Source: Macrostomum lignano (lineage: Eukaryota). Taken from it: 64,000 nt of DNA. Shown here piece after piece: positions 1-64,000 of this stretch. The notes below the pieces were generated by a model. It worked only from the letters and a program-made list of their open reading frames with translations, did no database searches and was not told where the DNA came from. Position 1 is the stretch's first letter, and each line of letters begins with the position of its first letter. A program made the position numbers and the translations under genes. Location of the stretch: contig NIVC01000475.1 in NCBI GenBank assembly GCA_002269645.1, positions 310,001 to 374,000 on the forward strand, written 5' to 3'.

Positions 1-185
1 GAAAGTAGGACAGCAAGGGTGTTGCTATCGGTTTTGGATGAATTAAAAATGTTTTTTTATAGCAGCTGGTCTCTCTTGCAATAATACTGGATTCTTATAT
101 TGTCGGTAAATGGTCGTCGCTGTCACAGTGAAAAAATAACAGTTTTCACTGCTTCAGTGGATTTAACTGTCAGCTAGCTACAACA

Positions 186-660
186 CTCACAGTGAATGGT
201 CATCAGGCTCACGGTGAATGGTCATCAAGCTCACAGTGAAAGGTCATCACACTCACAGTGAATAGTCATCACACTCACAGTGAATAGGCATCACGCTCAC
301 AGTGAATGGTCATCAGGCTCACAGTGAATAGTCATCATCACGCTCACAGTGAATGAATGGTCATCAGGCTCACAGTGAATGGTCATCATCACGCTCACAG
401 TGAATGAAAGGTCATCAGGCTCACAGTGATTAGTCATCAGGCTCACAGTGAATGGTCATCAGGCTCACAGTGAATGGTCATCAGGCTCACAGTGAATGGT
501 CATCAGGCTCACAGTGAATGGTCATCAGGCTCACAGTGAATGGTCATCAGGCTCACAGTGAATGGTCATCAGGCTCACAGTGAAAGGTCATCAGGCTCAC
601 AGTGAATGGTCATCAGGCTCACAGTGAATGGTCATCAGGCTCACAGTGAAAAGTCATCAC
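186..660. repeat. Minisatellite, 22-bp unit GGTCATCAGGCTCACAGTGAAT
   Basis: TCACAGTG recurs at 421, 443, 465 and onward; copies at the left end are more degenerate. Confidence 0.95.
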
Positions 661-1189
661 AGTCACAGTCGCAGTGACCTCAGGCAGCTGAGATAGCGGA
701 TCTGTGGCACTTGGCCAATATTCGCTGAGCACGTGAGCGAGAGGCAGATGATGATGGAATCCCCATCAGATCAGTCAGTTGCTGAGCAGCCAGGAGAACT
801 CAGAAGAATTAATCCCTCCTCCCAAGTTCCCTGGCCAATCTCCCATTCACTTTATTGGCCTTTTTCTCGAGTAGAATTCTTTCACGCAAGCTTGGCAGTC
901 GGCCGATCAGCCAGTCGCGACCGAGTCGCCAATGCCATCAATAAATGAGCCCCCTTATAGCGAGCAAGAATGAGCTGGCTTAGTCTCAAGTCTGGCAGTT
1001 GGAATCCCCAATGGAGGAGTATGGGAGAAGTCGGATGGTTTTCAATCCTTTTAAACTGGATTGCACTTTTGCTTCTGAGGCTGAGTGAAGTGTGGGACGG
1101 AGTTCTGTGCTTCGAATTAGCTGTCAATCTATTAGCAATTAGCCAACAATAATGAAGCTTTTATGCTGCTTTCAAATGAAATACTGAAG

Positions 1190-2040
1190 TGTCAGCAGTC
1201 GCTGACGAGTCGGTCACCAAAGTGTCAGTCACTAAATTGTCAGTTACTAAAGTGTCAGTCACTAAGGTGTCAGTCACTTAAGTTTCAGTCACTCAGAGTG
1301 TCAGTCACTAAGGCGTCAATCACTAAAGTGTCAGTCACTAAGGTGTCAGTCACTAAAGTGTCAGTCACTAAAGTGTCAGTCACTAAGGTGTCAGTCACTC
1401 AAAGTGTCAGTCACTAAGGTGTCAGTCACTAAAGTGTCAGTCACTAAAGTGTCAGTCACTAAGGCGTCAATCACTAAAGTGTCAGTCACTAAGGTGTCAG
1501 TCACTAAAGTGTCAGTCACTAAAGTGTCAGTCACTAAGGTGTCAGTCACTCAAAGTGTCAGTCACTCAAAGTGTCAGTCACTAAGTTGTCAGTCACTCAA
1601 ATTGTCAGTCATCAAACTGTCGGTTACTAAAGTGTCAGTCACTAAAATTGTCAGTCACTCAAACTGTCAGTCACTAAAGTGTCAGTCACTAAAGTGTCAG
1701 TCACTAAAGTGTCAGTCACTCAAAGTGTCAGTCACTCAAAGTGTCAGTCACTCAAACTGTCAGTCACTAAAGTGTCAGTCACTAAAGTGTCAGTCACTAA
1801 AGTGTCAGTCACTCAAATTGTCAGTCATCAAAGTGTCGGTTACTACTCATAAAGTGTCAGTCACTCAAATTGTCAGTCACTCAAATTGTCAGTCACTCAA
1901 ACTGTCAGTCACTAAAGTGTCAGTCACTAAAGTGTCAGTCACTAAAGTTTCAGTCACCAAAGTGTCAGTCACTAAAGTGTCAGTCACTAAAGTGTCAGTC
2001 ACTAAGGTGTCAGTCACTAAAGTTTCAGTCACCAAAGTGT
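1190..2040. repeat. Minisatellite, 15-bp unit AAAGTGTCAGTCACT (with 16-bp variants)
   Basis: Direct tandem copies; they account for the KVSVT/KCQSL pseudo-ORFs. Confidence 0.95.
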
Positions 2041-2354
2041 AATAAATCACTCAAAAAAAGTTCCTCACCGCTATTGCAGGACTTTCTCAGGCACAGAGTC
2101 ACCCGATCTCCAACCGTGACCGTGCCAGCCTGGCTCCAGTGAACTGCCATCTCTCTGAGTGCGTTGATTTCTCTGGCTGAAGTCTCCTGTCTCTCTGAAG
2201 GCTGATCTTGACAAAAAAAACTCCCGGGGGGAGCACCGATCGCGACTAGAGAGGAACTGGCTGAGGCCCCATCTCCTGCTGCGTGGTATGGGGAGGAACT
2301 GCCCTCCGGGCTTCGCCTGTCAAGCTGTCTCCAAGTTCAAAAGCAGAGAATGAA

Positions 2355-2355
<1 letters not shown>

Positions 2356-2388
<33 letters not shown>
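2356..2388. repeat. (GA)n microsatellite
   Basis: Run of AG dinucleotides. Confidence 0.9.
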
Positions 2389-2391
<3 letters not shown>

Positions 2392-2717
2392 CTAAAAAAG
2401 GCCTAAAAACGACTTATACTATCGAGCCAATGCTTAAATAAGCCTGCAGTGGCCCCTCTGCTAACTGATGCGGGGTCACGTCGGATGGACCTGCGCCAGT
2501 CCTTCTCTTACTCTGGGATTTCAACTCGTGCGAGCGATTATATACAAACTAAGGTTGTCGTATTGGAGGAGAGTTGGGGAAGGAGATGTCGGACGAAACA
2601 TCCTGCGAAAGATTCTGGAACTTCAATGCACGCCCTTCGACATCATTGGTTGAAAGGTTTTTTGGGGTGGGAGTTGGTTGGGTCACTGACTGATGGCACT
2701 TTTGACTGATCGAATAG

Positions 2718-3237
2718 CCTCCTGACACTAATAACGAGTAGCTCCTGACACTAATATTGAGTAGCTCCTGACACTAATATTAAGTAGCTCCTGACACTGA
2801 TATTGAGTAGCTCCTGACACTAATATTAAGTAGCTCCTGACACTAATAACGAGTAGCTCCTGACACTAATAACAAGCAGATACTGACAGTAATAAACTGC
2901 TTCTTAAAATAGTCAGTAGCTTCAATATTTACATGTATCAGCTCCTGACACAATATCAATCAGCTCCTGACACAATATCAATCAGCTCCTGACACAATAT
3001 CAATCAGCTCCTGACACAATATCGATCAGCTCCTGACACAATATTAATCAGCTTTGATACAATATCAATCAGCTCCTGACACAATATCAATCAGCTCCTG
3101 ACACAATATCAATCAGCTCCTGACACAATATCAATCAGCTCCTGACACAATATCAATCAGCTCCTGACACAATATCAATCAGCTCCTGACACAATATCAA
3201 TCAGCTCCTGATACAATATCAATCAGCTCCTGACAGA
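2718..3237. repeat. Two adjacent related minisatellites: 23-bp GAGTAGCTCCTGACACTAATATT (2718-2872) and 22-bp ATCAGCTCCTGACACAATATCA (2937-3237)
   Basis: Both arrays share the core AGCTCCTGACAC. Confidence 0.92.
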
Positions 3238-3714
3238 ATAATAACCAATTAAAATTTCATTATTCGTAAGTCTGCATCAGCCCGACTTCCTGAGGTCGTA
3301 GAGGTCAGGCCAGAAAAAAAATTTGATGACGAATCTTCCGAAAATTGATGAAGCAAAACTTCTGCCGTCCCGTATCTCTGTTCCACTCCATGATGGCAGG
3401 CCCGAGAGCTGCCGCTCTCTTCATCTTACCCTCTCAACTCGAGCCGAGACTACTCAAATTCCAAATAGATAAGAGCGCCGCTGCTGAGCGATAATCGCCA
3501 TCGATTGAGGCTGCGACTCCTCCTGCAGCCTCCTGCCAACCCTCGCTACCTACCAGTTTGTTTGGCCCCTTCCTTAATCAATTCTTCCATCTCAGAATCT
3601 GTTCATTGCCTCTGCCTGCCTGTCTGTAAAGAGTCTCCAGGCCTTTCGGATCCTAAATTTAGCTGTAAATTTAGATGCTGTGATACTAAACTAAAGACAC
3701 TAAATCGACAGAAG

Positions 3715-4111
<397 letters not shown>

Positions 4112-4513
4112 TATAGCAGCATTGCACTAAATGCTGATCATGTTACACAGACAAATAGCCAGCCATCTGCCTGCAATCAGCGCAGCGCTAAACAGACAGC
4201 AGAGGCAGGGATAAGTTGATTTAATGATGAGCTCAGCTCTGAATTGAGCTGCTATCCGATATGCACTCTTAGAAAAATCGAGTTGGAATTGAGCATGTGG
4301 TGGATGGGGGGGGAGATTGTCATGCATCTTGTGTGTCCCCCTACAGTCTCTGCTGTTCCAGCTTGTCCTGACCCCTAATCCCCAAACAGAGATTGGAATG
4401 CTCAGCTTCCATGATGAAGACTTAGCTCTCGGAGAACCCGGGCAGTTCGTGCATCTGGGCCGCGCTTATTATGCTAATTTTAGGCAGTTAGTTAATCATG
4501 ACAATCGGAGCTT

Positions 4514-4932
4514 GCGATCGATGCCTTCGAGTTGTCTCCATCGGCCTGGTCTTGTGCGATCGATGCCTTCGAGTTGTCTCCATCGGCCTGGTCTTGTGCG
4601 ATCGATGCCTTCGAGTTGTCTCCATCGGCCTGGTCTTGTGCGATCGATGCCTTCGAGTTGTCTCCAACGGCCTGGTCTTGTGCGATCGATGCCTTCGAGT
4701 TGTCTCCATCGGCCTGGTCTTGTGCGATCGATGCCTTCGAGTTGTCTCCATCGGCCTGGTCTTGTGCGATCGATGCCTTCGAGTTGTCTCCATCGGCCTG
4801 GTCTTGTGCGATCGATGCCTTCGAGTTGTCTCCATCGGCCTGGTCTTGTGCGATCGATGCCTTCGAGTTGTCTCCAACGGCCTGGTCTTGTGCGATCGAT
4901 GCCTTCGAGTTGTCTCCATCGGCCTGGTCTTG
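4514..4932. repeat. 42-bp tandem repeat, 10 copies
   Basis: Unit GCGATCGATGCCTTCGAGTTGTCTCCATCGGCCTGGTCTTGT; the same T>A variant (CCAACGG) is in copies 4 and 9. Confidence 0.97.
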
Positions 4933-5129
4933 CCGGGGTTCATTGCGCAGGTGGTGCTGGCAGAAATTATCGCACGGGATCGCCCGATTTAACTGACTGA
5001 CTGAAGCTGGTCCACTTGAGCTCGGGCTCTCTGATGAAGTGTCTGCTTTTTTACATCAGACTCAGCTTGCGTTTCAAGGGGGGTAGCGGGGTTGCTTTAA
5101 ATTTAAAGTTGAAATTGGGAAAGAATGGA

Positions 5130-5945
5130 AGGAAGGAGAGAGGAGAGGAGAGATGGGAAGAGGGAAGAAAGAGGGAAAGAGTGGAGGAGAGAGGAGAGAG
5201 GGGAGAAGGGGAGAAGGGGATGGAGGAGAGAGAGGAGGAGAGACGGGGAGAGAATGGATAAGAGAGGAGAGAGGGGAGAAGGGGATGGAGGAGAGACTGG
5301 GAGAGGAGAGATGAGAGAGGGGAGAGAAGAGAGAGGGGAGAGGGGGAGAGGGGAGAGAAGAGAGAGGGGAGAGGGGGGAGAGGGGGATAAGAGAGAGGGG
5401 GAGAGGGGGAGAGGGGAGAGAAGAGAGAGGGGGAGAGGGGGAGGGGGAGAGGGGGGAGAGGGGGGATAAGAGAGAGGGGGAGAGGGGGAGAGGGGGATAA
5501 GAGAGAGGGGAGAGGGGGAGAGGGGAGAGAAGAGAGAGGGGAGAGAAGAGAGAGGGGGAGAGGGGGGAGAGGGGGGATAAGAGAGAGGGGGAGAGGGGGA
5601 GAGGGGAGAGAAGAGAGAGGGGGAGAGGGGGGAGACTTACTTGACTTAGCTGCAGGGGGCTCCGTGCGTCCGGAAACAGCGAGGAGGCGTTTCCGCCCAT
5701 TTCGCTAACCCCTGGCGACCGGAGAGGGGGGAGAGGGGAGAGAGGAGAGAGGGGGAGAGTGGAGAGAGGGGGAGAGGGGAGAGAGGAAAGGGGGGAGAGG
5801 GGAGAGGGTAGAGACGGGAGAAGGGGAGAGAGGAGAAGCAACATAGGGAGGAGAGAGGAGAGGGAAGAAGGGGAGGAGAGAGGAGAGATGATAAAGAGAA
5901 GTTGATGGAGACGTGAGAGGGAAAATACAGGAGACAGAGGGAGGA
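5130..5945. repeat. Polypurine (GA-rich) low-complexity tracts interrupted by a unique island at 5641-5720
   Basis: Almost only G and A on the + strand. Confidence 0.92.
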
Positions 5946-6589
5946 AGCGGTTACTGCCCGGTTGTAGTCAGGTAGGCGGTCAGTAGGCGTTTGAGTTGAC
6001 TCAGGCTGGAAGGCTACAAGTGGTGGGATAAAAGAATGGAGAAAGGGGGGTAGATGAAATTACCGGAAAGAGGCAGAGAAGTAGAGAGAAATGAAAGGTG
6101 GAGAAATAGGTAGTGTGAAGCAGAGGGATTTTGAACCCGTTATAACCCTAAAGCCTAGACTTCAGTGTTGCCATAGTAACGAAACCAATAGGTTTGACTA
6201 GAAAAACAAACGACTGCCATCCATGGACAATTGATTTAGCGTCAGACAAACTGAGGGTCCTGGGCTACTGGGGTCCGGTAGTCTCGCGCAGTGACATTTC
6301 GGGCGCAGCTCTCGCTGGGTGTTGGGGACGGCTGCATTGTGTGCGAACTTCACCGGATTTGTCTATTTTGGTCGTCTGCACCGCACAGGTCTGAATGATT
6401 GATGAAGCGAGTTGCATAGAGATAAACAAGGGAGAAAAGGAGAAAATCGGGAAAATGAGGAAAGTAAGGATTCGATATCTGCCGGAGTAGGCTATGGAGG
6501 CATGATGGACTTTTATACTGGGTGGGCTGACCGAATAGTTGTCTTATGATAGACTGTCGATCTTGTAGATCCCTAGAGATTCCTGTAGA

Positions 6590-7280
6590 TCAAAATCTAG
6601 AGATCTAGATATCTGAATCTAAAGGTCTATGGATCTGAATCTTGAGATCTAGGGATCTGAATCTAGAGATCTAGGGATCTGAATCTAGAGATCTATGGAT
6701 CTGAATCTAGAGAGATCTACGGATCTAAATCTAGAGACCTATGGATCTGATTATAGAGATCTAGGGATCCAATTTTAGAGATTTAGAGTATCTGAATCGA
6801 TACTCTAAGGGATCTAAATCTAGACATTTAGAGATCTGAATCTAGACATCTAGAGATCTGAATCTAGAGATCTATGGATCTGAATCTAGACATCTAGAGA
6901 TCTGAATCTAGAGATCTATGGATCTGAATCTAGACATCTATGGATCTGAATCTAGACATCTATGGATCTGAATCTAGACATCTAGAGATCTGAATCTAGA
7001 GATCTATGGATCTGAATCTAGACATCTAGAGATCTGAATCTAGAGATCTATGGATCTGAATCTAGACATCTAGAGATCTGAATCTAGAGATCTATGGATC
7101 TGAATCTAGACATCTAGAGATCTGAATCTAGAGATCTATGGATCTGAATCTAGACATCTAGAGATCTGAATCTAGAGATCTATGGATCTAAATCTAGACA
7201 TCTTGAGATCTGAATCTAGAGATCTATGGATCTGAATCTAAAGATCTATAGATCTGAATCTAGAAATCTAGAGATCTGAA
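6590..7280. repeat. Compound minisatellite of overlapping TCTAGA/AGATCT/GATC palindromes (TCTAGAGATCTATGGATCTGAA and TCTAGACATCTAGAGATCTGAA units)
   Basis: Tandem copies read directly. Confidence 0.92.
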
Positions 7281-8247
7281 TCGGACCAAGGGTTGTGGCG
7301 CAAGAGCCAGAATCAGCGGTAGCTCGTACAGACCAATTCAAAAACAGACTGAGAGAAAAGAGAAGTGTAACTCATCAAGAGATTCTAGGGATTTTGATCC
7401 ATCAGATTAGATTCTGGGTACTCGTAAAACAGAGAGGCAGTTTCCTAAGGTGCTCCGGAAGTACACAATACACTAGCAGAGTACAGTGAAGGCCATCTAG
7501 CTGACCGACCGATTGTCAGGTGAAAATTGTCTGGCTGTGTACACTGAAATAATTGTACTGTACACTGTACAGAGATGCGAGAGCTAGGTGAGGGCAGAGT
7601 GGCTGAGAACACTTCAGACTGTTACTAGGCAGTCTATAAACTCAAACCAGAGGCTCTGAATGCGCCAGTTTTCTTAGAACTCCGGAGTTACAAAAGACAG
7701 GCGAGTCAATTCTCTCAAAAGCTACTAAGAAAGGAAATTCCACTAAAATAATAATGACCACGTCGAGTGCGGAGTCGTCCCAGCAGAAAACGACATGGGA
7801 GGACCCCGGTACAAAGGTAACTTTTTTGCCGATCTCTGTCGTGTGGGGCAAAAGTGCAGCTGTGAGGAATTATTGCTTTGTACAACATAGCCTGCACTAA
7901 GGAGTGAGTAGGGGGGCTGCCAGATTGGGACAAGGCAAGATCGAAGAAGAAATTAGGGGAGAAATTGCATTTCTGCTGGAGCTCACAGATGAGAGAGAGG
8001 GGGGAGACAGTGAGCGAAATGAGGGAAGTCCGGCAGTCCAAAACGGTCTTCACGGCCAAGGCGACCCAAGACCAGCAGCTTGGAGTTTAGCAACTTCTCA
8101 CCAGCTCCCTTGTTTAGACTGCTGTAGGCTGATTCTGTTTGTTTATTTTTCACATATTTTAATCAAGTTATCATCATTTCCGTTTGATAAAATCATATAT
8201 TGTAAACATGCTTTCAAATTTTTGGTCCGAATAAATTCTGAACTCGT

Positions 8248-9438
8248 GAGCCTTGGCATCTCAGCAATTCCCCCATGAGCCTTGGCATCTCAGCAATTCC
8301 CCCATGAGCCTTGGCATCTCAGCAACTCCCCCATGAGCCTTGGCATCTCAGCAATTCCCCCATGAGCATTGGCATCTCAGCAATTCCCCCATGAGCCTTG
8401 GCATCTCAGCAACTCCCCCATGAGCCTTGGCATCTCAGCAATTCCCCCATGAGCCTTGGCATCTCAGCAATTCCCCTCGAGAGCCTTGGCATCTCAGAAA
8501 TTTCCCCCGTGAGGCAATGGCATCTCAGCAATTCCCTCCGTGAGCCTTGGCATCTCAGCAATTCCCCCATGAGCCTTGGCATCTCAGCAACTCCCCCATG
8601 AGCCTTGGCATCTCAGCAATTCCCCCATGAGCCTTGGCATCTCAGCAATTCCCCCATGAGCCTTGGCATCTCAGCAATTCCCCCATGAGCCTTGGCATCT
8701 CAGCAATTCCCCCATGAGCCTTGGCATCTCAGCAATTCCCCCATGAGCCTTGGCATTTCAGCAATTCCCCCATGAGCCTTGGCATCTCAGCAATTCCCCC
8801 AGTGAGCCTTGGCATCTCAGCAATTCCCCCCAGTGAGCATTGGCATCTCAGCAATTCCCCTCGAGAGCCTTGGCATCTCAGAAATTTCCTGCGTGAGCAT
8901 TGGCAGCTCAGAAATTTTCCCCGTGAGGCAATGGCATCTCAGCAATTCCCCCAGTGAGCCTTGGCATCTCAGCAATTCCCCTCGAGAGCATTGGTATCTC
9001 AGCAATTCCCCTCGAGAGCCTTGGCATATCAGAAATTCCCCTCGAGAGCATTGGCATCTCAGAAATTTCCCCCTCGAGAGCATTGGTATCTCAGCAATTC
9101 CCCTCGAGAGCATTGGTATCTCAGCAACTCCCCTCGAGAGCATTAGCATCTCAGCAATTCCCTTCGAGAGCATTGGCATCTCAGCAATTCCCCTCGAGAG
9201 CCTTGGCATCTCAGCAATTCCCCTCAAGAGCATTGGCATCTTAGCAATTCCCCTCGAGAGCATTGGTATCTCAGCAATTCCCCTCGAGAGCATTGGTATC
9301 TCAGCAATTCCCCTCGAGAGCATTGGCATCTCAGCAATCCCCTCGAGAGCATTGGCATCTCAGCAATTCCCTTCGAGAGCATTGGCATCTCAGCAATTCC
9401 CCTCGAGAGCATTGGCATCTCAGCAATTCCCCCAGTGA
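8248..9438. repeat. Minisatellite, 29-bp unit GAGCCTTGGCATCTCAGCAATTCCCCCAT, grading into a CCCTCGAGAGCATTGG variant
   Basis: Direct tandem copies with polar change of variant type along the array. Confidence 0.95.
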
Positions 9439-10094
9439 GCCATCATGACCTGCCTATCTTATTAGTGTAACCTGAGCAAGTGCAGTCAGCTCACTCAATG
9501 GAGACTCACAGGAATTGATGCCTGCGCAGCTGGGGAGCCGCTACTCCAGGCGGCTGGCTCTAGGCCTCCTTGCCAGCAAGCCGTCCCCAAATGTGCGAGA
9601 AATTCATTTCACCACTTCTGCACTCGGCCGGGGGTCCCTTGGTACCCTCTTTCAGCAGCTAAGCAGATCACAGCTTGCCCACTGGCTACACACCACTCTT
9701 CTACTAAAAGAGCAGCCATTCTGCTTTGCTGCCAGCAGGAAATTGCACGAACCGCCCTCTCCTCTTTCACAGAGCAGACGATTAGGCCGCCTGATTGCGG
9801 AGAAGTGTTTTAGAAATTCTTGAAAATCGTTTTATCTAACGATGATTAGAGTTTTTTGCCATTTATTGTACATTCTACTGAAGCTCAATCAGTAAGTAGG
9901 CTGGTGCGTCTGTAGTGATTAAAACTATTTTAGCCAAGTAGTTTGTCTAATTATCCTATGACATAATTTTCAGACTCAAAGAATAAAGTTCTATGGCTAA
10001 TCTTGGGTTTTTTTAATGCTCTCACTAATGAGAACATGTACCTTAATGTTCGGACTTCCGATAGAAATGCTTTAAAAATGCCTCCAAGATTCCA

Positions 10095-10195
10095 AGATTC
10101 CAATTCAGCCCCAAGTTAATGTGACTGCACTTGGAATCGAGCCTGGGCCGCTGGCACATCAGAGCGCCGCGCTGGACCTCTGGGCTACGGCCCCC
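10095..10195 (-). mobile_element. tRNA-derived SINE head, copy 1
   Basis: Minus strand reads GGGGCCGTAGCCCAGAGG...GGCTCGATTCCAAGTGCAGTCAC, with Pol III A-box-like and B-box-like motifs; similar copies at 25213-25315 and 33992-34075. Confidence 0.75.
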
Positions 10196-10209
10196 ATCCC
10201 ATTACCCAC

Positions 10210-10700
10210 AATCCGATGACTCATAATCCAATGACTCATCATCCAATGACTCATCATCTAATGAACTCATCATCCAAAGACTCATCATCCAATGACTCAT
10301 CATCTAATGAACTCATCATCCAAAGATTCATCATCCAATGACCCATCATCCAATGAACTCATCATCCAAAGACTCATCATCCAATGACTCATCATCTAAT
10401 GAACTCATCATCCAAAGACTCATCATCCAATGACTCATCATCCAATGAACTCATCATCCAAAGACTCATCATCCAATGACCCGTCATCCAATGACTCGTA
10501 AGCCAATGACTCATCATCCAATGACTCATCATCTAATGAACTCATCATCCAAAGATTCATCATCCAATGACCCATCATCCAAAGACTCATCATCCAATGA
10601 CTCATCATCCAATGACTCATCATCCAATGATCCATCATCCAATGACTCGTAAGCCAATGACTCGTAATCCAATGACTCATAATCTAATGACTCATAATCA
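10210..10700. repeat. Minisatellite based on 15-bp AATGACTCATCATCC
   Basis: Tandem copies, many containing TGACTCA. Confidence 0.92.
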
Positions 10701-10807
10701 AATTATTCATAAACCAGTGACTCATAATCACCAAATAGCAGCTACTTGGTTAAGAAAAAGTTGACTCAGACTTCAACCCAGCCTCCGAACCCTCCACCAT
10801 CACACAG

Positions 10808-11331
10808 ATGGCCAAAAGACTGGCCGAGCTGACAGTCGCTGAGAACTACTCCCAGCTCAGGCGCCTGGCAACTACCGGTAACTGCCGGTGTCGAACACGA
10901 AACGAGGGCCGCACGCCGCTAATGCTGGCAGCCCAAGTCGGCCAGGCGACCTCCTGGCGCTACGCGAAATGCATCGACCTGCTGTTGGACCGAGGCGCCA
11001 GCGCACGCGCGACGGACAAGGCCACGGGGGACACCGCGGCACACTTGGCCGCTCGAACTGGCAACCTCCGCCTGCTGTCAGCGCTGCCCTACGAAGACTC
11101 CAGCGGTAGTCCGGTGAAATTTGCCGTCAACGGAGAAGGTCGAACGCCGCTGATGGAGGCGGCGGAGGCTGGCAGCTGGGAGTGCGCGCGGCACCTGCTG
11201 CACCTGCTGCGGCAGCGACGGCGAAGGGAGAAGAGAAAGTCGTTGCTGAACCTCAAGGATAAAAAAGGCTGCACAGCTGCCGACTTGGCCGAGGCGGCGG
11301 GACACCCGGAGCTGGCTGAGGTCATCCGGAT
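10808..11331 (+). CDS. Ankyrin-repeat exon (about 4 repeats)
   Basis: GRTPLMLAA, GDTAAHLAA, GRTPLMEAA and GCTAADLA motifs; preceded by CACAG acceptor and followed by GTGAGT donor. Confidence 0.9.
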
Positions 11332-12314
11332 GTGAGTTCACGGAGTCTGTGTGAATGGGGGAGTCTGTGTGAATGGGGGAGTCTGTGTGAATGGGGGAGT
11401 CTGTGTGAATGAGAGAGTCTGTGTAAACGAGGGAGTCTGTGTGAATGAGGGTGTTTGTGTGAATGAGGGAGTCTGTGTGAATGAGGATTCTGTGTGAATG
11501 AGGAGTCTGTGTGAATTTCGAAGTCTGTGTGAATGCAGGAGTTTGCGTGAATGAGGGAGTCTGCGTGAATGAGTGAGTTGGTTGATAAAAAATCTGATAA
11601 TTTACCTGTACATAAGTAATCATTCTAAAGCTAGTACTGAAAAAAGAAAGAACTGATTTGCATTGCAGAGAAATTCGCGGTCTCACATTCAAGGTGAGTC
11701 ATTCGTTTTATTCTTTGATAAATGCACTTTAAGGTTAAAGGTTCAGCAGTAAAAAAATGGATTGCATTTATCCAATTTGCAAGTAGAACTCAGTTTCTAT
11801 TCCAGATTCTCTGTTTTTAGAAGTCCTTGAAAAAACTGAATGGACCGCATTTATATTATTATTTATATTTCCATTATTTCGAACCCCCTAAGGACCCCCA
11901 AAGGGAGTGTACATGCCTAACGATGGGAGAAAGTGAAATAAAGTCAAGACTAAACTTTATTTTGGCTCAAAAGCACGAAAAACTTTACCGGCTAAAAAGC
12001 CTGCTTTATATTAAACTATTTGTTATTGATCGGCATACCCACCGCACCCCCCAACCCGCGCTAGCAAGTACATGCAGAGAGAGAGAGAGAGCAACACAAC
12101 TCAACCTAGCCCCTCCCCAGCGCGCACGCAGGCCAAGCTATCACATCCCTCCATGCCAAGACAAAAGCAACAGAACTTGCAACAAAAAAAGAAAAGAAAA
12201 ACCCAACACCCAAAAAACTGTCAGTCACTGTCAGATCAAGTTCACTCGTAGGTCAGTCGATCCGGTGCCCTTGTAGTCCTCTCCGAACGCCGCAGCATCG
12301 GGGGCGGCAGCAGC

Positions 12315-12345
<31 letters not shown>

Positions 12346-15300
12346 GTGGCGCTTCAGACGTTGTCACCGACGGAGTCAGAAGCTGTGGCGCCGCCCCACC
12401 TGACTGAGCCGATCCTGCCGCTTGCTCAGGTGAGATTGTCGCCGGCACCAGGTGGTCGGCATGCCGCCGCACGATGCGCTCGTCGGGCAGGCGGCACTCG
12501 TAGGACAGCGGCCCGGTCTGGCGGCTCACGGAGGCCGGCGCCCACTTCTCCGGACCGTTGAAGTCGCGCACCAGGACACCGTCGCCTTTTTCGAAGTTGC
12601 GATCCCTGGCTCGCAGGTCGTGGTACTCCTTTTGCGAGTCCTGGCTGCGCCTGACTGTAGCCGAGACATCGGGCCGCACAATGTCTAGAAGCGTCCGCAG
12701 CTGCCTGCCCATCATCAGGTCAGCAGGAACCGAGCTAGCCGAAACTGCAGGGACGCCGGCCGCCCCTTCGCCAGGGCCGCCTTCACCGTCTGGACCGCTC
12801 GCTCGGCCAATCCGTTGGACGATGGATGATATGGAGCCACTTTGATGTGCCGGATGCCGTTACTGGCCAAGAAGTTGTTCATCTCTTGGCTCACGAAATT
12901 CAGACCGTTGTCGCTCACTACGACCTCAGGCAATCCCAGCTGACTGAAAGTCCTTCTTAGCCGATCGATGGTGGTAGCACTGGTGGCGGACTCGCAAATG
13001 TGGACTTCAATCCATTTCGAATGAGCGTCCACCAGTACTAACAGCATTTTTCCCTCGACTGGTCCAGCGTAGTCCATGTGGATCCGGGACCACGGCTTGT
13101 CCGGCCACGGCCACGGCTGCAGGAGGGCTGGCGGCGGGCAGTTCTGATGACGCTGGCACTCGCCGCAGTTCTGCGACAGCTGCTCGATGTCCCGGTCCAA
13201 TCCCGGCCACCAGAAATATCCTCGGGCCAGAGACTTCATCCTAGAAGCTCCTTGGTGGCTCTGATGTAGACAATCGAGCAGTGCTTGTCGACCCTGAACC
13301 GGCACAATCACACGGTTGCCCCACAGCAGGCAGCCGTCCTCCAAGCTCAGCTCTGCCGCCCTAACTGCGTACGGCTGCAGTTCCGCATCCAGCCGAAGAC
13401 GCTCCGGCCATCCACCTTGCACGAGCCGCAGCACTCGACTGAGCAGCGGGTCCCTTCTTGTCCAGCCGCGAACCTGAGCAGCCGTCACGGGTCCCTCATT
13501 GAACGCATCGATGAGCAGCACTACCTCAGCTGGTGACGGCGTCTCCACCGACTTCGTCGGCAGCGGCAGCCGACTCAGAGCGTCAGCCCGCAGTAGCGAA
13601 GTTCCCTTGCGATACTGCAGTCGATACGAGTAGTTCGAAAGCAGCAGAGCCCAACGCTGGATCCTAGCTGAAGCCAGTGGTGGAATGGCCTTGCTCTCGT
13701 GTAGCAGGCCCAGTAGCGGCTTGTGGTCGCTCTTGAGCTCAAAGGTTTTGCCATAGAGGTAGGCGTGGAAGTGCTTGATCCCAAAAATGATCGCCAGGGC
13801 TTCCTTCTCTGTCTGCGAATAGTTCCTCTCGGCGTCGGCGAGCGATCGGGACGCGAAGGCAATCGGCCTTTCAAGGCCATCAATCCGGTGGCAGATGACG
13901 GCCCCGACCCCGTATGGCGAACTATCTCACTCCAGAATCACCTCCTTTTTGACGTCGAAATGGACAAGCGCCTGCGAGCTCAATAGCAGCTCCTTGCTGC
14001 GCCGGAAAGCATCGGACTGCGCTTCGCCCCATCGCCAGACAGTTCCTTTCTCGAGAAGCCGGTGCAGAGGAGCCAGAACGCTGGACAGGTTCGGCAGAAA
14101 CCGGCCGTAATAGTTGAGGAGGCCCAAGAAACTGCGCAACTGCGTGATGTCCTTTGGCATCGGCGCGTCAACGATCGCGTTGACTTTGTCACTTATCGGA
14201 TGTAGGCCCTGGGCGTCAATCCGATGCCCCAAATAGGTCACCGAATTCTCCATGAAGCGGCATTTGTCAAGCCGGCACTTCAGCCCGGCATCCTTCAGGC
14301 GCTGCAGGACGGTCTCCAGATTCTCGAGGTGCTCAGCGTCATCGGCGCCGGTCACCAACACGTCATCAATAAAGGTTGCCGTATGCTGTGCACCATGCAG
14401 CAGGCCGTCCATGGTTCTCTGGAAGATTCCAACTGCTGGGGAGATTCCAAACGGTAGCCTTGTATACCTCAGCAAACCCTTCGAGGTGTTGATGGTGCAC
14501 AGGCGCTGAGACTCTTCGTCGAGCGGAAGCTGCATGTATGCCTGGCTGAGGTCCAGCTTGGTGAACTTTTGGCCGCCGGTGAGCTTGGCGAACAACTCCT
14601 CAATCCTTGGCAGCGGGTAGCAATCCATATCCACGTCCTGGTTTACCGTGCACTTGAAATCTGCGCAGACTCTGACGGAGCCGTCCGACTTCAGCACCGG
14701 CACGATTGGGGACGCATACTCCGAATCGGAGACCGGCCGCAGAATGCCCTGCTGGATCTTCCGCTCGAGCTGCTCTTCCACTTTGGACTTCAAAGCGAAA
14801 GGTACCTGCCGCGCCTTTATGAACTTGGGTCGCGCCCACTCGCAGTTTCAGAGGTTCACCCGTGTAGCAGCCGAGGCCACTCGAGAAAACGGGGCTGAAC
14901 CTCTCTAGCAACTTCTGCACTTGCTGATCCTTTGGAGCCGACGCTTCGGGCAGCTGCTTGACGCTCCCCCAATTCAACGGCAGCACAGCCAGCCAGTTCC
15001 TACCGATGAGGCTGGAACCGGATCCAGATACCACTAGAAGAGGAAGAAGCTGCTTGGCTTTACCTGGAATCTCTGCAGACACGCTGATCTGACCGAGTAC
15101 GCTGACCGGCTGTCCGCAGTAGTTCCGCAGTCGAATCGGGGTCCGCTCGAGCTCAGGAGCCCCGCCCAACAGGTCGTGATAGGCTCTAGCCGATATCAGC
15201 GATACCGCCGCGCCCGTGTCGATCTCCATCTGGCAGGACACTCCGTTAAGCAGGACCGTGGTGATGTACGGCGGTACCTTGGCAGCTGCACTGGGCAAGG

Positions 15301-18300
15301 TGTTCAGGGAGCCGCAGTCTTGGCTTTCCTCCTCCACAGCGGCGACTTGCGACCGCGACTCAGCTCCAGCCGAATCCGCGCCTCCTCGACAGGCTGCAGC
15401 GGTGTGCCCCATCTTGCCGCACTTGAAACAGGCCTTCTTCATGAATGGGCACTTCGCCGCCAGGTGTTTCGCTGACAGACACCTGTAGCACCTTTTCGCA
15501 GGTCGCTGAGTCGCTACCGCATTGGTCTGGCCGACTTGGTCTACCGATGCTGCCGAGGCGGCTTGCGGGGTTCCTGAGGACGAGCCCTTGACCAAGTTGC
15601 AGCCCTTGGTTGCCAGCTCCACCGCCTGGGAGATCGCCAGTGCTCTGTCCAGGTCCAACTCTGTCTCGGACAGGAGTCTGCGCTGTATGCGATCATCCTG
15701 GATGCCAAGCACCAGACGATCTCTCAGCATGGTGCTCGAGCTGTTACCGAAGTTGCAGTGGACAGCCAAACGCCGCAGTGCCGCCAGGAAGTCGGCCACG
15801 GACTCCGAGCTCTCTCGAACGCGCTGGTAGAAGTGGAACCTTTGCACGATCTCTGACGGCTTTGGGTCCCAGTAATCGTCAAGCTTTTTGCAGATGTTAG
15901 CGAAGGAAGCCTCTGAAGGCTTAACTGGGGCCAGAAGACCGGTGACAAGCCTATAGGTGTCCTTGCCGCACACGCTGAGGAATACCGCTCGCTTCTTCTC
16001 TTCGCTTTCGATTTCGTTTGCAATGAACACTTGTTCAATGCGCTCCTTGTATTGCGACCAGTCCTCCGTCTCAGGCTCAAACGGCCCTATGCTACACAGT
16101 GGCCCAGTGGCCATCCTCGTCGCCAGTGAAATAAAGTCAAGAAAAAACTTTATTTTGGCTCAAAAGCACGAAAAACTTTACCGGCTAAAAAGCCTGCTTT
16201 ATAGCTCGTATTAAACTATTTGTTATTGATCGGCATACCCACCGCACCCCCCAACCCGCGCTAGCAAGTACATGCAGAGAGAGAGAGAGAGCAACACAAC
16301 TCAACCTAGCCCCTCCCCAGCGCGCACGCAGGCCAAGCTATCACAGAAAGTCTGGACCGCTGTAAACCCTGTGTGAGCCTCTGCTTGCTTTTAAGGCAAC
16401 CCAGCCCGCATCCCGCAGGAGAAGCAGGAGGCCCAGGAGCTGATGAGGCTGGCCAATCGAGCACCGCCCGCCGAATTTCTCCGCCTCGCCACTCGCGTCA
16501 ACTGCGACTGGCCGCACCTGCAGTGGTTTCACACCTGCCTGAGCTGCCTGGCTCGCCGCAGCGCCGAGTCGTCCGCCTGCCTCGACTCGCTGCGCCAGCT
16601 GGTCGATGAGCTCCGCGCGGATGCCACCTCCAGCAACACGGCGGGTTGGACGGCGCTGCACGCGGCTGCCGGCGCCGGGGCCACCGAGGCGGTCCGGCTG
16701 CTGGTCGATGCCGGAGCCTGGGTGAACTGTCCCGACGGCGACGGCGGCACCGCTTTGATGGAGGCCGCAGCTGCTGGCAAAGTGGAGACTGCTCAAGTGC
16801 TGCTCGAGTTGGGCGCCAATTGGCAGCTGAAAAATGCAAAGGGCGAGACGGCGGAGAGCATCGCTGCCAAGGGAGGGAATGCTGAGCTGATGAAGCTGAT
16901 GCAGAGGTGATGCTGGGTTTGAGGTGGAGTTGAGGTGGAGCTGAGGTAGATTAGAGGTAGATTAGAGGTAGATTAAAGGTAGATTAGAGATAGATTAGAG
17001 GTAGATTAGAGGTAGATTAAAGGTAGATTAAAGGTAGATTAAAGGTAGATTAAAGGTAGATTAGAGGTAGATTAGAGGTAGATTAGAGTTAGAGTTAAGG
17101 CGGAGTTGAGGTGGAGTTGAGGTGGAGTTAAAGTGGAGTTGTGGTAGATTAACTATTGTTTGTATGATTTTTACAAGCAGTTCTGTATGCTTTTAATATT
17201 CATTGATAGTATTTTTCTCATTGCAGCTTCCAAGGCAAAGACTTCTTCAGTACTGATGTTGAGCCCAGGTGAATTGACACAAATTTCGACGATCATATCT
17301 ACGACGCTTTTGCACAGGTTATCTCTATTCTAAAAAGGAAACATTAAAAAAACAATTTCAGCCAATCAGCTCAGCTTGAGTCGGACGATATCGCCTCTGG
17401 GGAGGAGGATGGCGAGTAAGTTTTGCATCCTAATAAAAAGTTTGTTTGTGGACAGTCAATGGTAAAAGGCCAAAAAGATCGAAAGTTGTCAGTGTCTGTT
17501 ATTAAGAGTAAGTTAAAGCGCGGAATGGGTTTTTGCCATAGACAAAATCGGTCGAGATTATACACAGTAAACAGACGGTAACGGCTGAAGAAGGTGAAAT
17601 ATTTATCAATTAGTGTAAGTGCCCTTCTGCTTTGGTTGTCCATGCAAAAAATGTGATAGAAACCTCCAAGATTACTTCCTAAGATAGATTTGGAAAACTG
17701 ATTATTTTCAATCGTTTGTTTTTCTTCATTCAAGTTTCAATCGGGAAGTCACTGCCGATTCTTTCAATCAAGGCGAGCCTCATGTAAACACTGGTTTGCC
17801 CTCGAGCCGCAGTTCACGGCTTCGGTGAGTGATCGGAGTCAACAGACTCCTGAGACAGGAATGATGAAGAGAACTTGATTTTGAATAAGCCTTTTTCTGG
17901 AAAGGCATTGCCAGATCTGACCAGCAGACTCACTCCGATGAGGACAAACCCTCAAGGATCAGAGAGATGATAAAGTCAGGACTCAGTGCTCAGGGGTCAG
18001 TGGAATGGGCAAGACTGGAATGCTGTAGACATAAGTGAAACTCGATTCGCCATCAGTTCAATGGCGAACTCACCTGCCATGCAGGTACCGAGCAGCCGAC
18101 TTCTACCCAGTGACGGATCCGCAGGGCATCTGTTTGGTCATCAACATCAACAAATATTCGCCAAGCTCGAAATTCGAATGCCGCGACGGGTCGGAGCTGG
18201 ACGTGCAGCGAATTCGACAACTCTTCGAGAGGCTGCGCTTCCGCGTGCTGGTGCGACAGGACCTGAGCGTCAACGGGGTGCTCAACTGCCTGCACGAGGT

Positions 18301-19296
18301 GGCCAACAACCAGGCTGAGCTGCAAAACCACGGCTGCTTCGTCTGCTTCCTGATGGCTCACGGCACTGCGGACTCCATCTACGGCTGCGACGGGAGACCG
18401 CTGGAGATCAAGTGAGGGAGCTCTAGAGATCAAGTGGTTGTTGACTAATTTCCTGGCCGCTGGGTTGATTTATGATTGATTGATTGACTGATTACTGATT
18501 CTGTGGGTGATGGGGGGCTGATCCACTGATGATTAGTTTATGAATGGGGTTCTTAGGCCACTAGCGCTGTAAGACTGCTGGTTGTTGGCTGTTAGTTGGT
18601 GGTTAACGGTGGCTGTTCCTTAATGTTTAGTGGCTGTTAGTTGGTGGTTAACGGTGGCTGTTCGTTAATGCTTGGTGGCGGATAATTAGTGGTTAATGGT
18701 AAATGGATAATGACCGATGATTAGTATTTAATAATAGATTATTGATAGGTTGATTTTAAGATAATTTTATCATCGGATTTACCCATCGATGACCCCGAAT
18801 CTTCGTGCCCAGATACCTCGCCGCCCGATTCCAAGCGAACATCTGCAGCGGGCTGGAGCACAAGCCGAAGATCTTCTTTGTCCAGGCCTGCAGAGGTGGC
18901 CGCACCGAAGCCACGGGTGGCGCCGGCGCCGGCTCGCAGCTGCTCCGCCAGGTGCAGCCGGTGAGCACGGACTCAACTAGCGGGCCTGCGCCAGTGAAAG
19001 ACCCGCTGTTCTGCCCGACCGAGAGCGACTTTCTGTTCTGCTACGCCAACACCGAGACCGGCGCGGCCTACCGGGAGCCTCACCGCGGCTCCATCTTCAT
19101 CCAGACTCTGTGCACCGTGCTGGAGCGCGAGTACCAACGAGAGCACCTGGTGGACATCATGACCCAGGTGAATCGGCGGGTCAAGGAGAATCCGGTGCGG
19201 TGCCCCGGCCGGCAACTGTTCTACCACTCGGTGCCGGAGATGCGCTCCCAGCTGTCCAAGAAGGTGTCGCTGGATCCGAGCTGGGCTGCCAAGTAA
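10808..19296 (+). CDS. Predicted 9-exon ankyrin-repeat caspase, 704 aa
   Basis: Exons 10808-11331, 11669-11693, 16419-16906, 17227-17268, 17362-17415, 17735-17824, 17915-17995, 18085-18411, 18813-19296. All introns are GT-AG, phases are compatible, total 2115 nt with no internal stop. Joining of the ankyrin and caspase halves is inferred. Confidence 0.6.
11340..11575. repeat. Intronic minisatellite, 18-bp GAGTCTGTGTGAATGGGG
   Basis: Tandem copies starting just after the splice donor. Confidence 0.88.
11934..12145 (-). repeat. 3' LTR (212 bp)
   Basis: Matches 16127-16345 except 2 adjacent substitutions and a 7-bp indel; short PPT GGAGGGA abuts it at 12146-12152. Confidence 0.95.
12242..13929 (-). 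pseudogene. pol RNase H and integrase region with lesions
   Basis: After a nonsense codon at 13927-13929 the frame continues DSSPYGVGAV...DHKPL (RNase H) into HQSHQG...CGEC, MDYAGP, SDNG, GLAERAVQ (integrase). A deletion near 12718 removes the conserved YRxTPH segment and shifts the C-terminal tail. Confidence 0.9.
13927..14793 (-). CDS. pol: Reverse transcriptase domain of the Gypsy element
   Basis: DLSQAY, LPFG, FIDDVLV, YLGH, LRSFLG motifs. Confidence 0.95.
   Translation of the reverse strand: MKSKVEEQLERKIQQGILRPVSDSEYASPIVPVLKSDGSVRVCADFKCTVNQDVDMDCYPLPRIEELFAKLTGGQKFTKLDLSQAYMQLPLDEESQRLCTINTSKGLLRYTRLPFGISPAVGIFQRTMDGLLHGAQHTATFIDDVLVTGADDAEHLENLETVLQRLKDAGLKCRLDKCRFMENSVTYLGHRIDAQGLHPISDKVNAIVDAPMPKDITQLRSFLGLLNYYGRFLPNLSSVLAPLHRLLEKGTVWRWGEAQSDAFRRSKELLLSSQALVHFDVKKEVILE
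14600..16114 (-). CDS. gag: gag-protease ORF of the Gypsy element; frameshifted relative to RT near 14840
   Basis: CYRCLSAKHLAAKC and CFKCGKMGHTAAAC knuckles; MEIDTGAAVSLI aspartic protease. Confidence 0.93.
   Translation of the reverse strand: MATGPLCSIGPFEPETEDWSQYKERIEQVFIANEIESEEKKRAVFLSVCGKDTYRLVTGLLAPVKPSEASFANICKKLDDYWDPKPSEIVQRFHFYQRVRESSESVADFLAALRRLAVHCNFGNSSSTMLRDRLVLGIQDDRIQRRLLSETELDLDRALAISQAVELATKGCNLVKGSSSGTPQAASAASVDQVGQTNAVATQRPAKRCYRCLSAKHLAAKCPFMKKACFKCGKMGHTAAACRGGADSAGAESRSQVAAVEEESQDCGSLNTLPSAAAKVPPYITTVLLNGVSCQMEIDTGAAVSLISARAYHDLLGGAPELERTPIRLRNYCGQPVSVLGQISVSAEIPGKAKQLLPLLVVSGSGSSLIGRNWLAVLPLNWGSVKQLPEASAPKDQQVQKLLERFSPVFSSGLGCYTGEPLKLRVGATQVHKGAAGTFRFEVQSGRAARAEDPAGHSAAGLRFGVCVPNRAGAEVGRLRQSLRRFQVHGKPGRGYGLLPAAKD
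16111..16125 (-). promoter_or_regulatory. Primer-binding site complementary to tRNA-Ser(GCU) 3' end
   Basis: Minus strand TGGCGACGAGGATGG one base after the 5' LTR. It matches the eukaryotic tRNA-Ser(GCU) end CCATCCTCGTCG-CCA, recalled from the known sequence. Confidence 0.8.
16127..16345 (-). repeat. 5' LTR (219 bp)
   Basis: Direct repeat of 11934-12145; contains a (GA)n run. Confidence 0.95.
16419..16906 (+). CDS. Ankyrin-repeat exon (about 3 repeats)
   Basis: GWTALHAAA, GGTALMEAA, GETAESIAA; acceptor CCCGCAG and donor GTGATG. Confidence 0.88.
16920..17150. repeat. Intronic minisatellite, 11-bp GAGGTAGATTA
   Basis: Tandem copies flanked by GAGGTGGAGTT variants. Confidence 0.88.
18085..19296 (+). 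CDS. Caspase catalytic domain (peptidase C14A, large and small subunits) on two exons, 18085-18411 and 18813-19296
   Basis: GICLVININ, RDGSELD, FLMAHG (catalytic His), KPKIFFVQACRG (catalytic Cys), ESDFLFCYAN, AYR...GSIFIQTL; AATAAA at about 19379. Confidence 0.93.
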
Positions 19297-19959
19297 TCAG
19301 TTGATAGCAGAGAACCCTGCGCGTCACTGATAACTTGAATTTTTGTATTTTCAATCAGCACAAGTTTCTATGCAGAGAAATAAAACAAAATTTAAAGTAT
19401 TAAAAAAACACACATCTTGTAGGCGCCAAGAATCAACTAATTTGATTGGTTAATGAATAATTTATTTTTAAAATGTCTGTAAACTTATATTTTATCCATT
19501 TAAAATCGTGCGTGAAAAGTGCTAATAAAAATTTGATAATACAGCTAATAAAGAGGCGCTTTCGCTTCAAACAGAATCAAGGGGAAGAATTAAATTAAGA
19601 CTGCATAAGACAGTCCTACAGGCGCTAACTGTTAACTTCTGCGGGTTCAAAGCTCCTTCAGTTTTAGTGAAATACCAACTACAAGAGTTGAGAGTTGAGA
19701 GTTGGGTGCTGAAAGCTAACGAGAACAGTAGATGGGGTCAGGTTTGACATCTGCTTGCCAGCTGGTGCCATCAGCTGCGCGCAAGCCGCACTGCAAGAGC
19801 AAAGCGCTGTTGAAACTGGTGTGCTCAGGCAGTTTCGGCAAGCGTTTGTAAGTTTATAATAAGCTAATTTGTTCAGAAAATAAACAGGCCCCAGTGCGAG
19901 ACAAAAGTCGGAGTCTAGAAAAGTTTCTACAGCTTCTCTGCTCTAGCTTATCCGCCTCA

Positions 19960-22196
19960 TCACTTCTTGGCCTCGAGCTCGTTGAGCTTGTTGACGGTGT
20001 CGATCATGTTCTGCACCAGCTCGTACTCGGGCCGGCCGATGCGGTGGAAGTTGGAGATGTCGCAGGTGTCCACAATCTCCGTGTGCTCGCCGTGGGTGCC
20101 GCGCACCTGGCAGCCGAGGCTGCGCGCCAGCTCGTCCAGCTTCTTCAGCCCCATGGTCTTGAACAGGTGCGGCAGCACAATGTGCACGCTGCCGCGCAGG
20201 CCGGTGCCCAGGTTAGACGGGCAGCAGGTGATCATGCCCAGGTGCTCGGTGCAGAGGAAGGCCTGCGCGTTGCCCGTGATCTTCTTAATGCCATCCTCGA
20301 TGGCCTTCACGCCGCGGCAGAGGCGCTCGAAGACGGCCTTGACGTCGCCGCCCTGCTGCATGCTGATGATGCGAATGTGGTCGCCCTCGTTCAGCCACAG
20401 CAGGAAGGTCTTGTCCTTGTTGTGGAAGATGCCGCGGCCGGCGGGCCAGAAGCTGAAATTCGGGGTGAGGAAAATGAGATTCATTCTCCAGCTCATCCGG
20501 CTCAGCGACGTTTGACAAAACTACTTTAAGTGGCAAAATACGAGTGTAGACTTCAAAAAATTCCAGCTATTAACTATGGATACTTAAATCAAGTAGTTTT
20601 TTAGTTTTCAGTATATCTACGGTAAAACAGATGATTAGATTGAAGCATTTTGCAAATCTCCGAAATTTAAGGCAGATATGCATAAATTCATTCCACCGAT
20701 GAGTTGCGCTCAAGCACACAAATACGTACGAACGTACACAGGCAGACGCACAGACAGTGTACTCGCTCCGTGCATTAGGGGGTTGGCCGGTCCGCCAAGA
20801 CCCAGGCCACTTTTCATACACAAGGCCCAAATTTATGTGACTACTAGCTGCGCACACAGCACAGCCTCTTGGCGCGAGAGTCAGATGTGTCACCGCTTGA
20901 TGAAAGGTTGCCCAAACCAATATTTTCAGTCTGTTCAGATCTTTTATTTAAACTAATTTCAACTGCGTGGTAATGAAACCTAAGCACCTGTTAGCTGGCA
21001 AGCGTTGGTCAAAAACTCTGCAAGTCAGCTTACGCGTGGTAGCCGGAAGCGACCTGGAACCGGTCTCCAGGCTTGAACAGGAAGTGGTCGTCAACCAGCT
21101 GCTGGCGTTGCTCCTTGGTGAGGCTGGCTAGGGAGTAGTAGGTTCCCGCCAGGTCGCCGGTCAGCGTCTCGAATACGCGCTTCATCAGGTCCTCGATGGC
21201 GAGGCGCGACTCCTTGGTGCCGGCCGTGTTCAGCGGGAAGCCGAACAGGTTGCGGGCAACTCGGATTCGCGTCGACTTGATGTTGGACTTCTCGGCAAAG
21301 TCGCCGCGCAGCTTGCCGGCGTCCATGTCGGTCACGTGCTTCCGGTCGGGCCCGTAGCCGCCGTGGTACTTCTCAATGACGGGGTCGAACAGGGCCGCGA
21401 AGTCCGTGTAGCTCTCCAGGTCGCCGGCGTGGCAGCCGACCAGCGAGTCCTCGTTGACGAAGCCGGTGTTGATGGCCTGCGATGGAAAGGTTGCAGACTA
21501 GAGGATTCTGGATCACCGACTCATGAAGCCTGCGTCAAGGGCACCACATCATCATACCTACATGCACCAGGACACCAAGAAACAGGGGTAACCGCCAAGA
21601 CACAGAGGGCCCACCAAAGAAACAGAGGCGCCCACCAAAACACAGAGACACCCATCAAGAGACAGGGGCGCCCAACAAAGAGACAGGGGCGCCCAACAAA
21701 GAGACAGGGGCGCCCAACAAAGAGACAGGGGCGCCCAACAAAGAGACAGGGGCGCCCAACAAAGAGACAGGGGCGCCCAACAAAGAGACAGGGGCGCCCA
21801 ACAAAGAGACAGGGGCGCCCAACAAAGAGACAGGGGCGCCCAACAAAGAGACAGGGGCGCCCAACAAAGAGACAGGGCCACCCATCATAACACAGAGGAG
21901 GATGCACATCATTCAAAGCTTCATACCTTCCTGAGAGTCCACTCGCCAGTCTTGGTTTTGTGATTCTTGAGATCTTTCCAGATCTTCTCGGTCAGGCACT
22001 GGCCCATGATGCTCTTGTTGTTAGGCGAGATCTTGGGGAACTCCTCGCCCAGAAGGCGGGGGTCCATGACAACTGTGTATTCCTCTGCGTTCGGGTGATA
22101 GTTTAAAATTTAGCATTGGAGTAAAACTTCAAAGTTGAATGGGTTAAGGGTACACAAAACAGTTAAGGTATATTAATTATGCTTACCTGCGGCCAT
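19960..22196 (-). CDS. AK: Phosphagen kinase, arginine kinase-like, 367 aa, 4 exons
   Basis: Exons 22196-22187, 22084-21927, 21476-21034, 20452-19960 join in frame (1104 nt). Motifs: [43 protein letters not shown]. Substrate is not determinable from sequence alone. Confidence 0.92.
21650..21885. repeat. Intronic minisatellite, 21-bp AAAGAGACAGGGGCGCCCAAC
   Basis: About 10 near-perfect copies in kinase intron 2. Confidence 0.95.
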
Positions 22197-24805
22197 TTTA
22201 ATTTGACGACTTTTGAATCTGTGGGAATTAAGATAAGACAAACATATTTTTATTTATTTATTATAGGTATGTATGTTGCTTGCCTGTGTAAAGATATATC
22301 AAGGAATTCAAGGTGAGTCAGGGTTAAGAAATGATGTCAGATGTATTATAGAAACGATTGATCATAAGTTACATGATTTTAAACAAAATTATTACTTTTT
22401 TTTTCAATTTACCAAGCTAAGCGAAAAGTATAGCCCCCTGCTATATACAGCAGACACTAATGAGAGGCTTACCGTTTGGAAAAGTATACTTTCGCTGCTG
22501 CTAGCGGTAGTTTGCAGACTCTGACTAACCTGTGCAGCACTATTCCTGCCGTTTGAAATGCTTATATATATATATAGCTCGTATATTAGCGACGAGGTGC
22601 CAAGCCCCCTAAACTAATTCACTTCTTCACCCTTGGAAAATAAACGAGAAAATAATACGAGAGAGTAAAAAATGGGCTGCTCAGGCAGAGACTCAACCCT
22701 CGAGATATATGGCAAACAATAGGGCAGGACTAACCTGGCAAACAGACGAGAAACTTCGTGTAGGCGGCCTTTTTAGCTTCAGAATTGGACTGTGGGGCGT
22801 GCGGGGGCCTCAGTAACCTTCAGTCTGCCATTTTATCGCTTGGGGTGCAGTTGGGGTGGGGGAGAGACAGAGAGAGACAGAGAGGCCTGAGTGGGAAGAC
22901 AGTACTAATGTAGAGTGTACAGCACAGGGACGGGGTGTACATCTTCTCTCTACACCTTTTCCGTTCTTAATTCCCTCTCTCCTTCTCATCCTCTCTAGGG
23001 CTCCCAACTTCCAAATATTCCCCAAAAAGCTTCTGGAGTGAAAGGGCGGCGGGATCTGGATTGTGGCGGTTGGGAGCGGCTGGGGAAGAACGAACTTGGA
23101 CGTGCAGCCTTGGTGACTGGGGAGTTTCCACAGCTTTTTGGGGGAGTTTCGATCTGTTCTGTCGCGGCCGCCTCCCATTCGCTTGGCTGGCCAAAAGTGC
23201 ACAGCTGGCACAGGCACAGCCAGAAGCAGAAGAAAGCAGTTATGTTGCAGAGAGCTGCCTCATTTCCTTTCAGGGCTTAAGATCCGTGCTGAACTTCTTA
23301 ACCTTCCACTGGCACCTGTGATCACAAGCTGGTAGAATTGTGTAATTTTTAATCATTACAAACGACAAATGCGACATGACTGACTGTGCGCAGATATCAG
23401 GCATCGGGCTTTAATTATTGCGTCGCAGTTGGACATCGGGCTATCTGAAATGCGAAATATTTAACTGACGGGGTCATAAAGAGGTCGCAGACACAGGTAG
23501 CTGTGCTAATTGGCAATCTTTTCTTCACTTGTGACTTTTGCAAGCCACTACAGCAGCAGGCCTTATCAGTTTGCTTTCCTATCTGCCTTTATCTACAGTG
23601 ACGGATGCGCAGATTGTATGAATATTACAATGACCTTCTGTAGTCTTCTGTCTGTAGATAAAGACACAAAACCAAATGCTTTTTCAAACTTCGTGGGAAC
23701 AATATTGCTTTTCTGGTTCGCTCTCGGGTTGCGTGTGGGACCGGGTACTGGGGTCGCTTTTTCCATCTTTCGAATCGGCACTGCACTGTGCACCAAGTCC
23801 AGGACAGCTGCTGTTGGCGAAATGTTAAAAAACACACAGTGGGTTTGGATCAGTGGCTCTATATTGGCAGTATGTGTTGCACAGCATGTAGTGATATAGA
23901 GTGAGGCAGACATGCACCGAGCCAAGATTAGCATAGCAGGTCCAAGGTTAAGTAATCTGCATTGCACACAGGGCCGACAGTGAACAACTAGAAGGGATCA
24001 TGCTGTACCTAGTACATGTAATGTAGTCCATTGTGCTTTGGCCAATTTCCATTAAACTTATGGTACTTTAGAAGCTAATATTTTTAACAAATATGTCGTC
24101 TCTCTCGATCAGAAAATCTATGAAGCCATATATGCAAGTTTCAATCTTTGGTGCACAGAGATTGGACAATCAATTTAGGTTACCCAAAGACATGCAATGC
24201 CTACTTGTGCTCTATAAACAGCTGCTCAGTTACCAGCGGGAACAGCTGACATAGAAACGGCATTTGTCTTATTGATTAGCAGAATCTGTTCGATCCTACG
24301 GTCTTCCGTTGATCCAGCCATATGATAGAGAATGTTGTTGGACGATCAGTTACTGGACTCAAACTAGCTGCTTCCCTATTTCGTAGCTCTATTGCTAGGC
24401 AATTTCACGGTTAAATTAACATGAAGCACCTCGATATTGAGCGCTTATGTATGAGTAATCCAGTATTGAAACACACGAGCTAAAATCACTAGGAGCATAA
24501 ACATAGATTTTTTTAAAATAAAACGTTTTTAGTTCCAAAGAGCAGAAATTACGTAAATATATCGAGCTCAAAGTCAAACAGAAGCTGCTAGGTCAATAGC
24601 GGTAAATAGTATACTGGCAATCGCATAATGATTTTTTTTAATCAGGCGTGAAATTACTGAATAAAAGTATGCGAGCGTTTTTTAAAATTCCACCTGCTTC
24701 CTGTAGGTTGTACGCAGCTGGTAGTTCTACTAGACAAGTTAAGATGTACTTGAGTAAATTTATTGGAGTAGTTTTACTATGAGTAGTATATGCTGCCTTT
24801 CAGTG

Positions 24806-27800
24806 TCATTCAACGTAGATTTCATTCCAATTGGCATCTCCAGTTTGTACTGTCCGGAGATCTCGCGCTCTGCGGCTAGTCTGGGTACACCCTTCATCGT
24901 CCGCTGAACCTCTGCCTCGGCCCACCTGAAAGTGAGCCACTCGTCTGCTGCTCCTCTTCCGGTATTCACCTGCATGGAAACATTGGCAGTGCCTGGAGCC
25001 GGACCCCTAAAACAATTGGTTAGTTAGAAACAGGGGGCTGTGTGCATCTTGGCGCACTTTAAGCGACATTGTCGCACAACCGGCGAAACATGCGGATACG
25101 TACGCAGTCATACGCACAGGCACACACTCACACAGGAGTGTACAGCGGCCCTAACTTTATTTATCGTTAGGCATGTACACTTCACTGTGCCTTGGGGGAT
25201 AGAGCCACGTCGAGATTCCAATTAAGTCCCAAATCAATTTGACTGCACTTGGAACCGAGCCTGTGCCGCTGGCACAGCAGTGCGCCGCTCTGGACCACCA
25301 TGGGCTACGGCCCCCTAATCGGGAGTGCCGACGCAGACTCAGCTTAACTTGACTCTTAGTGCCCTAATCCACTGTCCTAGGGCTAGAGCATAGATACTAA
25401 AACCTCTTTTAAACATGTGTTCCTGCAGTATCCATGTGATTGGGATGAGCAACAGTGTAAAGAACGCTTACGTGGCTCAGTGCCCAGAGGATGCCGCAGA
25501 GGATGCAGCCCAATACGAACCCGGCTACGCTAAAAACTGCTGCAAAGATGGCGCAATTACTTGTCAAGGACTTGAGATCATCAGCTGGACAACTAATCAG
25601 AGCTGAGTTGCTGCAGATTCGTTCAAACGCCATGCCATTTGGCAGAATCTGCACTGCACTGCAGGTGACTTTAGGAGGACTGCCTATCAGCTCAGTGACG
25701 AGCCGCCATTGGCTGACAATTCGGCCGTCATCGATCGATTTCTGCAAGGCCGCAACAATTAGCCAGTGAGTCTGGGATTTTCGATGATTCTGCACTCATT
25801 ACAAAAAGGACATATTTATTAAAGGACAATAAATGATTAATGCTTCCTTTTATATCTATGACCACGGGCATGTGTTTAGCGCTCTTATGTCTATGGCCAA
25901 GACAGATGTCAACAATATGTCCTTATCATGTAAAATGATTGTTTCCGATTGTTGGTCAGTCTATGTCTATGGCTAAGAAGTGGACGGAAATCTTAGAATC
26001 GGTCAAGGCGAACTGACACATTTATTCTAGTATCAGTCCAACTGCTAAATGACAAGACGAATTAATTCTCCTCGAATAAAAATCACTGCGATGCCCCCTC
26101 CAGATTCTGAAAGACTCACGGTGAGAAGGTGGGTGAGATTTTGTACCCGAGTCCATTCAGCTGCAACGCTGCATCTGTGCTCAGGCAACGGCCAAGAAGA
26201 GGAAGATGTAAACTGCACTGTCGCATCTACTAGGCGCTTTCGGCAAACGAGGTTCAGTACCGCCACTGACACGCTTGATGGAGGGTCTGTAAGGGAAACG
26301 GAGTGTGGAAAATCTTAATTCTTACTGTAGGCAGTTTCCAGTCAGCTTTAAACTGTTTAAAATTCGTAAATAACAAAATAGTCGCAACGCACTCGTCACT
26401 TGCACTGATGTTGACTTTGTTAAAGAGTCTAAATGGCACGTGTAATTTCCAGAATGCCAGGATTTTGCCCTGTCAATTTGAATCTCGTGGTCAGATGTGC
26501 AGCCACCGTTTGGCAAGCAGAGCTTCAGCCCGCTAAAATCAGTGCTCATCGCTGAGCTGGCGCAGAGCAACGAGCAGCTCACTGAGAATTTGGAGTTCTT
26601 CGCCACGATTTGATCATCAGATGGCTCTTAAATACATGATGGAGCAACGACTCGAGTGGTTATAAACTTAAATATGAAGCGATGAAGAGTAAGGGATAAG
26701 GCATTGCGTACTGAGTAGCGCTGGAGTCCGAAGTCGAAGATCAGCAAAGCTCATGGCTTCGCACTGTATGCTTCTATTACAGGCAAATGTCGCGTTTTTT
26801 CTTAGCAACAGGAATCGAACCTAAAATAGAGTTTGGTTGCAGTGAGCCATCAAATAAGGACTCAGCAATATTACGTAGATTTTATTAAAAGCTTAAATAA
26901 AACTTGCTTACCTCTGTGGGGCAGTCTAGCGCGGATACCATAGGGACTCTAGCGTTCCTCAGCTCACTGCCTGTGACACCGCACAGTCTCCAGTGCCGCC
27001 GTGTTGCTCTGAACTGCCTGCTTATGCTCCTGGAGTTGCAGTGATGCCCTGAGAACATCTGCTGATTACTACTAGATGTAAAGATCTCAATGTTACTGCT
27101 TCCTAAAAGCATTAGTTTTTTAAATGATTTGGACTTAATTGACGCCAAATGTGGTGACACAACAGCAAGGACTACTAGAATAGAAGGACGCAACACTTGC
27201 AAATCGTGGAAAATAGTTGAAGGCCGGTTATTAAAATGTCTGTATCTCTGAATCGATTGCATATAGAAGGTTAATTTTTTCGTCCGATTGTTCAGATTTT
27301 TGTCCCCTACCAAGCAAGTTATGAATTTATTAATTTCCAACTAGATGTAGTTTTGCATTCAAGTCTTCAAGTTTAGGAAACAATGAAGTAGCCGAAAATC
27401 TTTGACGCAAATTTTTGTTACGGTTGTAAAAAATGTAATAAGCTAATGATACTAAACCACAAAATATTATAAAAAATAGAGCTACTCGTAAATGTTTCTG
27501 AACCAAGTAGCTACCAGACAATATTGAGTACTCATACCCAATACTCAGAGAATACTCAATATTCTCTGGTAGCTACTGCAAACAGCACATACGTCAGTGG
27601 TATGTTTAAAATCATGAAATTTATCTAATCTCGCTATTGTATATGGTCCAACGAAAATTGGTCTTCAATTCAACTATTTTTACACGAATCGAGAGTGCAC
27701 GCGCTCGTAAATGTCCTTCTATAAAGAAGTGTTCCTAGCGGTCCTTGCACAGCAGTCACTCACCCGCTCTGCCGGTCACAGTCACAGATCTGATGAGCAC

Positions 27801-28165
27801 TGTCTCATTCAGCTGCACTGCAAACCAGTGAAACCCATCGTTCACCTCATCCGTAATTTGGCTGCTTTTGAAAAACGTTTCGGCCATTAATTTGGTATCG
27901 AGATACAGTTCATCATATTTTTGTTTGTCGTAGAAACAAGTTTGAGTCGCAGCAAATGAAGACTGCCAAGAGTTCAATACGCGACTCCTTCGAATTGGCA
28001 GTTCACCTGTGGAATATTATAAAATTTGCGGGACATTTTCATTATTTGAGTGTAATTAAAAGGTAAGCTGATTGATCACCCACAGTAGTAGGCGGACGCT
28101 CCATCTGAGGTTACTGAAAGCAGCAGCAGAGTAAGGTAGGCGAGCACATCATGTACTTTTTGCAT
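24806..28165 (-). CDS. Type I membrane protein: signal peptide, discoidin/F-type-lectin-like domain, Ig-like domains, TM helix, short cytoplasmic tail
   Basis: Exons 28165-28084 (MQKVHDVLAYLTLLLLSVTSDGASA), 28006-27764 (HWFAVQLNETVLIRSVTVTGR), 27102-26912, about 26590-26403 (IQIDRAKSWHSGNYTC; 5' boundary uncertain), about 26290-26117, 25789-25472 (KVTCSA, TM AIFAAVFSVAGFVLGCILCGILWAL), 25422-25404, 24969-24806 (RKRSSRR...EIYVE*). Confidence 0.7.
25040..25315 (-). mobile_element. tRNA-derived SINE, most complete copy (head 25213-25315 plus body)
   Basis: Head matches 10095-10195. Body segments match 11905-11924, 16350-16380 and 32840-32856. Confidence 0.7.
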
Positions 28166-29756
28166 TTGATCAGCTTCTTCGGATCGTTTCTAAAAAAATT
28201 CTGAAAGAACGCCGCACATTTTTGGTCACAGACCGACACAGCTTATACCAACTTTATTAACTTCTGTTAGCACAATTTTGTGATGAATGATAAAAAGCCA
28301 CAATTTTATACACTAAGCGCTGTGTGTCGTCTTTTGGTTGAATTTTAGCATATTCGCTTTCAAAATATTTACAATTCCTTATATCAGCTATAGCCACACC
28401 GGAACCTTACATGTAGATTGTTTAGATTCAGTTAGTATAGAATTGAAGGATATAGTAATAGCTGTTGAAAGAGGCTGCAAATTCCAAGCTCTCATTGCTT
28501 ACTATATCTGTCTAACTCGTGGCATGCCTTCTGGGCTTTTCAAACACATCATGCCATTCAAATTTGCCAAGAACTAGCTAAAGCTGTGTATCAAAATAAC
28601 AGAATGATAAAATATAGATTCATAAACCTGAGTCGAGCTGTGCGCGCCATTTCTATGGTTTCTAGGCTTAGCACATGCAGTAGTATGTACGTTGGATATA
28701 AAATTAAATTAACAGTTGCATGTATAGAATCCTAATTTTCTAATCAAAGCAACATGTATATATACATTAAGTATATATCAATAGAGCTATAAGAAAGGCA
28801 AGACATATCACGATGAACGTTGCACGGGTCTGCCTCCTATCAACAGCAATAACAATTTTTGTGCTACAATAAAACGTCCATTTTCCATAAATTGCATGCA
28901 TTTTTCGGTAGACCTGGCAGCCTCCTAAAATTTTCCAGTTTCCCGCCATCTTAAATGAAGTAGTCCTTGCATGACACGTACCTGGCTTGGTTATCAGCAT
29001 GCTTTACACAGGTCGGCTTGTTCAACTTGCGGCTACATTCTAACGTTTGTTACATATGGCACCTATATCATGCAAGAGCCTGTCCCCATCTTACTTCACT
29101 AGCTAGACCCCTTGAACATTTTTACTAGGTAGTAGCTGACAGCACTAACTTTCAAGGGCCAGTGCATAAAACTGTTATATACAGTGGTCCTTGATAACTT
29201 TATGTATCGTAACTTCGCAAAGTTTTTGGGGCTCAGTTTGCACGAAAATTGTATGGTTCTTTAATTACCGTAAAAAATTAGGGCATACGCTGCTGCTGTT
29301 ATATGAATTTATTCTAGGTGTGTTTTACCTTCCATTTTTTGATAAAAAACATTCATTTGACTGCAATTTCGGCTCTTAGTTACGTTTTATAAGCGTGTAT
29401 TTTCAATTCGAGCACTTAGCAAGTCTATAGAGCAAACATAAACGCACTCATAAACACTATTTTAAAAGTCAGCCATTAGCTCGTAATTTACATTATGTAT
29501 TTAAAAGGTATCTTACCCACTGTAGTTAATATAAAATTAAATATTATTTTTAATTATTTTATATTTGTTAAAAATATATCACGTACACACACGTCACAGG
29601 CATAATTTGAATTTCACAACGTCAGAACATACGTTGACCATATAGACTCGTACTCAGACATTGGCACTACTGCTTCACAACACTGTCAAATTACTGATTT
29701 ATTTATATAGTTGTACACAAGTCTTCTGACTCCTACAGATTCTGCTCTTAAGCATC

Positions 29757-32700
29757 ATGCGTCTAATTTTGGTTACCTTTTTCTTGTGTTTTACATACAC
29801 ATTTGGCGCGAAGGTTAATGATGAGACATGCGAAGGTGAGGCAGACTCCACATTCCTTGTGACGTGTTGCTTTGATTGTAGATTTTATATAATTTGGCTA
29901 ATTTGCAGTGTAAATTCAAGTTTTAGCTTAATTTAACTTTAAATTACTTTTAATAACTTTTCTATATTTGCTTTTTGCTGACCTTGAGCTTGACATTGCA
30001 TTATGTATAATGTATTAGGCCCCTAATGACATTTATTTAAGTTAATTTTATTAAAAATTATTTTACTTTTTTTTATTAATTCAAATTAAAAAATATGAAA
30101 GCAAACTAGCATATCATATTTTAATTGTTTAAGTTATTAGGGAAGTTTTTTCTATTATTGGTATAATTGTTATAAACACTTTATTATATTCATAGGCCTA
30201 GTTAGACCTAGGCTAGGCTAGGCCTAATATATTTGGTTTGATAGCTATAGCCATAATTTCAATAGAACACTAGAATAGGTATAATTATAAAGATATTAAT
30301 AAGCTGCCAGACTTTGGATAGTATACATGCACACTAGAATTTTTTGGCATATAAAAAGATTTAATGTATACCATTAGTGTAAAAATTGACATACAGAAGG
30401 GCCTAGCATACCCCTTGGTATACAGCTTGGTGTACAGAGAACTAGACACCAAGCTAGTTTGTTATAGTCACATCTTTATGCATTTCACACTCTCAGAGTG
30501 AGTAATAATGGATAACCTAGTACAAAAAGTACTAAGCAAAATTAATGCAAACATGCATTTGAATTTGCACAATCACAAGTCCATAATTACAAAAATTATT
30601 GTCTGTTGATGTGCCACTAATAATAGTGATGTGGCGTGGCTTGAACTGTGGTTTGAAAAAATATGTTTATGGCCAAAATCACTGTCAACTCTTTGTATTT
30701 AAAAAAAGATAGGCTTAGGGTTAGAAATGTTTGCTGCTAAGCTGAGAATTCTGGGATTCAAGTGCTCTTCACTTCAAAATGGCTGGACAACTTTCTGCCC
30801 CAACATGGACCATGCTACCTTAAGACATGAAGTACATGAAGATGTGACTATAACAAACTAACTTGGTATCTAGTTTATATTTTGTTGTTTAATGTTATTT
30901 TCTTAAGTTGTTCTAAACTCAAAAGTAAAGATGCAAGTTATTCCCATTGAGAAAATAATTTATCAAATGATTCTACAGGATAGCCCAATGTTAAAATGTA
31001 TACAGTTAGTGTACAAAGATGGTTAAGTTCAAGTTTGGCATAGTCTCCATATACATTAAGTAGATAATTTTTGATCAAAAAGAATAGTTCTTAGCCCTTC
31101 CAAAAATTAACAGAAAACTAAATTTAACAAAAATTGTGTTTAACTTTTCTAAGAAGTTAAAAGTAAAACAAAAATAGTTTAAATAAACTAACTCTTTACA
31201 GTGTATTAAAGAAGAACTAGTTTTTATTAATATTTTTTTTAATATTGGAATTTGTGAGCCCTAAATCTCATTCATAATTTTTTTTTGTTTTGGAATATTT
31301 TTGTGTGCAATAAGTCTATTGGCATATCTATTTATTATTATGATTATATGAATCTATTTATTATTATTATGAATATTAAAATAATTTACTATTATTTGGT
31401 GATACAAAAGCAATGAAGCTATAAAATAAATAATTTTCATTTAAAAAGTTTTAAAAACATCTATAAAAGCACAAAGTATCCATGTATAGCCTTTTCTTTA
31501 ATACAATTATTTGTTTAAATGTTAAATACAATTATGACTAAAATGACTGTAATAAAAATAGTAGAAAAGCTCTCATAATATATTTATTAACTTTTGGTGT
31601 CATATATTAGCAAATTCTATAATGCAACAACATTTTTCAACATTTGTTTCAAAGGTTTATTTGTTTATTACTTTGTTACTATTGACAACATATACTTTAT
31701 AGAGTTTGTCTGCAATAAATGCTGTATTCAATGTAAGTTCAATATTAAATGTATACAAATTCCTATAAGGATCAAAAACCACATTTTACTTAGCTTTTAC
31801 AGAAGTAATTGAAAAAATTCTTTTTTTTATTTTTACATACCAAAATGATACATGTTAATATGTAATTTCATTGTTCTTTGTCACTTAATAAGCATACAGG
31901 AAGCATTTGATTTGGATGCCAGGTTCACATTTTGTGGTACCTATTACATGCAATAATACTCTACAAGTTAATATTTAAACAAAATAATTTAAAGAAAACA
32001 ACTTTAAGATTTTTTTGCAAATGGGTGATTTATTTACTTTTGGAGAGAAATGTTGCTAGAAAACTTTGCACTTTTAATTAGTGTGAATTTTTTAGAGTTT
32101 AGGTGGTTTTAGAAAAATTTAAAAATCCTTAGAAATCCTTCATCTTTTTGAATAAAATAAACAGTAAAACACAAAATACTTTCTCTTTCGTGAGTAGTCA
32201 AAAAAGCCTTTTTTGAGGTCTAAAAGTCTTAAAATTAATTGTTTATTTGTAAAAAATGAAAAAAAACTATTTTAAAGTGGTCGACTTGGACTTTAAAAAT
32301 TGCTTTTCTTGTGGTTGTAAAAAATCTTTTGTTCAACGATGTAAGGCATGAAAACAATAGTTTCTATCAAGAACTATTTTCAAAATCATTTTCATTGGCA
32401 TTTGCATAAAAAAAGTAACCTTTTTAAACATCTGCAGTCTGTGTGAAATTTGTTCGACGTTTTGAGAACAGCCTTGAAGATGCCGCAAAAGGCAACATGG
32501 ACAAGATCTCTGACGCTTTTAAGAAGTTCTGCCTGACCGCTAAGGGCAAGGATGAACGCTTTGTAAGTAGCAGAATAAGATGTGTGCTCTTGTAAAACCA
32601 TATCTTCTGTTTTCGTGGCTACCAGCATCTCTCCCCCATCTCTCATCCTCACAGTGCTACTACGTCGGCGGCCTGAAGACCTCGGCCACATACATTGTGA

Positions 32701-34327
32701 ATGAGTTGGCCAAGCCAGTCAGCTGGGGCATGCCGGCCGAGAAAGTGTGCGAAAAGCTCAAAGCTAAGGACTCGCAGATTTGCGATCTGAAATACGGTGA
32801 GCCACTCGTTCTTTAATTGATGTTCAACTGCTCATCCTGGTACACTTTAAGCGACATCTAAGCATCCCCCAGATAGCAAGCATCCCCCCAGATAGCAAGC
32901 ACCCCCCAGATAGCAAGCACCCCCAGATAGCAAGCACCCCCAGATAGCAAGCATCCCCCAGATAGCAAGCATCAGCACCCCCCAGATAGCAAGCATCCCC
33001 CAGATAGCAAGCATCCCCCAGATAGCAAGCATCCCCCAGATAGCAAGCACCCCCAGATAGCAAGCATCCCCCAGATAGCAAGCATCCCCCAGATAGCAAG
33101 TATCCCCCAGATAGCAAGCATCCCCCAGACAGCAAGTATCCCCCAGATAGCAAGCATCCCCCAGATAGCAAGCACCCCCAGATAGCAAGTATCCCCAGAC
33201 AGCAAGCACCCCCAGACAGCAAGCATCAGCATCCCCAGACAGCAAGCATCCCCCAGACAGCAAGCATCCCCCAGATAGCAAGCATCCCCCAGACAGCAAG
33301 CACCCCCAGACAGCAAGCATCAGCATCCCCCAGACAGCAAGCATCCCCCAGATAGCAAGCATCCCCCAGACAGCAAGCACCCCCAGATAGCAAGCACCCC
33401 CAGATAGCAAGCATCCCCCAGATAGCAAGCATCCCCCAGATAGCAAGCATCCCCCAGATAGCAAGTATCCCCCAGATAGCAAGCATCCCCCAGACAGCAA
33501 GTATCCCCCAGATAGCAAGCATCCCCCAGATAGCAAGCACCCCCAGATAGCAAGTATCCCCCAGACAGCAAGCACCCCCAGACAGCAAGCATCAGCATCC
33601 CCCAGACAGCAAGCATCCCCCAGATAGCAAGCATCCCCCAGACAGCAAGCACCCCCAGACAGCAAGCATCAGCATCCCCCAGACAGCAAGCATCCCCCAG
33701 ATAGCAAGCATCCCCCAGACAGCAAGCACCCCCAGACAGCAAGCATCAGCATCCCCCAGACAGCAAGCATCCCCCAGACAGCAAGCATCAGCATCCCCTA
33801 GACAGCAAGCATCCCCCAGATAGCAAGCATCCCCCAGACAGCAAGCACCCCCCAGACAGCAAGCATCAGCATCCCCCAGACAGCAAGCACCCCCAGACAG
33901 CAAGCATCAGCATCCCCCAGACAGCAAGCATCCCCCAGACAGCAAGCATCAGCATCCCCCAGACAGCAAGCATCCCCCAGATAGCAAGCATCCAAATTGA
34001 TGTGTCTGCACTTGGAATCGAGCCTGGGCCGCTAGCACATCAGAGCGCCCTACTGGTCACTGGGCTACGGCCCCCCTCAACCGCTCACTCACTGCAGTTG
34101 CTTATCACTAATTAGTGCACACCTTCCATTCCTTAACAGAGAAATCCGTGGACTTCAGCACCGTCAAGTTCGATAAGCTGAAAGTGAAAGAGTTGAAGAA
34201 GATTCTGGAAAACTGGGGCGAAGTTTGCCGCGGCTGCACTGAGAAGTCCGAGTTCATCCGCCTGGTCAAGGAGCTGCTGCCCAAGTACGAGCCGGAGGCG
34301 GCCAAGAAGCGCAAGGACGAGCTGTGA
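29757..34327 (+). CDS. MANF: Mesencephalic astrocyte-derived neurotrophic factor (MANF/ARMET), 177 aa, 4 exons
   Basis: Exons 29757-29835, 32438-32562, 32655-32796, 34140-34327 (534 nt). Signal peptide, CEVC, CYYVG...[32 protein letters not shown] and C-terminal KDEL. Confidence 0.96.
32862..33991. repeat. Minisatellite, 17-18-bp CCCCCAGA(T/C)AGCAAGCA(T) with 24-bp variants, in MANF intron 3
   Basis: Tandem copies; they account for the GGCLLS/DACYLG pseudo-ORFs. Confidence 0.95.
33992..34075 (-). mobile_element. tRNA-derived SINE head, copy 3
   Basis: CTGCACTTGGAATCGAGCCTGGGCCGCTAGCACATCAGAGCGCC...GGGCTACGGCCCC is near-identical to copy 1. Confidence 0.75.
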
Positions 34328-35079
34328 TCGAAGCAGCTGATTAAAAAAATTCGCAGATTTCAAGCTTTCCGTCTCCGAATCAAACTGTTAGGCTCATTTT
34401 TAAAGTTTCTTTCTGCGTTTTTCTCTTCACTGGCTACTTATAAGTAACTACTTGTGCGTTTTCCTTGTCTAGCTGTGAATGATGTCGCTCTCTTTCTCTT
34501 GTCTTTAGTCTAGTTTTTGTGCAACAGTTATTCCCGAACTGTCTCCTTTCCTTTCGGTGAACTGCGAATATTTGACATTGTTTTGTTTGTGTTGCGAACA
34601 TGATAATATATGAATATCTGATTGTCGGCTGCATTTGATCTGGCAGACACTGTTTATCTGATAAATTTATTATAGCTACTGTTATAGTACTGTTAAGTAG
34701 TCGTTTAGAGATAGGCTACTTGCCCATGTGTGCTCTATTAATTATTCAGTACACTGTACAATGCACTGCGTCTCTCTATTAACTAATCAAACAGATTTCA
34801 AATAAAAAGTCGAAACCGTTTTGACTGCCAAATTATTAATTATTGATCTGATAAAAGTAATCCGGGATCTCCGTGTTTCGGATTTAATTTTTATAGATTT
34901 TCTTTCGGTTTTATCTTGTTGAATTTTATGCTTTAGTCTGTCACTGTCACAGTAGTATGAATTGACCATTGGTTCATGTCTTGATGAAGCATATATTGGC
35001 TCGAAGCACATTTAATTATCGAATGACTATTAGTGGACTGCTTTAGATGCAGTGTTACTCTGAGTAAATGTACATCCAC

Positions 35080-35530
35080 TGCCCCCCACTCACCCCAATG
35101 TACAACCGCTCCCCACCTCCGTCCCAATGTACACCCGCTCCCACCCCCGTCCCAATGTACACCAGCTCCCCACCACTGCCCAAATGTACACCAGCTCCCC
35201 ACCCCTGTCCCAATGTACACCCGCTACCACCTCCGTCCCAATGTACACCGCTCCCCACCCCTGTCCCAATTTACACCCACTCACCGCGATTTACACTCGC
35301 TCCCCCACTCTCCCCGATGTACACTCGTTCCCCCATTCACCCCAATGTAAAACCGCTCCCCACCTCCGTCCCAATGTACACCCGCTCCCACCCCCGTCCC
35401 AATGTACACCGCTCCCCACCCTGTCCCAATTTACACCCACTCACCGCGATTTACACTCGCTCCCCCACTCTCCCCGATGTACACTCGTTCCCCCATTCAC
35501 CCCAATGTACACTCGCTCCCCCACTCACCC
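35080..35530. repeat. Degenerate ~30-bp minisatellite (CCCAATGTACACCCGCTCCCCACC...) with an internal block duplication
   Basis: CCCAATGTACAC recurs; the block near 35257-35345 is repeated near 35420-35510. Confidence 0.85.
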
Positions 35531-36056
35531 CGGCCCACAGTCACTTTATCTTAACTCTCAATCCTTGTTGTGCTTTAATAAACAGTCTACTTATTAGTGA
35601 TTGAGTTTTACTAATTGGAAAATATGAAATTCCAGGCTAGGACTGTTATACAAGTCTATCAATAAAATCAGATTTTAAACTATAACCTCTAGTTTCTATC
35701 TATGATGCTGAATTATATAAAATAATAACATGATTTTGATATTTGATTTACTTACAACTGAAATTAGAAAATTTATATTTTGCATGCTCAAAAGTGACCT
35801 TAAACTGAAGCGTGTAATACGAGTTCCAAAAAATGGAACATTTTACTACTACGAGTGCTAAATGGTGTTTGCTACTATAAGTAGGAAATAAGTGCATTAT
35901 TTATTTTTGTACGAAGCAGGATTTTGTTTTCCTCCTATGCGATAAATAATGTCTTTAAAAAAAGAATTTTCGACAGAATCAGAGCAAGGACTACTTAGTC
36001 CTAAGTCGCATCACTGACTGCAGCTGTCCTTGGTTCATACGTGTAGTGAAATCAAC

Positions 36057-37354
36057 TTAAATCAGTGTGAACTTCATCAGGACGGCCGTTAGCCACGCCG
36101 CTAATCCAAAAGTGGTGCTGCTGATTCTCAGAGTGGACGCTCGATTGCTGAAATCTGCGGGTGAGAGGGGGGCAATGTTCAAATTTTTTCAACAAACTGA
36201 AGCCAGGGTAACATCGCGATATTAAAAGTATAACCCGCTCTCATTTTTATATGTTTCCTGTCTTACTAGATCTCAACAGCCTAGATCTCAGTCACCTTGA
36301 CATCTAAGAACCTCCTAGGACCTCCCTAGGACCTTCCCTAGGACCTCAGTCTCAATGGGTCACTCAGTCTCACTAGATCTCCGCCTGGGGTCACTCAGTC
36401 TCGCTAGATCTCCGCCTGGGGTCACTCAGTCTCGCTAGATCTCCGCCTGGGGTCACTCAGTCTCGCTAGATCTCCGCCTGGGGTCACTCAGTCTCACTAG
36501 ATCTTCGCCTGGGGTCACTCAGTCTCACTAGATCTCCGCCTGATGTCACTCAGTCTCGCTAGATCTCCGCCTGGGGTCACTCAGTCTCACTAGATCTCCA
36601 CCTAATGTCACTCAGTCTCGCTAGATCTCCGCCTGGGGTCACTCAGTCTCACTAGATCTCCGCCTGGTGTCACTTAGTCTCGCTAGATCTTCGCCTGGGG
36701 TCACTCAGTCTCACTAGATCTCCGCCTGGGGTCACTCAGTCTCACTAGATCTCCGCCTGATGTCACTCAGTCTCGCTAGATCTCCGCCTGGGGTCACTCA
36801 GTCTCGCTAGATCTCCGCCTGGGGTCACTCAGTCTCACTAGATCTCCGCCTGATGTCACTCAGTCTCGCTAGATCTCCGCCTGGGGTCACTCAGTCTCGC
36901 TAGATCTTCGCCTGGGGTCACTCAGTCTCACTAGATCTCCGCCTGGGGTCAACTACGTCTTTGTGTAATACTTGTACGCTCGTACTTGTAGAATGGGATC
37001 TCATAGGTAAACCCTAGCTTGATAAAATAAACCTCACTGCAGAGTGTACATGTAACCGCGAGCTCACCCAGGTGCAGCACAATGCTCTTGGTGATAGTCC
37101 TGCCGGACACCAGATTCTGGGTTGCCCGGCACTCCAGCAGCAGACTGTTGTAGCTTCGATGTAGCCGAATGAACAGAATTCTGGAGCTGGCCAGTAGCTG
37201 CTGGTTCACTGCGGGTTCGGGAAATTGACTGACTGACTGACTGACTGACTGACTGACTGACTGACTGACTGACTGACTGACTGACTGACTGACTGACTGA
37301 CTGACTGACTGACTGACTGACTGACTGACTGACTGACTGACTGACTGACTGAAT

Positions 37355-37430
<76 letters not shown>

Positions 37431-37476
37431 CAACTAACTGACTAACTAACTTACTAACTAACTAACTAACTGACTG

Positions 37477-37523
<47 letters not shown>

Positions 37524-37528
37524 GACTG

Positions 37529-37602
<74 letters not shown>

Positions 37603-37603
37603 C

Positions 37604-37638
<35 letters not shown>

Positions 37639-37676
37639 CAACTAACTGACTAACTAACTAACTAACTAACTTACTT

Positions 37677-37718
<42 letters not shown>

Positions 37719-37756
37719 CAACTAACTGACTAACTAACTAACTAACTTACTTACTT

Positions 37757-37793
<37 letters not shown>

Positions 37794-37822
37794 GTAACTA
37801 ACTAACTAAGTAACTAACTAAG

Positions 37823-37873
<51 letters not shown>

Positions 37874-40800
37874 GTAACTAACTAAACTAGCATCAATAAT
37901 CTAAATAAGCATATTCTAAACTCACAGCTCAAATCCTTCCTCGGTGGATCTTTCTTAGTCTCCGTCCCGTTCAAGGTGAACATCCTGGGCTCGGTTGAGT
38001 ACTCGGTGCTGAACAGCCACTCCACCGGGTAGCGGGTCTGCTCAGACGTCAGCTCGATTCCGCCCAGGTAGAAAGCCAGGCGAGGCGGCGGAATCGCAGC
38101 CTTTTTGGTGAAGCATTCGAACCGGTTGCTAGGAGATTCTGTAGCACTCGAATTGACGGATGAAGCGGTCGCTGAGGTGGATGAAGTCCAGTTGCTGGGC
38201 GATATCGGGTCCCAGCTGGCGAGCACGAGGCTCTCCTCAGGCAGCACCTCTGCGTTAAAGTTCGACGCAAGCAAAATTTCAGTTTTTAATTACTACGAGT
38301 GTATACTTGGAAAAAGTAAAGTTTTCTCAAGTATTGCTACTAATAGTTGGCAAATTAGAGCTATCTTTATAGAGTCCCAGTGTTTCTTGGGAAAATGCTA
38401 CGTATTATTATCATATGATGCTTGACCTTGGTTGATTAGTTGAAATGCTTGCCTAAGTACAGTATTTCAGCTGCTCTTATCTTTTTAGAGCGGAGTTTCT
38501 CGACTATTTTTGTCTATGGCCAACCCCCATTTAGGGCTGTGCGACTGTAAAAACAACTCACTGTAGTACTGCAGGTAGGCGCTGTCATTCCTGTTGTCCG
38601 ACAGACTTCGACAGGACCACAGGCCCACATGTCGCGGATTGAACACCTCTAAGCTGATGGAGCAGGTGAGGCTGTTGCCAGACTCCTGGCAGGTAACGTT
38701 CGAGCTCTGCTGCTGCCCAGCGGTGTCCGCGGCGAACTGCACGCTGGACGGAGTGCACTGCGGCGGCTTGCCGGCGAACCCGAACTGGCAGTTGCTGTAG
38801 CCTCGCTGGGCCTGCGGTGCCAATGGGGCGACTGGATATTACACAAATACTCACCTCGTGTTAGAGTTCGAGCCCGTGACCACAAAAAATTCGAGTCCGG
38901 GACCACAATAGGGTCCGAACCCGGAACCACAATAGACTTCGAGTCTGTGCCAACAATAAAACTCGAGCCCAGCAGGACAATTTCAATAAGGTTCAAGCCC
39001 GGGACCACAATGCAGGTTAATCACCGGTACGTCAATCGCCAGAAAAGGTTGCTGGCTGGCATTCTGCCGGGTCCAACGGCAGGCGAACTCCCAGGGCCGC
39101 TCAAACGGAATCTCAATGGTGTTTGGCTCCGTGTTGAAGTTTCTGGCGTACGGACGGCTGATGACTATGGTTGGCTCCGCCATCACTTCGTCTGCGAGTA
39201 TTTTATTGCATGAGATAGCCATTGTGAGATACATGTGAGGTTTTGGAGTTAGAAAGAAACTTTTCTGCACTCCCTCACTCTCCCTGACTGCCCCTCACTC
39301 TCCCTCACTCTCCCTCACTCCCCCTCACTCTCCCTGACTCCCCCTCACTCTCCCTCACTCTCCCTCACTCCCCCTCACTCTCACTCACTCTCCCTCACTC
39401 TCACTCACTCTCACTCACTCTCCCTCACTCTCACTCACTCTCCCTCACTCTCCCTCACTCTCCCTCACTCTCCCTCACTCTCCCTCACTCTCCCTCACTC
39501 TCCCTCACTCTCCCTCACTCTCCCTCACTCTCCCTCACTCACTCTCCCTCACTCTCCCTCACTCTCCCTCACTCTCCCTCACTCTCCCTCACTCTCCCTC
39601 ACTCACTCTCCCTCACTCTCCCTCACTCTCCCTCACTCTCCCTCAAACTCCCTCACTCTCCCTCACTCTCCCTGACTCCCCCTCACTCTCCCTCACTCTC
39701 CCTCACTCCCCTTCACTCTCCCTGACTCCCCCTCACTCTCCCTCGCTCTCCCTCACTCCCCTTCACTCTCCCTGACTCCCCCTCACTCTCCCTCACTCTC
39801 CCTCACTCTCCCTCACTCTCTCTCTTCTTCTATATCCCAACCTCTCTGCTTACCTTGATTGCTGATACAACAGATCATGACGAAATTCACGAAGAAAAAA
39901 ATCATTTCTTCAATTAAGGCACTGGTTAAATATTTTCAGTTTTACTACAATCGTATGAAAAAGGGGTTTCAAATAATATCAAACATGCCTTCACCCTGCT
40001 CTTGTGCGTCAAATATAGTCTATTCGGTCAAATCGCAGCCACAGATTTGTTTACCGTAGCAACGCCATTAGCAACTCGGCAATGTTTTCGTTATACCCAA
40101 TGCCTTTTCATTGAAACTGAGACAGGAAATCTTTGAGTGAATTGTCGATTTGCTGCAGCAATGCTAATTAGGCCATAATGGCATGCACGACATGTAGCCT
40201 TGTTCAATATTCCGCTCTAAAAGGAATGAAGCCTTGCTGTTTGGCACCTCAGCCGGTGACTAATGGAATGTTGATTTTCACTCAGACTGGATAAATGCAT
40301 GACTTCATTTTTAGCCGAGCTTTGTTTCACATTTGAGTTATCAGTGCTTACTCCCCACTCACCCTATCTCACTTTCTCTTACTCCCCGCTAACCCTATCT
40401 CACTTTCTCTTACTCCCCGCTAACCCTATCTCACTTTCTCTTACTCCCCGCTAACCCTATCTCACTTTCTCTTACTCCCCGCTCACTCTATCTCACTTTC
40501 TCTTACTGCATGCTCAGTCTACCTCACTTTCACTCACTCCTCGCTCAGTCTACCACACTTTCACTCACTCCCTGCTGTCTCACCACTTGAATCCTCATTT
40601 TCCTGGCCGTCTCCAAACACAATGGTCAGGTTGCTGCTGGCCCTGCTGTGGCTGTGCGAGAGGCCCTGACTGGCCGAGCAGACCAACGTCTGACCGCTGC
40701 AGTTCCTGAGTTGGCTGCTCAGCTGGACACTGCGACTGGAGGCCAACAGCTGCTGGTTCACTGCGAGTGGAGATGCGACAGGTTTGAGACAGGTTTGAGT

Positions 40801-43800
40801 CAGGTTTAAGACAGGTTTGAGTCAGGTTTAGGACAGGTTTGAGTCAGGTTTGAGTCAGGTTTGAGACAGGTTTGAGCCAAGTTTGAGACAGGTTTGAGTC
40901 AGGTTTGAGTCAGGTTTGAGACAGGTTTGAGCCAAGTTTGAGACAGGTTTGAGTCAGGTTTGAGTCAGGTTTGAGTCAGGTTTGAGTCAAGTTTGAGACA
41001 GGTTTGAGTCAAGGTTTGAGCCAGGTTTGAGCCAAGTTTGAGCCAGGTTTGAGCCAAGTTTGAGACACGTTTGAGCCATTTTTTTGCCAGATTTGAGCCA
41101 AGTTTGAGCCAAGTTTGAGCCAAGTTTGAGACACGTTTGAGCTAATTTTTTTGCCAGGTTTGAGCCAAGTTTGAGCCAAGTTTGAGTCAGGTTTGAGCCA
41201 AGTTTGAGACACGTTTGAGACAGGTTTGAGTCAGGTTTGAGTCAGGTTTGAGACAGGTTTGAGCCAAGTTTGAGACAGGTTTGAGTCAGGTTTGAGTCAG
41301 GTTTGAGCTAGGTTTGAGCCAAGTTTGAGCCAAGTTTGAGACACGTTTGAGCCAAGTTTGAGCCAGGTTTGAGCCAAGTTTGAGACACGTTTGAGTCAGG
41401 TTTGAGCCAAGTTGGAGACACGTTTGAGACAGGTTTGAGTCAGGTTTGAGTCAGGTTTGAGACAGGTTTGAGCCAAGTTTGAGACAGGTTTGAGTCAGGT
41501 TTGAGTCAGGTTTGAGTCAGGTTTGAGTCAAGTTTGAGACAGGTTTGAGTCAAGGTTTGAGCCAGGTTTGAGCCAAGTTTGAGCCAGGTTTGAGCCAAGT
41601 TTGAGACACGTTTGAGCCATTTTTTTGCCAGATTTGAGCCAAGTTTGAGCCAAGTTTAAGCCAAGTTTGAGACACGTTTGAGCCAATTTTTTTGCCAGGT
41701 TTGAGCCAAGTTTGAGCCAAGTTTGAGTCAGGTTTGAGACAGGTTTGAGCCAAGTTTGAGACAGGTTTGAGTCAGGTTTGAGTCAGGTTTGAGTCAGGTT
41801 TGAGACAGGTTTGAGCCAAGTTTGAGACAGGTTTGAGTCAGGTTTGAGCTAGGTTTGAGCCAAGTTTGAGCCAAGTTTGAGACACGTTTGAGCCAAGTTT
41901 GAGCCAGGTTTGAGCCAAGTTTGAGCCAAGTTTGAGCCAGGTTTGAGCCAAGTTTGAGACACGTTTGAGTCAGGTTTGAGTCAGGTTTGAGACATGTTTG
42001 AGTCAGGTTTGAGTCAGGTTTGAGACAGGTTTGAGCCAAGTTTGAGACAGGTTTGAGTCAGGTTTGAGCCAGATTTGAGCCAAGTTTGAGCCAAGTTTAA
42101 GCCAAGTTTGAGACACGTTTGAGCCAATTTTTTTGCCAGGTTTGAGCCAAGTTTGAGCCAAGTTTGAGTCAGGTTTGAGACAGGTTTGAGCCAAGTTTGA
42201 GACAGGTTTGAGTCAGGTTTGAGTCAGGTTTGAGTCAGGTTTGAGACAGGTTTGAGCCAAGTTTGAGACAGGTTTGAGTCAGGTTTGAGCTAGGTTTGAG
42301 CCAAGTTTGAGCCAAGTTTGAGACACGTTTGAGCCAAGTTTGAGCCAGGTTTGAGCTAAGTTTGAGCCAAGTTTGAGCCAGGTTTGAGCCAAGTTTGAGA
42401 CACGTTTGAGTCAGGTTTGAGTCAGGTTTGAGACATGTTTGAGTCAGGTTTGAGTCAGGTTTGAGACAGGTTTGAGCCAAGTTTGAGACAGGTTTGAGTC
42501 AGGTTTGAGCCAGCTTTGAGCCAAGTTTGAGACAAGTTTAAGCCAGGTTTGAGACAAGTTTGAGGCAAGTTTGAGACAGGTTTGAGACAGATTTAGGACA
42601 GGTTTGAGAGAAGTTTGAGACAAGTTTAAGCCAGGTTTGAGACAAGTTTGAGGCAAGTTTGAGACAGGTTTGAGACAGGTTTGAGTCAGGTTTGAGACAG
42701 GTTTGAGTCAGGTTTAGGACAGGTTTGAGTCAGGTTTGAGACAGGTTTGAGCCAAGTTTGAGACAGGTTTGAGTCAGGTTTGAGTCAGGTTTGAGTCAGG
42801 TTTGAGACAGGTTTGAGCCAAGTTTGAGACAGGTTTGAGTCAGGTTTGAGCTAGGTTTAGGACAGGTTTGAGCCAAGTTTGAGACAGGTTTGAGTCAGGT
42901 TTGAGTCAGGTTTGAGACAGGTTTGAGTCAGGTTTGAGCTAGGTTTGAGCCAAGTTTGAGCCAAGTTTGAGACACGTTTGAGCCAAGTTTGAGCCAGGTT
43001 TGAGCCAAGTTTGAGCCAAGTTTGTGCCAGGTTTGAGCCAAGTTTGAGACACGTTTGAGTCAGGTTTGAGTCAGGTTTGAGACAGGTTTGAGTCAGGTTT
43101 GAGTCAGGTTTGAGACAGGTTTGAGCCAAGTTTGAGACAGGTTTGAGTCAGGTTTGAGCTAGGTTTGAGCCAAGTTTGAGCCAAGTTTGAGACACGTTTG
43201 AGCCAAGTTTGAGCCAGGTTTGAGCCAAGTTTGAGCCAAGTTTGAGCCAGGTTTGAGCCAAGTTTGAGACACGTTTGAGTCAGGTTTGAGTCAGGTTTGA
43301 GACATGTTTGAGTCAGGTTTGAGTCAGGTTTGAGACAGGTTTGAGCCAAGTTTGAGACAGGTTTGAGTCAGGTTTGAGCCAGATTTGAGCCAAGTTTGAG
43401 CCAAGTTTAAGCCAAGTTTGAGACACGTTTGAGCCAATTTTTTTGCCAGGTTTGAGCCAAGTTTGAGCCAAGTTTGAGTCAGGTTTGAGACAGGTTTGAG
43501 CCAAGTTTGAGACAGGTTTGAGTCAGGTTTGAGTCAGGTTTGAGTCAGGTTTGAGACAGGTTTGAGCCAAGTTTGAGACAGGTTTGAGTCAGGTTTGAGC
43601 TAGGTTTGAGCCAAGTTTGAGCCAAGTTTGAGACACGTTTGAGCCAAGTTTGAGCCAGGTTTGAGCTAAGTTTGAGCCAAGTTTGAGCCAGGTTTGAGCC
43701 AAGTTTGAGACACGTTTGAGTCAGGTTTGAGTCAGGTTTGAGACATGTTTGAGTCAGGTTTGAGTCAGGTTTGAGACAGGTTTGAGCCAAGTTTGAGACA

Positions 43801-46800
43801 GGTTTGAGTCAGGTTTGAGCCAGCTTTGAGCCAAGTTTGAGACAAGTTTAAGCCAGGTTTGAGACAAGTTTGAGGCAAGTTTGAGACAGGTTTGAGACAG
43901 ATTTAGGACAGGTTTGAGAGAAGTTTGAGACAAGTTTAAGCCAGGTTTGAGACAAGTTTGAGGCAAGTTTGAGACAGGTTTGAGACAGGTTTGAGTCAGG
44001 TTTGAGACAGGTTTGAGTCAGGTTTAGGACAGGTTTGAGTCAGGTTTGAGACAGGTTTGAGCCAAGTTTGAGACAGGTTTGAGACACGTTTGAGTCAGGT
44101 TTGAGTCAGGTTTGAGACAGGTTTGAGCCAAGTTTGAGACAGGTTTGAGTCAGGTTTGAGCTAGGTTTAGGACAGGTTTGAGCCAAGTTTGAGACAGGTT
44201 TGAGTCAGGTTTGAGTCAGGTTTGAGACAGGTTTGAGTCAGGTTTGAGCTAGGTTTGAGCCAAGTTTGAGCCAAGTTTGAGACACGTTTGAGCCAAGTTT
44301 GAGCCAGGTTTGAGCCAAGTTTGAGCCAAGTTTGTGCCAGGTTTGAGCCAAGTTTGAGACACGTTTGAGTCAGGTTTGAGTCAGGTTTGAGACAGGTTTG
44401 AGTCAGGTTTGAGTCAGGTTTGAGACAGGTTTGAGCCAAGTTTGAGACAGGTTTGAGTCAGGTTTGAGTCAGGTTTGAGTCAGGTTTGAGCCAAGTTTGA
44501 GTCAGGTTTGAGCCAGGTTTGAGCCAAATTTGAGCCAAGTTTGAGCCAAGTTTGAGACAGGTTTGAGTCAGGTTTGAGCCAGGTTTGAGTCAGGTTTAGG
44601 ACACGTTTGAGTCAGGTTTGAGTCAGATTTAGGACAGTTTGAGACAAGTTTGATACAAGTTTAAGCCAGGTTTGAGACAAGTTTGAGGCAAGTTTGAGAC
44701 AGGTTTGAGACAGGTTTGAGTCAGGTTTAGGACAGGTTTGAGTCAGGTTTGAGTCAGGTTTGAGACAGGTTTGAGCCAAGTTTGAGACAGGTTTGAGACA
44801 CGTTTGAGCCAAGTTTGAGCCAGGTTTGAGCCAAGTTTGAGCCAAGTTTGAGCCAGGTTTGAGCCAAGTTTGAGACACGTTTGAGTCAGGTTTGAGTCAG
44901 GTTTGAGTCAGGTTTGAGCCAGGTTTGAGCCAAGTTTGAGCCAAGTTTGAGACACGTTTGAGCCAATTTTTTTGCCAGGTTTGAGCCAAATTTGAGCCAG
45001 GTTTGAGCCAAGTTTGAGACAGGTTTGAGTCAGGTTTGAGCCAGGTTTGAGTCAGGTTTAGGACACGTTTGAGTCAGGTTTGAGTCAGATTTAGGACAGG
45101 TTTGAGACAAGTTTGAGACAAGTTTAAGCCAGGTTTGAGACAAGTTTGAGGCAAGTTTGAGTCAGGTTTGAGACAGGTTTGAGCCAAGTTTGAGACAGGT
45201 TTGAGTCAGGTTTGAGTCAGGTTTGAGTCAGGTTTGAGACAGGTTTGAGCCAAGTTTGAGACAGGTTTGAGTCAGGTTTGAGCTAGGTTTGAGCCAAGTT
45301 TGAGCCAAGTTTGAGACACGTTTGAGCCAAGTTTGAGCCAGGTTTGAGCCAAGTTTGAGACACGTTTGAGTCAGGTTTGAGCCAAGTTTGAGACACGTTT
45401 GAGACAGGTTTGAGTCAGGTTTGAGTCAGGTTTGAGACAGGTTTGAGCCAAGTTTGAGACAGGTTTGAGTCAGGTTTGAGTCAGGTTTGAGTCAGGTTTG
45501 AGTCAAGTTTGAGACAGGTTTGAGTCAAGGTTTGAGCCAGGTTTGAGCCAAGTTTGAGCCAGGTTTGAGCCAAGTTTGAGACACGTTTGAGCCATTTTTT
45601 GCCAGATTTGAGCCAAGTTTGAGCCAAGTTTAAGCCAAGTTTGAGACACGTTTGAGCCAATTTTTTTGCCAGGTTTGAGCCAAGTTTGAGCCAAGTTTGA
45701 GTCAGGTTTGAGACAGGTTTGAGCCAAGTTTGAGACAGGTTTGAGTCAGGTTTGAGTCAGGTTTGAGTCAGGTTTGAGACAGGTTTGAGCCAAGTTTGAG
45801 ACAGGTTTGAGTCAGGTTTGAGCTAGGTTTGAGCCAAGTTTGAGCCAAGTTTGAGACACGTTTGAGCCAAGTTTGAGCCAGGTTTGAGTCAGGTTTGAGT
45901 CAGGTTTGAGACAGGTTTGAGCCAAGTTTGAGACAGGTTTGAGTCAGGTTTGAGCTAGGTTTAGGACAGGTTTGAGCCAAGTTTGAGACAGGTTTGAGTC
46001 AGGTTTGAGTCAGGTTTGAGACAGGTTTGAGTCAGGTTTGAGTCAGATTTAGGACAGGTTTGAGACAAGTTTGAGACAAGTTTAAGCCAGGTTTGAGACA
46101 AGTTTGAGGCAAGTTTGAGACAGGTTTGAGACAGGTTTGAGTCAGGTTTGAGACAGGTTTGAGTCAGGTTTAGGACAGGTTTGAGTCAGGTTTGAGACAG
46201 GTTTGAGACAGGTTTGAGTCAGGTTTGAGACAGGTTTGAGTCAGGTTTAGGACAGGTTTGAGTCAGGTTTGAGACAGGTTTGAGCCAAGTTTGAGACAGG
46301 TTTGAGTCAGGTTTGAGTCAGGTTTGAGTCAGGTTTGAGACAGGTTTGAGCCAAGTTTGAGACAGGTTTGAGTCAGGTTTGAGCTAGGTTTAGGACAGGT
46401 TTGAGCCAAGTTTGAGACAGGTTTGAGTCAGGTTTGAGTCAGGTTTGAGACAGGTTTGAGTCAGGTTTGAGCTAGGTTTGAGCCAAGTTTGAGCCAAGTT
46501 TGAGACATGTTTGAGCCAAGTTTGAGCCAGGTTTGAGCCAAGTTTGAGCCAAGTTTGTGCCAGGTTTGAGCCAAGTTTGAGACACGTTTGAGTCAGGTTT
46601 GAGTCAGGTTTGAGACAGTTTTGAGTCAGGTTTGAGTCAGGTTTGAGACAGGTTTGAGCCAAGTTTGAGACAGGTTTGAGTCAGGTTTCAGTCAGGTTTG
46701 AGTCAGGTTTGAGCCAAGTTTGAGTCAGGTTTGAGCCAGGTTTGAGCCAAATTTGAGCCAAGTTTGAGCCAAGTTTGAGACAGGTTTGAGTCAGGTTTGA

Positions 46801-49800
46801 GCCAGGTTTGAGTCAGGTTTAGGACACGTTTGAGTCAGGTTTGAGTCAGATTTAGGACAGTTTGAGACAAGTTTGATACAAGTTTAAGCCAGGTTTGAGA
46901 CAAGTTTGAGGCAAGTTTGAGACAGGTTTGAGACAGGTTTGAGTCAGGTTTGAGACAGGTTTGAGTCAGGTTTAGGACAGGTTTGAGTCAGGTTTGAGTC
47001 AGGTTTGAGACAGGTTTGAGCCAAGTTTGAGACAGGTTTGAGACACGTTTGAGCCAAGTTTGAGCCAGGTTTGAGCCAAGTTTGAGCCAAGTTTGAGCCA
47101 GGTTTGAGCCAAGTTTGAGCCAAGTTTGAGTCAGGTTTGAGACAGGTTTGAGCCAAGTTTGAGACAGGTTTGAGTCAGGTTTGAGTCAGGTTTGAGTCAG
47201 GTTTGAGACAGGTTTGAGCCAAGTTTGAGACAGGTTTGAGTCAGGTTTGAGCTAGGTTTGAGCCAAATTTGAGCCAAGTTTGAGACACGTTTGAGCCAAG
47301 TTTGAGCCAGGTTTGAGCCAAGTTTGAGACACGTTTGAGCCAGGTTTGAGCCAAGTTTGAGACACGTTTGAGTCAGGTTTGAGTCAGGTTTGAGTCAGGT
47401 TTGAGCCAGGTTTGAGCCAAGTTTGAGCCAAGTTTGAGACACGTTTGAGCCAATTTTTTTGCCAGGTTTGAGCCAAATTTGAGCCAAGTTTGAGCCAAGT
47501 TTGAGACAGGTTTGAGTCAGGTTTGAGCCAGGTTTGAGTCAGGTTTAGGACACGTTTGAGTCAGGTTTGAGTCAGATTTAGGACAGGTTTGAGACAAGTT
47601 TGAGACAAGTTTAAGCCAGGTTTGAGACAAGTTTGAGGCAAGTTTGAGACAGGTTTGAGACAGGTTTGAGTCAGGTTTGAGACAGGTTTGAGTCAGGTTT
47701 AGGACAGGTTTGAGTCAGGTTTGAGACAGGTTTGAGCCAAGTTTGAGACAGGTTTGAGTCAGGTTTAGGACAGGTTTGAGTCAGGTTTGAGTCAGGTTTG
47801 AGACAGGTTTGAGCCAAGTTTGAGACAGGTTTGAGTCAGGTTTGAGCTAGGTTTAGGACAGGTTTGAGCCAAGTTTGAGACAGGTTTGAGTCAGGTTTGA
47901 GTCAGGTTTGAGTCAGGTTTGAGACAGGTTTGAGCCAAGTTTGAGACAGGTTTGAGTCAGGTTTGAGCTAGGTTTGAGCCAAGTTTGAGCCAAGTTTGAG
48001 ACACGTTTGAGCCAAGTTTGAGCCAGGTTTGAGACAGGTTTGAGTCAGGTTTGAGTCAGGTTTGAGACAGGTTTGAGCCAAGTTTGAGACAGGTTTGAGT
48101 CAGGTTTGAGCCAGGTTTGAGCCAAGTTTGAGCCAAGTTTGAGACACGTTTGAGCCAATTTTTTTGCCAGGTTTGAGCCAAATTTGAGCCAAGTTTGAGC
48201 CAAGTTTGAGACAGGTTTGAGTCAGGTTTGAGCCAGGTTTGAGTCAGGTTTAGGACACGTTTGAGTCAGGTTTGAGTCAGATTTAGGACAGGTTTGAGAC
48301 AAGTTTGAGACAAGTTTAAGCCAGGTTTGAGACAAGTTTGAGGCAAGTTTGAGACAGGTTTGAGACAGGTTTGAGTCAGGTTTGAGACAGGTTTGAGTCA
48401 GGTTTAGGACAGGTTTGAGTCAGGTTTGAGTCAGGTTTGAGACAGGTTTGAGCCAAGTTTGAGACAGGTTTGAGACACGTTTGAGCCAAGTTTGAGCCAG
48501 GTTTGAGCCAAGTTTGAGCCAAGTTTGAGACAGGTTTGAGCCAAGTTTGAGCCAAGTTTGAGTCAGGTTTGAGACAGGTTTGAGCCAAGTTTGAGACAGG
48601 TTTGAGTCAGGTTTGAGTCAGGTTTGAGTCAGGTTTGAGACAGGTTTGAGCCAAGTTTGAGACAGGTTTGAGACAGGTTTGAGCTAGGTTTGAGCCAAGT
48701 TTGAGCCAAGTTTGAGACACGTTTGAGCCAAGTTTGAGCCAGGTTTGAGCCAAGTTTGAGCCAAGTTTGAGCCAGGTTTGAGCCAAGTTTGAGACACATT
48801 TGAGTCAGGTTTGAGTCAGGTTTGAGACAGGTTTGAGTCAGGTTTGAGTCAGGTTTGAGACAGGTTTGAGCCAAGTTTGAGACAGGTTTGAGTCAGGTTT
48901 GAGCCAGGTTTGAGCCAAGTTTGAGCCAAGTTTGAGACACGTTTGAGCCAATTTTTTTGCCAGGTTTGAGCCAAATTTGAGCCAAGTTTGAGCCAAGTTT
49001 GAGACAGGTTTGAGTCAGGTTTGAGCCAGGTTTGAGTCAGGTTTAGGACACGTTTGAGTCAGGTTTGAGTCAGATTTAGGACAGTTTGAGACAAGTTTGA
49101 TACAAGTTTAAGCCAGGTTTGAGACAAGTTTGAGGCAAGTTTGAGACAGGTTTGAGACAGGTTTGAGTCAGGTTTGAGACAGGTTTGAGTCAGGTTTAGG
49201 ACAGGTTTGAGTCAGGTTTGAGTCAGGTTTGAGACAGGTTTGAGCCAAGTTTGAGACAGGTTTGAGACACGTTTGAGCCAAGTTTGAGCCAGGTTTGAGC
49301 CAAGTTTGAGCCAAGTTTGAGCCAGGTTTGAGCCAAGTTTGAGCCAAGTTTGAGTCAGGTTTGAGACAGGTTTGAGCCAAGTTTGAGACAGGTTTGAGTC
49401 AGGTTTGAGTCAGGTTTGAGTCAGGTTTGAGACAGGTTTGAGCCAAGTTTGAGACAGGTTTGAGTCAGGTTTGAGCTAGGTTTGAGCCAAATTTGAGCCA
49501 AGTTTGAGACACGTTTGAGCCAAGTTTGAGCCAGGTTTGAGCCAAGTTTGAGACACGTTTGAGCCAGGTTTGAGCCAAGTTTGAGACACGTTTGAGTCAG
49601 GTTTGAGTCAGGTTTGAGTCAGGTTTGAGCCAGGTTTGAGCCAAGTTTGAGCCAAGTTTGAGACACGTTTGAGCCAATTTTTTTGCCAGGTTTGAGCCAA
49701 ATTTGAGCCAAGTTTGAGCCAAGTTTGAGACAGGTTTGAGTCAGGTTTGAGCCAGGTTTGAGTCAGGTTTAGGACACGTTTGAGTCAGGTTTGAGTCAGA

Positions 49801-52800
49801 TTTAGGACAGGTTTGAGACAAGTTTGAGACAAGTTTAAGCCAGGTTTGAGACAAGTTTGAGGCAAGTTTGAGACAGGTTTGAGACAGGTTTGAGTCAGGT
49901 TTGAGACAGGTTTGAGTCAGGTTTAGGACAGGTTTGAGTCAGGTTTGAGACAGGTTTGAGCCAAGTTTGAGACAGGTTTGAGTCAGGTTTAGGACAGGTT
50001 TGAGTCAGGTTTGAGTCAGGTTTGAGACAGGTTTGAGCCAAGTTTGAGACAGGTTTGAGTCAGGTTTGAGCTAGGTTTAGGACAGGTTTGAGCCAAGTTT
50101 GAGACAGGTTTGAGTCAGGTTTGAGTCAGGTTTGAGTCAGGTTTGAGACAGGTTTGAGCCAAGTTTGAGACAGGTTTGAGTCAGGTTTGAGCTAGGTTTG
50201 AGCCAAGTTTGAGCCAAGTTTGAGACACGTTTGAGCCAAGTTTGAGCCAGGTTTGAGACAGGTTTGAGTCAGGTTTGAGTCAGGTTTGAGACAGGTTTGA
50301 GCCAAGTTTGAGACAGGTTTGAGTCAGGTTTGAGCCAGGTTTGAGCCAAGTTTGAGCCAAGTTTGAGACACGTTTGAGCCAATTTTTTTGCCAGGTTTGA
50401 GCCAAATTTGAGCCAAGTTTGAGCCAAGTTTGAGACAGGTTTGAGTCAGGTTTGAGCCAGGTTTGAGTCAGGTTTAGGACACGTTTGAGTCAGGTTTGAG
50501 TCAGATTTAGGACAGGTTTGAGACAAGTTTGAGACAAGTTTAAGCCAGGTTTGAGACAAGTTTGAGGCAAGTTTGAGACAGGTTTGAGACAGGTTTGAGT
50601 CAGGTTTGAGACAGGTTTGAGTCAGGTTTAGGACAGGTTTGAGTCAGGTTTGAGTCAGGTTTGAGACAGGTTTGAGCCAAGTTTGAGACAGGTTTGAGAC
50701 ACGTTTGAGCCAAGTTTGAGCCAGGTTTGAGCCAAGTTTGAGCCAAGTTTGAGACAGGTTTGAGCCAAGTTTGAGCCAAGTTTGAGTCAGGTTTGAGACA
50801 GGTTTGAGCCAAGTTTGAGACAGGTTTGAGTCAGGTTTGAGTCAGGTTTGAGTCAGGTTTGAGACAGGTTTGAGCCAAGTTTGAGACAGGTTTGAGACAG
50901 GTTTGAGCTAGGTTTGAGCCAAGTTTGAGCCAAGTTTGAGACACGTTTGAGCCAAGTTTGAGCCAGGTTTGAGCCAAGTTTGAGCCAAGTTTGAGCCAGG
51001 TTTGAGCCAAGTTTGAGACACATTTGAGTCAGGTTTGAGTCAGGTTTGAGACAGGTTTGAGTCAGGTTTGAGTCAGGTTTGAGACAGGTTTGAGCCAAGT
51101 TTGAGACAGGTTTGAGTCAGGTTTGAGCCAGGTTTGAGCCAAGTTTGAGCCAAGTTTGAGACACGTTTGAGCCAATTTTTTTGCCAGGTTTGAGCCAAAT
51201 TTGAGCCAAGTTTGAGCCAAGTTTGAGACAGGTTTGAGACAGGTTTGAGTCAGGTTTAAGACAGGTTTGAGTCAGGTTTAGGACAGGTTTGAGTCAGGTT
51301 TGAGACAGGTTTGAGCCAAGTTTGAGACAGGTTTGAGTCAGGTTTAGGACACGTTTGAGTCAGGTTTGAGTCAGATTTAGGACAGGTTTGAGACAAGTTT
51401 GAGACAAGTTTAAGCCAGGTTTGAGACAAGTTTGAGGCAAGTTTGAGACAGGTTTGAGACAGGTTTGAGTCAGGTTTGAGACAGGTTTGAGTCAGGTTTA
51501 GGACAGGTTTGAGTCAGGTTTGAGACAGGTTTGAGCCAAGTTTGAGACAGGTTTGAGTCAGGTTTAGGACAGGTTTGAGTCAGGTTTGAGTCAGGTTTGA
51601 GACAGGTTTGAGCCAAGTTTGAGACAGGTTTGAGTCAGGTTTGAGCTAGGTTTAGGACAGGTTTGAGCCAAGTTTGAGACAGGTTTGAGTCAGGTTTGAG
51701 TCAGGTTTGAGACAGGTTTGAGCCAAGTTTGAGACAGGTTTGAGTCAGGTTTGAGTCAGGTTTGAGTCAGGTTTGAGACAGGTTTGAGCCAAGTTTGAGA
51801 CAGGTTTGAGTCAGGTTTGAGCTAGGTTTGAGCCAAGTTTGAGCCAAGTTTGAGACACGTTTGAGCCAAGTTTGAGCCAGGTTTGAGACAGGTTTGAGTC
51901 AGGTTTGAGTCAGGTTTGAGACAGGTTTGAGCCAAGTTTGAGACAGGTTTGAGTCAGGTTTGAGCCAGGTTTGAGCCAAGTTTGAGCCAAGTTTGAGACA
52001 CGTTTGAGCCAATTTTTTTGCCAGGTTTGAGCCAAATTTGAGCCAAGTTTGAGCCAAGTTTGAGACAGGTTTGAGTCAGGTTTGAGCCAGGTTTGAGTCA
52101 GGTTTAGGACACGTTTGAGTCAGGTTTGAGTCAGATTTAGGACAGGTTTGAGACAAGTTTGAGACAAGTTTAAGCCAGGTTTGAGACAAGTTTGAGGCAA
52201 GTTTGAGACAGGTTTGAGACAGGTTTGAGTCAGGTTTGAGACAGGTTTGAGTCAGGTTTAGGACAGGTTTGAGTCAGGTTTGAGTCAGGTTTGAGACAGG
52301 TTTGAGCCAAGTTTGAGACAGGTTTGAGACACGTTTGAGCCAAGTTTGAGCCAGGTTTGAGCCAAGTTTGAGCCAAGTTTGAGACAGGTTTGAGCCAAGT
52401 TTGAGCCAAGTTTGAGTCAGGTTTGAGACAGGTTTGAGCCAAGTTTGAGACAGGTTTGAGTCAGGTTTGAGTCAGGTTTGAGTCAGGTTTGAGACAGGTT
52501 TGAGCCAAGTTTGAGACAGGTTTGAGACAGGTTTGAGCTAGGTTTGAGCCAAGTTTGAGCCAAGTTTGAGACACGTTTGAGCCAAGTTTGAGCCAGGTTT
52601 GAGCCAAGTTTGAGCCAAGTTTGAGCCAGGTTTGAGCCAAGTTTGAGACACATTTGAGTCAGGTTTGAGTCAGGTTTGAGACAGGTTTGAGTCAGGTTTG
52701 AGTCAGGTTTGAGACAGGTTTGAGCCAAGTTTGAGACAGGTTTGAGTCAGGTTTGAGCCAGGTTTGAGCCAAGTTTGAGCCAAGTTTGAGACACGTTTGA

Positions 52801-55800
52801 GCCAATTTTTTTGCCAGGTTTGAGCCAAATTTGAGCCAAGTTTGAGCCAAGTTTGAGACAGGTTTGAGACAGGTTTGAGTCAGGTTTAAGACAGGTTTGA
52901 GTCAGGTTTAGGACAGGTTTGAGTCAGGTTTGAGACAGGTTTGAGCCAAGTTTGAGACAGGTTTGAGTCAGGTTTGAGTCAGGTTTGAGACAGGTTTGAG
53001 CCAAGTTTGAGACAGGTTTGAGTCAGGTTTGAGTCAGGTTTGAGTCAGGTTTGAGTCAAGTTTGAGACAGGTTTGAGTCAAGGTTTGAGCCAGGTTTGAG
53101 CCAAGTTTGAGCCAGGTTTGAGCCAAGTTTGAGACACGTTTGAGCCATTTTTTTGCCAGATTTGAGCCACGTTTGAGCCAAGTTGGAGCCAAGTTTGAGA
53201 CACGTTTGAGCCAATTTTTTTGCCAGGTTTGAGCCAAGTTTGAGCCAAGTTTGAGTCAGGTTTGAGACAGGTTTGAGCCAAGTTTGAGACAGGTTTGAGT
53301 CAGGTTTGAGTCAGGTTTGAGTCAGGTTTGAGACAGGTTTGAGCCAAGTTTGAGACAGGTTTGAGTCAGGTTTGAGCTAGGTTTGAGCCAAGTTTGAGCC
53401 AAGTTTGAGACACGTTTGAGCCAAGTTTGAGCCAGGTTTGAGCCAAGTTTGAGACACGTTTGAGTCAGGTTTGAGCCAAGTTTGAGACACGTTTGAGACA
53501 GGTTTGAGTCAGGTTTGAGTCAGGTTTGAGACAGGTTTGAGCCAAGTTTGAGACAGGTTTGAGTCAGGTTTGAGTCAGGTTTGAGTCAGGTTTGAGTCAA
53601 GTTTGAGACAGGTTTGAGTCAAGATTTGAGCCAGGTTTGAGCCAAGTTTGAGCCAGGTTTGAGCCAAGTTTGAGACACGTTTGAGCCATTTTTTTGCCAG
53701 ATTTGAGCCAAGTTTGAGCCAAGTTTAAGCCAAGTTTGAGACACGTTTGAGAAAGGTTTGAGACAGGTTTGAGTCGGGTTTAAGACAGGTTTGAGTCAGG
53801 TTTAGGACAGGTTTGAGTCAGGTTTGAGACAGGTTTGAGCCAAGTTTGAGACAGGTTTGAGTCAGGTTTGAGTCAGGTTTGAGTCAGGTTTGAGACAGGT
53901 TTGAGCCAAGTTTGAGACAGGTTTGAGTCAGGTTTGAGCTAGGTTTAGGACAGGTTTGAGCCAAGTTTGAGACAGGTTTGAGTCAGGTTTGAGTCAGGTT
54001 TGAGACAGGTTTGAGTCAGGTTTGAGACAGGTTTGAGTCAGGTTTGAGCTAGGTTTGAGCCAAGTTTGAGCCAAGTTTGAGACACGTTTGAGCCAAGTTT
54101 GAGCCAGGTTTGAGTCAGGTTTGAGTCAGGTTTGAGACAGGTTTGAGCCAAGTTTGAGACAGGTTTGAGTCAGGTTTGAGCTAGGTTTAGGACAGGTTTG
54201 AGCCAAGTTTGAGACAGGTTTGAGTCAGGTTTGAGTCAGGTTTGAGACAGGTTTGAGTCAGGTTTGAGTCAGATTTAGGACAGGTTTGAGACAAGTTTGA
54301 GACAAGTTTAAGCCAGGTTTGAGACAAGTTTGAGGCAAGTTTGAGACAGGTTTGAGACAGGTTTGAGTCAGGTTTGAGACAGGTTTGAGTCAGGTTTAGG
54401 ACAGGTTTGAGTCAGGTTTGAGACAGGTTTGAGCCAAGTTTGAGACAGGTTTGAGTCAGGTTTGAGTCAGGTTTGAGTCAGGTTTGAGACAGGTTTGAGC
54501 CAAGTTTGAGACAGGTTTGAGTCAGGTTTGAGCTAGGTTTAGGACAGGTTTGAGCCAAGTTTGAGACAGGTTTGAGTCAGGTTTGAGTCAGGTTTGAGAC
54601 AGGTTTGAGTCAGGTTTGAGCTAGGTTTGAGCCAAGTTTGAGCCAAGTTTGAGACACGTTTGAGCCAAGTTTGAGCCAGGTTTGAGCCAAGTTTGAGCCA
54701 AGTTTGAGCCAGGTTTGAGCCAAGTTTGAGACACGTTTGAGTCAGGTTTGAGTCAGGTTTGAGACAGGTTTGAGCCAAGTTTGAGACAGGTTTGAGTCAG
54801 GTTTGAGTCAGGTTTGAGTCAGGTTTGAGCCAAGTTTGAGTCAGGTTTGAGCCAGGTTTGAGCCAAATTTGAGCCAAGTTTGAGCCAAGTTTGAGACAGG
54901 TTTGAGTCAGGTTTAGGACACGTTTGAGTCAGGTTTGAGTCAGATTTAGGACAGTTTGAGACAAGTTTGATACAAGTTTAAGCCAGGTTTGAGACAAGTT
55001 TGAGGCAAGTTTGAGACAGGTTTGAGACAGGTTTGAGTCAGGTTTGAGACAGGTTTGAGTCAGGTTTAGGACAGGTTTGAGTCAGGTTTGAGCCAAGTTT
55101 GAGACAGGTTTGAGACACGTTTGAGCCAAGTTTGAGCCAGGTTTGAGCCAAGTTTGAGCCAAGTTTGAGCCAGGTTTGAGCCAAGTTTGAGCCAAGTTTG
55201 AGTCAGGTTTGAGACAGGTTTGAGCCAAGTTTGAGACAGGTTTGAGTCAGGTTTGAGTCAGGTTTGAGTCAGGTTTGAGACAGGTTTGAGCCAAGTTTGA
55301 GACAGGTTTGAGTCAGGTTTGAGCTAGGTTTGAGCCAAGTTTGAGCCAAGTTTGAGACACGTTTGAGCCAAGTTTGAGCCAGGTTTGAGCCAAATTTGAG
55401 CTAAGTTTGAGCCAAGTTTGAGACACGTTTGAGCCATTTTTTTTGCCAGGTTTGAGCCAAATTTGAGCTAAGTTTGAGCCAAGTTTGAGCCACGTTTGAG
55501 CCAGGTTTGAGCCAAATTTGAGCTAAGTTTGAGCCAAGTGTGAGACACGTTTGAGCCATTTTTTTTGCCAGGTTTGAGCCAAGTTTGAGCCAAGTTTGAG
55601 CCAAGTTTGAGACACGTTTGAGCCAAGTTTGAGCCAGGTTTGAGCCAAGTTTGAGCCAAGTTTGAGCCAGGTTTGAGCCAAGTTTGAGACACGTTTGAGT
55701 CAGGTTTGAGTCAGGTTTGAGACAGGTTTGAGTCAGGTTGTAGCCAAGTTTGAGCCAAGTTTGAGCCAGGTTTGAGCCAAGTTTGAGACACGTTTGAGTC

Positions 55801-58800
55801 AGGTTTGAGTCAGGTTTGAGACAGGTTTGAGTCAGGTTGTAGCCAAGTTTGAGCCAAGTTTGAGCCAGGTTTGAGCCAAGTTTGAGACAGGTTTGAGCCA
55901 AATTTGAGCTAAGTTTGAGCCAAGTTTGAGACACGTTTGAGCCATTTTTTTGCCAGGTTTGAGCCAAATTTGAGCTAAGTTTGAGCCAAGTTTGAGCCAA
56001 GTTTGAGCCAGGTTTGAGCCAAATTTGAGCTAAGTTTGAGCCAAGTTTGAGACACGTTTGAGCCATTTTTTTTGCCAGGTTTGAGCCAAGTTTGAGCCAA
56101 GTTTGAGCCAAGTTTGAGACACGTTTGAGCCAAGTTTGAGCCAGGTTTGAGCCAAGTTTGAGCCAAGTTTGAGCCAGGTTTGAGCCAAGTTTGAGACACG
56201 TTTGAGTCAGGTTTGAGTCAGGTTTGAGACAGGTTTGAGTCAGGTTGTAGCCAAGTTTGAGCCAAGTTTGAGCCAGGTTTGAGCCAAGTTTGAGACACGT
56301 TTGAGTCAGGTTTGAGTCAGGTTTGAGACAGGTTTGAGTCAGGTTGTAGCCAAGTTTGAGCCAAGTTTGAGCCAGGTTTGAGCCAAGTTTGAGACAGGTT
56401 TGAGCCAAATTTGAGCTAAGTTTGAGCCAAGTTTGAGACACGTTTGAGCCATTTTTTTGCCAGGTTTGAGCCAAATTTGAGCTAAGTTTGAGCCAAGTTT
56501 GAGCCAAGTTTGAGCCAGGTTTGAGCCAAATTTGAGCTAAGTTTGAGCCAAGTTTGAGACACGTTTGAGCCATTTTTTTTGCCAGGTTTGAGCCAAGTTT
56601 GAGCCAAGTTTGAGCCAAGTTTGAGACACGTTTGAGCCAAGTTTGAGCCAGGTTTGAGCCAAGTTTGAGCCAAGTTTGAGCCAGGTTTGAGCCAAGTTTG
56701 AGACACGTTTGAGTCAGGTTTGAGTCAGGTTTGAGACAGGTTTGAGTCAGGTTGTAGCCAAGTTTGAGCCAAGTTTGAGCCAGGTTTGAGCCAAGTTTGA
56801 GACACGTTTGAGTCAGGTTTGAGTCAGGTTTGAGACAGGTTTGAGTCAGGTTGTAGCCAAGTTTGAGCCAAGTTTGAGCCAGGTTTGAGCCAAGTTTGAG
56901 ACACGTTTGAGTCAGGTTTGAGTCAGGTTTGAGACAGGTTTGAGTCAGGTTGTAGCCAAGTTTGAGCCAAGTTTGAGCCAGGTTTGAGCCAAGTTTGAGA
57001 CAGGTTTGAGCCAAATTTGAGCTAAGTTTGAGCCAAGTTTGAGACACGTTTGAGCCATTTTTTTTGCCAGGTTTGAGCCAAATTTGAGCTAAGTTTGAGC
57101 CAAGTTTGAGCCAAGTTTGAGCCAGGTTTGAGCCAAATTTGAGCTAAGTTTGAGCCAAGTTTGAGACACGTTTGAGCCATTTTTTTTGCCAGGTTTGAGC
57201 CAAGTTTGAGCCAAGTTTGAGCCAAGTTTGAGACACGTTTGAGCCAAGTTTGAGCCAGGTTTGAGCCAAGTTTGAGCCAAGTTTGAGCCAGGTTTGAGCC
57301 AAGTTTGAGACACGTTTGAGTCAGGTTTGAGTCAGGTTTGAGACAGGTTTGAGTCAGGTTGTAGCCAAGTTTGAGCCAAGTTTGAGCCAGGTTTGAGCCA
57401 AGTTTGAGACACGTTTGAGTCAGGTTTGAGTCAGGTTTGAGACAGGTTTGAGTCAGGTTGTAGCCAAGTTTGAGCCAAGTTTGAGCCAGGTTTGAGCCAA
57501 GTTTGAGACAGGTTTGAGCCAAATTTGAGCTAAGTTTGAGCCAAGTTTGAGACACGTTTGAGCCATTTTTTTTGCCAGGTTTGAGCCAAATTTGAGCTAA
57601 GTTTGAGCCAAGTTTGAGCCAAGTTTGAGCCAGGTTTGAGCCAAATTTGAGCTAAGTTTGAGCCAAGTTTGAGACACGTTTGAGCCATTTTTTTTGCCAG
57701 GTTTGAGCCAAGTTTGAGCCAAGTTTGAGCCAAGTTTGAGACACGTTTGAGCCAAGTTTGAGCCAGGTTTGAGCCAAGTTTGAGCCAAGTTTGAGCCAGG
57801 TTTGAGCCAAGTTTGAGACACGTTTGAGTCAGGTTTGAGTCAGGTTTGAGACAGGTTTGAGTCAGGTTGTAGCCAAGTTTGAGCCAAGTTTGAGCCAGGT
57901 TTGAGCCAAGTTTGAGACACGTTTGAGTCAGGTTTGAGTCAGGTTTGAGACAGGTTTGAGTCAGGTTGTAGCCAAGTTTGAGCCAAGTTTGAGCCAGGTT
58001 TGAGCCAAGTTTGAGACACGTTTGAGTCAGGTTTGAGTCAGGTTTGAGACAGGTTTGAGTCAGGTTGTAGCCAAGTTTGAGCCAAGTTTGAGCCAGGTTT
58101 GAGCCAAGTTTGAGACAGGTTTGAGCCAAATTTGAGCTAAGTTTGAGCCAAGTTTGAGACACGTTTGAGCCATTTTTTTTGCCAGGTTTGAGCCAAATTT
58201 GAGCTAAGTTTGAGCCAAGTTTGAGCCAAGTTTGAGCCAGGTTTGAGCCAAATTTGAGCTAAGTTTGAGCCAAGTTTGAGACACGTTTGAGCCATTTTTT
58301 TTGCCAGGTTTGAGCCAAGTTTGAGCCAAGTTTGAGCCAAGTTTGAGACACGTTTGAGCCAAGTTTGAGCCAGGTTTGAGCCAAGTTTGAGCCAAGTTTG
58401 AGCCAGGTTTGAGCCAAGTTTGAGACACGTTTGAGTCAGGTTTGAGTCAGGTTTGAGACAGGTTTGAGTCAGGTTGTAGCCAAGTTTGAGCCAAGTTTGA
58501 GCCAGGTTTGAGCCAAGTTTGAGACACGTTTGAGTCAGGTTTGAGTCAGGTTTGAGACAGGTTTGAGTCAGGTTGTAGCCAAGTTTGAGCCAAGTTTGAG
58601 CCAGGTTTGAGCCAAGTTTGAGACACGTTTGAGTCAGGTTTGAGTCAGGTTTGAGACAGGTTTGAGTCAGGTTGTAGCCAAGTTTGAGCCAAGTTTGAGC
58701 CAGGTTTGAGCCAAGTTTGAGACACGTTTGAGTCAGGTTTGAGTCAGGTTTGAGACAGGTTTGAGTCAGGTTGTAGCCAAGTTTGAGCCAAGTCTCTTTC

Positions 58801-60300
58801 TGAATAATTCAAAATATAGTCTACAATCTTCGCTATCTTCGTAAATTTCGCTATCGTGTCCTAATAGTGCAACTGTTTATGTCAAATTTATTGCGTCATG
58901 GTGATGCTAGAACGGGTCTGAAACTAATTGATCTTGTGTGGGAGAAGCGAAAGTCCTCACAGCTCAAGCCTCTGACAGGCGGCTCAACAGTCGCATCGGT
59001 CTTATTCAGCGAGTACATTGTCGGTTGAGGCGAGAACGAGGTCTCTGACAGCCAATCGACCAGATTCGAGCTGGTCGCGAGTTCGACTTCGTCCAGGTAG
59101 AAAGCCAGCCGAGCAGGCGGGATGACGGCCTCCTTGGTGAAGCACTCGAATCTGTTGGCGCTGGAGTTGCTGCCGTCTGCCAGCAGGGGATCCCAGCTGA
59201 CCAGCGCCAGGCTGCTCTGAGGCAGAATCTCTGCAGATTGGTTTTATTTGTTTTACCAAAGTTTTACCAAATTACTACTAATAAGTAGAGTATTTCAGCT
59301 CTAAATACTAGGAATCTAGTGACCCCCTCCGGGGCGCTCAATAAGCAAGGAGCAAAAAATATTCGTGCAAATGCATTAAAAAAGCACATATTCTTAAGAA
59401 TCAATTCCTTCTTCAGTTTTATAAATCACACTGGAGTTCAAAGAAGCAGTACTGGACTGCCCGAAAATGCATATTAGGAGTGATGAGAGTCGGGACATTT
59501 TTCCTAGCTTGCTTTTGCCAAGGACGACTTGAGTAGAAGGACGGGAAACCTCGTTTCTTAGAAAAACCTAGAAGGCAGGTTTTTCCGAAAAAAATACACT
59601 ACGGAGATAGGAAGTTTTCATTTTTTCAGCACAAAAATTGCTATTGCTTTTGATAGGAGGCAGATCCAGTGTTCATCTTTTGATATTTTGTGCCTTTCTT
59701 ATTGCTCTATCGATATTCATAAGGCTTTTAGTTCAAAGAAGTAGGGTTCTATGTGAATTTTTTATTCTACGTAAAAAATTTTTCGGAAAAACCTGCCTTC
59801 TAAATTTTTCTTAGAAACGAGTTTTTCCATCCTTCTACTCAAGTCGTCCTTGGCTTTTGCATTTAAGTTCTCTCAGGCGGAGCAAAGATCCTGCACTGAA
59901 CACTGCGAATTGTTGCATCTACTGACTTCGCTTTCACTCAACTGTTACGAGATGCTTACTTCCCTCACCTTCACCTATAGTCCCAAATTCTTACTTACTG
60001 TAATACTGCAGAAATATGCCATCCTCTTGTTCATCCATCAGACTCTTGCAGAACCACGGCCCGATGTGAAGCGAATTGAAGCCGCCCACAATGCCAGCGG
60101 AGCAGGTGAGAGAGTTGCCGGACTCCCTGCAGGTCAGGTTCGAGCTCTGGTACTGTCCGTCATCAGTGGCGAATTTCATACTGGAGGGTGTGCAGCCGGC
60201 TGGCCCGCTGGCCGAGCTGAACTGGCAGTTGTTGGAGCTCCTCTGAGTCTGTGTGATGCGGAATGCGAGAGTTTGGGGCTGGCTTATTATATTCATGCAC
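36057..60300 (-). CDS. Multi-exon Ig-like cell-surface gene (or gene pair) with a duplicated three-exon module and a GPI-signal-like last exon; 5' end not identified
   Basis: Module 1: about 60270-59999, 59230-58961, 40760-40584. Middle exon 39191-about 39025. Module 2: 38831-38562, 38249-37926, 37208-37068. Last exon 36154-36057 (FSNRASTLRISSTTFGLAAWLTAVLMKFTLI*). Paralogous exons share e.g. CTPSS...SSN.TC.ESGNSLTCS, RFECFTK.A.IPP.RLAFYL, NQQLLASSR, and the same phase-1 junctions. The link from the 39.1 kb exon to module 2 is unresolved. Confidence 0.7.
36355..36950. repeat. Minisatellite, 31-bp GGGGTCACTCAGTCTCGCTAGATCTCCGCCT
   Basis: About 19 tandem copies in the last intron of the Ig-like gene. 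Confidence 0.95.
37228..37888. repeat. Compound microsatellite, (CTGA)n then (CTAA)n
   Basis: Read directly; fills most of intron 37209-37925. Confidence 0.97.
38865..39020. repeat. Degenerate ~24-bp tandem repeat (GAGCCCGGGACCACAAT...)
   Basis: About 6 diverged copies. Confidence 0.6.
39270..39820. repeat. 10-bp CTCTCCCTCA minisatellite
   Basis: Tandem pyrimidine-rich copies. Confidence 0.93.
40345..40570. repeat. ~31-bp minisatellite CTCCCCGCTAACCCTATCTCACTTTCTCTTA
   Basis: About 6-7 copies, degenerate toward the right end. Confidence 0.85.
40777..58793. repeat. Intronic satellite array, 11-bp unit GTTTGAG(T/A/C)CA(G/A), about 18 kb and roughly 1,600 units, with higher-order repeats
   Basis: Period of 11 seen throughout; identical pseudo-ORFs recur at offsets of 1310, 2224, 1630 and 507/607 bp. 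Confidence 0.98.
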
Positions 60301-60380
60301 TTCATTAGCCGACAGAGTCATGCGTCGAAGCACTCTCTAAGATCAAGCTCGTAGGAGTGAGAGTCATGCATGGCCTGACT

Positions 60381-60493
60381 AACAACAACAACAACAATAG
60401 CAACAACAACAACAACAACAACAACAGCAACAACAACAGCAACAACAACAACAACAACAACAACAACAGCAACAGCAACAAAAACAACAACAA
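60381..60493 (+). repeat. (AAC)n tract with AGC interruptions
   Basis: Read directly; immediately precedes LINE copy 1. Confidence 0.95.
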
Positions 60494-61439
60494 TCAGCGC
60501 CTTGCCAACAGCCACATCCGGCTCCCACCCTGGAACTCGTTGGCCGACGCCAGAGTGCGCATGTTCACTAAGCTGCTGTTCGAGCCACTTGAAACCGACG
60601 CCGTCCAGGCGGTCCAAGCCACCACGACCGCGCGCTGCCCGAACGCCGCCACTTACTTCACCGACGGATACGTCTCGGGTGGCGTTGAAAACGGAGGTGC
60701 GGCCTGGATTCTCTTGAGCCAGGACGGCTCCATCAGCCAGAGCCGCGGTTGGCCGCGGGCCGCTGGTGCAGCTCCTTTGAGGCTGAACTTATCGCCATCT
60801 TCCAGGCGCTAAGCGACATAATTGCCAACCCCCCGAAAGAGGCTGCCATTCTCACCGACAGCCAGAGCGCCATCGCGGTTCTAAAATCCGATCGACCATC
60901 AACCAACCCGCTCGTGGAGAGCGTTAAGGAACGCCTTATCACCGCCGCCCGTCGTTCGAAGATCATCCTGCAGTGGGTGCCCGGGCACGCCGGAATCCCC
61001 GGAAACGAACTTGTGGATGCCGAGGCCAAACTAGCGGCCACGCTGCCTCAGGAACATGTCGGCATCACCCTGGATTCGGCGAGGGCCCGCATCCGACGGG
61101 CTGTTAACTACTCGCCCAACATGTCTATGGCCAAAAGATTACGATGCATGAGGGCCCGTGCAGACAACAGGTCCTGGTCTCGCAGGTCCGCGCCGGGCAC
61201 TGTCCTGCATCGACCTACTACCGCAACCGCATCAGCATTAAGGTCGGGGGCAACTGCCATCTCTGCGCGGAAGAGGTTGATCAGTACCACCCCCTCAACT
61301 GCCCGGCCCTGGACGTCCAACGCCGTACTCACGGCATTACCGAAATGTGTCAACTCGCTCGTGCAGACGTAGTGGCGCTTCACCTAGGGGCCATCGGTTG
61401 GTGTCCCCTTTAGGAGAGGCTCACCGCATTCAACAACAA

Positions 61440-61489
<50 letters not shown>

Positions 61490-61600
61490 GCAACAACAAC
61501 AGCAACAACGACAACAACAACAATAACAACAACAACAACAACAACAGCAACAACAAAAACAACAACAACAACAGCAATAACAACAGCAACAACAACAACA
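60494..61600 (+). mobile_element. 5'-truncated non-LTR retrotransposon (I-group/Ingi-like): RNase H plus C-terminal CCHC, with (AAC)n tail at 61431-61600
   Basis: YFTDG, SSFEAEL.AI, ILTDSQSA, LQWVPGHAGIPGNE..D and CHLCAEEVDQYHPLNC, with frameshifts; ends CCGCATT-(AAC)n. Confidence 0.9.
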
Positions 61601-64000
61601 AGCCGATGGGACACAAGGTGTCCGAGTTTCCGGAGCTCTTCGACACCCGTTGAATTGGGTGCCTTCCCTCCGCGACGTAGACGCGGCGCCGGGTAGGAGC
61701 TGGAACCGTGGCTCCAGGCCGTCCGTAAAGGTCGACGGGTAAACGGGTGCTCCAGTTTCCGGCCCGTCAGCCTTACGTCCATCTGCGTTAAACTCATGGA
61801 GCGGATGGTGCTGGACCGGCTGATGCACTGGCTCGAGACCAACGGCACTCTGCAGCCCTGCCAAGCGGGCTTTCAACGCGGCTGGAGCTGCGAGGAACAG
61901 ATTGCCCGCCTCGTGCAAGAAATCCAGGGCGGATGGGAAGGCCCCACCTCAAGACTCTGGCAGTCACGCTCGATTGCTCTAGAGCGTTCGAGAGTGGCGA
62001 GCCAAGCTCCTGGCTCGTCTCATGGATGAAGGCCTGCCCGGCCGTATTATTCGCTGGTTTGCCAGCTTTCTGGAGGGGCGTCAAATCGCCGTGCGTGTCG
62101 GCGAGGCAGTCGGCAAGTGGCGCCCCTACGCGAAGGGGTGCCCCAGAGGGCCGTCAGCTCTCCCATCCTCTTCCTCCTGTACATTAACGCCTGGCGGGAC
62201 AAACTGGTCCCCCAGGTTTGCTACGGAGGATTCGCTGATGACCTCGGCATTTGGACTACTGGTCGGAACACTAACGAGCTGGAATCTCGTATTCAGTCTG
62301 CGCTCAACCGCATCGAAGACTGGGCGGCCGACTTGAGAATCGATCTTAACCCCGCCAAATCTGAGTGCTGTCTCTATACGCGCGATCGGAGCGAGCGAAA
62401 TCGCCCTCTGAACCTGTCAATCTCTGGCATTCGTCTCCCTACCAAGCGTGGAGTCCGCTACCTCGGCGTCTGGATAGACGACGGCCTGATCTTTAAGCGC
62501 CAGACGGACGAAGTTGTTTCGAAAATGCACCGCCGTTGCAGAATCCTCCGTGCCCTGGCTCACAGAGAGTGAGGCTGGGACTGCGACACCCTCCGCACTG
62601 TCTACAAGGCGGTTGTCGAGTCCGTCGCCTGGCATGCGGCTGCGGCTTGGATGCCATGGCTGCCCAAAACCAGGTTAGAGGAGTTAGACCGGGCCCAGCG
62701 GTAGGCATTGAGACTTATTACTGGATTGCCGAAGTCAACTCCCTGCGAGGCCGTCTACAAGGAAGCAAATTGCGACCCCATTGGTGTCGAGGCCAAGCGG
62801 AGAGCCCTCATCGCCGTTGAAAAAGCTAAAAGAAGACCGACCAACGACCCTTGGCGCCAGATTTGCGAGCGCGAGGCCGACGTCCACCTCAAGGCCAACC
62901 GTGGACTCCGGGAGCAAGCGAACAGAATTTTGGCCAATCTCCTTCCGTTCAAGAGGCTTCCGAACTCATGGATTCGAGCGCCCCCCTGGGAAGCGTTTAA
63001 CGGTATGGAACGACTTCGCCTCTTTCCAGAACTCGTCAGCCCCTGCAGCAAGTCCGACGACATCCAGGTCAGGCGCGACCTTTTTCAGGAGACTCGCAGA
63101 GCGCGCCTCCCTGACACTTGCTACTAAACTGACGGATCGGCCACTAGCGGCACCCAGCTTGGCGGTGCGGCCTGGATCCTGTATTGCAGCAGTCAGGACC
63201 AGATCATCCGTTCGGGGAGTGCAGCGGCCGGCAGATGGTGCAGTTCCTTCGAAGCTGAGCTCCGTGCCCTCTCTATGGCCCTGGGTGACATCCTTACGGA
63301 GGGTCTGCCAAATGCTGCCATCCTAACCGACAGCCAGGCCGCTATTCGTGCCATCCAAGCCGACTGTCCGACTGTACCACCACCGACATCCTGCTCGAGG
63401 AGCTCAAGGGCCTCATTCGCAGTGCTACTCGGGTCACAGCTATCACCATACAGTGGATCCCGGGGCACGTGGGCGTCGACGGCAATGAGCTGGCCGATTG
63501 GGAGGCAAAACGGGCCACGGGCCTGCCACAACAGCACGTTCCGCTAGCGCTAGCCGCGTCCAAGAGTCTGCTGCGCAGGTCCGTCCGGTACCAGCCCGTC
63601 CTGGAGGGACACCTGAAAGATGTCTACTCGGGGAGCCTTACCTGCCACGACGGCCCCAGAAATCAGAAGGTCCTCGTCTCGCAAGTCCGTGCAGGCCACT
63701 GTCCGGCTTCGGCTTATTATAAGAAGCGCATCGGGACGACCGACGAGGCCGCCTGTAGGCTGTGCGGGGACGAGGTGACCCAGTTCCATATCCTGATCTG
63801 TCCTGCCCTGGACTCGACTCGCCGCATGCACGGAGTGCAAAACCTCAGCGACCTGGCCGATGGTCACGCGGTGGCGCGGCTCCTGGGTGCCCTCGATTGG
63901 GTCCCCATCTGATGGAGCCGCATTCCACACACAACAACAACAAAAACAACAACAACAACAACAACAACAACGACGACGACGACGACGACGACGACGACAA
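61601..64000 (+). mobile_element. Second, longer 5'-truncated non-LTR retrotransposon of a related family: RT, RNase H, CCHC and (AAC)n/(GAC)n tail
   Basis: FRPVSLTS, QAGF, GVPQ, FADD, YLGVW (RT); TDGS, SSFEAEL, ILTDSQ, GHVGVDGNELAD (RNase H); CRLCGDEVTQFHILIC. Several stops and frameshifts; ends CCGCATT...(AAC)n. Confidence 0.92.

Follow-up and report, generated by a model that had tools for sequence, protein, structure and literature searches.

How flatworm caspases without a CARD are switched on, with FADD reported lost in flatworms and DED caspases reported lost as well in the parasitic ones, is the question on which the locus described here bears. A sequence-only reading had proposed that positions 10808–19296 of the window (the whole 64-kb stretch of Macrostomum lignano DNA analysed in this work) encode an ankyrin-repeat prodomain fused to a catalytically intact caspase. 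The GenBank protein PAA82384.1 (P0301) is the exact translation of the window exons and belongs to the M. lignano locus BOX15_Mlig009621g2, which comprises nine exons on the plus strand (7679–19296), the interval studied being most of the gene. The model of PAA82384.1 is transcript-derived and connects the ankyrin exons with those of the caspase; gene models deposited in GenBank for this assembly were built by assembling transcripts with RNA-seq guidance rather than by ab initio prediction (PMC5730564). From the N- to the C-terminus, the product consists of a ~345-aa ankyrin module, a disordered acidic linker of ~30–60 aa and a C14A caspase domain. The proposed fusion on one polypeptide is thus borne out by the exact match to a transcript-derived protein, by paralogues sharing the architecture and the nine-exon layout, and by purifying selection on both domains. 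The gene is transcribed as a single unit, and its identity and structure as an ankyrin-caspase gene are hardly in doubt. By tblastn, the window contains no further copy of a caspase or ankyrin-caspase, and the papers searched make no mention of the locus tags Mlig009621, Mlig000705, Mlig019067 or Mlig018903.

The gene begins upstream of the interval first considered. A tblastn search with the N-terminal extension of P0001, the product of a duplicate locus (L001), together with reading of the sequence, revealed a 5′ exon (exon 1, 7679–7816, plus strand) that had escaped the sequence-only reading, and P0301 was rebuilt exactly when this exon was included. The annotated CDS reads open from 7679 onwards, the exon is followed by a GT donor at 7817, and the transcript has its first ATG at 7754, which is in frame and adds MTTSSAESSQQKTTWEDPGTK. 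We therefore ruled out the ATG at 10808 as the translation start: it sits right behind an acceptor AG and is preceded by the 5′ exon with its own in-frame ATG. The AG at 7676–7677, just upstream of the 5′ exon, could be a candidate spliced-leader acceptor. All further exons also lie on the plus strand. Exon 2 (10808–11331) encodes the first ankyrin block, with the family signature GSWECARHLLHL from 11171, as supported by Pfam and the P0301 match. Exon 3 (11669–11693), only 25 nt long, restores the frame between the ankyrin exons and encodes part of a helical connector; it is present in P0301, and the paralogue P0003 has the same small exon at this position. Exon 4 (16419–16906) carries the connector and the second ankyrin block according to Pfam, the P0301 match and the AlphaFold2 model.

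The linker exons had to be revised. The sequence-only reading had placed four small exons between the ankyrin and caspase parts, and its splice junctions were indeed all GT-AG and its 704-aa frame stop-free. We compared them with the six annotated products of the gene group, namely P0301, three UniRef entries and the GenBank models of two other loci. The 42-nt exon 5 (17227–17268, containing FSTD) and the 54-nt acidic exon 6 (17362–17415) were present in all six, P0301 among them, and the 41%-identical paralogue P0003 has a 42-nt exon at the same position as exon 5. The 90-nt exon 7 (17735–17824, phase 2-2) is skipped in the model of this locus and included in P0001, with splice sites conserved in both copies, and is therefore a cassette exon. 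The 81-nt segment at 17915–17995 (plus strand) was found in none of the six products. The duplicate locus has GG in place of the acceptor AG, a 128-bp insertion that splits the segment and a deletion of the donor, and the intron containing the segment is the least conserved of all introns (70% identity between window and duplicate). We therefore rejected this segment as a coding exon; it is probably intron. P0003, with the same exon order, has three small linker exons, not four. For annotation, the lesson is that two of the four linker exons read from the sequence are missing from the annotated transcript of the locus, one being a cassette and the other unsupported.

Given the 5′ exon, the cassette status of the 90-nt exon and the unsupported 81-nt exon, the product is not the 704-aa protein once proposed but one of 668 aa without the cassette or 698 aa with it. 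Alternative splicing of the cassette thus sets both the length and the Asp content of the linker. Among the candidate Asp cleavage sites suggested earlier for the linker, FSTD in exon 5 stands, VTAD and the Asp of EDGD depend on inclusion of the cassette (otherwise the sequence is EDGE), and THSD falls away with the unsupported exon.

The same products bear on another explanation, namely that an ankyrin-only gene and a neighbouring short caspase gene had been fused merely by threading compatible frames through small open intervals. Ankyrin-only relatives of ~400 aa (P0009, P0012 and P0014) do exist in the M. lignano genome, as do caspase-only entries (P0121, 272 aa), and the intronic AATAAA at 17432 and the in-frame ATG at 17967 could be read as the end of one gene and the start of another. 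However, the transcript-derived GenBank protein of the locus itself, the five other products of the gene group (the GenBank models at two loci and the three UniRef entries) and four more paralogue groups all span both parts; conservation covers the 42- and 54-nt exons with their splice sites but not the diverging flanking introns; P0003 keeps the exon order; and the ATG at 17967 lies in the segment that is disrupted in the duplicate. Neither a short caspase starting at this ATG, which is located in the unsupported 81-nt exon, nor an ankyrin-only transcript ending at 17432, both raised as caveats in the sequence-only reading, finds support in the six annotated products. The two-gene explanation is largely refuted by the products spanning both parts and the exon order kept in the paralogue, and we regard it as extremely improbable. 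The ankyrin-only relatives, for their part, might reflect truncated gene models and not adaptor proteins.

We also considered whether a single gene of this structure might be a decaying duplicate on its way to a pseudogene. M. lignano became polyploid recently and carries numerous redundant copies, its genome containing 180 Mb of duplicated blocks at at least 95% identity; in the paralogue P0003 the catalytic Cys is gone (QAGRG), and a 4.4-kb retrotransposon lies within an intron of the window gene. Against this, all exons are open and bounded by canonical splice sites, the catalytic residues are intact throughout and a transcript is annotated for the locus. Moreover, the duplicate locus L001 is 96% identical to the window locus, its product P0001 has the same exons plus the cassette, and the two copies differ by 22 synonymous and 9 non-synonymous substitutions, giving a dN/dS of 0.13 overall (0.06 in the ankyrin part, 0.09 in the caspase part and 0.35 in the linker). 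The ankyrin and caspase domains are under purifying selection. The dN/dS value led us to reject the pseudogene explanation, which is very improbable. The ankyrin-caspase architecture recurs in five further M. lignano paralogue groups, one of them with the same nine-exon layout.

We also examined the two domains of the gene. Both Pfam Ank models and Peptidase_C14 were found in this one plus-strand gene. The ankyrin models scored highly (Ank_2, E 2e-32; Ank, E 3e-25; plus other Ank models). AlphaFold2, run on P0001 (99% identical to the window protein), gave a mean pLDDT of 79.7, in an output without inter-domain confidence, with a confident ankyrin region and caspase fold and pLDDT values below 50 in the linker (P0001 residues 399–452) and the intersubunit loop (592–628). 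The ~345-aa ankyrin module appears as two ankyrin blocks with a helical connector between them and has about 10 helix pairs of high pLDDT in the two blocks; the earlier count of about 7 repeats was a reasonable one. In Foldseek, the ankyrin region matched rigid DARPin-DARPin fusions. In sequence, the full length of the module can be aligned (E 1e-44 to 1e-53) to the N-terminal regions of kinases, of ankyrin-only proteins and of the Ank-kinase-caspase protein P0160, and the signature GSWxCxxHLLHL is common to all of them. With the ankyrin module of the monogenean ANK caspase P0238, no specific similarity was found.

The caspase domain is encoded by exon 8 (18085–18411), which carries part of the large subunit with the first S1 Arg (18182–18184) and the catalytic His (18359–18361), and by exon 9 (18813–19296), which carries the QACRG motif (Cys at 18889–18891), the intersubunit loop, part of the small subunit with the second S1 Arg (ayR, 19072–19074) and the stop codon (19294–19296). 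Both exons rest on Pfam, the alignment with human caspase-7 and the P0301 match, and exon 9 also on the AlphaFold2 model. The first AATAAA 3′ of the stop codon (19379–19384, plus strand) is a candidate polyadenylation signal, as read from the sequence. Peptidase_C14 (PF00656) was matched at 150.2 bits against a gathering cut-off of 21.4 (E 1e-43), covering profile positions 2–232 of 233. The catalytic His (AHG) and Cys (QACRG) align with SHG and QACRG of human caspase-7, and the S1 pocket Arg/Gln/Arg (ecRdg, Qacrg, ayR) with the matching caspase-7 residues; the earlier reading of an intact His, Cys and both S1 Arg is thus confirmed at every position. These residues mark the domain as a C14A caspase in which the catalytic dyad is complete and the S1 pocket is of the Asp-binding kind, and which is predicted to be an Asp-directed protease. 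The candidate intersubunit site VSTD|S (Asp at 18970–18972), also noticed earlier between the subunits, falls within the loop predicted to be disordered.

To place the caspase domain among its relatives, we ran HMMER with a full profile; a word-indexed search using just the caspase domain had yielded only 8 proteins. Trees were built by neighbour joining (NJ) with bootstrap, a simple method that gave moderate support. The window gene fell in a Macrostomum-only caspase clade (bootstrap 48–67%) and outside a clade of neodermatan sequences together with M. lignano Mlig019067 (bootstrap 78–83%). We infer that the neodermatan clade corresponds to the published monophyletic clade of flatworm ANK caspases, to which the window gene, in the NJ trees, does not belong. 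A search from the monogenean ANK caspase retrieved cestode and schistosome relatives, and Pfam Ank was detected in the monogenean member only; the relatives without Pfam ankyrin repeats may be truncated models.

Is the window protein an initiator or an effector? The best PDB sequence matches of the caspase domain are caspase-7 (E 7e-34, about 30% identity) and caspase-3, ahead of caspase-8 (E 1e-28), and in Foldseek the top structural matches are procaspase-7 and -3, at target TM 0.85–0.91. These best matches, with a slight lead over caspase-8/-9, leave room for an effector-type ANK caspase: a constitutive dimer that would gain activity once another caspase, acting upstream, has cleaved the intersubunit loop, the acidic linker or both, and in which the ankyrin part would localise the enzyme, select its substrates or inhibit it in cis. 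The acidic, disordered linker, in which the cassette exon alters the number of Asp sites, is in line with this, as is the ability of designed ankyrin proteins to bind and inhibit caspases, a finding cited in PMC11463336. Yet the margins are small, with procaspase-8 also in the above TM range and caspase-9, -8 and CED-3 scoring nearly equal; the prodomain of ~400 aa is not short and is unlike those of effector caspases; the Macrostomum clade stands apart from the caspase-3/7 set in the NJ trees; and the published flatworm ANK caspases are placed beside DED initiators (PMC11463336). Effector-type activation thus appears rather unlikely. What the protein does share with initiators is a long prodomain with a protein-interaction module, here the ~345-aa ankyrin array plus linker. 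No CARD or DED was matched in the protein by Pfam at E ≤ 0.01.

In initiator caspases, CARD or DED serve as prodomains for recruitment and assembly. By analogy, the protein would be a zymogen whose ankyrin module plays such a role, bringing caspase domains close enough to dimerise, whereupon the dimerised caspases would cleave themselves at the Asp of VSTD|S, in the disordered loop between the subunits, and perhaps also within the linker. The suggestion of the sequence-only reading that an ankyrin array could act as a sensor or scaffold in non-canonical caspase activation is a reasonable one, and the same type of role for activation has been proposed in PMC11463336. The mechanism of prodomain-mediated recruitment and activation, taken by itself, is nevertheless a tentative proposal that we hold with reserve. 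As a whole, the nine-exon ankyrin-caspase gene combined with this recruitment-prodomain zymogen mechanism is the best explanation of the locus, and we favour it by a small measure.

Since the same module is found on many kinases, on ankyrin-only proteins and on one kinase-caspase fusion, we propose that it may dock effectors (kinases and caspases) to one another or to a shared partner. Its presence on adaptor-like ankyrin-only proteins, on kinases, on several caspases and on a kinase-caspase fusion could even mean that it wires a signalling network: a Macrostomum lineage-specific ankyrin module of ~345 aa (GSWxCxxHLLHL) would have taken over the death-fold job, so that a cell-death or immune network would be wired by assembly between ankyrin modules, or between these and a ligand, and not by CARD, DED or DD. 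This wider proposal is speculative and, on balance, unlikely. The spread of one module across kinases, caspases and ankyrin-only proteins suggests a concrete, testable interaction network. A corollary of such a shared ankyrin network is that ANK caspases may be older than flatworm parasitism, given that Mlig019067 clusters with the parasite sequences. With transgenesis and RNAi feasible, M. lignano is a tractable organism in which to study the activation of ankyrin-prodomain caspases.

The ankyrin-caspase architecture, whose novelty had been implied, is already published for flatworms: ANK caspases were described in Schistosoma by Lee et al. (2014, Trends Parasitol), as cited in PMC11463336, and surveyed by Krasovec et al. 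(2024, Genome Biol Evol; PMC11463336), who called them restricted to parasitic flatworms and lacking in free-living ones. That a flatworm which is free-living and branches early has several ANK-caspase genes weakens the tie to the origin of parasitism proposed in this survey, the only one of ANK caspases. Like the ANK caspases of parasitic flatworms, the window protein comes from a platyhelminth, has an ankyrin prodomain N-terminal to the caspase on one polypeptide and no CARD or DED, and would by analogy have an initiator role; unlike them, it stems from a free-living species and, in the NJ trees, falls in a Macrostomum-only clade, the neodermatan sequences being joined instead by Mlig019067.

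The M. lignano protein BOX15_Mlig018903 (P0160) shares the same ~345-aa ankyrin module (E 1e-46, GSW..HLLHL) and a caspase of the same Macrostomum clade, but has a protein kinase domain between the two, where the window protein has a short disordered linker. DED initiator caspases of the caspase-8 type resemble the window protein in their long N-terminal interaction prodomain, flexible linker and Asp in the intersubunit loop, whereas the window protein has no death-effector domain and the NJ tree gives no supported link between these caspases and its clade. Human caspase-7/-3, which are activated by upstream caspases, are the best sequence and structural matches with identical catalytic and S1 residues, but their prodomain is ~25 residues long against ~400 residues of prodomain and linker in the window protein. 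Finally, the search for the same architecture in other animals, which the sequence-only reading had called for, found it in the M. lignano paralogues, in a monogenean and in the jellyfish Sanderia malayensis (P0154), and a caspase of Alitta virens is added by PMC11463336. The latter two, from phyla other than flatworms, also carry ankyrin repeats N-terminal to a caspase; P0154, however, is a tandem Ank-caspase-Ank-caspase protein that groups with cnidarian caspases, and such fusions outside flatworms look like independent ones.

The sequence-only reading had proposed an ankyrin prodomain fused to a catalytically intact caspase, and this core observation is correct, far beyond chance, because Pfam matches both parts and the catalytic and S1 residues align with those of caspase-7. 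Several ankyrin models match residues ~30-345 of the originally proposed protein (Ank_2, E 2e-32), and Peptidase_C14 matches residues 449-695 (E 1e-43). When the PDB was searched with phmmer, human caspase-7 ranked first (E 7e-34), and in the alignment all the expected residues are present: both S1 Arg, the catalytic His and, within QACRG, the Gln and Cys. The top database match, M. lignano P0001, which is the product of a ~96%-identical duplicate locus (L001), likewise combines ankyrin repeats with a caspase domain, as does PAA82384.1, the transcript-derived GenBank protein of the window gene.

Rebuilt from the raw window sequence, the originally proposed model (plus strand, exons 10808-11331, 11669-11693, 16419-16906, 17227-17268, 17362-17415, 17735-17824, 17915-17995, 18085-18411 and 18813-19296) gives a stop-free frame of 2115 nt and 704 codons with GT-AG exon borders throughout; G+C is 63% in the exons vs. 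47% in the window. Exon usage was counted over the six products forming the 90% cluster of P0001. One of these products, PAA82384.1 (BOX15_Mlig009621g2, P0301), has an exact coding match in the window, with plus-strand exons 7679-7816, 10808-11331, 11669-11693, 16419-16906, 17227-17268, 17362-17415, 18085-18411 and 18813-19296. The GenBank annotation of the assembly was obtained by RNA-seq-guided transcript assembly (StringTie/TACO) and a de novo transcriptome, with gene boundaries drawn using trans-splicing and poly(A) evidence (PMC5730564). At this annotation level, an assembled transcript at the locus joins the ankyrin exons to the caspase exons, which is the linkage the earlier reading had sought; that the two parts are separate genes is hardly credible. 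The annotated proteins are extended N-terminally by sequence from 7679-7816, a segment ending at a GT donor, and the first ATG of the transcript, at 7754, is in frame and adds 21 residues. The gene begins 5′ of the interval flagged earlier; the ATG at 10808 was rejected as its start, being directly preceded by an acceptor AG and lying downstream of exon 7679-7816.

Of the four linker exons proposed, those of 42 and 54 nt are used in all six products. The 90-nt exon (17735-17824) is absent from four, including the model of the window locus, and present in two; it is a cassette exon, since some products use it and others skip it. The 81-nt exon (17915-17995), on the other hand, was found in none of the six annotated products. 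The L001 copy of this exon has a GG acceptor, is interrupted by a 128-bp insertion and has lost its donor region; at that locus the remaining linker exons are intact, as are their splice sites. The intron containing this segment is the least conserved of all between window and L001 (70% identity, many gaps). The 704-aa frame is indeed open, but the annotated exons point to products that are likely 668 and 698 aa long. A paralogue, P0003, just 41% identical, is laid out in nine exons in the same way, its three small linker exons measuring 42, 63 and 51 nt.

The duplicate L001 (contig NIVC01002653.1) also carries the downstream arginine-kinase gene and the intronic retrotransposon. Window and L001 differ at 31 of 2034 coding nt (22 synonymous, 9 non-synonymous), giving a dN/dS of 0.13 overall, 0.06 for the ankyrin part, 0.09 for the caspase and 0.35 for the linker, and their introns are mostly 91-96% identical. 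The low dN/dS between the copies allows us to conclude that purifying selection acts on the ankyrin and caspase domains, the linker being less constrained; it is very improbable that the window gene is a decaying duplicate.

Within the intron 11694-16418 lies a minus-strand LTR retrotransposon (11932-16345), whose LTRs (11932-12145 and 16125-16345) are identical except for 2 mismatches and a 7-bp indel. The element is degenerate, since its internal ORFs, which carry RVT_1, rve and Integrase_H2C2 domains, are broken up among several reading frames. L001 carries the same insertion, and this intron (14698-19412 in L001) is 99.8% identical between the copies, compared with 70-96% for the rest of the introns and a synonymous divergence of 4.5%. 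This could reflect gene conversion or the polishing of a repeated element during assembly. Minisatellites occupy nearly all introns of the gene (8243-9441, 10211-10729, 11342-11578, 16943-17151 and 18586-18700), with units of 30 nt (40 copies), 15 nt (34), 18 nt (13), 11 nt (14) and 45 nt (2.6), and their copy numbers differ between window and L001. A multi-exon arginine-kinase-type gene (~19960-22000, minus strand; ATP-gua_Ptrans, E 6e-58 in one exon) is convergent with the caspase gene at its 3′ end and is annotated beside the L001 copy too. Far from the caspase gene, three consecutive long minus-strand ORFs (548, 177 and 210 aa; 55401-58162) may be another mobile element.

An AlphaFold2 model of P0001, run with 21 aligned relatives (mean pLDDT 79.7), shows confident helical repeats (about ten helix pairs, arranged as two ankyrin blocks and a helical connector) and a confident caspase fold; the linker and the intersubunit loop fall below pLDDT 50. 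In Foldseek, the caspase part matches procaspase-7, -3, -9 and -8 and CED-3 (target TM 0.82-0.91), and the ankyrin part matches rigid DARPin-DARPin fusions. Among the candidate Asp sites listed earlier, two are constitutive, FSTD and the intersubunit VSTD|S; VTAD and the EDGD Asp occur in the cassette-plus form only, the cassette-less sequence being EDGE, and THSD lies within the unsupported 81-nt exon.

With the caspase domain as query, a full HMMER profile search gave 11,186 relatives, and among the best 150 many M. lignano caspases have unusual N-terminal parts: ankyrin repeats of several kinds, ankyrin plus protein kinase (Mlig018903, P0160), a Ras/Roc GTPase domain or an LRAT domain; a kinase-caspase-ankyrin-caspase layout also occurs. 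To this radiation belong P0142, P0163/P0184, P0160 and P0162/P0167, encoded outside the window. Over its full length, the window protein's ankyrin module can be aligned with the N-terminal parts of other caspases, more than 12 protein kinases, ~400-aa ankyrin-only proteins and the Ank-kinase-caspase protein. Given these alignments, the signature GSWxCxxHLLHL common to all matches, and M. lignano as their sole source species, the module is a defined, lineage-specific unit and not any ankyrin array. P0003/P0129 (BOX15_Mlig016858, locus L002) has QAGRG for QACRG, losing the catalytic Cys, and may be a pseudo-caspase that retains the full ankyrin module and exon layout. P0002, P0005 and P0006 begin MGSGSS, MGSWFS and MGSAAS, resembling N-myristoylation motifs, so that some family members may be membrane-anchored; the window protein begins MTTSS and is without such a motif.

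Sequence and model show the product to be a single polypeptide in which a disordered acidic linker, variable in length, connects an ankyrin module to a catalytically complete caspase domain whose disordered intersubunit loop contains an Asp. It might be an effector-type enzyme cleaved by an upstream caspase, with the ankyrin module acting to target or autoinhibit it. This main, though rather unlikely, alternative is favoured by the slightly closer match to caspase-7/-3 and by the splice regulation of linker Asp sites. Tentatively, we prefer a mechanism in which the ankyrin module would recruit the zymogen to a partner or to itself, proximity would lead to dimerisation, and the dimerised enzyme would then self-process. 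This is because the prodomain is long and structured, and because kinases, adaptor-like proteins and caspases share one ankyrin module, a distribution like that of death-fold domains in other animals.

The earliest report of ANK caspases was from Schistosoma (Lee et al. 2014, as cited in PMC11463336). Krasovec et al. 2024 (PMC11463336) describe them as monophyletic, with DED caspases as their sister group, and as specific for parasitic flatworms and missing from free-living ones. The sole mention of M. lignano there is a caspase with a kinase-like prodomain, and no other unexpected flatworm prodomain is reported (PMC11463336). When caspase domains were compared in neighbour-joining trees (149 sequences and 100 bootstraps, or 38 labelled sequences and 500 bootstraps; a simple distance method with moderate support), the window gene fell inside a Macrostomum-only clade (48-67%) with kinase-, Ras- and LRAT-headed caspases. 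The monogenean Ank-caspase P0238 (Cichlidogyrus) and its cestode/schistosome relatives form a 100% clade, which draws Mlig019067 (P0199), another M. lignano Ank-caspase encoded outside the window, at 78-83%; Mlig019067 is 37% identical to P0238 vs. 30% for P0001. Pfam found no ankyrin repeats in the cestode/schistosome models of the parasite clade, which may be truncated. Based on these clades and identities, Mlig019067 looks like an M. lignano orthologue of the parasite ANK caspase, and its grouping suggests that this type is older than parasitism.

The ankyrin-caspase finding is real and not new in kind, and GenBank already lists the protein as hypothetical. The analysis adds a corrected gene model and a shared ankyrin module suggestive of a testable network, and it provides evidence against the published statement that ANK caspases are missing from free-living flatworms. 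Compared with the published flatworm ANK caspases, the window gene is alike in architecture and, as judged from the same trees and identities, probably different in origin.
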